Positions 1 through 64,000 of a DNA stretch of 64,000 nucleotides are shown here, piece after piece; the stretch's first letter is position 1, and every line of letters starts with the position of its first letter. Origin of the DNA: an uncultured Bacteroidota bacterium (GTDB lineage Bacteria; Bacteroidota; Bacteroidia; Bacteroidales; DTGW01); contig OY969556.1 in the NCBI GenBank assembly GCA_963701015.1, positions 4,025,509 through 4,089,508 on the forward strand. The letters run 5' to 3'. Both the position numbers and the translations under genes were made by a program. Under the pieces are notes generated by a model. The model saw only the letters and a list, made by a program, of their open reading frames with translations, made no database searches and was not told where the DNA came from.

Positions 1-245
1 AATGTTATTGCATTTATTGTCGGAGGATATGATTCGGGATGTGCATATATAGATATAACAATGTTCATAATATATAGAATTATTTTTAATTGTTAAAAAT
101 AAAATTAATTACAAAATTTAAAAAAAATATTGGCAGCATATATAGATAAAAAAAATTTGTTTAGTTAATAAATTTAAATAAAATCTAAAATTATGGAATT
201 TGGTAAAAACAATCCAATGGCTTAAAATGAATTATATATATAGTA

Positions 246-1136
246 TCAGCATTCATTTAATGAACTTACGTAATTTATAAATTCTTTATCATTTTCGTCA
301 ATATATTTTTCGTAAAACCCATTACCACGGATTGATATTGGATGCTGAGGATGGATAATTACAGGTGAAACGGAAATAAATGCTGCCCAATAACTAAATG
401 AACTACCTGCAGAAGTAATTATTACCTTGCATTTACTCAATTTGCACAGGTCAACAATGTCTGAATCTGATTCGGTCAAACAACAATTACTAATTTTTAA
501 AATTTCTTCTAACTCAAATTTATGACCATCTGAAAAAATAATTACTTTTAAGTTTTTATTCGCTATTATTCTTAATTTTATAATAGTGTCAATAAAATAA
601 TTTAGAGGTGTACGTACTACTCCTACTTTTGAAAAATCTTCATTATCTCTTAATAGTCTGAAATCGCCCATGCGTATATGTACACCAATGCAATTCCCAT
701 TAAATATATTTATTTTAGCCAATAATAGAGGATTAATCATATTATAGAATTGTTTAATAATAGTATCACGAATTGGCCTTATGCCAGAAAAATAATCAGA
801 CCAATGGGGCATTTTATCGTAAACGATTAAGGAATTAGGTTTTAATTCATTTAACCCTATGTTAAATTGCTGCTTTTGTTTAAAAATTAATAATAGTAGT
901 AATTGTAAATAATTAATTATATATTTTGATTTAAAATAATTGTAATATATCCTTTTTGATTTTTCGCGACGAATATAGGGACCAATATGAAAATCAATCC
1001 AGCCATAACTATATAATTCCATTTCCCTTTCATTTGCAAATACCAAGGCATGAGCCCATACCAATAACTTATTTGCTAAACCAGCGTTAGGGAGTTTTGC
1101 TAAAATAATTGAGTTTTTATTATAAATACTAATCAT
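246..1136 (-). CDS. putative glycosyltransferase, GT11/fucosyltransferase-like fold
   Basis: 296-aa ORF. It has an HxRxGD-type motif (GVHIRMGDF) and a C-terminal SAGSSFSYWAAF, resembling the HIRRGDY and SNSSFSWWGAWL motifs of the clear GT11 at 13081-13959. Confidence 0.5.
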   Translation of the reverse strand: MISIYNKNSIILAKLPNAGLANKLLVWAHALVFANEREMELYSYGWIDFHIGPYIRREKSKRIYYNYFKSKYIINYLQLLLLLIFKQKQQFNIGLNELKPNSLIVYDKMPHWSDYFSGIRPIRDTIIKQFYNMINPLLLAKINIFNGNCIGVHIRMGDFRLLRDNEDFSKVGVVRTPLNYFIDTIIKLRIIANKNLKVIIFSDGHKFELEEILKISNCCLTESDSDIVDLCKLSKCKVIITSAGSSFSYWAAFISVSPVIIHPQHPISIRGNGFYEKYIDENDKEFINYVSSLNEC

Positions 1137-1171
1137 ATAATATTTGCATAAATAATTTGTAAAGTTTTAGC

Positions 1172-1909
1172 TTAATCTGCTTTTACAAATATGGCATCAC
1201 ACCATAGAATTCGGGTTAAATTATAATATGGATTATAAATATCCTCAAGATAAAACCCATTATTTTGTAAAAATTCTGTGATTTTATAAAACAAAGGTTG
1301 GTTCTCATATTGCTCTATAAAATATGCCTCAGTATATATAAGCTTTATTGCCCCTTTAGTTAGTAATTCTGTTGCTCCTCTCAATATACTTAACTCTGAA
1401 CCTTGAACATCTAATTTGAGAATATCAATTCGCTCTATTTTCTGCTGTTGGCAAAAATTGTCAAGTGTATTTACTTCAACATCAATTATTGACTTGTTTT
1501 TGCATTGAGCATCGGATGAGGCTCCTATGATAGTTGGCTTCAAAAGTGAATTTGTATCTGAACTTTCATTAACATAAAAACTCAATGAGCCTTGTTTTTC
1601 AGATAAAGCAATACGATTAAGTTGAATGTTTTTTTGGTATGAAAAACGAAAATCAAAAATATCGGCATTTTCAGGAAAAGGTTCGAAGGCAAAAATTTTT
1701 GAATTAGGAAATAATGAATTATACTTTTGAGTTATATCACCTCTATTTGATCCAACATCAAATATTGTAATATTTCCCTTTCCAATAATTGATTTTTGTG
1801 TATCGAATGCATCTTTCTTAAATTCGCCTTTTTGTAACTTCTTTAAGCTACCATTGCCTATTAATTGAAATCCAAATTTGGAAATACGACTATTTATTTT
1901 TTGAATCAT
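1172..1909 (-). CDS. FkbM-family SAM-dependent methyltransferase
   Basis: 245-aa ORF with FDVGSNRGD...IFAFEPFPEN, typical of the FkbM family. Its start overlaps the upstream ORF by 4 nt (operon coupling). Confidence 0.8.
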   Translation of the reverse strand: MIQKINSRISKFGFQLIGNGSLKKLQKGEFKKDAFDTQKSIIGKGNITIFDVGSNRGDITQKYNSLFPNSKIFAFEPFPENADIFDFRFSYQKNIQLNRIALSEKQGSLSFYVNESSDTNSLLKPTIIGASSDAQCKNKSIIDVEVNTLDNFCQQQKIERIDILKLDVQGSELSILRGATELLTKGAIKLIYTEAYFIEQYENQPLFYKITEFLQNNGFYLEDIYNPYYNLTRILWCDAIFVKAD

Positions 1910-2676
1910 AAATAATTTTTTAAGATTTCATACGCTTGAATTGCCCTTGCTTTATAACTATAATCAAAATTAATACTTTTGTTGTATGCCAAAACCCTCA
2001 ATTTATTGACGGCATCAGTAGAAAGGCTTAATAATTCTACAACTTTTTCTCTACATCCTTCAGTAGTATTATAAAGAAATATTTCTTTCCCATTTTCAAA
2101 AAACATTCTATGTTCAGGGGTATCAGGGGCCAATTGAATACCACCAACAGCCGGAATTTCAAATGTACGCATGTTATGTGATGCTAAATTGTGAATACGC
2201 ATAATGTTTAATTGCACCCTGTATTGCCGCATTACTTTGTAAAAATCGTTTCCATATATTGCCGGAAAAAGATTATTTTGCTTCGAAGAAACAAATTTCC
2301 CCCAATTATTACCATATATATCAAGTTTAATCCCTAATTTGTTAAGTTCTTTTATAAAACTGGCTCTGTCATTATCAGGGTTTCCCAAAAAACATGGTTT
2401 CACAATTTCTGGTACTTTCAAAATTTCATCAATGTTTATTTGGCTTAAATCATAACCAAAAGGTAAAAATTCAACAGGTTTATTTGTAAACTTAATTAAT
2501 TGCTTTTGTATTTCAAGGTTATAGGTAAAATGGATGTTGTATAACCCTATCGACTCGGTAACATTGCTGTTGCCGCTTCCCCTGCCCGTGAAAATAAATG
2601 GATTATCTGGATTATAATTGGCGAGTTTTATTCCCAATCGTTTTGCTTTTATAAGTGTTTCTGGCAGTACCTGCAT
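1906..2676 (-). CDS. CgeB-like glycosyltransferase (DUF3880 + Glyco_trans_1_2 type), apparently lacking its N-terminus
   Basis: 256-aa ORF with ...NYNPDNPF... and a C-terminal GT-B half. 78 further sense codons with family-like sequence (IYFDYL...KPEWIWVFKG) run upstream in the same frame to the TAG of the preceding gene, with no ATG/GTG/TTG among them. Confidence 0.6.
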   Translation of the reverse strand: MQVLPETLIKAKRLGIKLANYNPDNPFIFTGRGSGNSNVTESIGLYNIHFTYNLEIQKQLIKFTNKPVEFLPFGYDLSQINIDEILKVPEIVKPCFLGNPDNDRASFIKELNKLGIKLDIYGNNWGKFVSSKQNNLFPAIYGNDFYKVMRQYRVQLNIMRIHNLASHNMRTFEIPAVGGIQLAPDTPEHRMFFENGKEIFLYNTTEGCREKVVELLSLSTDAVNKLRVLAYNKSINFDYSYKARAIQAYEILKNYL

Positions 2677-2910
2677 GCCTTTAAAAACCCATATCCATTC
2701 AGGTTTATATTCTTCAATGGTTTGCCAAAGTACGTTATTTATTTTTTGATATATGTCACTAATACCTATACGATTCTTAACTTTGTTAAGAATTGATTGG
2801 TTTAAATAATCGAAATATATATTTTGTGCAGCAAATAATTTTATATCTGAATTTATTTTCTGAATATATTTAAAATAATATCGTTCAATGGACCAGTATA
2901 TAATCGGATC

Positions 2911-4086
2911 CTATAAATAAAATTCGCATTTTTCTAAAATTGTTGTTGTTAAAATATTTACAGTTTTCTGTATTGTCCAATCTGAAATTATTTTTAATGA
3001 GTTTTGTCCCATAATTTTCAATTTTTCTTTATTCAGTTCTTTTTCAATAATTTTATTAAATGCATTTTCATCATTAATATCAAATACATAACCATTATAA
3101 TTATTTTTAATTAAATCATTTGCGCAGCCAACCTTATTGCTTGCAATAATAGCTTTGCCACATGCCATAGCTTCATTAATAGTAAGCCCCCATGTTTCGC
3201 CGGGTCCTTTTGAAGGCAAGCACAATACATCACAAACGTAGTAAATACTGGGCATAACGGACTGGTTCTGAAAGCCTAAAAAATGCACATTTTTATTCTC
3301 TTTGGCCATTTGTTTTAGCTCTGTCTCTAATTTACCGCTGCCGGTAAATATTAAATGTAAGTTTTTGTTATTACTTTTGTTAAATACCTTTAATAAAAAA
3401 ATTGGATTTTTCTTGGGTTCTAATTTACCAACAAATAATATTACTATATCATTTTCAGATATGTCCAAATTTTTTGCTAACTTGTTTGATTCTTCAGTTC
3501 TATTCAATTGAAAGAACTTATTATCAACACAGTGGGGCGCCCAAATCAATTGTTTTTCCTTTAAACCATGCTTTAAATAGTATTTTTTATTTTCACTACC
3601 AACATAAAATGCATAATTTACATATCGGAATATAAACTTAAGTGAAATCCTACGGAAAATTGTTTTTATATTTTTCTTTTCGTCTAATAAATTTGAATCA
3701 CCTCTGAAGAAGATAGGTATTTTTCCTTTGAAACTTAATAAAACTCTTAAATGACTTATAAATGACCAACCATATATTAAAATAGCATTGGCTTCCCATG
3801 TTTCAATGTCCTTTAATAAACTTGGGTTGTTAATGCCCCAAAAATGATGTGTTCCTGGTTTCTTTGAAATATTCTTTTCAAAGGTATATTCATATCCTTC
3901 TAATAGAGGAATATCCCATTTTATTACTTTTCCAAAACCCGGATCAAATTTATTACTCAAACATTCTTCACCCCATGTATAAAAAACTTTTAATTGAATA
4001 GATGGATTATTTGCAATTTCCTTAAAGACTGGTGCATTATATTGAATAGGATGGCTGATTATTATTGCTAATTTCAAGTGGTTCAT
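2911..4086 (-). CDS. GT4-family (GT-B, group 1) glycosyltransferase
   Basis: 391-aa ORF with an EX7E-type C-terminal motif (GETWGLTINEAMACGKAIIAS). Confidence 0.8.
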   Translation of the reverse strand: MNHLKLAIIISHPIQYNAPVFKEIANNPSIQLKVFYTWGEECLSNKFDPGFGKVIKWDIPLLEGYEYTFEKNISKKPGTHHFWGINNPSLLKDIETWEANAILIYGWSFISHLRVLLSFKGKIPIFFRGDSNLLDEKKNIKTIFRRISLKFIFRYVNYAFYVGSENKKYYLKHGLKEKQLIWAPHCVDNKFFQLNRTEESNKLAKNLDISENDIVILFVGKLEPKKNPIFLLKVFNKSNNKNLHLIFTGSGKLETELKQMAKENKNVHFLGFQNQSVMPSIYYVCDVLCLPSKGPGETWGLTINEAMACGKAIIASNKVGCANDLIKNNYNGYVFDINDENAFNKIIEKELNKEKLKIMGQNSLKIISDWTIQKTVNILTTTILEKCEFYL

Positions 4087-4165
4087 TTAATTTATTTTTT
4101 GGTTTACTTTTTATATTGGGGTGCAAAATATTGAATAGGATGGCTTTGCAAGCTATATATTTTTT

Positions 4166-5110
4166 TCATCGTATATATTTCCTTATTTTTAAAGCATTTT
4201 CAAATCCTATAATTTTAGCAAATAGTTTAAAATTACGTCCCCCAACTGGTTCAATATTTTTAAAACCCAATTGTTTTATTCTTTCCTTGGCTTTTAAGCC
4301 CAATTCTGGATATTTATAATAAAAGCTATAGACAAAACCCGCATAATTTATCATCAGGGCATGTCGCACCCGCAATGAATCTTCAACCTGTAATATATGT
4401 TTTTCATATAATTTATAACTTAACAATCGCGATGCAACTTTATTCTTACTTAATTGCTGGCTTACACTCGCTTCAAGTCCCGATCGGTAATACACTTTTG
4501 CTTCAGGGCAAAACTTTATTCCCTTAACTTGCAAAAGTACCCTGCAAAAAAATTCCCCATCCTGATTAATAGCCAAGCTTTCATTCCATTTTCCGGCTTT
4601 TTCTATTAGGTTTTTATTTGTTAGCCAAACCGAAGTTTGTGCCATTCCTTTTCCCTCCCAACTAGCCAACAACCAATCCATGACATTAGCCCAGTCCTTA
4701 TCGAGAAATCGCTTTGGAAATTTTGCTTCCTCAGGTTTTATATAAAACCTGTCCCATTGGCATGAAACTATTATATCGTTACCGAATTTATCAAATAACT
4801 TTAATTGGTTTTCAATTTTGTTTGGGCTTAATAAATCATCGGCATCTAAATATTGTATATAATCCCCTTTCGAAAGTTCAAAAGCTTTATTCCTTGCAGC
4901 ACAAGCCCCTTTGTTTTCCTGATTGTAAACTTTTACTACATCCGATTCAAAACTTTTAGCAATTTCATAACTTTTATCGGTAGAGCCATCGTCCACTACA
5001 ACAATTTCCTTATTTGGCCAGGATTGGCCTAAAGCTGATTGCAAAGTTTCGGCAATATATTTTTCGGAATTGTAAAGTGGGATGAGTATGGAAACTAAGG
5101 GTTGTTGCAT
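4166..5110 (-). CDS. GT2-family glycosyltransferase
   Basis: 314-aa ORF with N-terminal SILIPLYNSEKYI...VVVDDGSTDKS and a DAD motif. Confidence 0.85.
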   Translation of the reverse strand: MQQPLVSILIPLYNSEKYIAETLQSALGQSWPNKEIVVVDDGSTDKSYEIAKSFESDVVKVYNQENKGACAARNKAFELSKGDYIQYLDADDLLSPNKIENQLKLFDKFGNDIIVSCQWDRFYIKPEEAKFPKRFLDKDWANVMDWLLASWEGKGMAQTSVWLTNKNLIEKAGKWNESLAINQDGEFFCRVLLQVKGIKFCPEAKVYYRSGLEASVSQQLSKNKVASRLLSYKLYEKHILQVEDSLRVRHALMINYAGFVYSFYYKYPELGLKAKERIKQLGFKNIEPVGGRNFKLFAKIIGFENALKIRKYIR

Positions 5111-5175
5111 GTGTTGAAGTTCTTGGAAAATTTAAAAATAAATTTGGGGCTTACTTAAACTAATTACTTAGCTTA

Positions 5176-5309
5176 ACTTTGACAGATTTACCTGCTTCAA
5201 AGATTTTCAGCTTTTATTACCCCAGCCCCTAAAGGGTGAAAGCTGAAAATCAGACTGTTCCCTTTAGGGATTAAGGGTAAAAACAGGAAGATTTTCTATC
5301 TGTCAAAGT
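5176..5309. mobile_element. MITE-like element, copy 1 (about 134 bp, perfect 12-bp terminal inverted repeats)
   Basis: ACTTTGACAGAT at 5176-5187 pairs with ATCTGTCAAAGT at 5298-5309. The interior holds two hairpin units and a GATTTTCAGCTTT/AAAGCTGAAAATC inverted repeat. A second copy, inverted relative to this one, lies at 49055-49188. Confidence 0.8.
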
Positions 5310-5399
5310 ACGATTAGTTTAAAAAGCTGTATTAAATTCAAGCAATTTCAAGTCATCTTTTAAAATTTAAAAATTAAGGCAGTTGTTCTATATTTTTAT

Positions 5400-5723
5400 T
5401 TAGCATAATGTAACCCCTTCCATTAAAGCGGTTTTAATTATTCCCCTGCAATCGTCTGGTTGCCCTATTAGTACATCTATTTTCTGATCTTCCAGTTTTT
5501 CTTTTAAATGTACCAGGTATCTGATTTTTTTCCTGTATAATAAAGTTGCTTCATCCGGTAAAGGGATAACCATAAGGTCAATGTCCCCTCCGCAGGCCTG
5601 GTCGTTAACACGTGAACCGAAAAGTATTACCCTGGCTTCTTTACCAAATTCATTCCAGGCCTCCTGTACAATTATTTCTTTTTCTTTAGCGCTAATTCGC
5701 ATAGGTTTTATAGTAAAAGTCAT
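5400..5723 (-). CDS. minimal nucleotidyltransferase (MNT-type, toxin-antitoxin-associated NTase fold)
   Basis: 107-aa ORF with the LFGSRVNDQACGGDIDLMV signature (GS...DxD). No adjacent HEPN partner ORF is visible. Confidence 0.7.
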   Translation of the reverse strand: MTFTIKPMRISAKEKEIIVQEAWNEFGKEARVILFGSRVNDQACGGDIDLMVIPLPDEATLLYRKKIRYLVHLKEKLEDQKIDVLIGQPDDCRGIIKTALMEGVTLC

Positions 5724-5915
5724 ATTTCAAACAAAGATAAAAAACATTCACTGAATTAATAAATTTACGTTTGCAATGTTTCTAATCTATAAATAACCCT
5801 TCGCAAACAAGTGTTTAAGTATGGAAACTAAGGGTTGTTGCATGTATTTAAAAAAAATTGTTCTTATACTGATTAATTGTCAAAAAGTATTAAAAATGTA
5901 CCAATTGAAAAACAT
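5563..5915. repeat. direct repeat DR-A, copy 1 (about 350 bp)
   Basis: Near-identical to 9342-9627, with weaker similarity continuing to about 9695. It covers the 5' 160 bp of the MNT gene, its upstream region and a copy of the GT2 gene start. Confidence 0.9.
5819..5845 (-). repeat. duplicated 5' end of the GT2 gene (copy 2 of 3)
   Basis: GTATGGAAACTAAGGGTTGTTGCATGT matches the true start region of the 4166-5110 gene at 5086-5112. A third copy lies at 9599-9627. Confidence 0.9.
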
Positions 5916-6990
5916 TGGGAAAAGTTAACACTTCCCCGCTATTGAGGGTCTATGTCTACAGGGCAAACGCATTAAAAACGACTGTATAGGGTTAATAAAT
6001 AGCATCTTATGGCATGTTTTACTTTTTTACCTCCCTGCCCTCCTTAAAAAGGAGGGTAAACTGAGTTGTGGACTGCGAATATGATCGCCCAGTTATAGCT
6101 CCTTTTAAAGTGGTTGGGGTTAATAAAAAACAAACAAATTTTAATGCGTTTGCCCTGGCTATGTTTATGCACATGTCTCTAAATCCCATATATTTCGCCC
6201 CAATGGGGCTATTAAAATTCATTTATATTATTCTTTAAACATATCATCACTAAGTGTTTTTTAATATTTTATTGGCTCCAGAGGGGTTAAATATTTATAG
6301 ATATAAACAATTATCCTGTTATTCTAGTCCCATGGGGACGAAATATTCAAGATGTGAGTATATCCATGTCTTGTAAAGGGGAGGAAACAAATTTATTTCT
6401 TTCTCCCTCTCCGTTTGGAGAGGGTTGGGGAGAGGTCAAATTCTTTTATTCCTCTTCTTTTTGGCTTGAACCAGTTGGAGGATTAAAGGAAAACGGTGGA
6501 CGGAAAAAGGATTGAAATAATGAGCGAGGGATGTCCACTTTTGAATTTATTCTCCTTCTTTTTGGCTTGAAACCCGAAGGGCTCAACGAAGTTAACCAAA
6601 AAGAAGCAAAACTTAGCGAAGCGTTCTCATGACCGAAGGGAGTAAAGTTCAAGTTTCAAGTTTCCCCTCCTTTTATAAGAACGGCAAAGCCCTCATGACC
6701 GAAGGGAATAACGGGTTGGGGTGGTTCTTAAGGCTCGCGGATGATCGGGCAATTTAACCTCACCCTTTCTCCCTCTCCAAAAGGAGAGGGAATAAAAATT
6801 TGAGTGCTGTCGTTCACGGTTGGTACGATCTGAAAGCCAATCAGCTCGTACAAAAGGGAACCCTCTACGCCAGCTGGGGCAGCTGGCAATGAGAATATCT
6901 AAAATTATTAGGCTCTGGCATACATGGATGGTGCGAGTTTGTTGGTCAGTCAAAGGTACTGACAACATGTTCGTGCCAGTTGGTTGCTAA
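5850..6990. repeat. GC-hairpin mosaic region (modular REP/BIME/BOX-like repeats)
   Basis: A dense series of short palindromic units shared with 20.1-28.6 kb, often in opposite orientation. Examples are CTCCCTCTCC..GGAGAGGGTTGGGGAGAGG and CTTAGCGAAGCGTTCTCATGACCGAAGGGAGT. ORFs here have nonsense-like low-complexity translations. Confidence 0.85.
5959..6157. repeat. 199-bp segment bounded by a perfect 19-bp inverted repeat
   Basis: CAGGGCAAACGCATTAAAA at 5959-5977 pairs with TTTTAATGCGTTTGCCCTG at 6139-6157. The 161-bp interior contains a CCCTCCTTAAAAAGGAGGG hairpin. Confidence 0.85.
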
Positions 6991-7098
6991 ACAGATGTGA
7001 AAATTATTTCTGAATCTTATTAATTTAATTTTTTTGGCTAAAACTAAGACACAGCCGACACATCCGTGCTAGAAAGTGTATTTGTCATCTATTATTTT

Positions 7099-8277
7099 TT
7101 ACTTTATTGATCCACCCCATATAACATTTTCGACATTGCGGGGTGGATGATTGCTTATTATTGTATAATTATTTAACCCGATGTTTTTGGATAATTTAAT
7201 TAATTGTTGCAAATCAGCAGGAGTAGCTGTTTCTTTTACCTCAAAAGCATGACTATTGTTTAAAACAAAATCAATTTCATGCCCGGTTTTCAAGGCATAA
7301 TAATTTAATATACCAAAATGATGCAACTGGTTGTAAATAGCATTTTCAAATAATACCCCACCCGAAACTTTTGCAAGTCGATTCAATATTCCATTGTCGC
7401 AAAAAAACACCTTTTTTGCCTTAACAATTTCACGGTCAGGGTTTTTTGACGTTACCGCAATACGTTGAATAATATAAGTTTTCTCAAACAATTCAATATA
7501 ATTTGTTACGGTTGGCTTAGACAAGCCTGTAAGAGCAGAAATTTTCGCAAAATCGAGTTTGGAAGCAGTACGAGAGGCCAACATGATTAATAAATTTCTT
7601 ATGTTGTTGGCATTCTTAAAATCAGAAAGCCACTTTATATCTATGTTAATGTACGAACTTATTAAATCTTCAAGAATATCTGTTTTTTGATTGATAGCAT
7701 CTGTTAGTACAACTTCGGGCATACCACCGAAATTTAAATATTCATTATAATATCCTTGTAGCCTTTCATAATCGTTTTGCTGAAATACCTGTTTGCTAAA
7801 GTTGAACGGAGTCCACGCAACTGATTTAAAAGTCAGGAATTCACCAAAGTCGAGTGGGTAAAGCTCAAATATTTTTTTCCTACCGGCTAATGATTCCGAA
7901 AAAAGGTTTTTTAAATAGTAAGAGCTCGAGCCTGTAATGATGAATTTAATACTATAATTGTCGTACAAATATTTTACAACGCTCGGCAGGTTTGGTAATA
8001 ATTGAGCCTCGTCAATTGCAATTGCCAATTGAGAGTCAAAATTTATGCCTCGCTGTTTTAGTGCCAATATTATGTTTTCGTAATTCGGGTCATTAAACAA
8101 ATTGCGGTTATCAAGTCGTTCTAAATCAAAATAAACACTGTTGTTTTGAAAATATTCGTCCAGCAATTTTTTTACCAGGGTAGTTTTACCAGTACGTCGT
8201 AAACCTGTAATTATGCTAACTTGTGGTTGTTTGGCATGTTCTACAAGCGCTGCATGTATTTTTCGTTCAAAAAACAT
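7099..8277 (-). CDS. AAA+ ATPase (AAA_14 + DUF4143 type)
   Basis: 392-aa ORF with Walker A (ITGLRRTGKTTL) and the architecture of the widespread DUF4143 ATP-binding proteins. Confidence 0.75.
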   Translation of the reverse strand: MFFERKIHAALVEHAKQPQVSIITGLRRTGKTTLVKKLLDEYFQNNSVYFDLERLDNRNLFNDPNYENIILALKQRGINFDSQLAIAIDEAQLLPNLPSVVKYLYDNYSIKFIITGSSSYYLKNLFSESLAGRKKIFELYPLDFGEFLTFKSVAWTPFNFSKQVFQQNDYERLQGYYNEYLNFGGMPEVVLTDAINQKTDILEDLISSYINIDIKWLSDFKNANNIRNLLIMLASRTASKLDFAKISALTGLSKPTVTNYIELFEKTYIIQRIAVTSKNPDREIVKAKKVFFCDNGILNRLAKVSGGVLFENAIYNQLHHFGILNYYALKTGHEIDFVLNNSHAFEVKETATPADLQQLIKLSKNIGLNNYTIISNHPPRNVENVIWGGSIK

Positions 8278-8517
8278 AGTCTGTAATTCTGTTTTTGATT
8301 TTCAAATTTACTAAAATAAAAATCATATTTTACTTTTAGTTGAATATTTAGTAAAATACAATATTACTTTTTTTGTAGCTATATATGTAGTATGGACAAC
8401 ATGTTGAGGTCAGGTTCCCTTTATTCCTTACCAATATTTTTGGCTTGCAAGCGATGCAAAATTTCAAGGGTGAAGTTATAAAATGCCTAGTAATTGTTGG
8501 CTTTAATTATAGCCAAT

Positions 8518-8598
8518 ATGTCCGCGCCAGCAAATGGATAATGAAGTTACAAACTTCAGGAATATATAGGCACTAGTTGCAGACTTGCGCCATACTGG
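8518..8598. repeat. about 82-bp direct repeat flanking the DUF4160/DUF2442 cassette (left copy)
   Basis: ATGTCCGCGCCAGCAAATGGATAATGAAGTTACAAACTTCAGGAATATATAGGCACTAGTTGCAGACTTGCGCCATACTGG is about 80% identical to 9224-9306. Confidence 0.8.
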
Positions 8599-8663
8599 CA
8601 TTTAACACTACAAATTGAGAAACCGAGGAAATTTATTTATCTTTGTATATAAAGATAGAGTTT

Positions 8664-8966
8664 ATGCCTAAATTGTATGAATATTTCGGATTGATTTTTC
8701 TATTTTACTCTCAAGAGCATGAACCGATTCATGTTCATGGGAAATATCAAGATAAGGAAAGTAAAGCTGAGATTATCTTTGAGAATGGGAAGTTTAAGGA
8801 AATTGTAATTAAAGATGTTCCAGGTAAAGCTCCATTAGATACACAAAATCTTAAAAAGTTCAAAAAAGTAATTGAATTGTACCGTGATGATATAGTTAGA
8901 AAATGGATTGACTTTTTTGTTTATAATATTGAGTTTCCATCTGAAAAAATAACAAAAAAAATATAA
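8664..8966 (+). CDS. DUF4160-family small protein
   Basis: The ORF has an EHEPIHVHGKY motif. The ATG at 8664 is preferred over the TTG at 8643. It sits 2 nt from the downstream DUF2442-like ORF. Confidence 0.65.
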   Translation: MPKLYEYFGLIFLFYSQEHEPIHVHGKYQDKESKAEIIFENGKFKEIVIKDVPGKAPLDTQNLKKFKKVIELYRDDIVRKWIDFFVYNIEFPSEKITKKI

Positions 8967-8968
8967 TT

Positions 8969-9211
8969 ATGGTCATATCGATTGATATAGCTGATTATGT
9001 AGGAGAATATAAAATTAAATTTTTATTCTCTGATGGAGTTGAGAAATTAATTGATTTCTCTGAGTTTTTAAAAGGAGCAAAGAATCCAATGACAAAAAAA
9101 TATCTTGATAAACAATTGTTCAAATCATATTCAATTAATTATGGAGATATAATTTGGAATGATTATGAAATGTGTTTCCCAATTTGGGATTTACATGAAG
9201 GGAAAATATAA
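8969..9211 (+). CDS. DUF2442-family small protein
   Basis: 80-aa ORF tightly coupled to the DUF4160 ORF. The same two-gene arrangement recurs at 25427-25877. Confidence 0.6.
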   Translation: MVISIDIADYVGEYKIKFLFSDGVEKLIDFSEFLKGAKNPMTKKYLDKQLFKSYSINYGDIIWNDYEMCFPIWDLHEGKI

Positions 9212-9223
9212 ACGCCGGCTAAA

Positions 9224-9306
9224 ATGTCCACGCAAGTAAAGGGATAATATTAAGTTATAAACTTCAAGAATATATAGGCACTAGTCGCAGATTTGTGCCA
9301 CACTAG
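9224..9306. repeat. about 82-bp direct repeat flanking the DUF4160/DUF2442 cassette (right copy)
   Basis: See 8518-8598. It contains a GGCAC...GTGCC stem. Confidence 0.8.
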
Positions 9307-9334
9307 TTATAAAAAGCGTAGTTGCAAACTACGC

Positions 9335-9502
9335 TTAGCTTGGGATAACCATAAGGTCAATGTCCCCTCCGCGGGCCTGGTCGTTAACACGTGAACCGAA
9401 AAGTATTACCCTGGCTTCTTTACCAAATTCATTCCAGGCCTCCTGTACAATTATTTCTTTTTCTTTAGCGCTAATTCGCATAGGTTTTATAGTAAAAGGC
9501 AT
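9335..9502 (-). pseudogene. truncated duplicate of the MNT nucleotidyltransferase gene (first about 54 codons)
   Basis: Encodes MPFTIKPMRISAKEKEIIVQEAWNEFGKEARVILFGSRVNDQARGGDIDLMVIPS*. It is near-identical to the 5' part of 5400-5723, and homology stops at 9342. Confidence 0.85.
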
Positions 9503-9695
9503 ATTTCAAACAAAGATAAAAAACATTCACTGAATTAATAAATTTACGTTTGCAATGTTTCTAATCTATAAATAACCCTTCGCAAACAAGTGTTTAAGCA
9601 TGGAAACTAAGGGTTGTTGCATGTGTTTTAAAAAAATTATCATTGTTACTGATTATTTGTAAAAAGTGTTATAAAAGTACAAATTGGTAAACTTA
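9342..9695. repeat. direct repeat DR-A, copy 2
   Basis: Aligns with 5563-5915. It includes the third copy of the GT2 gene start (9599-9627). Confidence 0.9.
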
Positions 9696-9706
9696 GTGAA
9701 TCTTTT

Positions 9707-9737
9707 CCCCTCCTGGGAGGGGATTGGGGTGGGTTTC
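9707..9737 (+). repeat. hairpin + TTGGGG unit (REP-like)
   Basis: CCCCTCCTGGGAGGGGATTGGGGTGGGTTTC. The same architecture occurs about 20 times in the window. Confidence 0.85.
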
Positions 9738-9759
9738 AATAGAAATTTAGACAAGCATA

Positions 9760-9903
9760 CTATACAAAACCCTGACAATATTTTAAAGAATTTACTACAA
9801 TTTGTCTAATTTCTTTTCTTGTAAATACGTCAATCCAATTAATTGTAGTAATTGTAATAAAATATAGTTTGTCGTCACTTGGAATTTTGTACTTCTCCTA
9901 CAT
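9760..9903 (-). pseudogene. relic of a Y1 (IS200/RAYT-like) tyrosine transposase N-terminus
   Basis: The minus strand reads ATG TAG then EKYKIPSDDKLYFITITTINWIDVFTRKEIRQIVVNSLKYCQ. This resembles the conserved N-terminal region of Bacteroidota Y1_Tnp/REP-associated transposases. There is a stop at codon 2, and the relic is truncated next to a REP-like unit. Confidence 0.55.
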
Positions 9904-10134
9904 AATAACTAAAAAATATGTAAAATAGGATAACTTTCGCTATTGTGAAAATTATTTCTGTATTTGAATAATTAAGAGCTATTTTGTTGAGCAGTCAAAG
10001 GCACTGACAGCATGTCCGCGCCATCGGGGGTAATTTTGCAATAGTTATAGCCTTTTTTTAATTATAATTTTATTCATAATTAAATTTTTATTCATGATAT
10101 GGACCTATAGTATAGTAATTAAATAACTACATAA

Positions 10135-11253
10135 TCATTTTTTTATTTTTAATGATTGCCTATTATTTATATAATTTACGCTTTCTTTTAAAAGTAATTT
10201 TACTTTATAAGTATGTTTTTCGGAAATGAAATAAATTAAATATGCAATAATCAAACCTATCATTAATTCAACAAAATAATATGAAATAGATTTAATACAT
10301 AAATTCTTACTCCTAGGGAATCCAAAGTATGACATTAATCCCATTAGTGGATAATGAGTCAAATATAAGCTATATGAAAATTTAGCTAATTTACTGCCTA
10401 ATTTGTCAATTGCAACTGAAAGTTTTTTCTTTGGAATTGTTGTAATTAAACTATATATTATAAAACTAGTAAATATAGCTATGAATATGATTGCAATATT
10501 ACGATTTAAGCCATTTAAATTATTAATTGTAATGCTTCTTGACTTTGAAAAAGTCTGAGATAACACAAAGGAAGCGAAAAGTAAGATAATTAGAATTACT
10601 ATTTTTAATTTCCTATATGAAATATTATTGCGAGGTAATAAAAATGCAAAAGCCCCCATGAACCAAATGAATAAAAATAATGGGTTTAATCTGATAAAAA
10701 TATATATACAAAATGCAAGAATTAAGAAGGGTAGAAGTATATAGGTATTATTTTTCCTGCAAATAACCATAATGCAACCCATTAATACATAAAACCATAC
10801 TTCGTATGACAATGACCATAAAACTACATTATAATTACAACCTGTAATTATACCCTGAGTAGCAAAGAAACTGCCCATTATATCAATATAAGGAATAGAT
10901 TTATTCATTATAATATCAATTATTACCACTAGTATTGTAGATGCAGCTAAAGGCAGTAAAATACGCACTACCCTATCTATTGAATAGGATTTTATATCTA
11001 CCTTATTGTTTAAGATTTTTTCAATTGAATTGCCCCCAACAAGAAAACCACTTAGTATAAAAAATACAACAACAGATTCTTCTCCAAACCTTGTAAGTAA
11101 ATAAAAGATTTGAACGTATAAATTATGCTGGGTTTGAGGAAGTAAACCGTATTCAACAAAGAACATACCCCTGTAATGTGCTGCCATAACAAGGAATGCT
11201 GAAATAAATCTTAATAAGTCGATCCAATAATAGTGTTTACTGCTTATATCCAT
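10135..11253 (-). CDS. acyltransferase family 3 membrane protein (O-acyltransferase)
   Basis: 372-aa polytopic ORF with an N-terminal WIDLLRFISAFLVMAAHY motif. Confidence 0.8.
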   Translation of the reverse strand: MDISSKHYYWIDLLRFISAFLVMAAHYRGMFFVEYGLLPQTQHNLYVQIFYLLTRFGEESVVVFFILSGFLVGGNSIEKILNNKVDIKSYSIDRVVRILLPLAASTILVVIIDIIMNKSIPYIDIMGSFFATQGIITGCNYNVVLWSLSYEVWFYVLMGCIMVICRKNNTYILLPFLILAFCIYIFIRLNPLFLFIWFMGAFAFLLPRNNISYRKLKIVILIILLFASFVLSQTFSKSRSITINNLNGLNRNIAIIFIAIFTSFIIYSLITTIPKKKLSVAIDKLGSKLAKFSYSLYLTHYPLMGLMSYFGFPRSKNLCIKSISYYFVELMIGLIIAYLIYFISEKHTYKVKLLLKESVNYINNRQSLKIKK

Positions 11254-11664
11254 AAACTAATCATTAATTTTAATGTTTAATATACGTTATATTATAATTT
11301 TAAATTAGAAACCTCTAAATATACAATTATTCGAATCACTTAAAAATCATTTGGGTAATAAAATGACTTTTTCCGATTACCCACATAATGTAATTTTTTA
11401 TTAAAATACTTGCTAATTCTGACACGGATATGTTGCCATTACATTGTCTTAAAATTCAAGATTCGTTGTAATTTCTTAGTTACGTCGTACTTTTCTTCCT
11501 GCTACTTGCGGTTTAATTACAACAAATATATACTATCCAGCAATTTGATAATGAAAACAACAGCAAATCATTTGCTTTTATTCTTCATCATTTTGGCTTA
11601 GACCAGTCGAAGCACAAATGGAAATTGGTAAACAGAAAAGGGATAGAAATAATGCACGAAGGCT

Positions 11665-11753
11665 GTCCACGGATTGTACGATACGAATGCCAATCTGCAC
11701 GAGCGGCGGTGACATATGCTGAAAGGTTGGCTTTGGGATGGTATATGTGGTGA
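11665..11753. repeat. 89-bp repeat family copy (inverted relative to 20579-20667)
   Basis: GTCCACGGATTGTACGATACGAATGCCAATCTGCACGAGCGGCGGTGACAT... aligns at about 75-80% with the reverse complement of 20579-20667. Confidence 0.75.
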
Positions 11754-12035
11754 CAAGATACTACTTTCAGTTGTGAACTAAGCAATGCTTTCTCAATACC
11801 AAAGGGAGTAATACGCTTCGTTAATTTGAAGGTAGATAGTTTGCATATTTAAGCTCGGCAACCCCGGGCTTTATATATTTTGAAATATTCCTTTACCAGC
11901 AAATAAACACGCAAAATTCGGTTTAAGTGTTATTTTGTTGGTTAAGGCACTTAAAACATTTCAATACCAACTGGTTACCTACTAACTTTTGAATTTCATT
12001 TTATAAGCCAAACTATAATTGCTCCTATTTCAAAG

Positions 12036-12779
12036 TTAAATTGATTTTATCATTTTGGCTGGTACTCCACCCCATAAAGTATTAGGAGGAACTGACTTTG
12101 TTAAAACACTTCCTGCAGCAATTACGGATCTTTCTCCAATTGTTACTCCAGGTAATATTGTGACTCCACTTCCAATCCAAGCGCCATTACCAATTATTAT
12201 TGCTTTTGATATTACTCCACCTTGCCATCGGGCATTAATTTCTGTTGTATAATCGTGGTCATGTGTATATATAACGCAATTAGGCCCTATTGCAACTTCA
12301 TCGCCAATACTTATATCGTCAGTAACATCTATAATTGTATTATCACCAATATTTGACCAACTTCCTATTATAAGTTTTCCGTAGTGATTTTTTTCTCTTG
12401 AAAAGATAGCACAATTGGTAGCAATACTTACATTATTTCCAAATTGCCATTTATTATTAATATATAATTTGCTTTGTGAGCCAAAACTACATTCCTTGAG
12501 TGTTTGCAATGACCCATTTGAACTAATATTTATTTCAATTGCTTTATCTAAGTTTGATCCATTACCTAATTCAAGGGTGGCTTTTTTAGATATTCTTAAA
12601 ATTACTTTAGGAGATAATATTGTATTTTTGCCGAGATATATCTTCCCTTTCCCTTCAACAATTATAGGTAAACTAAATTTTGTTTGGTTAATACCTTCAA
12701 TTTTAGATGCATTATATAACCAAAATAAATTGCGCATAAGCAATTTAATATAGTAAGTTATCAATTTTATAAGAATCAT
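12036..12779 (-). CDS. hexapeptide-repeat (LbH) O-acetyltransferase
   Basis: 247-aa ORF with C-terminal left-handed beta-helix repeats (IGDNTIIDV.., IGSGVTILPGVTIGERSVIAAGSVL). Confidence 0.8.
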   Translation of the reverse strand: MILIKLITYYIKLLMRNLFWLYNASKIEGINQTKFSLPIIVEGKGKIYLGKNTILSPKVILRISKKATLELGNGSNLDKAIEINISSNGSLQTLKECSFGSQSKLYINNKWQFGNNVSIATNCAIFSREKNHYGKLIIGSWSNIGDNTIIDVTDDISIGDEVAIGPNCVIYTHDHDYTTEINARWQGGVISKAIIIGNGAWIGSGVTILPGVTIGERSVIAAGSVLTKSVPPNTLWGGVPAKMIKSI

Positions 12780-13080
12780 AATAATTCATTTGTAAAAATT
12801 CCAAAATATAAAAAAATTATTTGCTTATTCATTTCTAGGGTTTTTGACGATATTTAATATTTTACTGTTGATATAATTAAACAATAGGTGGTTAAAAACG
12901 TTTAGTAATGTAATAGATTTAATCTTTAGAGCAATCATTTAAAACAAAAATAGCTTTATTTGGGTAAATTTGTTGCAAAGTGGATTAAATTGTTTTTAAG
13001 GAGTTTTCTCACTTTTATAAAAAGCAATTATAATTAAGACTACGGAAAATTGAATCATGACTAAATGAATAAAATATTTT

Positions 13081-13959
13081 CTAAATTTTTACCCAGCTAT
13101 CTGGCATAATATTATCTCCATTCTTGAACCATTTTTTTGGACCAACTACTATCTTATCTTTACCAACACCCAACCAAGCTCCCCACCAGCTGAAACTACT
13201 ATTGGCAATTATAAAATGTTTACATGCTGACATTAATCTTAAATCTTCATGAGGTGTTTGATTATTATAATCATCTATATATGTGGCATTGGCCAATTTT
13301 ATATTTTTTTTAGCCCATTCCGTATCATCTGAAAAAATAAAAAAATGAAGATTTTCTATGCGTTCATTTAAGTAATCAATCGCTTTATGGTAATAATCTA
13401 TATTGCAAAGTTCTAAATTCGTCACTGCATGCTTATCGGTTAAGTAATCACCTCTTCGAATATGCATACCTACTGCATTATCTTGGCATTGAATTTTATC
13501 CAATAGATTTTGATTGTGATTATCGGGTTGGTTCTTATGAGAGAAATCATTTCTGATGATTTGGGCATATTCATGAAAATACAATTCATTTTGCCAATAA
13601 CCATGGAGATAGCAAGTTCTCTTTAACCCAAACAATCGCTCGTCAAAGGTTCTATCTACTTCTGTTATAAAACTTCTGTATACAAGTGGCAGAATATATT
13701 TTTCAAATTGCCTTATTCTTCTTAGAATAAAATTTGGGCGTGTATATCGCAATATCTCTTGAACAGTTGCTATGTTTTCGTTTATATTAAAATTATTAAG
13801 CGCATACGTTCGTTTAGCAATATCCACATCAGGTTCATAACTGTAAAAAGACAAATCTAATTTAAAAGGTTTGTTAAGATATAACGACAAGCTTTTTGCA
13901 AATGCATACTGGAACATTTGGTTTCCCAAACCGTAATGTATTTTTACATATATCATCAT
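13081..13959 (-). CDS. GT11-family alpha-1,2-fucosyltransferase
   Basis: Carries the GLGNQMFQYAFAKSL, HIRRGDY and SNSSFSWWGAWL motifs. Confidence 0.85.
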   Translation of the reverse strand: MMIYVKIHYGLGNQMFQYAFAKSLSLYLNKPFKLDLSFYSYEPDVDIAKRTYALNNFNINENIATVQEILRYTRPNFILRRIRQFEKYILPLVYRSFITEVDRTFDERLFGLKRTCYLHGYWQNELYFHEYAQIIRNDFSHKNQPDNHNQNLLDKIQCQDNAVGMHIRRGDYLTDKHAVTNLELCNIDYYHKAIDYLNERIENLHFFIFSDDTEWAKKNIKLANATYIDDYNNQTPHEDLRLMSACKHFIIANSSFSWWGAWLGVGKDKIVVGPKKWFKNGDNIMPDSWVKI

Positions 13960-13964
13960 AAAAT

Positions 13965-14951
13965 TTAAATGAATAACCTGAATATTTTCTTAACCTTTAC
14001 ACCTATTGTTATTATTGGGCCAGTTTTTGAGTAAATTTTAAATATATACAAGGCACATTGTATCCATGATAATTCTAAGGCTCTTCTCATCAACCAAATC
14101 GTTTCATTAATGTGTTTCATACTTAGACCTCTGTAATGGTTTGTTACCACCATTAAAAAATTTGCGCGAAGAGCCTTGAGCATTTGGTCATATGAAATCT
14201 CACTATTGTTATATCTTAAATATTGAAAATGTTTAACTAACCATTTAATAAATTGAAAATAACCTTTTATAGTTTTATCTCTGTTTTTATAAGCATTCTT
14301 AGTAATATTAACATCACTTCTTCTCCAATATAAAATAGCATCGGGTATAATTTGAATACCATTTTCTTTAGAAAACAGGATAGAAGTAGCCCAATCTGCT
14401 GATTGTCCAAAATCGGTATTTACAAACCCTCCATTTGATTCATAGACTTTACGCGAAAATATATGATCAGGCATTGTGTTTCCCCTTTTACCAATTAGAA
14501 TATGATATGCCATTGATTCCGAAGATTCATAATCTGGCCCAATAGCTGAAGGCTTGCCACTCTTCCCATTTCCATCAATGACTGTTGTATTGAACCGAAA
14601 CACATCGACATGACATATTTTTTTTATTTCATAAAATTTTTCAACACAATTTGAATCCATTATATCGTCATCAGAAAACAACCAAATCCATTTTTCCGAT
14701 TTTGATAACTCCACACATCTATTCCACTGACCAACTAAATCCTTACTTCCTAAATTGTCCGAATACCTATGGTAAACTATTGGCAAATCATTAAATTCAT
14801 CAATAATGGATTTAAGATTATCAGGGCTGTTGTCATCACCAATGTATATGTTGAAATCCTTTCGCGTTTGTTTTCTTAATGATTCTATACTCTCACGAAA
14901 ATATTTTGCTTTATAGGCAGGTATAATTATGGCTAACTCAACATTATTCAT
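13965..14951 (-). CDS. GT2-family glycosyltransferase
   Basis: N-terminal IIIPAYKAKYF...YIGDDNSPD and a DDD motif. Confidence 0.8.
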   Translation of the reverse strand: MNNVELAIIIPAYKAKYFRESIESLRKQTRKDFNIYIGDDNSPDNLKSIIDEFNDLPIVYHRYSDNLGSKDLVGQWNRCVELSKSEKWIWLFSDDDIMDSNCVEKFYEIKKICHVDVFRFNTTVIDGNGKSGKPSAIGPDYESSESMAYHILIGKRGNTMPDHIFSRKVYESNGGFVNTDFGQSADWATSILFSKENGIQIIPDAILYWRRSDVNITKNAYKNRDKTIKGYFQFIKWLVKHFQYLRYNNSEISYDQMLKALRANFLMVVTNHYRGLSMKHINETIWLMRRALELSWIQCALYIFKIYSKTGPIITIGVKVKKIFRLFI

Positions 14952-14952
14952 T

Positions 14953-15777
14953 TCATAAAAAAAACTTAAATTTTTTTAAAAATTTATACACAAATAAATT
15001 TTCAATCCGTAATATCCGTCCTTTGTAAAATTCTAATTTTTTATACAGAGTGATTGGATCTCCAAGCATTTCATATATAAAGTCGGCATGTTTTTTACTT
15101 GCATAACTTTGTGCTTTAATAGTATATTCATTTGGAATATTAACGAACATTGAACTTTCCTTTATCCGGTAAAAAAAACCAACATAGTCCAATCTATATA
15201 CTACATTGGAATTTTTTTCATTTTTCAATATATTTATCCAAAACTCCCAATCTTCATGCCCGTCGCGCATTTCACCATCATATCCTCCAACTCTCTCCCA
15301 TTCTGATTTTCTAAAGAAGGCTGTACAAAAAATCAAATTAGTATATGCTAATGTTTTAAAATCAAATGGTGGCAGATTCCACACACCTGATTTACCTCCA
15401 AAGTATTCAGCTTTACAATAAACCAATTTTGTCTGCTTATTTTCTACAAAATGACGAACGGCAAGTAATAGATAATCTTTGCCAATTTTATCATCTGCAT
15501 CCAAAGGAAGTATCAACTCACCTTTTGCATTTTTAATCCCTTCATTTCTTGCACTTGGTAATCCACCATTTGTTTTAATTACATATTTAATACGTTTATC
15601 TTTTAAAATATATTGTCCAGCAACTTCTTCAGTTTCATCTGGCGAACCATCATTAACAATAATACATTCCCAGTTTTCATAGCTTTGTGCCAACACTGAA
15701 TCAATTGCAACGGGTAAATATTGTGCTTGCTTATAACAGGGTATAATAACCGAGACTAAATGTTCAATCATTGTCAA
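14953..15777 (-). CDS. GT2-family glycosyltransferase
   Basis: SVIIPCYKQAQYL...IIVNDGSPDET and LDADD motifs. Confidence 0.85.
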   Translation of the reverse strand: MTMIEHLVSVIIPCYKQAQYLPVAIDSVLAQSYENWECIIVNDGSPDETEEVAGQYILKDKRIKYVIKTNGGLPSARNEGIKNAKGELILPLDADDKIGKDYLLLAVRHFVENKQTKLVYCKAEYFGGKSGVWNLPPFDFKTLAYTNLIFCTAFFRKSEWERVGGYDGEMRDGHEDWEFWINILKNEKNSNVVYRLDYVGFFYRIKESSMFVNIPNEYTIKAQSYASKKHADFIYEMLGDPITLYKKLEFYKGRILRIENLFVYKFLKKFKFFL

Positions 15778-15779
15778 TA

Positions 15780-16550
15780 TTAATTATGAAATATTTTCTT
15801 AAAAAACTTTTTTGAATAATACCAAAATGGGTTTGTCATTAATTTTATCTTCAACTCTTCCATTTCTTCATAATCTTTCAAATAGGTACCGAACTGTTTC
15901 TGCAAAAAAAGTTTCTTTTCATTTTTTATTAGTTCATCATTTGATTGGTATGAGCTTATCCCAGTGTGGTTAAAAACAGTAACTTCGGTATTTACATATT
16001 TATAACTGGCATTTAATATACATACGGTATAAATAAAAAATTCCCAGTCTGATGTAATTTTATTTTGCTCGTTATACGGGTTTCTGTTCAACAATTCTCT
16101 TCTAATTAAGGTAGCCGGATGGGGTAATGTATCTTTTAATAAATAACCAAAAGTAATTAAGGGGGGATAATATTTTATCCATTTTCTCGTACCATCGTCA
16201 ACTAATAAATTTCCGTAAATCAAATCTTTATCATTCCCTCTATTCAGAAGTTTATATAAAGATTCATTGTCAACGAAATAATCGCCACTATTTAAAAAAA
16301 TGCAATATTCCCCAATTGCTTTTGCAATGCCTTTGTTCATGGCATTATAAATTCCCTTGTCGGGTTCGCTTACCCAGTAAGTTATTTTATCAAAATATTC
16401 TTTAATAATATCTATACTTCCATCGGTACTGGCTCCATCAATTATAATATATTCGTAATCGGTAAAAGTTTGAGTAACTACGCTTTCAATAGTTTTGTGA
16501 AGACCAGTGGCATTATTAAGGTTAATAGTTATAATGGAGAGTTTGGGCAT
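15780..16550 (-). CDS. GT2-family glycosyltransferase
   Basis: LSIITINLNNATGL...IIIDGASTDGS motif. Confidence 0.85.
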   Translation of the reverse strand: MPKLSIITINLNNATGLHKTIESVVTQTFTDYEYIIIDGASTDGSIDIIKEYFDKITYWVSEPDKGIYNAMNKGIAKAIGEYCIFLNSGDYFVDNESLYKLLNRGNDKDLIYGNLLVDDGTRKWIKYYPPLITFGYLLKDTLPHPATLIRRELLNRNPYNEQNKITSDWEFFIYTVCILNASYKYVNTEVTVFNHTGISSYQSNDELIKNEKKLFLQKQFGTYLKDYEEMEELKIKLMTNPFWYYSKKFFKKIFHN

Positions 16551-16737
16551 TAAATTACTTTTTCAATTATTATTGTACTATTTAAGGTATAATTAAATAA
16601 ATTCCGCATTTAATATGCAATTTTATAAATATTTTAATAATGGCAAATTGTGATAAAGATTATTAGAGCAAAAATAATTGTAATTTTGAATATATTAGCT
16701 CTGTTACATTTTTTTGAAGATATTTTTAAATTAATTT

Positions 16738-17823
16738 ATGGGAATAATTAGAATATTATTAGCAATTGCTGTAATATTGACTCATTCAGGACCAATTTAT
16801 GGATTTAATTATATTGACGGCTTAATGGCTGTACAATCCTTTTTTATAATTTCCGGGTTTTATATGTCTTTAATTTTGAATGAAAAATATAATGGTGTAA
16901 AATCATATAAACTTTTTATTTCAAATAGATTGTTAAGATTGTTTCCAACTTATTTTTTAATAATAATTATTACTTTAATTGTGGCAACTATATTTAACAA
17001 TTTGGGAATACAACAAATTATAATTTCAGGGTTTTCTAATTTAAATTTCTTTTCGAAGTTTTATTTGATTTTTATAAACACTTTTATTGTTGGCCAGGAT
17101 ACTACATTATTTCTTGGATTTAACCTAAATGGATCGTTACATTTTATAAAAGATTTTCATAATTCAAATCCACAGGTTTGGAAATTTTTAATTTGTCCTC
17201 AGGCTTGGTCATTGAGTTTAGAGTTAATGTTTTATGCAATTGCACCATTTTTAGTTAAAAAGGACCTACGTTTTATTTTAGTTATAATGATTTTATCATT
17301 CATATTACGGCTATTTATTTATAAAAATGGATTGTATTATGATCCTTGGACTTATCGGTTTTTCCCAATTGAGTTGTTTTTCTTTCTATTAGGGAATATT
17401 TCATACAGGATTTATAAGTATATAAAGGAAATAAAATTCCCAAAGGAATTTGGAATGGATATGCTCATATTTATTTTGCTTTTACTATTTCTTTTCAATT
17501 TTATATCTGTAAAATATTACATTAAACAATATGCTTTTTATTTATTTTTCACTTTAGCAATTCCATTTATTTTTCATTATTCTAAAAACTATAAATTTGA
17601 TAGATTTATAGGCGAATTATCATATCCAGTGTATTTATCTCATAGTTTCATAATTACTTTTTGCATCCCAATTCTTTTTCATTTCTTTGGGTATAATTCT
17701 TCTTTAAAAAGTATAATTGCAGTTGTAGGGTCAATTATTTTTTCCTATTTAATTATTTTACTTCTAGTAAAGAGAATAGATGTATATAGAGAAAAAAGAG
17801 TTCAAAAATTTCAACTTAAGTAA
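16738..17823 (+). CDS. acyltransferase family 3 membrane protein
   Basis: 361-aa polytopic ORF. It is the only plus-strand gene inside the glycan locus. Confidence 0.7.
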   Translation: MGIIRILLAIAVILTHSGPIYGFNYIDGLMAVQSFFIISGFYMSLILNEKYNGVKSYKLFISNRLLRLFPTYFLIIIITLIVATIFNNLGIQQIIISGFSNLNFFSKFYLIFINTFIVGQDTTLFLGFNLNGSLHFIKDFHNSNPQVWKFLICPQAWSLSLELMFYAIAPFLVKKDLRFILVIMILSFILRLFIYKNGLYYDPWTYRFFPIELFFFLLGNISYRIYKYIKEIKFPKEFGMDMLIFILLLLFLFNFISVKYYIKQYAFYLFFTLAIPFIFHYSKNYKFDRFIGELSYPVYLSHSFIITFCIPILFHFFGYNSSLKSIIAVVGSIIFSYLIILLLVKRIDVYREKRVQKFQLK

Positions 17824-17863
17824 ACAAAATGGTTATATAAGTTTTGCCAAAATTAAATAATTA

Positions 17864-18760
17864 TTATTTCAATCGTTCAAGAACTTGCTCAACATTTTTT
17901 GTAGCTATCAAATTTACATAAGGATAATGTAACCGTTTAGTATCTTCGGTTAATGTATTATTTTTTGAATTATATACGTACCATTTATAACCAAAAGAAA
18001 CAAAATTATCATAAAGTTCATAACAATTTGTACCTGCTGCAAATAAATTACTTTCAGTAAATTCAACCATAAAAACAGGCGCATCCTGCTTACTTAAAAG
18101 TTCTTTAGCCCCTTTTAAAACCTCCATTTCCCAACCTTCAACATCCATTTTAATAAGTGCAATATCTTTTGAATAGATATTATTTTCAGCAAGGTAACTA
18201 TCAAGTGTTGTTACATTAATTTCAATTTTTTTATCAAAACTAATTTCAGAATTTTGAGCAAATGTATTCCAGGCATCGTGGCCATCAGTTGAAACATTTA
18301 AAAATAATTTTCCTTTATTTGAAGATAAGCCAATGTTATAGGCGGTTATTATATTTTGGAATTCATTTAATTCAATATTCTCTTTTAATCGTGAAAATGT
18401 TATGGGTGTAGGTTCAAAGGCATATATTCTACCCTTAGGGGAAATAATTTGGGCTGCATGTAAAGAAAAAAGTCCAATGTTTGCGCCAATATCAATAAAA
18501 GTATCTGCAGGCTTGAGAAATTTTCTCAAAAATATTATTTCATCTTGTTCAAAACCTGTATAAATGAGATTTGATAAAATGCTGTCTTTATAAAAGTTAA
18601 TTTGTAATTTATCATTGAGTTTACCTACAAAACTTGTGTTATTTCCAAATAAGTTATTCCAATTATCTTCTTCAATTTTCTTTTTTTTAATATTTTGTTT
18701 TTTAATATAATTATTCGCTCGGTTAGCAATTGCATATGCAATTCTTAAATCTAAATTCAT
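17864..18760 (-). CDS. FkbM-family methyltransferase
   Basis: FIDIGANIGLFSL...IYAFEPTPITF motif. It lies directly downstream of wzt. Confidence 0.8.
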   Translation of the reverse strand: MNLDLRIAYAIANRANNYIKKQNIKKKKIEEDNWNNLFGNNTSFVGKLNDKLQINFYKDSILSNLIYTGFEQDEIIFLRKFLKPADTFIDIGANIGLFSLHAAQIISPKGRIYAFEPTPITFSRLKENIELNEFQNIITAYNIGLSSNKGKLFLNVSTDGHDAWNTFAQNSEISFDKKIEINVTTLDSYLAENNIYSKDIALIKMDVEGWEMEVLKGAKELLSKQDAPVFMVEFTESNLFAAGTNCYELYDNFVSFGYKWYVYNSKNNTLTEDTKRLHYPYVNLIATKNVEQVLERLK

Positions 18761-18774
18761 TTATTTTAAATTTT

Positions 18775-20112
18775 TTAAATAGTTTCTGAATTAATCCAAT
18801 CAATTTTTGGCATTATTACACCAGGCCTGTTGTCGGCATATTGTTTGTTAAGTCCATCAATGTTAATAATAGAAAAGGGATATATAACTTTTTCAAAGCT
18901 TATCCATTTTACATTATGTATTCCAATGGCAATATTAATAATATAGGAACCAGGTTTTAAAAAATTTGAAGGAATTATTGCAGTTGATTTATAATTTCCA
19001 ATTTCAAAAGTCTCTGTTCGTATAATATCATCATGAAAAGTTCTGAAAAGTGTAAGCCCACTTTTAGAATCAATTAAATCAAAACCTATTCTTAGCCCAC
19101 TTATTTTTTTCTTTACAAAATATTCATATTCAATAATTATTTCATCTTTTGTATAAAACTCATTAGCATTTGATCCTTTCTGATATATATTTAACTTTTT
19201 AAGTTTAAAATATTCATCATCTGGTAAATTTATTTCTGCCAAAGAATCTCTGCTTTCTTTATTATTATTGGCAGATGATAAATAATATTCAATACCTTCA
19301 TTAACATTACCATTATAAACTGTTGTTCCGTTTTGAAGTACATATAAATTATTGCATAAATTCGCAATAGCAGTCATATTATGGCTCACAAATATAACAG
19401 TTCGGCCTTGTCCCTGGCTTACTTCCTGCATTTTGCCAATGGCTTTTTTCTGGAACTCGGCATCGCCCACGGCCAATACTTCATCAACCACCAATATTTC
19501 CGGCTCCAAATGGGCTGCCACTGCAAAGCCCAGGCGCACGGTCATACCGCTACTGTAACGTTTTACGGGAGTGTCAATGTATTTTGCTACGCCGGCAAAA
19601 TCAACAATTTCGTCCAGCTTCTTGTCAATTTCCCACTTGCGCATGCCCATTATGGTTCCATTCACGTAAATGTTTTCGCGGCCGGTCATTTCGGGGTGAA
19701 AGCCCGTGCCAACTTCCAGTAGGCTGGCAATACGGCCTTTTACTTTTATACTGCCCGTGGTGGGAGAGGTTACCTTGGAGAGTATTTTTAGCAAGGTGCT
19801 TTTACCGGCACCGTTTTTGCCTATAATACCCAGCACTTCGCCCTGCTTAACTTCAAGGTTAATATCCTTTAAAGCCCAAACTAATTCGGCCTCCCCCCTG
19901 CCCCCTCCATGAGAGGGGGAGTTAGCCTTCCCCCCTTTGGGGGGATTGAGGGGGGCTAATATATTTGTCTGCCCTACTTTGGTATAAGGGTCGGGTTGCC
20001 CAAGCAGGTTCATGCGCCACCAGCGGTTAAGGTCGTGGCTAAGCGTGCCGGTGCCTATTTGCCCCAGGCGGTAAAGTTTCGAGAGGTTTTCAATTTTAAT
20101 TACGGTGGACAT
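18775..20112 (-). CDS. wzt: O-antigen/glycan ABC exporter ATP-binding protein Wzt, with a C-terminal glycan-binding-type domain
   Basis: Walker A GKNGAGKSTLLK, signature YSSGMTVRL and Walker B ILVVDE, plus an extra C-terminal domain of about 190 aa. It carries an in-frame GC-rich palindromic insertion at 19888-19956. Confidence 0.85.
   Translation of the reverse strand: MSTVIKIENLSKLYRLGQIGTGTLSHDLNRWWRMNLLGQPDPYTKVGQTNILAPLNPPKGGKANSPSHGGGRGEAELVWALKDINLEVKQGEVLGIIGKNGAGKSTLLKILSKVTSPTTGSIKVKGRIASLLEVGTGFHPEMTGRENIYVNGTIMGMRKWEIDKKLDEIVDFAGVAKYIDTPVKRYSSGMTVRLGFAVAAHLEPEILVVDEVLAVGDAEFQKKAIGKMQEVSQGQGRTVIFVSHNMTAIANLCNNLYVLQNGTTVYNGNVNEGIEYYLSSANNNKESRDSLAEINLPDDEYFKLKKLNIYQKGSNANEFYTKDEIIIEYEYFVKKKISGLRIGFDLIDSKSGLTLFRTFHDDIIRTETFEIGNYKSTAIIPSNFLKPGSYIINIAIGIHNVKWISFEKVIYPFSIINIDGLNKQYADNRPGVIMPKIDWINSETI
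19888..19956. repeat. REP-like double-hairpin unit inserted in frame within wzt
   Basis: CCCCCTC-catga-GAGGGGG and CCCCCC-ttt-GGGGGG followed by ATTGAGGGGGG. On the coding strand it is translated as ILAPLNPPKGGKANSPSHGGGRGEAE. Confidence 0.8.
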
Positions 20113-20775
20113 TGTGTAAATTACAAATTACAAAGGACAATTTGCAAAATTAGCGAATTTATACCAAAACGGAAAATGAAAAAGGGAAAAGGCCTCTCCC
20201 CAACGCTACTCCCTTCGGTCGTGAGAACGCTGCGCTTAGTTCTCCCAAGGAGAGGGAGAAAGATAAAAAATAATTTCTTAAAGTCCCTTTCTTTAGGAAA
20301 GGGTTGGGGATAGGCTACTTTAAAGAGCGGTGGCCAGATCATCCGCGTAAGCCAGCGTTGGCTTTGAGCGAGGGGTTTCGGATGATCTTGAATTTTACTC
20401 CCTTCGGTCATGAGAACGCTTCGCTAAGTTTTGCTTCTTTTTGTGTCAAGACAAAAAGAAGAGGAATAAAAGAAATTGGCCTCTCCCCAGCCCTCCCCTA
20501 AGGAGAGGGAGAAAGATAAAAAATTGTGAATTTACTTTTCTTTGCCTGCCATACATAGAAAAGGTAACAAAAGAAAAATCACTACGGATACCATCCCCAA
20601 GCCAATCTATTCGCACATGCCACCGCCACTTGTGCCGATTGGCTTTCGGATCGCACTATCCGTGGACGTCAACGCGCAAAGCAATTTAATGAATTATCTT
20701 CTTATCATGCGAAGCATGAAAGAGTGTGAGCCAGATCATCCGCGCGAGCCAGTGTTGGCTTTGAGCGAGGGGTAT
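20113..20775. repeat. GC-hairpin mosaic region upstream of wzt
   Basis: Contains a vestigial heptamer tract (20166-20192), the GATCATCCG...CGGATGATC long hairpin (twice), the 32-bp mini-insert (20208-20239, 20397-20428), hairpin+TTGGGG units and the 89-bp repeat (20579-20667). Confidence 0.85.
20145..20164 (-). promoter_or_regulatory. conserved promoter-like box (TAATTTTG on the coding strand), 33 nt upstream of the wzt ATG
   Basis: The plus strand reads CAAAATTAGCGAATTTATAC, so the coding strand carries TAATTTTG, which matches the Bacteroidota -7 consensus TAnnTTTG. The box recurs upstream of 5 other starts. Confidence 0.55.
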
Positions 20776-20841
20776 AGTTTCGAGAGGTTTTACCTTCGGT
20801 GAGAACGCTTCGCTTAGTTCAATTTTAATTACGGTTGACAT
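20776..20841 (-). pseudogene. duplicated 5' end of wzt (38 bp of CDS) interrupted by a 28-bp mini-insertion
   Basis: AGTTTCGAGAGGTTTT[ACCTTCGGTGAGAACGCTTCGCTTAGTT]CAATTTTAATTACGGTTGACAT compared with the uninterrupted 20075-20112. Confidence 0.9.
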
Positions 20842-20887
20842 TGTGTTAATTACAAATGACTAATTACTAATTACAAATTACAATTTA

Positions 20888-20907
20888 CAAAATTAGCGAA
20901 ATTATAA
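20888..20907 (-). promoter_or_regulatory. conserved promoter-like box copy
   Basis: CAAAATTAGCGAAATTATAA, 47 nt upstream of the relic wzt start. Confidence 0.45.
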
Positions 20908-20908
20908 T

Positions 20909-21141
20909 AAAACGGAAAATGGTTGGCGGAAAACGGTAAACGGAGTAAGGTAAAAGGGTAAACGGAGAAGGGAGAACGGAAAACGGTTGGCGGAAAACGG
21001 AAGAAGGGGAAAGGAAAACGGAAAACGGGGAATGGAGGAAGGAGGACGGAAAACGGTAAACGGAAAACGGTAAACGGAGAAGGGAAGACGGTAAACGGAG
21101 AAGGGAGAATGGAGGAAGGAAAACGAGGAATGGAGGAAGGA
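20909..21141. repeat. purine-rich heptamer minisatellite, array 1 (about 33 units)
   Basis: GGAAAAC/GGTAAAC/GGAGAAG/GGAGAAC units stay in a continuous 7-bp phase, with one 8-bp slip. Confidence 0.9.
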
Positions 21142-21183
21142 TAAATGAAACTGTCTTATTTGTTATTGAAACCCACCCCTTAG

Positions 21184-21199
21184 CCCCTCCCGGGAGGGG
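21184..21199 (-). terminator. candidate hairpin terminator or insulator (perfect 16-bp palindrome)
   Basis: CCCCTCCCGGGAGGGG lies 18 nt downstream of the stop of the 21218-22006 ORF. There is no clear U-tract. Confidence 0.3.
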
Positions 21200-21217
21200 A
21201 AATTGAATTATGTTTTT

Positions 21218-22565
21218 TCATTTTACCACCTCCCAATGCCCCCCTTTATCGGGGCCAATGCGTTTAATTGCTTTTCTGTCTTTTAATATTTTTAAATATC
21301 TTTGAATAGACCGTTCTGTAAGGGTCATTCTTTTTGCCAAATCGGAAGCTGATAATTGATTGTTTATTTTCAATAATTTAATTATTTCTATCTCATTTTC
21401 TACGACATTTTCTACGACATTTTCGGTGTCCTTATCGAATGTTTCAATATTTGCAGTCGTCTTTTGTTTGGTATAACTTAATTCAACAAAAAAACCGTTT
21501 GGAATTTCGTTGTAATCGAAATTCATTGTCGGGTATTGCCTAAGTTCATCACGTATCCGTTTAAACCCACTGCCATATTTTTCAATATCGCCGGTTAAAT
21601 AAAATGCTTCGGCCAGTAATTTATTTCGGGCATAGGCCTGATAATTATTGGTTTTTAAATCGGCAATAGTTAGATTGCCAAACAAAGTGCCGGGATTAAA
21701 AAAAGTAATGCTTTTGTCGAATATCTTAATTTGAATATCAACAGGGCTTAAATAATCGCGATGGATTAGCGAGTTTAATACCAATTCCCTGAGCGCTGGC
21801 AAGGGGTATTCAAATATTTCGGTTCGTTGTGTTGTTCTACCTGAAATTTCGAAAGCTACTTTTATTTGCGAAATTAAATATTTCATGGTTTCATCAACAG
21901 CCTCAAACAAGGGTAACCTCAACATTTTATCGTCAATAATAAGCGATGGGGTTTTAAAACGGCCTAAATGCACATTATACGAAATATCGGTTTTTGCAAA
22001 AAGCAAGTATGCTGCATTTGTAATTTTATTATTTGAAATGAACCTGAGTTTTTCGAGATTTTCAATCGTAGTCCCTTCTAAATTTAAAACGCCCGATAGT
22101 ATTTACTTTCTGTATAAATTTATCTACCTTTTTGAGGTCAATATCCACTAAATTTATATTATTTGCAGGATATGAATCCCATGAAACCTGCAGCGATTGC
22201 ATGCTTAAATCGGCTATCTCAAGTGCAGTCAACTGGTGATTCGAGTTTTTTACCCTTTTATAATAACGGCCTTTAAACGAAATTGGCTTTACCGGAAATT
22301 CATGAATAATTAAGGCAACTGTTTTTTTGCCTTTATAATTTATTAATTCAATATCAGGAATAATGGAGGGTTGTGTTTTTACTTTTATTTCGTTTATCCA
22401 TTTTTGAAAAGTTTCTTTGCCATACGTGAAGTTTTTATTAATACTTCCGTCATCGTTAATGCCAACAAATACTTTACCCCCTTTACAATTGGCATAGGCA
22501 ACCAAAGTTTCAATAACAGTATCGTTAAAGCCTGATTTATATTCTATGTGCTCGTTTTCAAGCAT
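21218..22565 (-). pseudogene. Schlafen/AlbA_2 + HATPase_c_4-like + wHTH putative regulator, split by a frameshift
   Basis: ORFs 22062-22565 (AlbA_2 N-terminus, HIEYKSGF...) and 21218-22006 join to read ...GRFKLEGTTIENLEKLRFISNNKITNAAYLLFAKTD if one T is removed from the run at about 22080-22090. Confidence 0.75.
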
Positions 22566-22598
22566 TAGGTAGTATTTTTTTTAACACTTTACCAATTA

Positions 22599-22618
22599 CA
22601 AAATTAGTGAATTTATAA
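22599..22618 (-). promoter_or_regulatory. conserved promoter-like box copy
   Basis: CAAAATTAGTGAATTTATAA, 34 nt upstream of the AlbA_2 ORF start. Confidence 0.5.
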
Positions 22619-22902
22619 TAAAACGGAAGACGGTAAACGGAGAAGGGAAAACGGAGAAGGGAGAACGAAAAACGGAGAATGGTAAACGGAGAAGGGAAAA
22701 CGGAAAACGAGGAATGGTAAACGGAGAAGGGAGAACGGAAAACGGAAAACGAAAAACGGAGAATGGTAAACGGAGAAGGGAGAACGGAAAACGGAAAACG
22801 GAAAACGGGGAATGGAAAACGGAGAAGGGAGAACGGAAAAAGGGAAACGGAGAAGGGAAATCGAAAAACGGAAAAGGGAAAACGGAGAAAGGAAAACGAG
22901 GA
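22619..22902. repeat. purine-rich heptamer minisatellite, array 2 (about 40 units)
   Basis: Same heptamer family, with a 49-bp higher-order repeat (GAGAATGGTAAACGGAGAAGGGAGAACGGAAAACGGAAAACGAAAAACG). Confidence 0.9.
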
Positions 22903-23099
22903 TAATTTTTTAAAAATTAGGGCAAAATTTCAAAATTATGCAAATTCGTATTCCACACTATTTACAGGTATTTGTCATCATTTACTTTAATTAAAAATAT
23001 CTATAGCTTTTTCAATTAAATAGGCTTTTATCTCTTCTTCATTAACAGCCGGTACAATATATTCAACAGGCTCGGAGTAATCAATGTCATTAAAATAGG

Positions 23100-23603
23100 C
23101 TAACTGGCACTGAATTGTTTCTCGGAAAATAAATCATTGTATATAGTTAAGGCCTTTTCTGAAACTTGTTTAATGGAATAAAATTTTCTTAAAATAAAAT
23201 ATAAATCAACATAATCTTTCCATTTCGATCGTCTGCTCATGGCAAATGCCTTCATAGCAGCTAATGTTAATAAATCAGGCATTTTTAAATACCCCTCAAA
23301 TTCACACGACGCAATTATTTGATAAGGGTACTGAAAAAAAGTAAATTTTACATCTTGAATAGTTACATTTAGCTGTTCATAAACCCTTCTGTTAACAATA
23401 TACTTTTTATGTAACGAATCAATCTTTTTAAGCAACCTTTTAGGTTGGATTTCATTTTGTTTAAACAAATCAAAATCAATAGATCTTCTATGGCCAATGT
23501 GTAATGCAATAGCAGTTCCTCCAACAAGATAAAATTCTCTTTTAAACAATTTCACCAATGGCAATAATTCTAATTGATCAGTATTTAAAATTTCTTTATG
23601 CAT
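23100..23603 (-). CDS. AbiEii/AbiGii-type nucleotidyltransferase toxin-like protein (3' end frameshifted)
   Basis: LVGGTAIALHIGHRRSIDFDLF motif. A further 37 codons (QLAYFNDIDYSEPVEYIVPAVNEEEIKAYLIEKAIDIFN*) continue in another frame down to 22987. Confidence 0.65.
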   Translation of the reverse strand: MHKEILNTDQLELLPLVKLFKREFYLVGGTAIALHIGHRRSIDFDLFKQNEIQPKRLLKKIDSLHKKYIVNRRVYEQLNVTIQDVKFTFFQYPYQIIASCEFEGYLKMPDLLTLAAMKAFAMSRRSKWKDYVDLYFILRKFYSIKQVSEKALTIYNDLFSEKQFSAS

Positions 23604-23871
23604 ATCGTGAGAAAAGAATAAAAAAGTAATTATAAATTTCAGGAAAGAAATTCATTTTCTTCCTACCTTGCATATTATTAAACACTTTTGCCACGTTTTC
23701 AATACCCATTATTGAAAAAAGTTTATGCACTGCATCTAATGAGCCATAATTTAAAATGTGTTCTACCAATAATTCGTGGCTTATATTCTCCTTTTCTTTT
23801 TCGGGTGTGTACCAAAAAAGGGAGCTGTTTTGGCGTATAAATGCTTTTAGTTCTTCAGTATTTTCAGGCAT
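23596..23871 (-). CDS. small partner protein of the AbiEii-like gene (putative antitoxin)
   Basis: 91-aa ORF overlapping the downstream NTase gene by 8 nt. Confidence 0.45.
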   Translation of the reverse strand: MPENTEELKAFIRQNSSLFWYTPEKEKENISHELLVEHILNYGSLDAVHKLFSIMGIENVAKVFNNMQGRKKMNFFPEIYNYFFILFSRYA

Positions 23872-23898
23872 CTAGATAGTATTAGAAATATAAAATTA

Positions 23899-24194
23899 CT
23901 AAAATATACTTGTAAACATTTTATATAAGGTAATTTTGCCTGCCCCGTTACGGCCAGTTATGCCCACACGGTCGTTTGTTTTATTTCAAAATTTAAATCC
24001 TTTAAAGCCCAAAAATCTTCCATTTCATCGTTGGCAATAAGCTGTCCGCCTTTAAATATTTGGCGGGTTTTAGATGCTATTTGCCGGACTTTATTGGCCA
24101 GAACATCGCGCAAAGCGGTATAACGCTCGTGCTTTTCGTGGCCTATAATATAACTTTTGCCCAGGTTCTCGGCTTTAATTACTGTATGGCTCAT
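23899..24194 (-). pseudogene. relic of a second, divergent wzt/tagH-type ABC ATPase gene (N-terminal about 90 codons, frameshifted and truncated)
   Basis: Encodes MSHTVIKAENLGKSYIIGH...FWALKDLNFEIKQ, then after a 1-nt shift DRVGITGRNGAGKITL (Walker A). Homology ends where the AbiE-like pair begins. Confidence 0.85.
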
Positions 24195-24240
24195 GAAGAC
24201 AATTACTAATTACTTATCACAAATGTCAAATGACAATTTG

Positions 24241-24260
24241 CAAAATTAGTGAATTTATAA
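24241..24260 (-). promoter_or_regulatory. conserved promoter-like box copy
   Basis: CAAAATTAGTGAATTTATAA, 47 nt upstream of the relic wzt' ATG. Confidence 0.5.
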
Positions 24261-24280
24261 CAAAACAGAAAATTGTAGTC

Positions 24281-24550
24281 GGAAGACGGAGAAGGGAAAA
24301 AGGTGGACGGAAAACGGAAAACGGAGAATGGAAAACGGAGGATGGTGGACGGAAAACGGAGAAGGGAAAACGGAAAACGGAGAATGGTAAACGGAGAAGG
24401 GAGAATGGTAAACGGAGAAGGGAGAATGGTAAACGGAGAAGGGAGAATGGTAAACGGAGAAGGGAGAACGGAAAACGAAAGACGGAGAATGGTAAACGGA
24501 GAAGGGAGAACGGAAAACGGAGAAAGGAAAACGGAAAACGGGGAAGAGAA
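24281..24550. repeat. purine-rich heptamer minisatellite, array 3 (about 38 units)
   Basis: Includes 3 perfect copies and 1 near-perfect copy of the 21-bp unit GGTAAACGGAGAAGGGAGAAT at 24386-24469. Confidence 0.9.
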
Positions 24551-24835
24551 ATAATATTTGTGAGATTGTTGTAATTTGAAACCCACCCTTTAGCCCCTCC
24601 CGGGAGGGGAAATATTTTTTCGTATCACACAAAGTGTGAAAGAGCGATGGCTTGATCATCCGAGCGAGCCTTAAGAACCACCCATTAGCCCCTCCTTTAA
24701 AAGGAGGGGAAACTGATTTGTTAACTTTACTCGACTTCGTCTAATGAACTAAGCGAAGCGTTCTCACGAGTTTTACGAGTAGCTTAGCCTTTGGCGTTCT
24801 CACGACCAAAGGGAATAAATCGCTTCGCTTAGACA
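24551..24835. repeat. conserved 285-bp GC-hairpin block (copy a)
   Basis: Collinear with 28126-28410, and partly with 26221-26345 and 21142-21215. It contains CCCCTCCCGGGAGGGG, TCACAC-aaa-GTGTGA, GATCATCCG... and CCCCTCCTTTAAAAGGAGGGG. Confidence 0.9.
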
Positions 24836-25400
24836 GCCCGCAGCTGAAATTGTATTTTTTTTATCACACTTTGTGTGAAAGAGCGTGAACCAGATCATCC
24901 GCGCGAGCCAGCGTGGGCATTGAGCGAGGGGTTTCGGATGATCTTGAATTTTACTCCCTTCGGTCATGAGAACGCTTCGCTAAGTTTTGCTTCTTTTTGG
25001 TTCATGCCAAAAAGAAGGGGAATGAATGCAAAAGATTTGCTGTTGTATTTATTATATGCAATGTTGGCTAGTAGCGATTTATTTTTCTTTGCTTGCCATG
25101 CAAAGAAAAGGTAACAAAACTTAGCGATATGGTTTACTCACTGTGGTCATGAGAACGCGTTGCTAAGTTCATGAACGAAGGGAGCAAAGGGGTTGGGGAT
25201 AGGCCTTTTGGCTTTCGGACCGCACCATCTGTGGACTCCCTACGCGCAAAGCTCAAAACTCTTTACAGTTTACAACCATTTACCGTTAACCGTTTTCCTT
25301 TTATCCGTCAAATGGTTCAAGCCAAAAATAAGAGGAATGCTGGAAAAAGCTTTATTTGTAAATTAAAATCAGCTTTAACCGCCTATCGAGGAAATGAAGT
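24836..25400. repeat. GC-hairpin mosaic region
   Basis: Same modules as 20113-20775, in similar order. Confidence 0.85.
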
Positions 25401-25426
25401 TGAATTTAACCATTTTCCCATTATTG

Positions 25427-25663
25427 TTAATATAACAATGCTTCAACTAAAATATCTTCATCAAGAATTTCCCAATGAATCCCTTCGCCACCACCAATAA
25501 ACCTATAATTTTCCCTATCTTTTTTGGAAGCATCGCGCAAACTGGGAAACCAATCAATTGGTACTGAAAGTTCTCTTCCATCGTCAAGTAAAATATGCAT
25601 CATTAAGTCTGAAAACCAAACTTTTGTTGCATTAGCCGATTTAATAATTGTTGTGATATTCAT
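25427..25663 (-). CDS. DUF2442-family small protein
   Basis: 78-aa ORF (ILLDDGRELSVPIDWFPSLRDAS...GIHWEILDEDI) that overlaps the upstream DUF4160 ORF. Confidence 0.65.
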   Translation of the reverse strand: MNITTIIKSANATKVWFSDLMMHILLDDGRELSVPIDWFPSLRDASKKDRENYRFIGGGEGIHWEILDEDILVEALLY

Positions 25664-25877
25664 TCCATTTAATATTAAGAAAGTCTAAATTTTGAATTAT
25701 TAAATTTCTTATTTCATGAATCTCTGAAGAATTAAAATGTTTTGATTTAATAATTTCAACAGGATTTAATAAAAATTTTGCGGTACCTTCTGCTTTTTCA
25801 ATATGAATATGTGCAGGAGAATGATCATTAACATAAAAGAAAAACCTGTATCCATTAATATTTAATATTGTTGGCAT
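25641..25877 (-). CDS. DUF4160-family small protein
   Basis: 78-aa ORF with a HSPAHIHIEKAEGTAKF motif. Confidence 0.65.
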   Translation of the reverse strand: MPTILNINGYRFFFYVNDHSPAHIHIEKAEGTAKFLLNPVEIIKSKHFNSSEIHEIRNLIIQNLDFLNIKWNEYHNNY

Positions 25878-25905
25878 AACAATTTAGATATTGTTTGACA
25901 AAACT

Positions 25906-25925
25906 CAAAATTAGCGAATAAAATA
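25906..25925 (-). promoter_or_regulatory. conserved promoter-like box copy (proximal)
   Basis: CAAAATTAGCGAATAAAATA, 29 nt upstream of the DUF4160 ATG. Confidence 0.5.
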
Positions 25926-25968
25926 ACTTATTGCCAATGACTAATTACTGATTATAAATGATAATTTT

Positions 25969-25988
25969 CAAAATTAGCGAATTTATAA
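25969..25988 (-). promoter_or_regulatory. conserved promoter-like box copy (distal, tandem)
   Basis: CAAAATTAGCGAATTTATAA, directly abutting array 4. Confidence 0.45.
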
Positions 25989-25989
25989 T

Positions 25990-26222
25990 AAAACGGAAAA
26001 AGGGAAACGCAGTAAGGAAAAAGGGAAAACGGAGAAGGGAGAAGGGAGAAAGGAAAACGGGAAAGGAAAACGGAAAACGGAAGACGGAAGACGGAAAACG
26101 GGGAATGGAGAATGGTAAACGGAGAACGGAAAACGGAAGACGGAAGACGGAGAAGGGAAAACGGAAGACGGAAGACGGAGAACGGAAAAAGGAAAAAGGA
26201 AAATGGAAAACGGGGAAGAGAA
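25990..26222. repeat. purine-rich heptamer minisatellite, array 4 (about 33 units)
   Basis: Same heptamer family (GGAAGAC, GGAAAAC, GGAGAAG ...). Confidence 0.9.
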
Positions 26223-26900
26223 ATAATATTTGTGAGATTGTTGTAATTTGAAACCCGCCCCAACCCCTCCCGGGAGGGGAAATATTTTTTCGTATCACAC
26301 GAAGTGTGAAAGAGCAGCGGCCGGATCATCCGCGCGAGCCAGCGTTGGCTTTTAGCGAGGGGTTTCGGATGATCTTGAATTTTTGCTTCTTTTTGGTTCA
26401 GGCCAAAAAGTAGAGGAATAAATGAAATTGGCCTCTCCCCAGCCCTCTCCTAAAGAGAGGGAGTAGGAAAGTATTAAAAAATTTGGTGCAAAATAAATTA
26501 TTTCATAAAACTTCTTTCTTTTGGAACTTAGCGAAACGGTCTCATGACCGAAGTGAGTAAAGGGGTTTGGGATAGGCACTTTGGCTTTCAGATCGCACTA
26601 TCCGTGGACGACAGCGCGCAATACTCAAGACTTTTAACTGTATAAAACCATTTACCATTCACCGTTTTCCTTTTATCTGTCAAATGGTTCAAGACAAAAA
26701 GAAGAGGAATAAAATTTAGGAGAATTGTGCTCTCAATCCCCCAGCCCCCTTTTCAAAGGGGGAAAGCCCTGCTTTACAGTATAAAACCATTTACCTTTCT
26801 CCGTTTTCCTTTTATCCGTCAAATGGTTCAGGCCAAAAAGTAGAGGAATGCAAAGCTTTTGTAATACGCGTTTAAACTATCTTCATGAACGAAGTGTATA
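26223..26900. repeat. conserved hairpin block (copy b) plus GC-hairpin mosaic
   Basis: 26223-26345 matches 24553-24670. It is followed by an empty site for the 32-bp mini-insert (T-run 26380-26384), hairpin+TTGGGG units and two AACCATTT...AAATGGTT units. Confidence 0.85.
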
Positions 26901-26967
26901 AACTCGTACAAGTTGGACATTATGTATAAATCACTAACATCTATCAACAAGCAACTTACAACCTCTT

Positions 26968-27837
26968 TTATACGGTATCAATAAAACTTCTTTCAGTACG
27001 GTTAAAGATAATTATACCTAAAAACAAAACCACCAGGGTAAAAACTGTAGTGTATATTATCCCGGTTGAACTATGGGTGCCTGAACCCAGGAATCCGTAT
27101 TTAAATGTTTCTAAAATTGGTGTCATAGGATTAGCCATAATGAAAGGGCGTAATTTGCCATGAATCATAGAAACAGGGTAAATTACAGGGGTTGCATACA
27201 TAAGTAATTGAACTCCAAATGTTATAAGAAATGTCAGGTCGCGGTATTTAGTTGTTAGCGAAGTGAAAATAATCCCGAATCCCAAGCCAAGTCCACCCAT
27301 CAATAAAATAAGATACGGTGTTAACAACATATAAATATTGGGATGAATTGACAAATTGTGTTTTAATAAATAATAAATAAATACAGCTAAAAACAAACCA
27401 AATTGGATGCCAAATTTTATTAATCCCGATAAAACTTTTGACATTGGTGAAACAAGCCTTGGGAAATAGACCTTACCAAAAACATTGGCATTATCGGTAA
27501 ATGTCTTAGATGTTATACTAAAGCATTCTGAAAAATAATTCCAAACAATAATACCTGCAAGATAGAATAGCATCATGGGAATACCATCGGTAGGCATTTT
27601 GGCAATATTACCGAAAACCACAATATATATAGCCGTGGTTAAAATAGGTTGAAGTATAAACCAAATTGGACCAAGAACGGTTTGTTTATAAACCGTAACA
27701 ATGTCACGTTTAACAAACATGGTAAGTAAGTCACGATACTGCCAAATTTCTTTCAGGTTAATATCGAGAAGATGTTTCTTAGGCTGTATTATTTGAGTCC
27801 ATTGCTCTTCCGTAGTATTAAATTTTTCTTCGGGCAT
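26968..27837 (-). CDS. wzm: ABC-2 type glycan/O-antigen exporter permease Wzm
   Basis: 289-aa ORF with 6 predicted TM segments and a typical N-terminus (...EIWQYRDLLTMFVKRDIVTVYKQTVLGPIWFILQP). Confidence 0.85.
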   Translation of the reverse strand: MPEEKFNTTEEQWTQIIQPKKHLLDINLKEIWQYRDLLTMFVKRDIVTVYKQTVLGPIWFILQPILTTAIYIVVFGNIAKMPTDGIPMMLFYLAGIIVWNYFSECFSITSKTFTDNANVFGKVYFPRLVSPMSKVLSGLIKFGIQFGLFLAVFIYYLLKHNLSIHPNIYMLLTPYLILLMGGLGLGFGIIFTSLTTKYRDLTFLITFGVQLLMYATPVIYPVSMIHGKLRPFIMANPMTPILETFKYGFLGSGTHSSTGIIYTTVFTLVVLFLGIIIFNRTERSFIDTV

Positions 27838-27886
27838 TCTATTTTAAATTACCTATTACAAATGATTGTTAACAAATGATAAATTG

Positions 27887-27906
27887 CAAAATTAAGGAAA
27901 TTAAAC
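27887..27906 (-). promoter_or_regulatory. conserved promoter-like box copy
   Basis: CAAAATTAAGGAAATTAAAC, 50 nt upstream of the wzm ATG. Confidence 0.5.
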
Positions 27907-27918
27907 CAAATCTGACAA

Positions 27919-28125
27919 TGGAAAAGGGAGTTCGGAAAACGGAAGACGGAAAAGAGAGAAGGGAAGTCAATTACAAATTACGAATGACAAATTGGAAAAC
28001 GGAAAACGGAAGACGGAAGACGGAGAAGGGAAAACGGATAAGGGAAATCAATGACAAATTACAAATTACGGATGACAAATTGGAAAACGGAAGACGGAGA
28101 AGGGAAAACGGAGAACGGGAAAAAG
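27919..28125. repeat. heptamer minisatellite, array 5 (about 29 units, interleaved with A/T heptamers)
   Basis: GGAAAAC/GGAAGAC/GGAGAAG runs are interrupted twice by ATTACAA-ATTACGA-ATGACAA type heptamers, in the same 7-bp phase. Confidence 0.9.
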
Positions 28126-28410
28126 AAATAAGATTTGTGAGAGGGGTGTAATTTGAAACCCACCTCAACCGCTTCCGGGAGGGGAAATAATTTTTCGTAT
28201 CACACGAAGTGTGAAAGAGCGCGAGCCTGATCATCCGCGCGAGCCTTAAGAACCACCCCTTAGCCCCTCCTTTTAAAGGAGGGGAAACTGATTTGTTAAC
28301 TTTACTCGACTTCGTCTCATGAACTAAGTGAAGCGTTCTCACGAGTTTTACGAGTAACTTAGCAACGCGTTCTCACGACCAAAGGGAGTAAAACGCTTCG
28401 CTAAGTTCTA
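28126..28410. repeat. conserved 285-bp GC-hairpin block (copy c)
   Basis: Collinear with 24551-24835. Confidence 0.9.
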
Positions 28411-28639
28411 AGGGAGAAAAGCCTTGCCTTACAATATAAAACCATTTACCGTTCACCGTTTTTCTTTTATCCGTCAAATGGTTCAAGCCAAAAAGAAGAG
28501 GAATGTTAGCAAAAGCTTTAATACTTTATTGGTATGGAATTTATTTTTTATTTTGTAACACACGCTAGTAGTGTCACCACAGCTACTATCAGTTGATGCT
28601 TTGTACGTAATGCAAATTAATTTCCACTCCCGGGAAGGG

Positions 28640-29770
28640 TTAGAGTAGTGGTTGTTCTAAATCTAATACTTCTTTTCGAATCCATATTTGGAAAAGGGGA
28701 TCAGAGAAAACATAACCTTTATTAGTCTTCAAAATCAAACCTTTATTCAATAGAGCATGTATGGTACGTGAAATATTAATCAATTTTACATCAATAGTCG
28801 AATAGGGTTTTAAGCTTTCAGCCAAAGCCAATAAAACTGTCCGTTGCTCACGACTGCCAGATATGTCTTCCCATAATTTTTCGAGATAACCTTTTTCTGA
28901 ATCCAAAAGTAAGGACAGAATTAAATCATAAGCTTTTTGGGTATCGTTGGGTAATTCATTAACCAATAGTAAATGCTGTAGCACAAGTGATGAATAGTAT
29001 GGGTGCCCTCCGGTAAAATCGAGTAATTTATCTATTAGCAGATTATTTACCTTAATTCCCGATAGGTTGAGTTTTGAAGTATAATATTTTTTATAGGTTT
29101 TAGAGTCAATACAGCCTATGTGAACAATACGGGCAAATCGATAAAAAGGCGATTTTGCAGTGGTAAACAATTGGTTCATCACCGATTCGTAGCTTCCTGA
29201 AAAAATATAACTAACATTTTTTTGGGTTTGCATTTTAGCCCGCAGCATTTTTGCAACGTCCGTTCCGCCAAGTTTCTCAATGTCCCCAAATTCATCAAGC
29301 CCTATAATTAATTGTTTTTGGTATTTTAATGAAAACTTATCGGCAAAGTCAATGCTGTTTTCAAGTAATTCCCAAGGATCACTTTCGGGTTTGGCATATT
29401 TCAGTACAAAATCAAATTCTTCAATAGTACTGCGTAATTCAACATTTTTAATCAGTTCGCCTAAGTTCTTTTTTACCAATTGAATAATATTTTCGAGTTT
29501 CTTATTTTCTAAAATCTTGGAAGTTAATTGTTCTGATAGTCTCGTAATGTCGCGGGTAGTAAAAATATCAAGGTATGCAGTAAATTCCCCTTCATTCTTC
29601 AATAAGTCCAATATTTTAAATACCAGTGAGGTTTTACCAAAACGTCTGGGCGCTATTAAAACAACACTTTGTCCATTTTTCAATAAATTGCAAAGTTCAG
29701 CGATTTCTTTTGTACGCCCAATAAAATCAATACCCGTTACCGGTTTCCCTACTTGTAATGAATGTGTCAT
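28640..29770 (-). CDS. AAA+ ATPase (archaeal-ATPase/Orc1-like P-loop protein)
   Basis: 376-aa ORF with Walker A (IAPRRFGKTSL) and Walker B (IIGLDEF). Confidence 0.6.
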   Translation of the reverse strand: MTHSLQVGKPVTGIDFIGRTKEIAELCNLLKNGQSVVLIAPRRFGKTSLVFKILDLLKNEGEFTAYLDIFTTRDITRLSEQLTSKILENKKLENIIQLVKKNLGELIKNVELRSTIEEFDFVLKYAKPESDPWELLENSIDFADKFSLKYQKQLIIGLDEFGDIEKLGGTDVAKMLRAKMQTQKNVSYIFSGSYESVMNQLFTTAKSPFYRFARIVHIGCIDSKTYKKYYTSKLNLSGIKVNNLLIDKLLDFTGGHPYYSSLVLQHLLLVNELPNDTQKAYDLILSLLLDSEKGYLEKLWEDISGSREQRTVLLALAESLKPYSTIDVKLINISRTIHALLNKGLILKTNKGYVFSDPLFQIWIRKEVLDLEQPLL

Positions 29771-29942
29771 AGTTTCATTTATTATTCAACAAATATAATA
29801 CAAAAAGTGTATGGTACAAAAAGTGTATGGTACAAAAAGTGTCTTTATAAAATTTGTGGAATAGTAAAAGGTTTAATACAATAAAAAAATAGGGCAAAAA
29901 ATTCAATATTTCTGTAATATATAGAAAGGCAGGGAAAGTAAT

Positions 29943-30485
29943 TTATTTATTGATAAGTATTTCTGAATTCTCAACAAAATTCGATTCCTGGATTCGTCTT
30001 AAACTTGAAGGGTGTATTTCTACCAGCAAAGATTGATTAATTGCATCGATTTGCAATAATGCTCTTTTCTTTCCTTTGTAAGTTACTAATGTACCACAGA
30101 ATCCGGTTAAAGCACCGCGATAGACTTCTACCATCTCCCCGTATTCAAATAAATCATAGCTAACTTCAAATTTCTCTGTAGATTTTAAAAGCATTTTCAG
30201 GAATTCAATTTGATAGTCGGGTATTTTTGCCGGTTGAAATTCGAAGGATACAAAACCCGCAACACCGTCAATTGCTCTTACAATATGATATTTCTTATAG
30301 TTGGTGCGAACAAAAACATACGATCGGAATAAAGGCATTTCAACCATTTTTTTTCTGTCATGCCACTGGCGAAGGGTTTTTTGTAATGGCAAATAGGCTT
30401 CAATGCCATGCTCACATAACCGGGCATAAGCAACCTTCTCACTTCGCGACCGCACATAAATTGCATACCAATGAAGTTGCAACAT
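29943..30485 (-). CDS. UpxY-family (NusG/RfaH-like) transcription antiterminator
   Basis: WYAIYVRSRSEKVAYARL...PLFRSYVFVR plus a C-terminal KOW-like region. The ATG at 30485 is preferred over the longer ORF. Its position at the head of the glycan locus fits the family. Confidence 0.8.
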   Translation of the reverse strand: MLQLHWYAIYVRSRSEKVAYARLCEHGIEAYLPLQKTLRQWHDRKKMVEMPLFRSYVFVRTNYKKYHIVRAIDGVAGFVSFEFQPAKIPDYQIEFLKMLLKSTEKFEVSYDLFEYGEMVEVYRGALTGFCGTLVTYKGKKRALLQIDAINQSLLVEIHPSSLRRIQESNFVENSEILINK

Positions 30486-30637
30486 ATAACTAATTTTGGG
30501 GATGGTAAATATAAGTAATAATGTGCTGATTTGCCAATGAAACAATGCGCCAATGATTAAGTAGTAATTGAATTAGGATATAGAAAATTCGCTTACTGTT
30601 ATCATTTTAATTTACAATTAGTGCATTAGCAAATTGT

Positions 30638-31531
30638 TTAATTAACCATATCTTTTCTAATTTGGGCAACTATTGATTTTATTCCCTTCAGGTCGGTTTG
30701 ATCTACAGTAAAATCGATTTTGTGTGCATTGATAAGTTTGTTAAGCGTATCAATACTTACATCACCTTTTTCGTAGTAAATTTCAAATTTGCTAAAAGTT
30801 TTGTCAAGTGCTTTTAACATCAATATATATTTTGTAATGTTAGGGTCGCTTTGGTAATTGCTTAAAAGTGAAATAAGTGTGCGCAATGAATATTTTTGGA
30901 AAGCAATACGTTCAACTATTTCCTGGTTTGATACATTGTCGTCAGCAACTTTTGTAGCTATATAAAGCGCTTCAATCCATCCTCCCACTATAATCATGGC
31001 TGATATAGCCTGACGGTCGTTTTCGTTTAGGAAATGACTTGCCGAAACATAAATGTCCATGGCATATTTTGAGAGCGAATCGCGATTGGAAATATTTTTT
31101 TCCATTTTTTTAATGGCAATAGCAAACTGATTATCTGGAATACCAAGCTGTTGCGATAGCTTATGAATGACTGAAAAGTACAACAATGTTTTTTGATTCT
31201 GACCGAACATTTTGTTGTAACTCAGGTCAACGCCATAAATACCCATATTTAAAGCCGCTTTGGCACTGGTCTCGTAAAGATTTACATTTTCAACCGGATT
31301 TAAAATGTCAGGATTATAAACTGCACCAGCTTTTTCGAATATCTTGTACATCTCGCTTGGAAGATACATTTGGTAAAAAATGCTTTTGGCTTTTCGTACG
31401 CTTTCAACAGTGGTTTTTGTAGAGTCGGTATCATAAATTGCTTTATTGTCAGACGATTCGTTATGGCACGATGTTGCAATTAACAAAATAGCCACTAACC
31501 CTATCAATAAAAATTCCTTTACACTGCTCAT
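30638..31531 (-). CDS. hypothetical lipoprotein
   Basis: Signal/lipobox (LLIATSC). I recognise no family. Confidence 0.5.
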   Translation of the reverse strand: MSSVKEFLLIGLVAILLIATSCHNESSDNKAIYDTDSTKTTVESVRKAKSIFYQMYLPSEMYKIFEKAGAVYNPDILNPVENVNLYETSAKAALNMGIYGVDLSYNKMFGQNQKTLLYFSVIHKLSQQLGIPDNQFAIAIKKMEKNISNRDSLSKYAMDIYVSASHFLNENDRQAISAMIIVGGWIEALYIATKVADDNVSNQEIVERIAFQKYSLRTLISLLSNYQSDPNITKYILMLKALDKTFSKFEIYYEKGDVSIDTLNKLINAHKIDFTVDQTDLKGIKSIVAQIRKDMVN

Positions 31532-31859
31532 AGTACGTTTATTTTGTGCCAATAAATATAGCAATTTCACATTGGAATTCAAAGATAAAAATCAATTGCT
31601 AGTTTTCATGGTAGGATGAATAATATTTTTTGGAGAAATGCGATTGATTTTTGGCCTTTAGGTTTTAGTGTTTACATTACGACTGATTTAAACAACACAA
31701 ATTGGATATTAATAGGTTTGAAGTTTATGATAACATAATAATTACAGAAAATCTGAAAAAAACATTATCTGAATTAACAAGTGTTGTATTATTTAAGTAT
31801 TATAGAATAATTATGAGAATCGGACTTTAAGGAATTTAGAAGGTAATAATAAATAGTTC

Positions 31860-32240
31860 TTAATTTGTAAGTACACTAAATATAAATGGAACATTTGAAA
31901 GTTTTTCGTAATCTTTACCGGTTTCTAAAGCGTCTTCATCTTCTTCATTATACACCCAGTTCACAGTCACTTCTATACCCTTGTCTAAAGGTTCCTGCAA
32001 CATGCAAATTATTTCAAAAATGTTTTTTGACGAAGTTGAGTTGGCATATTCTAATTCGAAGGTTATTGTAGTTGATTTGTTTGGGTTTTTAAAATAATCT
32101 TTCAACCATTCCATTATTGGTACATAAAACGAAACTGCATTTTCAGGCAAGGACCGGCCAATAATTTGATATATTTCTTTATTCTTATCAAGAATAACTT
32201 TTGGTGTTAATTTTGTGGGCTCAATATATAACGGCTCCAT
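31860..32240 (-). CDS. SiaC-like DUF1987 protein (partner-switching component)
   Basis: 126-aa ORF with an N-terminus (IEPTKLTPKVILD...IIGRSLPENAVSFY.PI.EWL) typical of DUF1987. Confidence 0.65.
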   Translation of the reverse strand: MEPLYIEPTKLTPKVILDKNKEIYQIIGRSLPENAVSFYVPIMEWLKDYFKNPNKSTTITFELEYANSTSSKNIFEIICMLQEPLDKGIEVTVNWVYNEEDEDALETGKDYEKLSNVPFIFSVLTN

Positions 32241-32342
32241 AATGTTAATTATTAATGGTTTGGCAAATATAAGCTATATTATCTAATTTGATTTAAAATT
32301 TAAATTATTAAAATAATCGGCAATAATAACAGATAAAAGATA

Positions 32343-34403
32343 TTAAAATTTACATATAGCCTGAATGCCAATTTGTGTTTTGCAATTTCCATTTATTTGT
32401 GCAGGGCCAGTTCCTATACAATTCCTGTCGGAATAAAATATTTCACTGTATTTGGCAATAATTGTAAGTTTATATATAGGTCGCCAATTCAGGAGAAAAC
32501 AAATTGCAGATCCTTTTCCACTATACGCCGGAACGCTATATGAATACTTTAAATCGCTTTCGATTGAATATATCCGGCAATTATAATTATCGGTATAAAA
32601 AGCTATATATTTTGCATTGATTGATAACTTGGTTTTATTGGGCTTCCACAGAATATCCTGAGAAAATAAGAATCCATTTTGAAATGGTGATTCTGCTTTT
32701 GCATAAGCCGATATTTCAATTCTGTTTCGAATTTCAAATGACTCAGAAATTTTATAATTTTCCTGGAAACGATAATGTTGCAGATTTGTGGTTACTGTAA
32801 TTGGTGGATTTGGAGGAATTGAAGTTGTATCAATCATTTTGTTTATTATGGTATAACGAACTGAAAATGATAAATTCTCATTTTGATTATAATTACAGGC
32901 AATGGAATAATTTGAACCTGAAGAAGGCTGACTAATCTGGTATTTCAGCCAGGGATATTTAAAGAAATCAGCATATGCATTAATCTTCCAATTCGTTGAA
33001 GGTATATATTCTAAAGCATAATATAATCCATTTTCGTTGGTTGGCTGTCCGGTTTGACCAAATGCATTGGCGAAAGGTGACCAAAAAGCCGGCTGGTAAT
33101 GTCGGTAAACAGCAGCTATGGATAATTCCGAAGCCAGTTGACTGGTTATCCCATTCATTGCAGCAACAGCATTTTTATCATTTTTAGCAACTTCACCAAA
33201 AGTTTCGAATATTTTTGATTTATATATATAATCTATGGATGTTATTGAAACAGCATTACCTGAAAATGCATATTTATTGTATAACTCATTTGTCTTCTCA
33301 ACTTGAGCATCATAATGAATATTACAAAATGTTGCTCCAATTCGCAGTCTGCCAAAATAATAATTTATATTACTTCCAAAAACTCTTTCGCCTAATGATT
33401 TTTCATCTGCCACTTCACCTGGCAAGGCATGAACTCCTGAGTTTTGAAAAGTTGAAACAGATATAACTTTACCCGTGCTATCAATTGAAGTAATATTAGC
33501 GTCAATTTTTTTATTACTGAAAAAAGTTGAAATATTTAAACCTATAACTTTTACAGTACTTGCAATGCCGCGCATAAACCCATTTTCGTTATACGAAGCA
33601 AAATGGTCGAAACCTTGCGAAAACTTATTTATATTAATTGTCATTGTTCCTCTTCCAGGAGCAAATCCATTCCAAAATACAAGACCCTGGCCGAATTTTA
33701 CGTTATAATCGCCAATAATTATATTCTTAATATATTTTTTTGAACGATATTGTAAATACCCCGATGCAAAATCGAAAGTTTTATTATTGCTAAACCAAAT
33801 TTCACCCTGATCTTTTTCAGTGGTCAAACCTGCCTGAATATTTGAATTATATTCAAGTTGGTACTTGGTCATAACTTTATATGAATTACCCAAATAGTAT
33901 GAATTTGGACTTTTTGCCTTAATAGAATCCGAAACATTTCTATACCCATTTTGAAGTTCAATTATACGTGATGTGCCTGCCATAAACATTTGATTTAAGC
34001 CTTTATGAACATTTCCCAGATTTAAATTTTCATTATCAACTGTTATATAAGGTAAAATTTCCTCGATTGTTTCAACAGGCAAACCGTCAACACCATTTAG
34101 TTCAAATACTGACAGAAATGAACCATGTTTTTCTTTATATTCTATTATATTATTTATCTGAAATGGAGTCAGCATTCCGAGTTTTTCAAAATCATCCGCA
34201 ACTGCTTTATTTAAGTCAATTGGATGGTTATGCAAGTATTCAAGTGATTCAATAAAACTACTGGCATCAATAGAATTCTCAGCATTTTCGGCTGCATTTT
34301 CAATTGTTTCATCTTTATATTTTGAATTATCCTGTGCTTTTAAATTGTTTTTAATAATAAACAATATTGAAATGAGGATTATATATTGTTTAATCGGGAT
34401 CAT
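32343..34403 (-). CDS. helix-hairpin-helix (ComEA-like) domain protein with a large predicted outer-membrane beta-barrel region
   Basis: Signal peptide, an HhH-like segment (DFEKLGMLTPFQINNIIEYKEKHGSF), then about 550 aa of alternating aromatic-rich beta-strand-like sequence ending in F. Confidence 0.5.
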   Translation of the reverse strand: MIPIKQYIILISILFIIKNNLKAQDNSKYKDETIENAAENAENSIDASSFIESLEYLHNHPIDLNKAVADDFEKLGMLTPFQINNIIEYKEKHGSFLSVFELNGVDGLPVETIEEILPYITVDNENLNLGNVHKGLNQMFMAGTSRIIELQNGYRNVSDSIKAKSPNSYYLGNSYKVMTKYQLEYNSNIQAGLTTEKDQGEIWFSNNKTFDFASGYLQYRSKKYIKNIIIGDYNVKFGQGLVFWNGFAPGRGTMTININKFSQGFDHFASYNENGFMRGIASTVKVIGLNISTFFSNKKIDANITSIDSTGKVISVSTFQNSGVHALPGEVADEKSLGERVFGSNINYYFGRLRIGATFCNIHYDAQVEKTNELYNKYAFSGNAVSITSIDYIYKSKIFETFGEVAKNDKNAVAAMNGITSQLASELSIAAVYRHYQPAFWSPFANAFGQTGQPTNENGLYYALEYIPSTNWKINAYADFFKYPWLKYQISQPSSGSNYSIACNYNQNENLSFSVRYTIINKMIDTTSIPPNPPITVTTNLQHYRFQENYKISESFEIRNRIEISAYAKAESPFQNGFLFSQDILWKPNKTKLSINAKYIAFYTDNYNCRIYSIESDLKYSYSVPAYSGKGSAICFLLNWRPIYKLTIIAKYSEIFYSDRNCIGTGPAQINGNCKTQIGIQAICKF

Positions 34404-34408
34404 ATATA

Positions 34409-35233
34409 TTAGAATGAAACCAACAAGTCAAATGAAGGCGTAGTACCAAGTTCAGGATGATTGGCAAAACCAAAACCTGCAATATATTTTTTCCAATGAT
34501 ACCCAATCCCGAAACTATATGGAATTGTTCCGGTTGATATACCAATTCTTAATGCCAATGAATTTATGGGATTATATTCAATTCCAATTTTTATAAATGG
34601 TTTTTGAATATAATTATATTCTGCTTCGGCCATTATGCAAATTTCTGACTTAATTGTATAAGCTCCCCCAAATTGCACAATCGAAGGAAGTGAGACTTCT
34701 GTATTTGTATTTTCTTTTTTAAGAATTGGATTAAAGACATGAAACCCTATTTTTATATTTTCAGTAAGTAATGAAATAATTCCTGCTTCAAAAGTTATCC
34801 GTTTATCCTGATGAGTAGAATTTGCTATAGTTGAACTGAAATAATCGAGTTGTACGCCTGCCATGATATTCTTTCCAAGCTTGCTCGAAAATGCCATTCC
34901 AAGTTTCATTTCGTGGTATAACGAATATCCGAAATAATTCATTTGCAAACCCATAGTTCCAGGTTTTATAGGACATGCAAATGCAAGCGAACTTAGGCTC
35001 AATTCTTTCATTAAAAACCTTTGTTCATGATATAAGCCTAAATTATCTGTACTTAATTGGGCTAGTCCTGCCTGATTATGAGAAACCGACCAGACATCAG
35101 AATTTGTTACACCACAACCCGATAATGACATAGAACGGCTTCCAACATAATAATCGTTAAAAGCATAAATTGTAAAATTCTCAAAAATGATTAATAAAAT
35201 GCAAACTGCATTTTTTAAAAATTGAATTCCCAT
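34409..35233 (-). CDS. PorV/PorQ-like outer-membrane beta-barrel protein
   Basis: 274-aa ORF with SRSMSLSGCGVTNSDVWSVSHNQAGLA, similar to the PorQ-family N-terminal motif, and a C-terminal F. Confidence 0.45.
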   Translation of the reverse strand: MGIQFLKNAVCILLIIFENFTIYAFNDYYVGSRSMSLSGCGVTNSDVWSVSHNQAGLAQLSTDNLGLYHEQRFLMKELSLSSLAFACPIKPGTMGLQMNYFGYSLYHEMKLGMAFSSKLGKNIMAGVQLDYFSSTIANSTHQDKRITFEAGIISLLTENIKIGFHVFNPILKKENTNTEVSLPSIVQFGGAYTIKSEICIMAEAEYNYIQKPFIKIGIEYNPINSLALRIGISTGTIPYSFGIGYHWKKYIAGFGFANHPELGTTPSFDLLVSF

Positions 35234-35446
35234 TCGTTATAAAATTGTAACGAAACTCCTCAGAATCCTTATATTTATAGGATATTACACAAAACGGACA
35301 GCACTGTTTCGAATCATTCAATATAAAAATATAAAATGAAAATTAATTTTCCAAAAAAATATTTATGATAATTAATTGAATTGGATTTTGGTAAAAACAA
35401 AAAATCCGACTTTTTGCCGGACTTTCAGTGCTTTATTCTTGGGCTC

Positions 35447-38400
35447 TTATTCTTTTACAAATTTAAAAATATGAGCGTTATCCTTATCATTGTAGTGAAG
35501 TATGTATATGCCGGTCTGTAGTAACCGGATATTTATATTTTCTTGCGCATTATTAATTTGTTCCGATAAAATATTTCTTCCATTTAAATCAGTAATAATT
35601 ATTGTTGCCTGATTATCTGATTTGCGTGAAAAAGTAAGATAATCTTTTGCAGGATTAGGGAATATGCTGATTTCTGATAGTTTAGATTGATCAACACTCA
35701 CAATACTTGAATTAAATGATTGTTCAGTTGCCCAATTCCCACCAGCATAGCAATTGTCAATGGCTTGTACGCTCCAGTAATAATTACCTTTCGGAAGATT
35801 GTTGACAATATAGCTATTATTTTGTCCAACATTTCCCAAAGCTACAATTCGCCTAAACCCATTAACCGGGTCTGACATAGGATTGATAATATCAGCACCT
35901 CCCGGAGTTGTTCCAATTCTAATATTATAACTTAATCCATTGGAAGGAGTTTCATTATCAGTAGACTTGTTCCATTGGAAATTAACGGTATTATTGTTAT
36001 ATGAGGCCACAAGACTTGATGGTGCTGTTGGAACAGTATTCGAAATCCTCGGTGCATTATTTTTATATAATTTCGAAGCCAAGTTTAGAACATCATCTCC
36101 TGAAATAAATAAATCTGTTTTTCCATCTTTATCGAAATCGGCAACAGCGGCAGAGCAATTAAATACTTGTGTTAATGAATCGATACTTCTGCCAATTTCC
36201 TGAAATGTCCCATCCTGGTTGTTTTCGAAATATCTCGAAAAGCCATTGCCAACTAAAAGAATATCCTGATAACCATCATTATTAATATCGGCCCATAAAG
36301 CAGAGCCAGAAATAATGCCAGGCAGTGGAACATTGGTTTGTTCTGTAAATGTACCATCGCCATTATTTTCCCATATTTGAGAAATAATTGCATTTTCACT
36401 TAATCCGGAAAGTAAAATATCTAAATTACCATCGTTGTTATAATCACCCCATGCTACTGAACTATAACCTACACCTGGTAAATTAATATTTACTTGCGAA
36501 AAAGTACCATCGCCATTGTTTTTATACAAATATGAAACAGCGCTATCATCAGTGGTGAAACCAGTTAGCAGAATATCGGGATATCCGTCGTTATTGAAAT
36601 CGCCCCAAGCAACGGAACTGTAATAAACCCCGGTTAAATTAGCACTGGTATTTTCGCTAAATGTGCCGTCGCCATTATTCTGGTATAATTTTGAAATTGC
36701 AGCGGAACCGTTCCATCCGGTAAGTAAAATATCCTGATGCCCATCGTTATTGTAATCGCTCCAGGCAACTGATCCTTTTGATACATTTGCCAAAACAATA
36801 TTTTTTTGCTCGGTAAAAGTACCATTGCCATTATTTTTGTAAACTTTTGATGTTTGCAGCCTAGTGGTAGTTGCAGAAGTTGAACTTCCGGTAACTAATA
36901 TATCTGCTAAATTATCATTGTTAAAATCACCCCAGGCTACGGAACTATTGCTATAACCAATGGTATCAATATTTGTTCCACTAAATGTGCCATCGCCATT
37001 ATTTTTGTACAACTTGAATACATTTCCGCCACTGGATTTACCAGTAATCAATAAATCTAAATTCCCGTCATTATTATAATCGGCCCAGGCAACCGAACCT
37101 AATTTAACCCCCACAAATAAATTGGGCTGTTCTTTAAAAATATTTTCGGCTTGAAAAGTTGTATCGTTTTTGTAACCCAAACTTAAGTTATAATGAACAC
37201 CAGTGCCGTTATTGTAATATTCTAAAACATAAACTGTATAATTAAAGCCATCTTTTAAACTATCAATAAGTACCCTGGAATTTTTTCCTTTATAGGCACA
37301 ATACCAACCCGAAGTGTCCATAAGTTCTGTACCAGTTTTGTCATAGCCCTTTGCTGGCTTGAAAATAGAATCGGCTTTGTAATTCTGCAAATTTGTTGGG
37401 TAATAAATACTATCGCGTCTTGCCCCTTCAGCAATAAATACGATACAGGAATCACCATTTCCTCTTGTCCAATTTAATAAAGCACTATGAACCGATAAGC
37501 TTTTATAAGTTATATTAGAAGCCTGAACTGCCGAAATAGTAAATGATCCTTCAGTTGCCCATGCACCACCCATAAAACCATTGTCAATTGCCTGTACACT
37601 CCAGTAATATTTCCCGGCTGAAAGACTGTTTATGGAATAGCTGTTTGTATTAATTTTACCTGCAGCTACAATTCTTCTGAATCCTGTTTTAGCATCAGCC
37701 ATTGGGCTTAATATATCAATTCCTCCGGGAGTTGTTCCAATGCGTATATTATAACTTAATCCGTTTTGAGGTGTTTCATTATCAGTCGTTTTGTTCCATG
37801 AAAATGATACAATATCTCTGTTTGTACTTGTCTGTAAGTTTGTTGGCGCTATAGGTGGAGTATTTATAGTGTCCCTGGGCTTTGCTTTAAATATTCTTGT
37901 TTTATAAACCGAATCTTTGTTATTGTAACCTGATAAGAAAATATCTAAAATTCCATTATTGTTGTAATCGCCCCAAACGCCAGTTCCATATTCCACCCCA
38001 GGCAAAGTGTCGGCAATAGTGAAAGTTCCATCGCCATTATTTTTATATATCTCTGACATTCTGTTGTCACCTTTATAAGTTCTGCCAGTTAATAATATGT
38101 CAGTTTTGCCATCGTTATTAAAATCACCCCAGGCTGCTGAACCATGAGCTACTCCCGGCAAAACAATTCCTGTTTGTTCAGTGAATGTACCATTTCCATT
38201 ATTTCTATAAACTTTCGATATAATATTTGGCGCAGCATAGCCGGTTAAAAGAATATCCAAATAACCATCATTGTCATAATCACCCCAGGCAACTGAACTG
38301 TATTCAACGCCTGGAAGAACTATACTGGTCTGTTCTGTAAAATTGCCATTGCCGTTATTCTTATAAATTTTTGTAACAGACCTTGTACTATCATAACCTG

Positions 38401-39070
38401 TTAATAAAATATCGGAAAATCCATCATTATTGTAATCGCCCCAGGCAACTGAACCAAAATCAACTCCATCAAGTACAATATTAAATTGTTCGGTGAAATT
38501 GTTGTTGCCATTGTTTCTGTAAATTTTTGAAATATATCTTCCTTTGGCAGTATAACCGGTAATTAAAATATCCTGACGGCCATCATTATTATAATCACAC
38601 CATGAAGCAGTTGCTTGCGTAACGCCTTTTAAAAATATTTTATGCTGCCTGTTAAAAGTATTATTGCCAACATTCTTGTACACTCTTGCAACATAACCTG
38701 AATCGGAACTACCAACTGTAAGTATATCTAATCGTCCGTCGTTATTATAATCACCCCAGGTAACAGCACCATTGGTGACGAATAACAGTGTGTCCTCAAT
38801 GTTTGTTTGATTCTGCAAAAAACCAAAAGTATCGCGCTTGTAAACTTCCGTTAAATTACCATCGTTGTATCCCGTAATAATAAAGCCTAAATATCCACTG
38901 TTTGAGTAATCGCCCCATTGAAAACTGGTATGATTTACTTCAGTTAGAGTATCAGCATAATATAAAGGTGTATAAAGTGATTGGGCTTTTGAATTATTGA
39001 AAAAACTTAATGAAAGAACCAGAATTGTAAGAATACAAGTCAGTAACTTTTTAAAATTTGGTTTAACCAT
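35447..39070 (-). CDS. FG-GAP/VCBS-repeat giant protein with two FN3-like domains and a T9SS C-terminal sorting domain
   Basis: Over 20 WGDYNNDGxxDILLTG repeats. Two paralogous FN3-like segments (...SFSWNKTTDNETPQNGLSYNIRIGTTPGG...). The C-terminus (ISIFPNPAKDYLTF...GIYILHY...) is typical of type A T9SS cargo. Confidence 0.85.
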   Translation of the reverse strand: MVKPNFKKLLTCILTILVLSLSFFNNSKAQSLYTPLYYADTLTEVNHTSFQWGDYSNSGYLGFIITGYNDGNLTEVYKRDTFGFLQNQTNIEDTLLFVTNGAVTWGDYNNDGRLDILTVGSSDSGYVARVYKNVGNNTFNRQHKIFLKGVTQATASWCDYNNDGRQDILITGYTAKGRYISKIYRNNGNNNFTEQFNIVLDGVDFGSVAWGDYNNDGFSDILLTGYDSTRSVTKIYKNNGNGNFTEQTSIVLPGVEYSSVAWGDYDNDGYLDILLTGYAAPNIISKVYRNNGNGTFTEQTGIVLPGVAHGSAAWGDFNNDGKTDILLTGRTYKGDNRMSEIYKNNGDGTFTIADTLPGVEYGTGVWGDYNNNGILDIFLSGYNNKDSVYKTRIFKAKPRDTINTPPIAPTNLQTSTNRDIVSFSWNKTTDNETPQNGLSYNIRIGTTPGGIDILSPMADAKTGFRRIVAAGKINTNSYSINSLSAGKYYWSVQAIDNGFMGGAWATEGSFTISAVQASNITYKSLSVHSALLNWTRGNGDSCIVFIAEGARRDSIYYPTNLQNYKADSIFKPAKGYDKTGTELMDTSGWYCAYKGKNSRVLIDSLKDGFNYTVYVLEYYNNGTGVHYNLSLGYKNDTTFQAENIFKEQPNLFVGVKLGSVAWADYNNDGNLDLLITGKSSGGNVFKLYKNNGDGTFSGTNIDTIGYSNSSVAWGDFNNDNLADILVTGSSTSATTTRLQTSKVYKNNGNGTFTEQKNIVLANVSKGSVAWSDYNNDGHQDILLTGWNGSAAISKLYQNNGDGTFSENTSANLTGVYYSSVAWGDFNNDGYPDILLTGFTTDDSAVSYLYKNNGDGTFSQVNINLPGVGYSSVAWGDYNNDGNLDILLSGLSENAIISQIWENNGDGTFTEQTNVPLPGIISGSALWADINNDGYQDILLVGNGFSRYFENNQDGTFQEIGRSIDSLTQVFNCSAAVADFDKDGKTDLFISGDDVLNLASKLYKNNAPRISNTVPTAPSSLVASYNNNTVNFQWNKSTDNETPSNGLSYNIRIGTTPGGADIINPMSDPVNGFRRIVALGNVGQNNSYIVNNLPKGNYYWSVQAIDNCYAGGNWATEQSFNSSIVSVDQSKLSEISIFPNPAKDYLTFSRKSDNQATIIITDLNGRNILSEQINNAQENINIRLLQTGIYILHYNDKDNAHIFKFVKE

Positions 39071-39371
39071 AAATCAATCAATTTTAACATATAACTTATA
39101 ATTCCCTTAATTAGTATGAACGCTTGAACCAATAAGGTATTTTAACTAAAATTCACAATAGTAATTCGCTAATTTTAGAATAAAAGTGTGGCAAAGTTAT
39201 CAAAAGACACGAGCAAATAGGCAGGTAATTTTATTTTTTAACAGAAAATGATTGTAAGTAAATGGTTTTATGAATTAAATTGGGCTATCAGGTTATTATG
39301 AAGATGTAGTTTATTTTTATATCATAAGCAATTTAAATTTATTTTTTGTAAAATTTCAAAGCGTATATTTT

Positions 39372-40106
39372 CTATTGTTCGTAGTTTCTTAATTCAAAAT
39401 TTTTGCCCAGGTACAGTTTTCTTACTTGTTCGTCTTCGGCTAATTCACGTGCTGTACCGTATTTCAAAATATCTCCTTCGTAAAGTAAATAGGCGCGGTC
39501 AGTAATAGATAGTGTTTCATGTACATTGTGATCGGTGATTAAAACGCCAATATTTTTAGTTTTGAGTTTTTTTACTATTTCCTGAATATCTTCAACCGCA
39601 ATAGGATCGACTCCCGCAAAAGGTTCGTCGAGTAAAATAAATTTTGGGTCAATAGCCAAAGCCCTTGCAATTTCAGTTCTTCGGCGTTCACCCCCAGAGA
39701 GCTGTATGCCCAAACTTTTTCGAATTTTTTGCAGACCAAATTCATTCAACAAGGTTTCAACTTTTGCCCTTTGTTCTTCCTTCGGAAGTTCAGTCATTTC
39801 AAGCACTGCATGAATATTGTCTTCTACACTCAATTGGCGGAATACTGAAGCCTCCTGGGCCAGGTAACCAATTCCTTTTTGAGCCCTTCGGTACATTGGT
39901 TCTTTGGTTATATTTTCGTCATTTAAAAATATTTTGCCTTCATTAGGAACAATAAGCCCAACAATCATATAAAATGAAGTTGTTTTTCCAGCACCATTTG
40001 GGCCAAGCAAACCAACTATTTCACCTTGTTCAACATGAAATGAAACGCCCTTTACAACAGTACGGTTCTTGTATTTTTTGACTAAATGTTCTGTTCGAAG
40101 TATCAT
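39372..40106 (-). CDS. lptB: LPS export ABC transporter ATP-binding protein LptB
   Basis: 244-aa ORF with Walker A GPNGAGKTT, signature LSGGERRR and typical LptB length and sequence. Confidence 0.85.
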   Translation of the reverse strand: MILRTEHLVKKYKNRTVVKGVSFHVEQGEIVGLLGPNGAGKTTSFYMIVGLIVPNEGKIFLNDENITKEPMYRRAQKGIGYLAQEASVFRQLSVEDNIHAVLEMTELPKEEQRAKVETLLNEFGLQKIRKSLGIQLSGGERRRTEIARALAIDPKFILLDEPFAGVDPIAVEDIQEIVKKLKTKNIGVLITDHNVHETLSITDRAYLLYEGDILKYGTARELAEDEQVRKLYLGKNFELRNYEQ

Positions 40107-40134
40107 ATTATATTTCTTTCAAAATAACAAAAAA

Positions 40135-40965
40135 TTATTGTTTTAATCTTCTTTTCAAAACCATTCCCGAAATTAAAATACTTGCAAAGTACAAAGTAAT
40201 TAGCGGTATTGCAACAATTGTCTGGCTAACAACATCGGGTGGTGTAATAATTGCTGCTAAAATTAAAATAACAACCACGGCATGCCGCCAATATTTCATC
40301 ATAAAGGCTGGTGTAAGAAGACCAATTGCTGATAGGAAATAAACTATAATTGGCAATTCAAATACTATGCCACAAGCTAGTACCACCATAGTAACATTGG
40401 AAACATAAGAAACAAAATTAATTTTATTTTCAATCTGGTCGCTAACACTATAGGTCGTTAGAAAATCAATTGAAAAGGGCAGTAACACAAAATAGCCAAA
40501 AAAAATGCCTACCAGAAACAAACTTGAACTATAAAATACAGCACCACGGGCGTTTTTCCTTTCTTTTGAATTCAAAGCAGGTGCAATAAATTTCCAAAAT
40601 TGATAAAAGATATATGGAAAAACCATTATAACTCCGGCAACCAATGAAACCCAAATGTGCATATTAAATTGCCCTCCCATGGTTATATTTTGCAAAGGCA
40701 TTGGATGCTGATTAATACACATATCAGGAATACTAAAATAGCGCTGTAACAAATGTCTCGTAGCTAAACCAATTTTGCATATAATACGGTTACTAATAAA
40801 ATCAGGATAACGTGGGCCAAGTAACACATGATCGAATATATAACTTTTATAAATAAACGCGAGAGTTGCTCCAATTATAACTGCCATAAGCGATCGGATA
40901 ATTACCCAGCGCAGTTCTTCCAGGTGTTGAAGAAATGACATTTCACGGGTATCCTTTTCAGCCAT
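40135..40965 (-). CDS. tatC: twin-arginine translocase subunit TatC
   Basis: MSFLQHLEELRWVIIRSL N-terminus and a 6-TM profile. Confidence 0.85.
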   Translation of the reverse strand: MAEKDTREMSFLQHLEELRWVIIRSLMAVIIGATLAFIYKSYIFDHVLLGPRYPDFISNRIICKIGLATRHLLQRYFSIPDMCINQHPMPLQNITMGGQFNMHIWVSLVAGVIMVFPYIFYQFWKFIAPALNSKERKNARGAVFYSSSLFLVGIFFGYFVLLPFSIDFLTTYSVSDQIENKINFVSYVSNVTMVVLACGIVFELPIIVYFLSAIGLLTPAFMMKYWRHAVVVILILAAIITPPDVVSQTIVAIPLITLYFASILISGMVLKRRLKQ

Positions 40966-41333
40966 TTTAGATTATTTTAAGCGTTGGCAAAAATATGTAA
41001 ATTTTCTTCAACTTTTAAAAAGTGGCTAATTGGTGATATTCATCATTATCTCCAACTTTGTCACTAAATTTCCGTTATATTATTTAAGGAATGAGTCAGG
41101 TAAATTAATTCCAGCAATAGAATTCTTTATAAAATTTAAACTTTTTTAAAGGTTTATTTAGTAGCATATTAACAATCACTTATTTAAAAAGAATACAAAC
41201 AAGTCTGTTTTTTATTTAAAATTCATTAAATTTGGATTAAAAGTTTAATTATAGGGAAATTTAAATATTAAATTTGCAATCCTTTTTAAAAAACCCGAAA
41301 ATTTTAAAATGAAAAGGTTGAACGAAATAAATT

Positions 41334-43524
41334 ATGGTTACTAAGGAAGATCAGTCGCTGCTTGAATATTTGAAGAAATATTTTGGGTTCTCCAGTTTTA
41401 AAGGAAATCAGGAAGCAATTATTCACAATGTGCTAGAAGGGAATGATACTTTTGTACTTATGCCAACAGGCGGAGGGAAATCATTGTGTTATCAGTTACC
41501 GGCTTTACTATTGGAAGGTACAGCTGTAATTATTTCTCCACTTATTGCCTTAATGAAAAATCAGGTTGATGCTATGCGCAGCTTTAGCGAGGAAGATGGA
41601 ATTGCACATTTTATGAATTCGTCTTTAACTAAAGCCCAGATAAATAAGGTTAAAGAAGATATTCTGTCAAAAAAAACCAAGCTATTGTATGTTGCGCCTG
41701 AGTCGTTAACGAAAGAAGAAAATATTCAATTTTTAAAACAAGTTGTTGTTTCTTTTTATGCAGTCGATGAGGCCCATTGTATATCAGAATGGGGGCATGA
41801 TTTCAGACCTGAATACAGGCGTATTCGGCCAATTATTAATCAAATAGCTAACGCTCCAATTATGGCGCTTACTGCAACAGCTACGCCAAAGGTACAAAGC
41901 GATATTCAAAAAACACTTGAAATGCTTGATGCCAAAGTGTTTAAATCTTCGTTTAACAGACCTAATTTATACTATGAAATAAGGCCAAAAATTGAAGCTT
42001 CAAAACAAATTATAAAATATATAAAAAATAACCACAACAAATCAGGAATAGTTTATTGCTTAAGCCGCAAAAAGGTTGAGGAACTTACTGAATTGCTGCA
42101 AGTGAATGGAATAAGGGCTTTGCCTTATCATGCGGGAATGGATGCAACTACACGTGCCACTAACCAGGATAAATTTCTGATGGAAGAAGCCGAAGTTATT
42201 GTTGCCACTATTGCATTTGGAATGGGAATTGATAAACCCGATGTAAGATTTGTTATTCATTACGATATTCCAAAAAGCCTTGAAGGATATTACCAGGAAA
42301 CAGGCCGTGCCGGTCGCGATGGTGGTGAAGGCCAGTGTATAACTTTTTACCGTTATCAGGATATTCAAAAGCTTGAAAAATTTATGCAGGGTAAACCGGT
42401 TGCTGAACAGGAAATTGGTAAACAATTGCTGCTCGAAACGGTTTCGTATGCTGAAACATCTCTTTGCCGGAGACGTTTTCTCTTGCATTACTTTGGAGAA
42501 ATATACGACCGTGAAAATTGCGAATGTTGCGACAATTGCGTTCACCCAAAAGTACAATTCGATGGTAAGGAATATGTTTTGCAGGTGCTGGAATGTGTGC
42601 TTGCTGTAAAAGAAAAATTTAAATCAGAACATATTGCCAACGTTTTGGCGGGGAATCTTAATACAGCAATTAAATCATACAAACACAACAAGCTCGAAAT
42701 ATTCGGTGCTGGAGGCGAAAAGAATGTGAAATTTTGGAATGCTGTTATAAGGCAAATGCTGGTTTCGCAATTGTTGCTAAAAGATATTGAAAATTACGGA
42801 CTTTTAAGATTGTCAGAAGCCGGGCTTAAATATTTAGATAACCCGGAAACACTCATGCTTTCGGAGGACCGATGATTATGAAGTTGAAAATGATGAAGAA
42901 CAAACCGTAGCCCTTTCAAAAACAACAACGGTTGACGAAGAGCTTTTGCACATTTTAAAAGATTTACGAAAGAAAATTGCCAAACAGAAGAACCTGCCGC
43001 CTTTTGTAATTTTTCAGGATCCTTCGTTGGAAGATATGGCCATCCAATACCCAATCAATAATGAAGAACTGCAAAATATTGTAGGCGTAGGTACCGGTAA
43101 AGCTCAAAGATATGGAAAGGAGTTTACTGAAATTATTAAAGCCTATGTTGAGGAAAAAGAAATAATCAGGCCTCAGGATATGGTGGTTAGGTCGGTTGTG
43201 AATAAATCGGGAATGAAAGTGTTTATTATTCAAAGCATCGACCGTAAAATGAACCTCGAAGATATTGCTTCGTCTAAAGGAATTACTTTAAATGACTTAT
43301 TGACCGAAATAGAAGCCATTGTTAACAGTGGAACGAAGCTGAATATCGATTATTATATTGATGAAATTTTAGACGAAGAACACCAGCAGGAAGTTTACGA
43401 CTATTTTCGCGAAGCTGAATCGGAATCTGTTGCCGATGCTTTAGCTGAATTAGGCGATGATGAATATTCCGAAGAAGATTTACGGTTAATGCGAATTAAG
43501 TTTCTGTCGGAAATGGGCAATTAA
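41334..43524 (+). pseudogene. recQ: ATP-dependent DNA helicase RecQ, interrupted by a +1 frameshift near 42870-42875
   Basis: ORF 41334-42875 holds the helicase core plus the RQC/Zn motif (CRRRFLLHYFGE...CCDNC). ORF 42946-43524 holds the HRDC region. Reading frame 2 is open from 42838 and gives ...DYEVENDEEQTVALSK...LHILKDLRKK. Confidence 0.8.
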
Positions 43525-43536
43525 ATTCATTGATAA

Positions 43537-44721
43537 TCAATACAACAGGTTATCGTAAGGATATCTTTTGATATGCACTTCTTTCACTTTCTGGTAAAGC
43601 ATTTCACGGAAAATATTCAGGTTGGTTTTTTCTATTGCCGATATAAACAAACAAGGTTGGTTCGATTTTGCAATCCAGCTGTTTTTCATTTCTTCCAATG
43701 TCCAATTTTCCCGGGTTACTGGAGTGAGGTCGTCCAAATCTTTTTGGATAAATTTAAAAGCATCAATTTTATTAAAAACCATAAAAATAGGTTTATTGGC
43801 TGCATCAATATCTTTTAAAGTTTCATTAACTGTATTAATTTGATCTTCAAATAATGGATGAGAAATATCCACTACGTGCAATAATATATCTGCCTCGCGC
43901 ACTTCATCTAATGTTGATTTAAACGATTCTACCAAATGATGTGGTAGTTTGCGTATAAAACCAACTGTATCGGATAATAAAAAAGGCAAATTTTCTACTA
44001 CTACTTTACGAACTGTAGTGTCGAGTGTGGCAAAAAGCTTGTTTTCGGCAAAAACATCACTTTTGCTCAAAAGGTTCATAATGGTTGATTTGCCAACATT
44101 GGTGTAACCAACAAGGCTTACACGCACAAGCTTGCCCCTGTTTTTTCGCTGTGTGGCCATTTGCTTGTCAATTTTTTTCAATTGATCTTTCAACCATGAA
44201 ATGCGTTCACGTATTACACGCCGGTCTGTTTCAATTTCAGTTTCACCCGGTCCACGTACACCAATACCTCCCTGCTGACGTTCGAGGTGTGTCCACATAC
44301 CAACAAGCCGTGGCAACAGATACTGTAACTGAGCAAGCTCAACCTGGGTTTTGGCGTGTGCAGTCTGTGCACGCTTGGCAAAAATATCGAGAATCAGGTT
44401 TGTTCGGTCAAGTACTTTACAACCCAATGATTTTTCAATATTACGGAGTTGACTTGGCGTAAGTTCGTCATCAAAAACAATGAAGTTAATAGTGTTTTCT
44501 TCAATATATTTTGCAATTTCAGCGAGTTTTCCTTCGCCAACAAAAGTTCGTGGATTTGGAAATTCGAGTCGTTGTGTAAATTGTTTTTTAACAATAGCTC
44601 CGGCTGTATCAACTAAAAATGCAAGTTCTTCCAAATATTCGGCTTCCAACTGCTCGTTTTGTTCCTGGTTTATTATCCCTACTAATACAGCAGTTTCTAT
44701 AACCGGCGTTGTTTCTATCAT
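43537..44721 (-). CDS. hflX: GTPase HflX
   Basis: HflX N-domain plus G domain (GYTNVGKSTIMN, DTVGF, NKID). Confidence 0.85.
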   Translation of the reverse strand: MIETTPVIETAVLVGIINQEQNEQLEAEYLEELAFLVDTAGAIVKKQFTQRLEFPNPRTFVGEGKLAEIAKYIEENTINFIVFDDELTPSQLRNIEKSLGCKVLDRTNLILDIFAKRAQTAHAKTQVELAQLQYLLPRLVGMWTHLERQQGGIGVRGPGETEIETDRRVIRERISWLKDQLKKIDKQMATQRKNRGKLVRVSLVGYTNVGKSTIMNLLSKSDVFAENKLFATLDTTVRKVVVENLPFLLSDTVGFIRKLPHHLVESFKSTLDEVREADILLHVVDISHPLFEDQINTVNETLKDIDAANKPIFMVFNKIDAFKFIQKDLDDLTPVTRENWTLEEMKNSWIAKSNQPCLFISAIEKTNLNIFREMLYQKVKEVHIKRYPYDNLLY

Positions 44722-44830
44722 TTATAAATATAAAGAATTTTGTACAAAGATATGTTTTCCATTACAATCAAATTGCATCGAGTTTCACTACATGAAAATA
44801 ATGGCTTATTAAGCAGTTTTGTGTTGGATA

Positions 44831-46714
44831 TTATTTTTCAGCCAATAATTTTTCTAATTGATCCAACAGTTCATTCATTTTTGCAATGGTTTGCAATATT
44901 GGCTCAGGCGATGTCATATCAACCCCGGCCTTTTTTAAAATTTCAATTGGATAATCGGAACTGCCCGACTTCAGGAAGTTTAAATATTTATCAATTGCAG
45001 GCTGTTTTTCATTAATTATTTTTTTAATCAATACTTGCGAAGCCGCAAAACTTGTTGCATACTGATAAACATAAAAATTATAATAAAAATGTGGAATTCG
45101 CGCCCAGGTATAAGTTTCTTCCTCATCAATAACCATATCGGGACCTAAATATTTATCAGTAATATTTTTATATAATGCAGTCAGCGATTCTGCAGTTAAA
45201 GGTTCTCCTTTTTCAAGCATTTCATGCGCATCTTTTTCGAATTCGGCAAACATAACCTGTCGGTAGAAAGTAGATGTGATATTTGAAATATACTTTTCAA
45301 GCAAGGCTAGTTTTTCATCTTTCGAACTTGCATTTTTAATCAAATAATCAAGTAACATTGCTTCGTTGCAAGTGGATGCTACTTCTGCAACAAATATTGA
45401 ATAATCGGAATAAATGTATGGCTGTGTTTTTTCGGAATATAACGAATGCATGTTGTGTCCCATTTCATGGGCAAGTGTAAAAACATCACTCAATTGACCG
45501 CTCCAATTGAGCAAAACGTAAGGATGAGTTCCATACGTTGTTCCAGAGGAATAGGCACCATTCATTTTTCCTTTGGTTTCATAAACGTCTATCCAACGGT
45601 TATCAAAAGCAAAATTGAGATTTTTAATATAATCTTCACCCAAAGGTTTTAATGCTTCTCGAACAATTTCAACACTTTTATCATAACTATATTCTTTTTT
45701 AACATCGGGAAATAATGTTACATTAAAATCATAAGGATGAATTTCAGATAACCCGAGTATTTTCTTACGCAAGCGTATCCAACGGTGCAACGGTTCAAGA
45801 TTGCTATCGACAGTTGAAATTAAGTTGTTATAAACTGAAACAGGTATGTTATTTACACTTAAGGCCGCTTCGAGTGAAGAACTGTATTTTCGGGCTTTTG
45901 CAGTAAAAATAGTGGTTTTAACCTGACCGCTATATAAAGATGCTAATGTATTGCTGAATTCTTTGTACGGTTTATAAAATGCCTTGTATGCCTTTTCACG
46001 ATAAGCCCTGTCGGTGCTATAAATTGCAGCATAATATCGGCCTTGCGAAAGTTGTATCTCTTTTCCATCCGTTCCGGTAATAGTAGGATAAGGGAAATCG
46101 GCATTAGTAAATACCTCAAAAGTGTTTTCAGGAATTTGGGTAACTTCCCCGGCCATTGCTAATAAAGCTTCCTGATCTTTTGGCAAAATATGGGCTTTCA
46201 TCCTTTGCAGCGATTCGAAATCGTGTTTGTAAATTTTTAATTCAACATTTTCGACCATGAATGAATCTATTCTTTCTTCAGGAATGCTTAAAAGCTCAGG
46301 TTGAAGAAATGAACCTGTTGTACTTACTTTTAAATTCAATTGGTTTATCCTATCGAAGCGACCTAAATTAGTTGAGTTAGACAGATCGAGATTTTTTGAA
46401 CTTGAAGCATATAAATACAGTTTTCCAATTTTAATTGAAATTTCTTCATCGAATTTTAAAGCGGCTAAAAGTTCATTTGCAGATGAACCTAGCTTTCCTT
46501 CAAAATTTTTATAGTTTTTAAAATTTTCGCTAACCCATACAAAATCTTTTTCCCATAATTCATCACTTGCATAAATATCTGCAAGGTTCCAAGTATATTT
46601 CGGGTCAATTTTATCGTGGGTTGGTAGTTCAGCACTGCTTTGTGCTGAAGAATTGTTTGCCATCCAAATACAAGAGGTCATAAAAGTTAATATTTTCAAA
46701 TTAAAACTGTTCAT
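44831..46714 (-). CDS. pepF: M3B oligoendopeptidase F
   Basis: 627-aa ORF with the HEMGH zinc motif and a signal peptide. Confidence 0.8.
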   Translation of the reverse strand: MNSFNLKILTFMTSCIWMANNSSAQSSAELPTHDKIDPKYTWNLADIYASDELWEKDFVWVSENFKNYKNFEGKLGSSANELLAALKFDEEISIKIGKLYLYASSSKNLDLSNSTNLGRFDRINQLNLKVSTTGSFLQPELLSIPEERIDSFMVENVELKIYKHDFESLQRMKAHILPKDQEALLAMAGEVTQIPENTFEVFTNADFPYPTITGTDGKEIQLSQGRYYAAIYSTDRAYREKAYKAFYKPYKEFSNTLASLYSGQVKTTIFTAKARKYSSSLEAALSVNNIPVSVYNNLISTVDSNLEPLHRWIRLRKKILGLSEIHPYDFNVTLFPDVKKEYSYDKSVEIVREALKPLGEDYIKNLNFAFDNRWIDVYETKGKMNGAYSSGTTYGTHPYVLLNWSGQLSDVFTLAHEMGHNMHSLYSEKTQPYIYSDYSIFVAEVASTCNEAMLLDYLIKNASSKDEKLALLEKYISNITSTFYRQVMFAEFEKDAHEMLEKGEPLTAESLTALYKNITDKYLGPDMVIDEEETYTWARIPHFYYNFYVYQYATSFAASQVLIKKIINEKQPAIDKYLNFLKSGSSDYPIEILKKAGVDMTSPEPILQTIAKMNELLDQLEKLLAEK

Positions 46715-46807
46715 GTCTGTTGTTTTACAACGTATTTTATTGTGAATTAGAATTTTTATTGATTTTAAATTAGCACATTGCTAAAACGAGTTCCCTGCAC
46801 ATATGGT

Positions 46808-48940
46808 TTATACCCTAACACCAATTACCATTATATCATCTACCTGGTCAAGTTCGCCTCGCCAGTCAGTGATAGTTTTATCGAGCAATTCTTTTTGATT
46901 TTCCATTGGTTCATTTTGCAAACCTGCTAAAAGTTGTTTGAATTTTTTACTCATAAATTTTTTACCACTTTCGCCACCAAATTGGTCAATATATCCGTCG
47001 GAAAATATATATAACGAATCACCTTTTTGCAATTGCAGTTCATTATTTGTAAAAGGTATATTCAATTTATCGTGGAAACCAACTGGCATACGGTCAGCAT
47101 TGGTTTCAATAATTTCCGAATTGCGGATTAATATTAATGGATTAAAAGCTCCTGCAAATTGAACAGTTGCAGCATCTTTATCAATCATACAAAGTGCTAC
47201 ATCCATACCATCTTTTGTTTCTTCCGTTTTGCCTCGCTGATGAAGTGCATTTACAATTAAATGGCGTAATTGGTCAAGCATATGAGCTGCATTGGAAAAA
47301 TCGCCTTTTGTAACAATTTCATTCAACATAGTAATACCCAACATGCTCATAAAAGCTCCGGGCACACCGTGACCAGTACAGTCGGCAGCTGCAATAATAA
47401 CTTTATTGTCTTTTTGGTTTATCCAATAAAAGTCGCCACTGACTATATCTCGAGGCTTGTATAAAATGAAATACTGAAGTCCATAATCTTCCAATATTTT
47501 GGTAGAAGGCAATACCGCACGCTGAATTCGGCTTGCATAGTGGATACTATCAGTAATTTCTTTTTTCTGTTGGAATATTTGGTCGCGTTGGAGCTTAATT
47601 TCATCGTTTTGTTGCGCCAGCAAAATATTTGCCTTTTTCTTTTCTGCAAATTGCCTATAAAGGACAAATGAAAAACCTATTACCAAAAGCGCTATCAAAG
47701 CAACTCCCAATAAAAGTATATTTTTCCGTTTGGCTTCCAAATCCTTTTTTTCTAAATCCTTTTTATTCAATAATATTTCCTTATCTTTTTTGTCCGATTC
47801 GTATTTAGTTTGAAGTTCCTGCATTTGTTTTAAGTAATCTTCACCCATTAGGGAATCTTTAATTGTGCTAAAAGATTGGTAGTCATTATATGCCATTTTA
47901 TAATTACCCAATGCATATTGTGCATTGGCTATTTGCTTATATGTATCGGAGATTTCTTTTTTAAGTTTTTGGGCTTTAAATATTTTAATGGCTTCAGAAT
48001 AATAATTCAATGCAGTTTGGTAATTTTTATCAGATGAATGTACTGTTCCTATTGCTTTAAGTGAATTTGCCATATTTACAATATCTCCCATTTGTTTGTA
48101 TGTACTATAGGCACTTTGTGCAAACCGGAGGGCTTGTTCATTGCTGCCCATTTCTAAATATACAACTGAAAGATTATTTTCTACCCTGGCTATATTGGTC
48201 GGAATTTTTATTTCTTCAAATAATTTTAAAGCACCTTTTAAGTTATCTAATGATTTGGCATAATTTTTTTTCTTTTGATAAATCAGGCCAATGTTAATCA
48301 TAACCATGCCCATATAACTTTTATCACCTGCTTTTTCAAACAACTTAAAGCCTTCCTGGTAACTTTTTAAAGCATTATCATTATCATGGAGTATATAATC
48401 ATAAATTAGTCCAATATTGCTTAAAGCCAAACCTGTTTGCAGAGGATATCCCAGTTCTTCATATATACTTTGACTTTCCTGAAAACATTTGATAGCTTTT
48501 TGATAATTACCTTGTTGTTTGTATATTACTCCAAGATAGTTAAGAACATAGGCAGTTTGTTTTTTTAATTTTAATTCCCTTGATATATTTAATGAACTTA
48601 AATTATAATCAAGCGCTTTCGTTAAATCTCCTTTTTGATAATAGCCCATTCCAAGCCCATTATAAGCATAAGCCAATTCCTTTTCATTATTATATTTTTT
48701 ACTTAATTCAAGGGCTTGTTGTGCAAACTCTATAGCTTTATCATTTGAATAATTCAGTTCTTCATAGCTTAAGTCATTAAGAATATGTGCTTTACTAGAA
48801 TCGGGTGCGGTCTTTAAAACATTCAACAAACTATCAATATATTCTGTTCCCTTTGCAGGATATACAATACCTAAAATTATACTGCATAGCAATAAGAACT
48901 TTATTTTTTTAAATTTTATAGAATCTAATAAAATCAACAC
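46808..48940 (-). CDS. TPR-repeat, membrane-anchored SpoIIE/PP2C-family phosphatase
   Basis: N-terminal TPR array, one TM segment, a coiled coil, and a C-terminal PP2C domain (SGDFYW...AADCTGHGVPGAFMSM...DGYIDQ...DDIMVIGVRV). GTG start. Confidence 0.8.
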   Translation of the reverse strand: MLILLDSIKFKKIKFLLLCSIILGIVYPAKGTEYIDSLLNVLKTAPDSSKAHILNDLSYEELNYSNDKAIEFAQQALELSKKYNNEKELAYAYNGLGMGYYQKGDLTKALDYNLSSLNISRELKLKKQTAYVLNYLGVIYKQQGNYQKAIKCFQESQSIYEELGYPLQTGLALSNIGLIYDYILHDNDNALKSYQEGFKLFEKAGDKSYMGMVMINIGLIYQKKKNYAKSLDNLKGALKLFEEIKIPTNIARVENNLSVVYLEMGSNEQALRFAQSAYSTYKQMGDIVNMANSLKAIGTVHSSDKNYQTALNYYSEAIKIFKAQKLKKEISDTYKQIANAQYALGNYKMAYNDYQSFSTIKDSLMGEDYLKQMQELQTKYESDKKDKEILLNKKDLEKKDLEAKRKNILLLGVALIALLVIGFSFVLYRQFAEKKKANILLAQQNDEIKLQRDQIFQQKKEITDSIHYASRIQRAVLPSTKILEDYGLQYFILYKPRDIVSGDFYWINQKDNKVIIAAADCTGHGVPGAFMSMLGITMLNEIVTKGDFSNAAHMLDQLRHLIVNALHQRGKTEETKDGMDVALCMIDKDAATVQFAGAFNPLILIRNSEIIETNADRMPVGFHDKLNIPFTNNELQLQKGDSLYIFSDGYIDQFGGESGKKFMSKKFKQLLAGLQNEPMENQKELLDKTITDWRGELDQVDDIMVIGVRV

Positions 48941-49054
48941 CTACAAATTTTTTAAGTTACTTTATTAAATTGATATCAGTTTAAGTAAATGTATCAAAGT
49001 TAATAAAATTTTTTCGGCAGCATTTTTTGTTTAAAATAAAAACTACTTAATTCT

Positions 49055-49188
49055 ACTTTAACAGATTCGAAAACAAACTGTTTTTACCCTTAGTCCCTAA
49101 AGGGAACAGTTTGATTTTCAGCTTTCACCCTTTAGGGTTTGGGGTAAATAAAGCTGAAAATCATAGAAGACAGTTAATGTGTTAAAGT
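49055..49188. mobile_element. MITE-like element, copy 2 (inverted relative to copy 1)
   Basis: The ends are ACTTTAACAGAT and ATGTGTTAAAGT (1 mismatch). The interior aligns with the reverse complement of 5188-5297. TA dinucleotides flank it on both sides. Confidence 0.8.
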
Positions 49189-49265
49189 AGGATTAAATTT
49201 TTATAACATTCAACTTAATAATGGTTTATAAATATAAACCTATTTTTGTATTTAATACTTTGTTC

Positions 49266-50792
49266 ATGAAAATTTTCAAATCAAATCAAGTTAAATTAAT
49301 TGATGATTACACCATCAAGAATGAACCTGTTAAGTCAATTGAATTGATGGAGCGGGCTGCATTTCAATGTGTTTCGTGGATAATGTCAAACTATAGTCGT
49401 TCTATCTGTTTTAAAATTTTTGCAGGGTTTGGAAACAATGGCGGTGATGGATTAGCAATTGCAAGAATATTATTAATGAACGATTATAAAGTTGAAGTTT
49501 ATTTGATCCAAGCGGGTTCAAAATTATCAACTGATTGTATGTTGAATTTAGAAGCCTTGCAAAAATTAGGGTTTAGTCAGATTCTTGAAATTAATAAAGA
49601 AATTGATTTACCACAAATTGACCGGGATGATATTATTATTGATGCATTATTTGGGTCAGGCTTGAGCAGGCCATTGGAAGGAATTTTTGAAACTACAGTC
49701 CATTATTTAAATAAAATAAATTGTGAGAAAATTGCAATAGACATCCCATCCGGCCTCAATGGAGAAGGAATTGCAATACATGAAACAGTTTTTAAAGCAA
49801 ATCATACTTTAACTTTTCAATTCCCATTTTTGTCATTCTTTTTTGCTGAAAATACTGAATATATAGGTGAATATCATGTTCTTGATATTGGTTTGCATCC
49901 TGATGCAATTAAAAACATGCAATCTGAATTTATATTATCTGAACAAAATGATATAACATATAATCAAAGGTCGAAATTTGGCCACAAAGGAACATTTGGT
50001 CATGGTTTACTAATTGCCGGAAGTAAAGGAATGGCCGGCGCTGCTGTATTATCATCGAAAGCTGCGTTGCATAGTGGTTGCGGATTGGTTACACTGCATG
50101 CTCCGAAGCATGTTACATCTATTTTACAAACATCATTCCCCGAAGCTTTGGTTTCAATTGATAAAAGTGTTGATTTCCCATTCGAATTACCTTATATCTC
50201 AAAATATACTGCAATTGCAATTGGACCTGGAATTGGAGTTTCTGAAAAAAGCAAAAATATTCTCAGACAACTTTTAAATCAATGGAAAAAGCCTTTGGTA
50301 ATTGATGCTGACGCCTTAAATATTATAGCTTCGGAGAAAGAGATGTTAAAAATGATTCCGGATAATTCAATTTTAACTCCTCACCCTAGAGAATTTGACA
50401 GATTATTTGGGGTTTCAACAAATAGTTCTGAAAGGCTTCAAAAACAAATAAATGCATCTGCTGAACATAAAATTATAATTGTTTTGAAGGGGAAATATAC
50501 TACAATATCTTTACCCAATGGAACTTGTTATATAAATTCAACTGGGAATTCAGGAATGGCAACTGCCGGAAGTGGCGATGTGCTGACTGGTATAATAGTT
50601 TCGCTGCTTGCTCAAGGTTATAAGCCTGAACAAGCTGCAATTACAGGAGTATATTTGCATGGTTTGGCAGGAGATGAAGCTAAAGTATCACTTGGAGAGG
50701 AGTATATGGTGGCATCTGATATAATAAGAGCAATTTCAAAAGCGTTTAATAAATTAAAGTACAACACAAAGATTTTGCAAACAATACTTTGA
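49266..50792 (+). CDS. nnr: bifunctional NAD(P)H-hydrate repair enzyme Nnr (epimerase + ADP-dependent dehydratase)
   Basis: YjeF-N (GNNGGDGLAIAR) and YjeF-C (GPGIG...GSGDVLTG) domains. The ATG at 49266 is preferred. Confidence 0.85.
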   Translation: MKIFKSNQVKLIDDYTIKNEPVKSIELMERAAFQCVSWIMSNYSRSICFKIFAGFGNNGGDGLAIARILLMNDYKVEVYLIQAGSKLSTDCMLNLEALQKLGFSQILEINKEIDLPQIDRDDIIIDALFGSGLSRPLEGIFETTVHYLNKINCEKIAIDIPSGLNGEGIAIHETVFKANHTLTFQFPFLSFFFAENTEYIGEYHVLDIGLHPDAIKNMQSEFILSEQNDITYNQRSKFGHKGTFGHGLLIAGSKGMAGAAVLSSKAALHSGCGLVTLHAPKHVTSILQTSFPEALVSIDKSVDFPFELPYISKYTAIAIGPGIGVSEKSKNILRQLLNQWKKPLVIDADALNIIASEKEMLKMIPDNSILTPHPREFDRLFGVSTNSSERLQKQINASAEHKIIIVLKGKYTTISLPNGTCYINSTGNSGMATAGSGDVLTGIIVSLLAQGYKPEQAAITGVYLHGLAGDEAKVSLGEEYMVASDIIRAISKAFNKLKYNTKILQTIL

Positions 50793-50840
50793 AATTAGGA
50801 ATATAAGCGTTGTATACACTTTTATAAATTGATTTTTAAA

Positions 50841-51938
50841 ATGAAAAGACTGGTAGTTAGTTTATTGATAAGTTGTTTTTTATATACTATTAATTTTGGG
50901 CAAGGGATCAATTTGGTTCAAAAAGTTGGGGAAAGACCAATAAAATCTCAGGAAGACCAGTTTATTTATTGCCTGCCCCGCACATCACTCTCTATCAGGG
51001 TTTACTCAAGCAGAAAGATTACATTGTGTGGCCCTTATTTTGCTTATGCTGAAGAAATGCTAGGAATTAAAGGCGTTCCTGCTGAGAATATGGTTGAATG
51101 GCATATTGATAGTATTCGTATTTTTCCTTTCAATGAACCCGATCCTTCTGAATTTTATTCAATTACAACAGAAAAAGGTTTTAGACCAGGTTCATTTTTT
51201 GATTTGAACAAAGCTGATTTTATTATAGATCCGTCCATTCCTGACCAATTGAACTCAGAAAACTTTTCCGATCACAACCAAAATAAAAAACTGCCCTACG
51301 CATTTAAGGAACTTACTATGCAAGGTTCATATACTACAACTGCCGATACATTTTATAAAACAATTTTAAAAGACTCAATGTATATACGTGTACCGATAAT
51401 CAGACAAAGAACCGAAGTCCGTACATTAAAAGATAAAGCAAAAGAAGCAGCTGATATTATAATGAGAATAAGGCAACGTCGTTTTGATTTAATTATGTCA
51501 GAAGATGTGGCGTTGCCTGAAGCAAATTCATTCAAACTCGACCTGGATGAATTGCGTGAAATGGAAGATTCATATACTGCTTTATTTATTGGAAAACGAA
51601 TGGCGGAGCAACATTTAGATATTTATTATTTTTCTCCGTCAGCAAATACAACCAATGAAAATCAATTTGAATTGTTCCGTTTTTCTTCAAAAGGTGGGAT
51701 TGGTGATAAAACCAATGCTGAAGTAACCCCTGTAGTTATTATGTTTGAGAAAGATGGCGATACAAAAGTATTAAACGATTGGTTGAAAAATGCCGATAAG
51801 CCTCAGAAAGACCATTTATTTTATAGAATTCCCGATAATGCAATGGTAAATGTTTTATGGAAAGGCAATATTTTAGCTTCACAAAAGCTACTATTTTATC
51901 AATTTGGAACAACCGTTCCTTTTCCAGTAAAACCTTAA
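50841..51938 (+). CDS. hypothetical secreted protein or lipoprotein
   Basis: Has a signal peptide. I do not confidently recognise a family (possibly DUF4831-like). Confidence 0.45.
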   Translation: MKRLVVSLLISCFLYTINFGQGINLVQKVGERPIKSQEDQFIYCLPRTSLSIRVYSSRKITLCGPYFAYAEEMLGIKGVPAENMVEWHIDSIRIFPFNEPDPSEFYSITTEKGFRPGSFFDLNKADFIIDPSIPDQLNSENFSDHNQNKKLPYAFKELTMQGSYTTTADTFYKTILKDSMYIRVPIIRQRTEVRTLKDKAKEAADIIMRIRQRRFDLIMSEDVALPEANSFKLDLDELREMEDSYTALFIGKRMAEQHLDIYYFSPSANTTNENQFELFRFSSKGGIGDKTNAEVTPVVIMFEKDGDTKVLNDWLKNADKPQKDHLFYRIPDNAMVNVLWKGNILASQKLLFYQFGTTVPFPVKP

Positions 51939-51944
51939 TAAATG

Positions 51945-52898
51945 TTAAAAAATTGCCTGGGCAATTTGCTTAACATTGTCAGAAATGCCATAAGTGTAAA
52001 AATGTATAGCCGGAGCGCCATTTGAAATTAATTCCTTCGATTGTATAATGGCCCATTTTATCCCAACTTCTTTAACATCCTGGTTGTTTTTGCATTTTTC
52101 TAATTCTTTATAAAACTCCTGGGGAATATCGCAACTAAAAATCTGTGGAACTAGTTTTATATCATTAAGTGTGGATAATGGTTTAATACCAGGAACAATT
52201 GGAACAGTAATACCAATTTCACGACATTTTTTTACGAATTCAAAAAACTTATTATTGTCAAAAAATAACTGTGTTACAATATAATCAGCTCCGGCATCAA
52301 CTTTTTCTTTTAAATATTTTAAGTCAACATCCATGTTTGGCGCTTCAATATGTTTTTCGGGATAACCGGCAACACCTACGCTAAAATTGGTTGGAACAGG
52401 GTTTTTTAAAGTTGGGTCGAGATAAATTCCTTTATTCATATCCATTATCTGGCGAACCATTCCACTTGTATTGGCATGACCATTTTTTTCAGGCATAAAT
52501 ACCTTCTGGCCTTTCGGGGCATCGCCACGTAACAATAAAAGATTATCAAGACCAAGAAAATGGAAATCAATCAAAAGGTCTTCAATATCATCTTTTGTAT
52601 GGCCTCCGCAAATTAAGTGAGGCACAACGGTTATATTATATCTGAATTTAATTGCAGCAGAAAGCGCCACGTTCCCTGGACGTTTACGAACAACTTTTTT
52701 TTCTATTGTTCCATCAAAATTTGTATTAAAAACTGTTTCGTGCTGGTGGTACGTAATGTTAATGTTGATAGGATTAAATTCTATTAACGGATCAATGGCT
52801 TTGTAAATATCGTCAATGCTTCGACCTTTTAATGGAGGAAGTAATTCAAAAGAAAAAAGAGTTTTTTTGGTGGAAGCCAATTGATCTGAAATTTTCAT
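51945..52898 (-). CDS. metF: methylenetetrahydrofolate reductase
   Basis: FSFELLPPLKG N-terminus, 317 aa, typical MetF. Confidence 0.85.
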   Translation of the reverse strand: MKISDQLASTKKTLFSFELLPPLKGRSIDDIYKAIDPLIEFNPININITYHQHETVFNTNFDGTIEKKVVRKRPGNVALSAAIKFRYNITVVPHLICGGHTKDDIEDLLIDFHFLGLDNLLLLRGDAPKGQKVFMPEKNGHANTSGMVRQIMDMNKGIYLDPTLKNPVPTNFSVGVAGYPEKHIEAPNMDVDLKYLKEKVDAGADYIVTQLFFDNNKFFEFVKKCREIGITVPIVPGIKPLSTLNDIKLVPQIFSCDIPQEFYKELEKCKNNQDVKEVGIKWAIIQSKELISNGAPAIHFYTYGISDNVKQIAQAIF

Positions 52899-53019
52899 AT
52901 TCTATTTGTATTTTAAATTCAATTCAAAATTTAACTTAATGCTAATTAATTTTGAATGCAATTTTAGGGTTAATAAAATAAATATGCAAATTCGATTTAT
53001 TAAAGAAAGTGAGTAGGAT

Positions 53020-54189
53020 TTAAGAAGGTATCAGGTTACTATGATTTTGCTTAAATTTTGGAATTGTGATTTTAAATATACTTCCCTGGCCTTTTGTGCT
53101 TTCAGCTTCAATTTTACCATAGTTGAGTTGAATAAACTCATTGCATAAAATCAATCCTAATCCTGTTCCTCTTTCTTTTTCAGTTCCGAGTGTAGTATAA
53201 TCATTGCTTAAGCTGAATAAATTCGTAAGTTTTAAAGGATCAATCCCAACGCCATTGTCAATAACTTCTAAAATTACATTTTCATTTGAGTTCTCTGATT
53301 TAATTGTAATAACACCTTTACGTGGAGTAAATTTTATGGCGTTTGAAATGAGGTTTCGAATTACAGTGCGGATCATATTCTGGTCAGCATAAACATATAT
53401 ATCAGTCGGTATTTTTTGATTTATTTTAATTTCTTTCTTTGATGCAATTCCTTGTAATAGATTCACAGACTCTAAGGTTATATTGTTTAAGTTAAATATA
53501 ACAGGATTAATGTCAATTTTACGTGTATTTGCCCTAGCCCAATCTAATAAATTTTCCAATAGTTGATGCCCATGGTTGGCTGCTTTTGACATATATTCAA
53601 TATATTCCTTAATTTTTTGTTCATTATATCTTTCAAAATTAGTAAGTAAAAGAGTAGAAAACCCAACCAATGAATTAAACGGGCTACGCAAGTCATGTGC
53701 AATAATAGAAAGGAACTTCATTTTAGCAAGGTTCGATTCTTTAAGTTTATTTTCAATATCAATTCGTTCAGAAATATCAAATCCAATTCCAATAAAACCA
53801 GACAATATCCCATCTTTAATTATTTTTGAAAAGTAAGCGGTAAACGGAAATTGGCTGCCATCCTTGTGAATAGCGGTTAGTTCTTTGGCATGAAAATTTC
53901 CCCTGTTTTGTTCTTTTAAATAAAGTTTTCTGATATGGATAAGACTTTCAGCAGTTATTATGTCTTTTAAATAAATGCCATCTTCCATTTCATTTTCAGT
54001 AAACTTGAATTTTTCGATACAGGTATTATTAAGGAAAGTAAAGCGTTCGTTCATGTCTATCAGGAAAACAATCTCGGGCAAATCCCTGAGAATCGAGAAT
54101 TCCCTTTCTTTAAGGGTTTTATTTTCAGCTTCAAGTAACTTAATTTTTCGTTCAAGTTCCTCACAAACATATTGCAAGTCAGCAACCAT
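53020..54189 (-). CDS. PAS-domain sensor histidine kinase
   Basis: PAS segment, then HisKA (FLSIIAHDLRSP) and HATPase_c (GTGLGL). Confidence 0.8.
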   Translation of the reverse strand: MVADLQYVCEELERKIKLLEAENKTLKEREFSILRDLPEIVFLIDMNERFTFLNNTCIEKFKFTENEMEDGIYLKDIITAESLIHIRKLYLKEQNRGNFHAKELTAIHKDGSQFPFTAYFSKIIKDGILSGFIGIGFDISERIDIENKLKESNLAKMKFLSIIAHDLRSPFNSLVGFSTLLLTNFERYNEQKIKEYIEYMSKAANHGHQLLENLLDWARANTRKIDINPVIFNLNNITLESVNLLQGIASKKEIKINQKIPTDIYVYADQNMIRTVIRNLISNAIKFTPRKGVITIKSENSNENVILEVIDNGVGIDPLKLTNLFSLSNDYTTLGTEKERGTGLGLILCNEFIQLNYGKIEAESTKGQGSIFKITIPKFKQNHSNLIPS

Positions 54190-54354
54190 AAGGTCAATTA
54201 TAATTTCCGTTCGAGTAAATTACGCTTTTGTATAAAACAAATCAAAGTTTAAAAAAAATGTTCTTAGAATGAAACTATTTTGACCAAAATAAGGATTTAA
54301 TTCAAAATATTTTCTTAAGCTATGAATGTCAGTAGTTTAAGTACTTGATAAGTT

Positions 54355-55212
54355 TTATCTGAAATGATAATTTTTATTTGTTGGGCTGAATTCATCCCAT
54401 TCAAATTGCTTGTTTATTTGAAGGTTGTTGTACGAATACGAACCATAAAGTCCTTTATTGTCGAAGATGTCAATTTGTACTGGCATTAAAATAGACTTAT
54501 CAAGGTATAAAACCATTTTTGAGGCATACGAATTTGGGATTTTAATTACCTGGCCTGGTTTAACATCGTTATAATTTTCTATTTTAGGATTATTTTCTAA
54601 TATCATATAATCATTGGTGTACATACATTTTGCAATAGTAGTAAGGTTTTCATTTGCCTGAACAGTGTAATTAATAAACTGAAAATTGTTGTTGTATAAC
54701 ACAATTTTATAACAATCCTTGCCATCTTTAATTTCAGAACCTTCCAGTTCAATTTTAATATCATCGGGATGTGATTTTATAATAGCTTCAATTACGTTTG
54801 AAAAATATGTAAATCCAGCTTCGAAAATTGTATGGTGATGGTTTTCACGCACCCGTTTCCCTTTCGGGTCAAGGGAAACTTGTATCCAGGGAAACCCAAT
54901 AGTTGCAATAAGCAATTTATTATTATTGGTACCTTCCACATATAATGCATCAAGTTTTATTCCAATAAATGATTGTCGTACATAAATTTTAACAGGTGAA
55001 TTATTAATTTTGAAAAACGATTTTTTTACAACCATTTTACCTTTAATACGTTCACTCATTACTGCATTATATTCAATAGTATTTACCTTTTCCGAATTTT
55101 CAATCATTGATTGTAGTAACTTTACAGCATCGTCAGTTGATTGCGAATTTATTGCAAAGCAAGAAATAATTATTGAAAATATCAGTAATAGAACGATTTT
55201 CAAAAATTTCAT
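54355..55212 (-). CDS. hypothetical secreted protein with a LysM-like segment
   Basis: Signal peptide and a LysM-like stretch (NENLTTIAKCMYTNDYMILENNP...VKPGQVIKIP). Confidence 0.4.
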   Translation of the reverse strand: MKFLKIVLLLIFSIIISCFAINSQSTDDAVKLLQSMIENSEKVNTIEYNAVMSERIKGKMVVKKSFFKINNSPVKIYVRQSFIGIKLDALYVEGTNNNKLLIATIGFPWIQVSLDPKGKRVRENHHHTIFEAGFTYFSNVIEAIIKSHPDDIKIELEGSEIKDGKDCYKIVLYNNNFQFINYTVQANENLTTIAKCMYTNDYMILENNPKIENYNDVKPGQVIKIPNSYASKMVLYLDKSILMPVQIDIFDNKGLYGSYSYNNLQINKQFEWDEFSPTNKNYHFR

Positions 55213-55333
55213 GATAGTAATTTAATTTTTTTTCGTTTGCAAATATAAAAGAAATGTCATTGTTACGTTAAATCTATTTCAACCTGATTGGCACTCTTTA
55301 AAAAAATTGTAATTTAGCTTATAAATTAATCTT

Positions 55334-55906
55334 ATGATTAACGATTTAGTATTAAGAAACAGAAGTTATAGAAGGTTTTTTCAGGAAGAACTTATTCCGA
55401 AGCAAATATTATTGGAATTGGTTGACCTGGCAAGGTTATCAGCTTCTGCCAAAAATATGCAATCATTAAAATATATTCTCTCAAATGATACAAAGAAGAA
55501 TAATTTAATTTTTCCCACACTTGCTTGGGCTGCATACTTAAAAGATTGGGATGGTCCGGTGGAAGGGGAGCAACCATCTGCTTATATCATTATATTAAAC
55601 GACAACACTTTATCAACCAATTATTTTTGCGACCATGGAATTGCTTCTCAAAGTATTTTATTAGGTGCAGTTGAAAAGGGATTAGGTGGTTGCATAATTG
55701 CCAGTATTGCCCGTGACAAGCTTAGAACGATTTTGCATATCCCTGAAAAATTTGAAATTGTGCAAATTATTGCACTTGGTAAACCTAAAGAAACTGTTGT
55801 TATTGAGCCATGTTACGAAAATGGCGATATTAAATATTGGCACGATGAAAATCAAATACATCATGTGCCTAAACGCTTATTAAATGAAATTATTTTAAAA
55901 TATTAA
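55334..55906 (+). CDS. nitroreductase-family protein
   Basis: RRSYRRF N-terminal motif, 190 aa. Confidence 0.75.
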   Translation: MINDLVLRNRSYRRFFQEELIPKQILLELVDLARLSASAKNMQSLKYILSNDTKKNNLIFPTLAWAAYLKDWDGPVEGEQPSAYIIILNDNTLSTNYFCDHGIASQSILLGAVEKGLGGCIIASIARDKLRTILHIPEKFEIVQIIALGKPKETVVIEPCYENGDIKYWHDENQIHHVPKRLLNEIILKY

Positions 55907-55929
55907 CCTTCACCCAAACCTTAATTATT

Positions 55930-58900
55930 ATGAAAATTCTTAAAATCCTAAAAATTACTTGCTTCATTGTAGTTTTGACAATTTCACAATTTACAATTGC
56001 TCAGGAAGGAAGTCCATTTCAAACAAATTTTATTCCAGACGATGAATCATTAACTGAGAATTATAGCATTTGTAACGATAAAGACGGTGTACTAATTATC
56101 GCTAATCGAAAGGGAATATTGACCTTCGATGCCGAAGATTGGAAACTAATTCAAACGCCAGAATTGCCTATTGTGGTTTCATTTGACCCAAAAAGCCAGA
56201 TTGTTTTTGTAGGTTGTAGAAATAGTTTAGGCTATTTGAATAAAAATTATTTTGGCGATTATGAATATATAAAACTTTCAGATAATCAGGTAGGAGCTGT
56301 TGTTCAAATTGCCTATGCAGGAAATTATGTTTATTTTATGAGTTCTACTTATATAACTCGTATAAATACACAAAATTTTAAAGATATTTTGCAATGGAAA
56401 TCTGCCGAAAAAACACCTTTACAAACTTTAATTCCACTTAAAGATAAAGTATTGGTTGATGTTGCTGGGATAGGTCTGGAATCAACCGATGATAAAGTTT
56501 TGAAACCATTTTTAAAAGACTTTTCTTTATCAGGAAAGGTACTGTTTGCTTTAAATTACGATGAAAGTTCAGTTTTATTAGGAGCTACCGATAACAAATG
56601 TTATTTATTTAATGGGGTAACAGTAAAACCTTTTATTCTACAAGATCAACAATATATTTCGGATGGGTCAATTGTTGATGCTAAAAATTTAGATAATGAT
56701 AAAATTGTTATTTCAACCGTAGGTGCAGGTTGTTTGGTTTTTGATAAAAAGACCGGGAAAACAGTATTTACAGCAAATTACCAGACCGGATTACCTGATG
56801 ATGAAATTTTTGCTTTGGCAACTGATAAAAATCATGGTGTATGGCTTGCACATTCTTATGGACTTACAAGAATTGATGCAGGTATTCCTGTTAAAAACTT
56901 TTCGTATTATAAAGGGCTTTCAGGTAACCTTCAATCAATTGAATTTTTAAATGGAAAGCTTTTTATAGGCTCTAGCAATGGCGTATATTATCTCGATAAA
57001 AAAAAGGATTACGTTGAATATACTGTAAAAGAAGCACAAAAAACTGAAACTTCTGCTTTGCCTGCTAAAAAGACTGAACAAACTGATGTATCAAAAGAAG
57101 CGTCAAAATCTGAACAAGTTCAGCCAAAAGAACAAAAGCGTGGTTTTTTCGGAAGATTATTTTCACGAAAATCGAAAAATGATGAAACAGTTGCAAAAGA
57201 AGAAGAAAAATCAACTGGTTCAGAAGAGGAAGCAGCGCCTAAAACTTCAATCTGGAATATATTGGGCGTAAATAAAGCAAAAGAGTCGCAAACGGAACGG
57301 CAGGACTTACAACATAAAGTATATAAAATATCATCTATTACCCATGTTTATAATAAAGTTCCTAATTTCGAACATAAGTGCAAGCAATTGTTGTTGTTTA
57401 ATGGCAAACTCATTGCAGTTAGTGTTGCAGGAATTTATGAAATAAATGAATTAAAAGCTACTCTTATATTACCTAATGTTGAGGTTAATTATATTTATGC
57501 TGAGCCGCAGACGAATACATTGTATTTATGTACAAAAACTGGAGTTTTAAAAGAAACGATTAATAAAGGTAAATGGGACGAAACAGAATTTCCTGGTCTT
57601 AAGAAGGAACCTGTATATTCATTTGCAAGGGATATTTTCGATAATTATTGGATAGGGGCAGAAAGTAAAACCTATAGAATTAAATTGAAAAAAGATGGAA
57701 GCCTGAAGGAATCTAAAACTTTTATATTTAATGTTGATTCACGCGAAAGGGTTATAGTTAGGATAATAAATAAAAAACCTGCATTCTTCCTTTCCTCTGG
57801 CATTTACTCAATATTCAATGATTCAGTTCAAATGAACCTGCCTCTATCGCATTACGTTGGAACTAATACTAAATATTTCTTTCCGCAGCAAGACAATACT
57901 TTCATTCGTAACGGGCAGGATTGGATTAGTTTATCAGCATCAAATGGAATTGATTCTGTAGTGCCTACATATTTGAATTTATTTGATAAAATAAATACTA
58001 TCTATAAAGATAATACTTCGAATTTATGGTTAATTAACGATAATTCAACAATTTATAAAGTTGACCAAAAGGGAATTGAACATTATTCAAGTGATTTTAA
58101 TGCATTTATTAAACATTTTTCAGGAGCATCCAATGTCCCTTTTTCATTATATGGTGTAGAGCTTGACAAAAAGAACCATCAGGTAAAAATTTATATCAGT
58201 GCACCGTTTTATGTAAGGCCTAATTCAAATCAATTTCAATATAAAATTGGCGATCAGGAATGGTCAGAATGGAGTTCTCAACCATATTTCGGCATATATT
58301 TGGCTAATTCAGGTAAATACGAAATTCATGTTAGGGCAAAAAATATATTTGGAAAAATTAGCGAAGAAAAAATATTACGATTCTCAATTAAAAAGCCATT
58401 TTACGAAACCGTTTGGTTTTATTTACTCTGTGTAATAGCATTGGTTTATTTAATTTATTTGTTCATTAAATTCAGAGAAAGGAATTTATTACACGAAAAA
58501 GAAGTGCTGGAACAAAAAGTTAAAGAACGAACCAAGCAAATTGAAGAACAAAAAGAAGAAATTGAAGCCCAGCGCGATAATTTGGCTGAAAAGAATGAAC
58601 AAATATTAATTCAAAAAGAGGCTATTATAATTCAGAGTGATAAAATTGCTTTGCAGAATCGTGAAATAAAGGATAGTATCCGATATGCCAAACGCCTTCA
58701 AACAGCTGTTTTACCTGATAATGATATTATAAGCAGTTTATTATCGGACTATTTTGTGCTTTTTAAACCAAAGGATATTGTGTCTGGTGATTTTTACTGG
58801 GTTAAATCTAAAAACGATAAAGTAATTGCAGTTGCCGCTGATTGCACAGGTCATGGCGTTCCCGGTGGATTCCTGAGTATGTTAGGAGTTTCGTTGTTAA

Positions 58901-59418
58901 ACGAAATTTCAGCAATAGATAAAGATTTTAAAGCTAATGAAATTTTGAACCTGCTTAGGGTTAGATTAAAAAGTACTTTAATTAAGGAAGGTCATGACCA
59001 AAATGAAACCAAAGATGGGATGGATATTGCACTGGTAATTATTGATAAAAAGCAAATGAAGGTTCAATATGCGGGAGCTAACAATCCATTATACCTTATA
59101 AGAAATAAAGAAATTATTGAATATAATGCTGATAAAATGCCTGTTGGATCATTTATTGCTGAAAAAGAATCGTTTACCAATAATGAAATTGACATTCAAC
59201 ATGGCGACCAATTGTTTATGTTTTCCGATGGATTCAGGGACCAGCTTGGTGGACCGAATGAAAAACGTATAAAATCGCCAGGGCTAAGAAATTTATTATT
59301 GGAGGTCAATGAAAATCCTATGAGGAAGCAAAAAGAGCTTATTGATAAATTTTTTGAAGATTGGCAAGGTGATTATGAGCAAGTTGATGATATTTTGATT
59401 TTTGGAATAAAAATATAA
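55930..59418 (+). CDS. two-component-regulator-propeller/Y_Y_Y domain protein fused to a SpoIIE/PP2C phosphatase
   Basis: Signal peptide, a large beta-propeller-like region, one TM segment, a coiled coil, and a C-terminal PP2C domain paralogous to that of 46808-48940. Confidence 0.75.
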   Translation: MKILKILKITCFIVVLTISQFTIAQEGSPFQTNFIPDDESLTENYSICNDKDGVLIIANRKGILTFDAEDWKLIQTPELPIVVSFDPKSQIVFVGCRNSLGYLNKNYFGDYEYIKLSDNQVGAVVQIAYAGNYVYFMSSTYITRINTQNFKDILQWKSAEKTPLQTLIPLKDKVLVDVAGIGLESTDDKVLKPFLKDFSLSGKVLFALNYDESSVLLGATDNKCYLFNGVTVKPFILQDQQYISDGSIVDAKNLDNDKIVISTVGAGCLVFDKKTGKTVFTANYQTGLPDDEIFALATDKNHGVWLAHSYGLTRIDAGIPVKNFSYYKGLSGNLQSIEFLNGKLFIGSSNGVYYLDKKKDYVEYTVKEAQKTETSALPAKKTEQTDVSKEASKSEQVQPKEQKRGFFGRLFSRKSKNDETVAKEEEKSTGSEEEAAPKTSIWNILGVNKAKESQTERQDLQHKVYKISSITHVYNKVPNFEHKCKQLLLFNGKLIAVSVAGIYEINELKATLILPNVEVNYIYAEPQTNTLYLCTKTGVLKETINKGKWDETEFPGLKKEPVYSFARDIFDNYWIGAESKTYRIKLKKDGSLKESKTFIFNVDSRERVIVRIINKKPAFFLSSGIYSIFNDSVQMNLPLSHYVGTNTKYFFPQQDNTFIRNGQDWISLSASNGIDSVVPTYLNLFDKINTIYKDNTSNLWLINDNSTIYKVDQKGIEHYSSDFNAFIKHFSGASNVPFSLYGVELDKKNHQVKIYISAPFYVRPNSNQFQYKIGDQEWSEWSSQPYFGIYLANSGKYEIHVRAKNIFGKISEEKILRFSIKKPFYETVWFYLLCVIALVYLIYLFIKFRERNLLHEKEVLEQKVKERTKQIEEQKEEIEAQRDNLAEKNEQILIQKEAIIIQSDKIALQNREIKDSIRYAKRLQTAVLPDNDIISSLLSDYFVLFKPKDIVSGDFYWVKSKNDKVIAVAADCTGHGVPGGFLSMLGVSLLNEISAIDKDFKANEILNLLRVRLKSTLIKEGHDQNETKDGMDIALVIIDKKQMKVQYAGANNPLYLIRNKEIIEYNADKMPVGSFIAEKESFTNNEIDIQHGDQLFMFSDGFRDQLGGPNEKRIKSPGLRNLLLEVNENPMRKQKELIDKFFEDWQGDYEQVDDILIFGIKI

Positions 59419-59420
59419 CG

Positions 59421-59810
59421 TTATTGATATTTTTCAAAAGCTTGTTCAATATTATTAAATAAAATGTCTGGATTAATTGGCTTAGCTATAAAAAAGTCAC
59501 AACCGGCATCCATGCTTTTTTTAATATACGAGTCAAATGAATATGCCGATTGGATGATGATTGGCATGTTTTTTTTTACTTTCTTAATTATTCGTGTTGC
59601 TTGCCATCCGTTCATGTCAGGCAGTTGAATGTCCATTAAAATAAGATCAATAGATTTATTTTCATGAACTGCATAAATAGCATCGGAAACATTAACAACA
59701 TGAAGTGTTTTAGCATTAGTATCTTCAAATAAGTCTATCAGAAACCGGGCGCTCATTTCATCATCTTCAACTATCAGGATAGTCTTATTGCTAAAATCAG
59801 GGTTATTCAT
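59421..59810 (-). CDS. stand-alone response-regulator receiver protein
   Basis: ILIVEDDE...LILMDIQLPDMNG...AKP motifs. Confidence 0.85.
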   Translation of the reverse strand: MNNPDFSNKTILIVEDDEMSARFLIDLFEDTNAKTLHVVNVSDAIYAVHENKSIDLILMDIQLPDMNGWQATRIIKKVKKNMPIIIQSAYSFDSYIKKSMDAGCDFFIAKPINPDILFNNIEQAFEKYQ

Positions 59811-60017
59811 TCAAAATTTGATTCAGTATTCTAGGGTTTTATCTAATAAAGACTTCAAATATAAAAATTATTATTAAATTTATAAGAGGTCTGATTTTAC
59901 AATATTATCTAACTTACATTGATATTCATATTTATTTCTATCATTTAACTTTATATTGTGCATAAATTTTCATAATTTTAAAATAGAAATTATTGAAATA
60001 ACTAACATTAAATAATA

Positions 60018-60413
60018 ATGAAATATAATTCAGGGCTTTATTTAAAAGGGAAAACAATATTAATTGTTGAAGACGATTATGTCTGCTCCCAGTTAATCAG
60101 GGAGCTTTTGGCTGACACTGAAGCTACAATTATACATGCATTAACTGCTGCCAAAGCTGTTGAAACAGTTGCAAAAAATACGCACATCGATTTAATTTTG
60201 ATGGATATTCAACTGCCTGACATGACCGGTTTACAGGCTGCACAAAGTATAAAAAATATAAACAAAAGTATTCCAATTGTGGTTCAAACTGCTTATGCTT
60301 TTGAATCGTACATGAAAAAAAGCAGGGAAATAGGTTGTGATGGATTTATTGTAAAACCTATTGATGCTCAAAAACTATATGAAGCAGTAAAAAAACATTT
60401 AGGAAAAAAATAA
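60018..60413 (+). CDS. stand-alone response-regulator receiver protein (paralog of 59421-59810)
   Basis: ILIVEDDY...LILMDIQLPDMTG...VKP. Divergently transcribed from its paralog. Confidence 0.85.
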   Translation: MKYNSGLYLKGKTILIVEDDYVCSQLIRELLADTEATIIHALTAAKAVETVAKNTHIDLILMDIQLPDMTGLQAAQSIKNINKSIPIVVQTAYAFESYMKKSREIGCDGFIVKPIDAQKLYEAVKKHLGKK

Positions 60414-60455
60414 AAGTTCCCGAAATTTATTTTATCAATAATAAATATTTCAATT

Positions 60456-60971
60456 TTATTTTGAAACGTAACAATTAATAATTTCACCAATATAGATATG
60501 ATGATAATCTTTCCCAGGATACAACCTGTGAATCAATTCTTTATTATGAAAATTTTCTGGTTTAAATACATCTGAATAAATTTTATGACAATCTATCACA
60601 AGCCTGGATTGTTCAAAACTTATACCACCATCTTTAGTAAATATAGGAATTAGCCCGGTCTCTTTAATCTTATCAACTTTTTTACCGGAATTTTGACCGC
60701 AATAGTTTAAAATATGTTTGAACTCCTCATTAAAAAAAGATACTGTAAAACTTGTTGCTTCTTCAATAAACTTAAGTGTATGCCGGTGAGGACGAATATA
60801 AATAATGGCAACTGGTTTGTTCCAAAGAATTCCAAATGAACCCCAACTAACTGTCATAGTGTTAAATGAATCTTTTTTCCCGGCAGTTATTAATGCCCAC
60901 TCATCATCTAATATCTTAAATACATTCTCATTCAGGCCTTTGACATCAATTTCTTTGAATTTTTCTATCAT
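60456..60971 (-). CDS. flavin reductase-like (FMN-binding split barrel) protein
   Basis: FKILDDEWALITAGK...FNTMTVSWG motif. An internal ATG is preferred as the start. Confidence 0.65.
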   Translation of the reverse strand: MIEKFKEIDVKGLNENVFKILDDEWALITAGKKDSFNTMTVSWGSFGILWNKPVAIIYIRPHRHTLKFIEEATSFTVSFFNEEFKHILNYCGQNSGKKVDKIKETGLIPIFTKDGGISFEQSRLVIDCHKIYSDVFKPENFHNKELIHRLYPGKDYHHIYIGEIINCYVSK

Positions 60972-61146
60972 AATATTCATTAAAAAACAAAATCTAAGGT
61001 AATTCAATTTGATTAATGTTTGAAAAAAAATCAGACGATTTTACCCATTTTTATTGAATATTATTGAATATTATTGAATGAATTGTATTTACGGTTAAAT
61101 TTATTTTTACTATATTTATTTTAAATCTGAAAATTCTAAAATTTAT

Positions 61147-61866
61147 ATGCTGGAGACAATTAAACCCGAAAAAATATTATTTCTTGATATTGAAACTGTT
61201 CCATTTCTGCCTTCATTTAATGAACTTTCAAATGATATTAAGGAATTTTGGGATAAAAAATCACAACATTTCAGAAAGGAAACTCAATCGGCTGAAGATG
61301 TTTATAATAGGGCTGGAATTTATGCCGAGTTTGGCAAAATAATTTGTATTTCATTTGGTATAATTCATTCTAAAAATAATATACGAATGCTTAGGCTTAA
61401 ATCAATTTGCATGGACGATGAATTCAAATTATTAAGTGAGTTTTCTTCATTGTTGATCAAAATGAATTCTGGCAAGGATTTAATTTTATGTGGACATAAT
61501 GGCAAAGAATTCGATTTCCCTTATTTATCACGACGAATGCTTATAAGTAATATTAAATTGCCATCCATTCTGGATATTGCTGGTAAAAAACCATGGGAAA
61601 CCCAATTTTTAGACACAATGGAAATGTGGAAATTTGGCGATTATAAGAATTATACTTCTTTAAATTTATTATCGTATTTGTTCAATATTCCTTCACCAAA
61701 AACAGATATTGATGGAAGTCAGGTTGCATCGGTCTATTGGAATGACCACGATTTGTCAAGGATTTCCAGATATTGTCAAAATGATGTTTTGGCCGTTGTT
61801 CAATTATTTTTAAAGTTTAAAGGTGAACCCATAATTTCAGATGAAAATATTGAGTTTGTTAGTTAA
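61147..61866 (+). CDS. RNase H-like 3'-5' exonuclease domain protein
   Basis: ILFLDIETVP and GHNGKEFDFPYL motifs (DEDD-type exonuclease I/II). Confidence 0.65.
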   Translation: MLETIKPEKILFLDIETVPFLPSFNELSNDIKEFWDKKSQHFRKETQSAEDVYNRAGIYAEFGKIICISFGIIHSKNNIRMLRLKSICMDDEFKLLSEFSSLLIKMNSGKDLILCGHNGKEFDFPYLSRRMLISNIKLPSILDIAGKKPWETQFLDTMEMWKFGDYKNYTSLNLLSYLFNIPSPKTDIDGSQVASVYWNDHDLSRISRYCQNDVLAVVQLFLKFKGEPIISDENIEFVS

Positions 61867-61979
61867 TATTATTGGAATATATTTCTAATTTATCAATTTA
61901 TAAAAGTTATTTTTCGTAAATTTAATCTACAAATAAGCTTAAATCGGCTTATTTAATTGCACATTTTACATTATATAGG

Positions 61980-63659
61980 ATGAAATGGTTAAATTATATT
62001 TTAGGAAATCAATTAAATCTAACACTTGAAAAGAGATTACTAATTATAATAAGCTTATCAGGAGCATTATTGTCATTTATAGCTATAATTATAAATTTCT
62101 TTTTAGTACTTGGTTTTTGGATTCAAGTTGTTGTTATTTCTGGTATAATTCTTTTGGGGAGCTTATATTATTTATTACGGTTTCAGAAATATCATGAAAT
62201 ATATAAATGGTTTGCAACATTTATTGGTTTCGTTTATATTGATTTTCTGTGGTTTGTGAATAATGGCTCATTTGGGCCAATTCCGTATTTGTTTGTCATT
62301 GTATTTATATCTTTTATATTTATTTGGAGAGGTTGGAAACTGGCAGTAATTATGTTATTTTTTGCCTTAAATTTTTATAGTTTGTTTTATATTGAATATC
62401 ATTATCCAAATATTATTGTTCCATATGCAAATTTAGAGACCAGATTTCTTGATTTTTATTTAGGATTTACTCTTTATTTGGGCATGATTTTAGCCTTGGT
62501 TATGTTTGCCCGAAATGTTTATGTAAAAGAAAAGGAATTGGCGGAAAATGCCGATAGGTTGAAATCGGCTTTTTTAGAAAATATGAGCCATGAAATTCGA
62601 ACGCCAATGAATGCAATTATGGGATTCGCTGGATTATTAAGAAGAAAAAATTTGGACGAAAAACGACGTGAAAATTATATAGAGATAATTAATAATAGTG
62701 GCACTTATTTGCTTCAATTAATAAACGATATAATTGATTACTCTAAAATTGAAGCTAATGTAGTTGAACTTAATATTAAAAATACTGATATACATATATT
62801 GTTGAATGAATTGAAATTGACTGTTGATCAATTGTTGCAAAAATATGAAAAGTCAAATATTTTATTTTCATATTCGATATTAAAACCTGATTTTGAGCTA
62901 TTTACAGATGCAAACAGGTTAAGACAAATATTATATAATTTAATTGTAAATGCTATAAAATTTACCGAAACCGGAACTATCAAACTAAATTGTATAATTG
63001 AAAAGGAAAGGGTTTTATTTTCAGTTAAAGATACCGGAATAGGGATCGAAGCTAGTTATAAAGATAAAATATTTGAACGCTTTGTTAAAGTAGATAAACA
63101 TTCAAATAATAAATTATATCGTGGTACAGGATTAGGTTTATCAATTTCAAAATACCTTGTTGAAAAACTTGGTGGAGAAATATGGGTAGATTCAACAATC
63201 GGGGAAGGTTCTGAATTTTGTTTTTTTATTCCTGTTATTGCAGTTGATTCAAACATTTCAGACATGAATTTAAAATCTTATGCTTACAATAAAATAAATT
63301 TTGATTCTAAAAGAATACTAATTGTTGAAGATGAAGAACAAAATATATCACTTTTATATGAATATCTTGAACCGACTAATATAAATTTATCTTTTGTAAA
63401 AACTGGTGCTGAAGTACTGGAAATTGTTAAAAAATATTCATTTGATATAATTTTAATGGATATTAAATTGCCCGATATTTCTGGTGCTGAGGTATTAAAA
63501 CAAATTAGAGAATTAAATTACAAAAAACCAATAATTGCACAGACAGCTTTTGCCTTAATTGGTGACAGTGAGAAATTTATTAAAATCGGATTTACAGATT
63601 GTATTTCAAAACCATACGGCGAAGAACAGCTTCTGGAATTACTAAAAAAATATTTATAA
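61980..63659 (+). CDS. hybrid sensor histidine kinase/response regulator with an N-terminal multi-TM sensor
   Basis: About 6 TM helices, HisKA (FLENMSHEIRTP), HATPase_c (GTGLGLSI) and a C-terminal receiver (ILIVEDEE...MDIKLPDISG). Confidence 0.8.
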   Translation: MKWLNYILGNQLNLTLEKRLLIIISLSGALLSFIAIIINFFLVLGFWIQVVVISGIILLGSLYYLLRFQKYHEIYKWFATFIGFVYIDFLWFVNNGSFGPIPYLFVIVFISFIFIWRGWKLAVIMLFFALNFYSLFYIEYHYPNIIVPYANLETRFLDFYLGFTLYLGMILALVMFARNVYVKEKELAENADRLKSAFLENMSHEIRTPMNAIMGFAGLLRRKNLDEKRRENYIEIINNSGTYLLQLINDIIDYSKIEANVVELNIKNTDIHILLNELKLTVDQLLQKYEKSNILFSYSILKPDFELFTDANRLRQILYNLIVNAIKFTETGTIKLNCIIEKERVLFSVKDTGIGIEASYKDKIFERFVKVDKHSNNKLYRGTGLGLSISKYLVEKLGGEIWVDSTIGEGSEFCFFIPVIAVDSNISDMNLKSYAYNKINFDSKRILIVEDEEQNISLLYEYLEPTNINLSFVKTGAEVLEIVKKYSFDIILMDIKLPDISGAEVLKQIRELNYKKPIIAQTAFALIGDSEKFIKIGFTDCISKPYGEEQLLELLKKYL

Positions 63660-63672
63660 TAAAGGTGTGCTT

Positions 63673-63984
63673 TTAAAATAGCGACGGCATTGCCATCTGA
63701 AATGGCACATTAATTCTGTTTAACTCGTTCTTTCGATAAACATAAACCAACCCATATTCAATGCATTTTTCACGGCGCAAGTCTTCTGGTAAATTTTTGT
63801 AAGTCAATTCAATTTCATCCCATAAATTTGCTACAACATCATCTGCAGTTTTACGCAGTTCAGTTAACTCATGAATATAACGCGAAGTGCTTTTCTGCAT
63901 TGTTTTATGCGCATGATAGGCATCTTTAAATTGTTCAAAACGAACTTTAACTAAAGCAATTGATGGATTGGTTATAGGGCTCAT
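63673..63984 (-). CDS. hypothetical protein
   Basis: 103-aa ORF with normal composition. I recognise no family. Confidence 0.35.
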   Translation of the reverse strand: MSPITNPSIALVKVRFEQFKDAYHAHKTMQKSTSRYIHELTELRKTADDVVANLWDEIELTYKNLPEDLRREKCIEYGLVYVYRKNELNRINVPFQMAMPSLF

Positions 63985-64000
63985 TCCTTTTTTTAATCGT

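Follow-up and report, generated by a model that had tools for sequence, protein, structure and literature searches.

Heptanucleotide repeats are a class of simple-sequence repeat to which the cyanobacterial STRR repeats also belong. According to Mrazek et al. (2007), whose account is summarised in PMC4679880, no other long SSR class is as common in prokaryotes, and the same summary describes heptanucleotide LSSRs as intergenic, sporadic across phyla and thought to arise via polymerase slippage. The TAACTGA heptamers are found between genes in Beggiatoaceae, Cyanobacteria and some Bacteroidetes, with up to 43 copies in the last group; other heptamer families occur alongside them, and start codons may be preceded by short sets at a distance of a few nt (MacGregor 2015, PMC4679880). 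The GGGNATC repeats of Xanthomonas and Nostoc prefer four units, form G-quadruplexes from their G3-4 tracts, lie near the ORF end, are on the non-coding strand if they precede the ORF and show no association with genes for surface structures or contingency functions (Rehm et al. 2015, PMC4692102). In Haemophilus influenzae the (ATCTTTC)n tracts of hmw1A and hmw2A are homogeneous and situated within the transcribed 5'-UTR, and tract length inversely sets expression through a hairpin processed by RNase III (PMC12721329). BrickBuilt of Porphyromonas gingivalis is built from a 23-nt unit, has small terminal inverted repeats at its ends and is present at 19 dispersed sites, always intergenic, with imperfect repeats of variable number and promoter activity in segments (Klein et al. 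2015, PMC4596501).

The window, i.e. the whole 64-kb stretch that was analysed from a 4.47-Mb contig, carries five degenerate heptamer arrays of 207-284 bp, each composed of 30-40 units of GG[A/T/G]RAA[C/G/T]. Array 3 is the one that was originally flagged.

20909-21141, plus strand: array 1, about 32 heptamers, 85% purine, one +1 slip
22619-22902, plus strand: array 2, about 40 heptamers, 87% purine, 49/35-bp higher-order units
24281-24550, plus strand: array 3, about 38 heptamers, 87% purine, four copies of a 21-bp higher-order unit
25990-26222, plus strand: array 4, about 32 heptamers, 89% purine, two single-base slips, no higher-order period
27919-28125, plus strand: array 5, 80% purine, three GGA-type blocks interleaved with the AT-type heptamers AATTACA/AATGACA

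The pattern GGNRAAN x3 (at most one mismatch) gave 122 matches in the window versus 0.05 expected from shuffles, and all array-internal matches were on the plus strand. The original prediction had placed five arrays of 30-40 such heptamers at these positions, with a plus strand about 85% purine; this was reproduced (80-89% measured), but a sixth, vestigial copy of 3-4 units at 20145-20192 had been missed. TRF reported period 7 and its multiples, the units running head to tail without spacers. The almost slip-free 7-bp phase that had also been claimed was found in arrays 2 and 3, which keep a single 7-nt phase throughout (about 40 and 38 units). One or two single-base slips interrupt each of arrays 1 and 4, and the blocks of array 5 are mutually offset (88-bp period, 12x7+4). 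The six commonest unit types account for 64% of the 163 units, positions 1-2 (GG) and 6 (A) being near-invariant and positions 3, 4 and 7 variable. G tracts within units are GG, and GGG arises at some unit joins only. A G-quadruplex reading was dropped since there are only GG tracts and no array reaches four G3+ tracts, as was an H-DNA reading, the arrays being devoid of mirror symmetry.

The arrays are heptanucleotide simple-sequence (minisatellite-like) repeats in non-coding spacer, located between minus-strand genes identified by Pfam. Like the LSSR and STRR repeats they consist of spacer-less 7-nt units, are intergenic and exceed chance by far. Among the matches listed in a six-heptamer scan of genome contigs, most were homogeneous arrays without relation to those of the window; they came from many phyla, and several Bacteroidota MAGs were among their sources. 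Unlike most of these, which use one unit, the window arrays are degenerate with six main units. They are also among the longest seen (207-284 bp), and all five lie within 7 kb, being carried by a module that has been duplicated. Their unit differs from TAACTGA, and the long arrays lie upstream of a promoter-like box and not beside the start codon, although AT-type heptamers (TGTAATT/AGTAATT) in the 5' leader resemble the short TAACTGA sets near starts. With the GGGNATC repeats they share strand asymmetry, the presence of G tracts, the geometry relative to ORFs and the lack of a link to surface or contingency genes, but they have GG tracts only, and 30-40 units. With them, a known and functionally unexplained repeat class gains a member that is long, degenerate and purine-rich.

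Turnover of the arrays is directly evident in their higher-order units. Array 3 contains GGTAAACGGAGAAGGGAGAAT as three perfect copies and one with a T>C change at 24386-24469; array 2 has a lag identity of 0.84 at 49 versus 0.71 at 7, and a 35-bp super-period too; and in array 1 a 14-bp unit (GGAAAAC GGTAAAC) is duplicated at 21048-21075. The 14-, 21- and 49-bp units had been reported originally, together with the proposal of recent expansion, which is upheld: the higher-order units are perfect and each array has its own, in contrast to the diverged array edges and leaders. No perfect repeat exceeds 3 x 21 nt. Arrays 3 and 4 have the edge units ...GGAAAAC GGGGAAG AGAAATA in common, and arrays 1 and 2 the edge ...GGAAAAC GAGGA; the six-unit vocabulary is common to the arrays and the internal periods differ. 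One ancestral array would thus have been copied, and each copy reshaped independently by replication slippage or unequal exchange, of which the private 14/21/35/49-bp units would be the product.

The array and leader form a module present in six demonstrably paralogous copies. Read on the sense strand, its order is the array, which there reads as pyrimidine-rich (GTTTTCC)n, a conserved stretch of about 20-30 nt, the -7 box TAATTTTG and a leader rich in A and T; the array ends about 19-33 nt upstream of the box, the first wzt codons are present or absent at the end of the module, and three copies keep the wzt start. All copies fall at 20.1-28.2 kb and none in the remaining 56 kb of the window.

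20842-20913, minus strand: leader copy 1, -7 box at 20895 to 20888, then an AT-heptamer 5' leader
22566-22624, minus strand: leader copy 2, -7 box at 22606 to 22599
24195-24280, minus strand: leader copy 3, -7 box at 24248 to 24241
25878-25994, minus strand: leader copy 4, -7 box at 25976 to 25969, second partial box at 25913 to 25906
27838-27918, minus strand: leader copy 5, the most diverged, -7 box at 27894 to 27887
20145-20192, plus strand: vestigial sixth module, leader core and 3-4 heptamers (GGAAAAT GAAAAAG GGAAAAG), ahead of the intact wzt and followed by MITE-like modules
24547-24646, plus strand: tail of array 3, with those of arrays 4 and 5 at 26219-26316 and 28122-28221

The tail reads AGAAATAATATTTGTGAGATTGTTGTAATTTGAAACCC, then a hairpin CCCCTCCCGGGAGGGG with AAATATTTTTT, then a CACAC..GTGTG hairpin; besides the three modules of arrays 3-5, a diverged version is found at array 1. 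The -7 box fits the Bacteroidota consensus TAnnTTTG, is identical in 6/6 leaders and lies 36-57 nt before the start codon. Ten of 30 other window genes have this motif 30-65 nt upstream, its background frequency being about 1 per kb. TTTG at the canonical -33 spacing is absent, and the promoter assignment is motif-based. The arrays therefore lie upstream of promoter-like sequence, as originally proposed. Weaker promoter-like sites are also present upstream of array 2 (a further TAATTTTG) and of arrays 3 and 4 (TTCAAA-18-TATTAT), so that the arrays might be transcribed leaders. A consensus scan for terminator-like sites gave 15 versus 11.5, with no overall enrichment, and a hairpin with a T-run follows arrays 3 and 4 on the plus strand, antisense to all genes. 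A plus-strand array transcript was considered and dropped because the leaders have no conserved plus-strand TAnnTTTG box. Rfam (evalue mode, 17-32 kb) returned zero matches.

The genes neighbouring the arrays are all on the minus strand and centre on the two genes of an ABC transporter.

26968-27837, minus strand: wzm, ABC-2 permease (Pfam), with array 5 lying 82 nt upstream
23910-24194, minus strand: wzt' fragment, about 95 first codons of a second wzt allele, ending just after the Walker A motif
23596-23871 and about 22990-23603, downstream of wzt': AbiEi-like gene and AbiEii
20818-20841, minus strand: wzt'' stub of 8 codons (MSTVIKIE), followed by a MITE-like module
18775-20112, minus strand: intact wzt (ABC_tran and Wzt_C), with an in-frame palindromic insertion at about 19882-19987

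On the sense strand, array 1 is 68 nt upstream of the 8-codon stub, array 2 is 54 nt upstream of a frameshifted AlbA_2/HATPase_c_4 gene, array 3 is 87 nt upstream of the truncated wzt and array 4 is 113 nt upstream of a DUF4160/DUF2442 gene pair. The window thereby holds three wzt starts, at 24194, 20841 and 20112 (about 95 codons, 8 codons and full length), each with a leader. Between wzm and wzt are the cassettes DUF4160/DUF2442, wzt'-AbiEi/AbiEii and AlbA_2, plus MITE-like debris; dispersed MITE-like modules form a mosaic around the arrays, with further copies at 6390-6840 and 11548-11836. The statement that the arrays front glycan-export genes is thus correct for 2/6 modules (wzm and the near array-less wzt) but not for the other four, which precede DUF4160/DUF2442, wzt' with AbiE, the frameshifted AlbA_2 gene and the stub.

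Comparison with orthologous loci, a check proposed at the outset, counted against the switch that had been suggested. Relatives with 79-83% identical Wzm carry no such arrays, and in two of these loci (L223, L226) wzm and wzt are 60-92 nt apart; the leader of the module resembles the 92-nt wzm-wzt spacer of L223. The native wzm-wzt intergenic region would be the source of the module, and every accretion event would leave or regenerate a copy of the wzt upstream region; its six copies would go back to the build-up of small accessory cassettes, together with MITE-like debris, in the wzm-wzt interval. An origin in this spacer, copying with the cassettes and later reshaping of the arrays are probably correct. 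Our preferred reading, to which we assign a probability of roughly 0.6, is that the arrays are slippage-grown passengers of a reiterated promoter module and not a dedicated switch for export genes, and we infer that they have no sequence-specific function. The intact wzt has kept the leader, yet its array is almost nil. Clustering of arrays can stem from duplication of the carrier module and does not require selection for a switch, and a promoter-proximal 7-bp repeat need not be a contingency locus.

An array-specific 20-mer retrieved 48 metagenomic loci, with a few similar arrays (L201/L214, L197, L185/L192, L208 and L187). That of L201/L214, where gene context was checked, occupies an unrelated setting, the dprA-ispG spacer, in opposite orientation to the genes; array strand relative to genes is therefore not conserved.

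The sense strand of arrays 1-4 contains 38-42% C and 8-9% G (C/G 4.2-5.3), the window average being 16% each, and the corresponding RNA would be 200-280 nt long and A-poor. Its MFE is 0.0 kcal/mol versus -17.9 +/- 3.2 per 100 nt in control segments. Rut sites are long stretches of C-rich, G-poor, unstructured untranslated RNA past a stop codon. Arrays 1-4 show both compositional features (C-rich/G-poor over at least 70-80 nt; little structure), the likeness being one of composition alone. With an RNA that is C-rich, G-poor and structure-free, the most probable physiological effect would be polar or insulating: read-through from an upstream cassette would expose a Rho-loading tract ahead of the next promoter. 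Alternatively, the read-through RNA would pair with a short purine heptamer run past the upstream stop codon, for which the D5 modules are candidates.

28410-28505, plus strand: D5 module, inverted heptamer run TTTACCG TTCACCG TTTTTCT TTTATCC (plus strand)
25244-25339, 26616-26711 and 26755-26850: other copies of D5

The D5 copies are situated about 90-350 nt past the upstream stop codon and are complementary to the arrays, which are predicted to pair with them, but arrays 1 and 2 have no D5 partner. From composition and predicted folding, a Rho-loading or insulating effect is plausible; that it is real and has been selected is possible, but we lean against it. Similar purine-rich arrays elsewhere (L027, L201) are opposite in orientation to their genes, which speaks against the Rho idea.

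The first alternative to slippage-grown passengers is a composite mobile element in which leader, array and tail make up a BrickBuilt-like MITE with an outward promoter, inserted upstream of several unrelated genes. The architecture is indeed comparable to that of BrickBuilt, which has promoter activity (PMC4596501): a conserved leader (6/6) and tail (three modules) enclose a spacer-less array, again in Bacteroidales, the leader is joined to four genes (wzt, AlbA_2, DUF4160 and wzm), and the surroundings are a mosaic of dispersed MITE-like modules. The unit, however, is 7 nt, and all six copies are local, found within 8 kb and linked to the region upstream of wzt. A simple MITE is made less likely by the lack of significant terminal inverted repeats, the search for which yielded an 11-nt AT-rich pair in module 5 and nothing in modules 2-4. 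The leader has a homologue in the native wzm-wzt spacer of a relative but no match in viral contigs or in 220 loci, and the three copies with wzt codons fit duplication of the target region better than transposition. We consider this explanation unlikely.

The genomic context is a more valuable lead than the arrays themselves. The wzm-wzt interval of an ABC-transporter polysaccharide locus collects co-oriented TA/defence cassettes in at least four independent lineages. Its traces are recurring 5' fragments of wzt, breakpoints in common and promoter junctions in several copies. Direct repeats holding a wzt fragment flank the inserts in the window and likewise in L229, L230 and L221. Homology among the wzt' fragments of the window, L229 and L230 stops at points only a few nt apart, past GxNGAGKSTLLK (Walker A), and different cargo follows; the same insertion point was used in independent lineages. 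The junction of the 8-codon stub with a MITE recurs twice in L221; L229 has at least four wzt starts, and L232 a wzt' fragment amid 4-5 TA cassettes. A search of the available literature on TA cassettes between wzm and wzt found nothing relevant.

Known accretion systems include tandem integrative elements at a target gene and the cassette arrays of integrons. As in these, small co-oriented cassettes, mostly of TA/defence type, are bounded by a repeated junction with a wzt fragment, and the after-Walker-A breakpoint common to three lineages recalls CIME-like tandem accretion. The locus differs in that each cassette has its own promoter-like leader and the breakpoints are of at least three kinds; unlike integrons, it showed no attC-type palindromes, no core sites and no integrase. 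By Pfam, no recombinase, transposase or reverse transcriptase was found among the scanned window ORFs of at least 120 aa (all but a few). There is a small chance that the arrays are the visible part of an undescribed cassette-accretion system of Bacteroidota polysaccharide loci. TA/defence cassettes would then integrate repeatedly after wzt codon 8-12 and just after Walker A, each bringing or regenerating a junction of heptamer repeats, portable promoter and wzt 5' end, and the heptamer tracts would be recombinogenic/attC-like sites, Rho-loading insulators, or both. A dedicated mechanism of this kind, if true, would amount to a cassette system that is integrase-less (or trans-acting) and targets a conserved export gene, and the heptamer tracts would become testable as junction or insulator elements.

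Closely allied is the idea that the arrays are a recombination substrate, i.e. sites or fragile DNA for cassette capture and duplication at the wzt 5' end, by an attC-like or template-switch route. An array bounds each cassette, and in three lineages, the window and the metagenomic loci L229 and L232, period-7 arrays that are unrelated in sequence occur in the cassette zone only (in the latter two loci, 8 versus 0 outside). In L229, heptamer units and their complements are arranged in inverted sets; in L232, stop codons are followed by G-rich arrays and start codons are preceded by complementary C-rich ones, and the L232 units GTTAGGC/GCCTAAC would fit the integron core-site consensus, GTTRRRY. 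The window units (GTTTTCC, CTTCTCC etc.) do not fit it, and the arrays are strongly strand-asymmetric and cannot fold. Moreover, the mappable breakpoints fall either within the wzt coding sequence, following codon 8 or Walker A, or within the leader, and none within an array, and the wzt' fragments of L230 and L231 are without heptamers. Together with the lack of an integrase among the scanned ORFs, these features leave the idea a slim chance. The unrelated heptamer repeats at cassette junctions of two independent lineages hint at a mechanistic link unexplained by a pure passenger model.

An hmw-type contingency or graded-expression locus, where slippage alters unit number and so tunes transcription or mRNA processing, was the function originally put forward. 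The resemblance extends to the 7-nt unit, the visibly recent expansion, the pyrimidine-rich sense strand (compare ATCTTTC), the surface polysaccharide made by the locus and the complementary purine run D5 on the same transcript, which recalls the hmw hairpin between the repeat and a G-rich arm (PMC12721329). The window units are degenerate, however, with no homogeneous tract beyond the three 21-nt copies, and the arrays begin at about -31 and extend outwards, upstream of the only conserved promoter-like box. Judged by that box they do not separate promoter from start codon, and a different number of units would probably leave promoter spacing and 5'-UTR unaltered. Nor do the genes fit: the intact wzt is almost array-less, four of six modules drive accessory or decayed genes and not surface genes, the relatives do without arrays, and arrays 1 and 2 lack D5 partners. 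A switch of this type is distinctly improbable.

Cooperative coating of the arrays by a DNA- or RNA-binding protein, either along one DNA face per 21 bp or as a monomer per heptamer on a single strand in the manner of cold-shock proteins, is very improbable. CspB of B. subtilis binds T-rich heptamers, one protein per heptamer (MacGregor, PMC4679880); the sense units here are GTCTTCC, GTTTTCC and similar, and GG (1-2) and A (6) are nearly constant against variable positions 3, 4 and 7. Homogenisation by slippage explains these invariant positions equally well. The 21-bp periodicity, which had been offered as suited to cooperative binding, is private to array 3 and so cannot underlie a common register. 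The arrays have no linked candidate for a binding protein and are missing from relatives, and other lineages use unrelated heptamers at like junctions.

A coding repeat or an artefact of the long-read style assembly can be regarded as refuted for practical purposes: stop-free ORFs of 83-134 aa do cross array 3 on both strands, but a 7-nt unit rotates the reading frame and leaves several frames open on both strands, the array-3 ORF gave only four chance hits against 5.8 billion proteins (over-called arrays of other genomes) and brought up no additional leader-array copies, and short-read contigs are 100% identical over part of arrays 2 and 5. These Logan contigs (run ERR11718638) reach 105 nt into array 5 and 75 nt into array 2 from the first base of each before they break within the repeats, the unit counts of array interiors being taken from the long assembly only. 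Exact-protein look-ups for array-length heterogeneity returned only Logan contigs from the same sample, broken inside the arrays. One further observation runs against the arrays being slippage-grown passengers: five of the six fall within 207-284 bp though their interiors differ, and this narrow range could reflect selection on length rather than neutral drift.

The five period-7 arrays predicted at 20909-21141, 22619-22902, 24281-24550, 25990-26222 and 27919-28125 (arrays 1 to 5) were found at these positions, both by inspection of the 20.5-28.6 kb sequence and with Tandem Repeats Finder. Three consecutive GGNRAAN units with at most one mismatch are matched 122 times in the window against 0.05 expected from dinucleotide shuffles, and within the arrays all matches lie on the plus strand, which is 80-89% purine over the five arrays (about 85% had been claimed). 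Six types (GGAAAAC, GGAGAAG, GGTAAAC, GGAAGAC, GGAGAAC and GGAGAAT) account for 64% of 163 units, and heptamer positions G1, G2 and A6 are nearly invariant. The nearly slip-free phase of the original prediction holds throughout arrays 2 and 3 (about 40 and 38 units, the counts of array interiors coming from the long assembly alone); arrays 1 and 4 show one or two single-base slips, and array 5 consists of three GGA-type blocks with AT-type heptamers interleaved. Also recovered were the 21-bp unit at 24386-24469 (three perfect copies and one with T>C), the duplicated 49-bp unit of array 2, as a 49/35-bp super-period, and the duplicated 14-mer of array 1. An assembly artefact was ruled out: Logan short-read contigs (run ERR11718638) match the window at 100% identity and cover the initial 105 nt of array 5 and 75 nt of array 2 before stopping within the repeats. 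ORFs crossing the arrays are spurious, no Rfam family was matched in the 17-32 kb stretch searched, and G-quadruplexes and H-DNA are rejected because the sequence has GG tracts only and lacks mirror symmetry.

All genes between 18.7 and 31.6 kb lie on the minus strand, so that the arrays read (GTTTTCC)n on the sense strand, each 54-113 nt upstream of a start codon. The order of transcription is:

29943-30545, minus strand: NusG/UpxY-like gene
before array 5, minus strand: ATPase_2 gene
array 5 and leader: ahead of the export gene wzm (ABC-2 permease)
array 4 and leader: ahead of DUF4160 and DUF2442 genes
array 3 and leader: ahead of a wzt fragment (~95 codons), then genes for AbiEi-like and AbiEii proteins
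array 2 and leader: ahead of an AlbA_2/HATPase_c_4/HTH gene, frameshifted
array 1 and leader: ahead of an 8-codon wzt stub, then repeat debris
vestigial array and leader: ahead of intact wzt (ABC_tran and Wzt_C)
after intact wzt, minus strand: methyltransferase, acyltransferase and glycosyltransferase genes

The expected position ahead of glycan-export genes is thus seen for two of the six modules and fails for the other four. The frameshift is present in a short-read contig too. The closest named homologues of the window Wzm are in Bacteroidales, and a T9SS-sorted protein (Por_Secre_tail), which assigns the organism to Bacteroidota, is encoded elsewhere in the window. Among the scanned window ORFs of at least 120 aa (all but a few), Pfam revealed no recombinase, transposase or reverse transcriptase.

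Between array and start codon lies a conserved leader (CAAAATTAGYGAATTTATAAYAAAAC on the plus strand), of which the 64 kb contain five copies with at most two mismatches, one diverged copy and no others. Read in the sense direction, all six leaders carry TAATTTTG without variation. The -7 consensus of Bacteroidota promoters, as in Bacteroides and Flavobacterium, is TAnnTTTG, which this leader box matches. An exact sense-strand TAnnTTTG stands 30-65 nt before the ATG of 10 of the 30 other genes having an upstream gap (background about one per kb per strand); the motif appears to be in use in this genome. The leader boxes lie 36-57 nt before the start codon, with the first clear GG unit 19-33 nt further upstream, i.e. 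at about -31 and beyond. No canonical -33 TTTG stands at its normal distance in the leaders, and their plus strand carries no conserved box.

The unit vocabulary is identical across all arrays. Arrays 3, 4 and 5 have a common distal edge and 100-nt tail (...GGAAAAC GGGGAAG AGAAATAATATTTGTGAGATTGTTGTAATTTGAAACCC, followed by a hairpin; repeat families D4 and D9), and arrays 1 and 2 share ...GGAAAAC GAGGA. The interiors are unalignable and each has a private period: lag identity peaks in array 3 at 21, 42 and 63 and in array 2 at 49 and 35, whereas arrays 1 and 4 show no super-period. Such a pattern is the usual signature of a common ancestor followed by turnover via slippage or unequal exchange, the edges being old and degenerate and the cores young and homogenised. 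Since the leaders are just ~80-90% alike, the perfect 21-bp triplet is younger than the module duplications.

Comparison with orthologous loci, proposed with the original prediction, was unfavourable to it. Loci L223/L224 (Wzm 79% identical) and L226 (81%) carry a NusG-like gene, then wzm and wzt, separated by 92 and 60 nt, respectively, and have no arrays. Because the L223 spacer (TTTTTAATTTGCAATTGGTAATTTGTCATTGG) is similar to the window leader (CGCTAATTTTGCAAATTGTCATTTGTAATT), we interpret the leader as the native promoter/5'-UTR of wzt. Other relatives are invaded at this point. In L221 (Wzm 83%) an AlbA_2 gene and debris separate wzm from wzt; L230 has the order wzt' (100 aa)-AbiEi-AbiEii-wzt, wzt' being a 5' fragment; L229 has at least four wzt starts after wzm, cut at 12, ~20, ~90 and 12 codons and each followed by a small cassette; and the wzm-wzt interval of L232 holds a wzt fragment besides four or five cassettes of the PIN/MazE type. 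Two breakpoints recur, one after wzt codons 1-8/9 (MSTVIKIE / MTQTVIKIE), at a MITE-like module (once in the window, twice in L221), the other past Walker A:

window 20818-20841 and 20686-20817, minus strand: wzt start stub and MITE-like module (LSEA.SPKVKPL... translated)
L221 8463-8545 and ~15931-16013: stub and MITE-like junctions
window 23910-24194, minus strand: wzt 5' fragment cut past Walker A
L229 10001-10275: the same
L230 166-468: the same

In the last three, homology to full-length wzt ends within a few nucleotides of one another, and the cargo behind the cut is AbiEi/AbiEii (window, L230) or a DUF2281-type cassette (L229). Cuts at a near-identical point with differing cargo suggest a site-preferring insertion process in wzt. 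With the invaded relatives, the shared breakpoints thus mark the 5' part of wzt as a recurrent insertion point.

The arrays do not code for protein, are restricted to their lineage, evolve fast and are physically attached to a duplicated promoter module. Repeated copying of the module upstream of wzt, in a hotspot that accretes cassettes, explains why they cluster. Each insertion event there would leave or regenerate a copy of that upstream region, and the arrays would be passengers grown by slippage; we put the probability of this origin and architecture at roughly 0.8. The hotspot merits follow-up more than the repeats themselves.

The most probable effect of such passengers would be to shield the promoters from read-through transcription coming from the cassette before each of them. 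On the sense strand, arrays 1-4 contain 38-42% C, 8-9% G, 44-50% U and 2-7% A (window average 16% C, 16% G), and their RNA folds at exactly 0.0 kcal/mol across 233-284 nt, against -17.9 +/- 3.2 kcal/mol per 100 nt for control segments. Such RNA fits a Rho-loading (rut) tract as textbooks describe it. In models of read-through RNA, the arrays base-pair with short, inverted runs of heptamers in the D5 repeat modules (25236-25298, 26648-26674, 26787-26809 and 28442-28475), ~90-350 nt past upstream stop codons. That an insulating effect is real and selected is doubtful.

The window arrays are a further member of a known repeat class. Heptanucleotides are the commonest long SSR class in most prokaryotic genomes and are ascribed to polymerase slippage, according to Mrazek 2007 as cited in PMC4679880. 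Intergenic arrays of up to 43 copies, beside other heptamer families, occur in Bacteroidetes (MacGregor, PMC4679880), and G-rich heptamers lie close to the ends of ORFs, on the non-coding strand if upstream of the ORF, unconnected with contingency genes (Rehm et al., PMC4692102). A generic six-heptamer scan of 185,579 genomes (loci L001-L168 among the matches listed) revealed, among the matches listed, arrays in many phyla, mostly single-unit and only three of them 175-301 bp long. With the purine strand as plus, the genes flanking the 84 intergenic arrays among these listed matches are plus/minus in 33 cases, minus/minus (the class of the window arrays) in 25, plus/plus in 20 and minus/plus in 6, so that divergent spacers rarely hold GGNRAAN arrays. 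The listed arrays are closer to the ORF 5' of the purine strand (median 33 vs 100 nt; 62/84; p = 1.5e-5), and start a median 17-24 nt past the stop codon where the purine strand is sense. Arrays of the same vocabulary stand in opposite orientation to the genes in L027 (co-directional genes) and L201 (dprA-ispG spacer).

A mechanistic link of heptamer tracts to cassette junctions is improbable, even with several features in its favour. All five arrays are 207-284 bp long despite differing interiors, and the leaders, starting at 20862, 22573, 24215, 25943 and 27861 (intervals 1711, 1642, 1728 and 1918 bp), are spaced near-constantly (1642-1918 bp, family D3) despite wholly different cargo; both facts fit a passenger role poorly. 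L229 and L232 have period-7 repeats of unrelated sequence (TGATTTC/AAATCAN and ACTCACA; GTGAGGG/CCCTCAC) confined to the cassette zone, with eight arrays in 6.5-11.4 kb vs none in 0-6.4 kb of L229, and eight in 0-7.9 kb vs none in 10-18 kb of L232. In L229 both orientations are adjacent, forming imperfect palindromes; in the higher-GC L232, G-rich heptamers (GTGAGGG/GTTAGGC) lie past stop codons and their complements (CCCTCAC/GCCTAAC) before start codons (1343-1408, 1762-1831, 3576-3658, 6729-6848, 7856-7891). GTTAGGC/GCCTAAC presumably fit the integron core-site consensus GTTRRRY/RYYYAAC. Against the link, wzt fragments in L230 and L231 are heptamer-free, so the repeats are not obligatory.

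Alternatively, the modules might be a composite MITE like BrickBuilt, with which they share a leader-array-tail plan and promoter activity, predicted in the window (PMC4596501), but no terminal inverted repeats were found at the window modules, all copies are local and they include target-gene codons. Short dispersed modules, many palindromic, form a dense mosaic at 20193-20817, 24551-25426, 26223-26967 and 28126-28639, with further modules at 6390-6840, 9704-9739 and 11548-11836; examples are GATCATCCG...CGGATGATC flanking a GCCA..TGGC hairpin, CCCCTCCCGGGAGGGG and TACTCCCTTCGGTCATGAGAACGCTTCGCTAAGTT, and in L221 (4299-4409) one module forms a perfect tandem repeat of 34 bp x3.3.

The regulatory or contingency switch first proposed, on the hmw model of a homogeneous tract within the transcribed 5'-UTR (PMC12721329), is unlikely and is not supported by the architecture, since the units are degenerate and the arrays lie upstream of the promoter-like -7 box, where a change in copy number would alter neither promoter spacing nor UTR. 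The leader of intact wzt is accompanied by just 3-4 heptamer units, so the array would be dispensable for that promoter.

Intact wzt (18775-20112, minus strand) contains an in-frame, C-rich palindromic insertion of ~100 nt (~19882-19987; protein ...APLNPPKGGKANSPSHGGGRGEAE...), absent from L223 and L226; the same linker of L223 wzt contains (AACAACT) x3.9, a heptamer run that keeps the frame (L223 11118-11144). The spacer between the UpxY/NusG-like and ATPase_2 genes holds a 16-bp perfect tandem, TACAAAAAGTGTATGG x2.8, at 29799-29842. A second accessory insertion zone of the same polysaccharide locus, at 5400-8277, contains nucleotidyltransferase (NTP_transf_2/Polbeta) and AAA_14/DUF4143 ATPase genes and MITE-like debris amid glycosyltransferase genes. 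RecQ is specified by two plus-strand ORFs, helicase+RQC (41334-42875) and HRDC+HTH (42946-43524), and may be a pseudogene, the product of a frameshift in the long reads, or a gene that is genuinely split.
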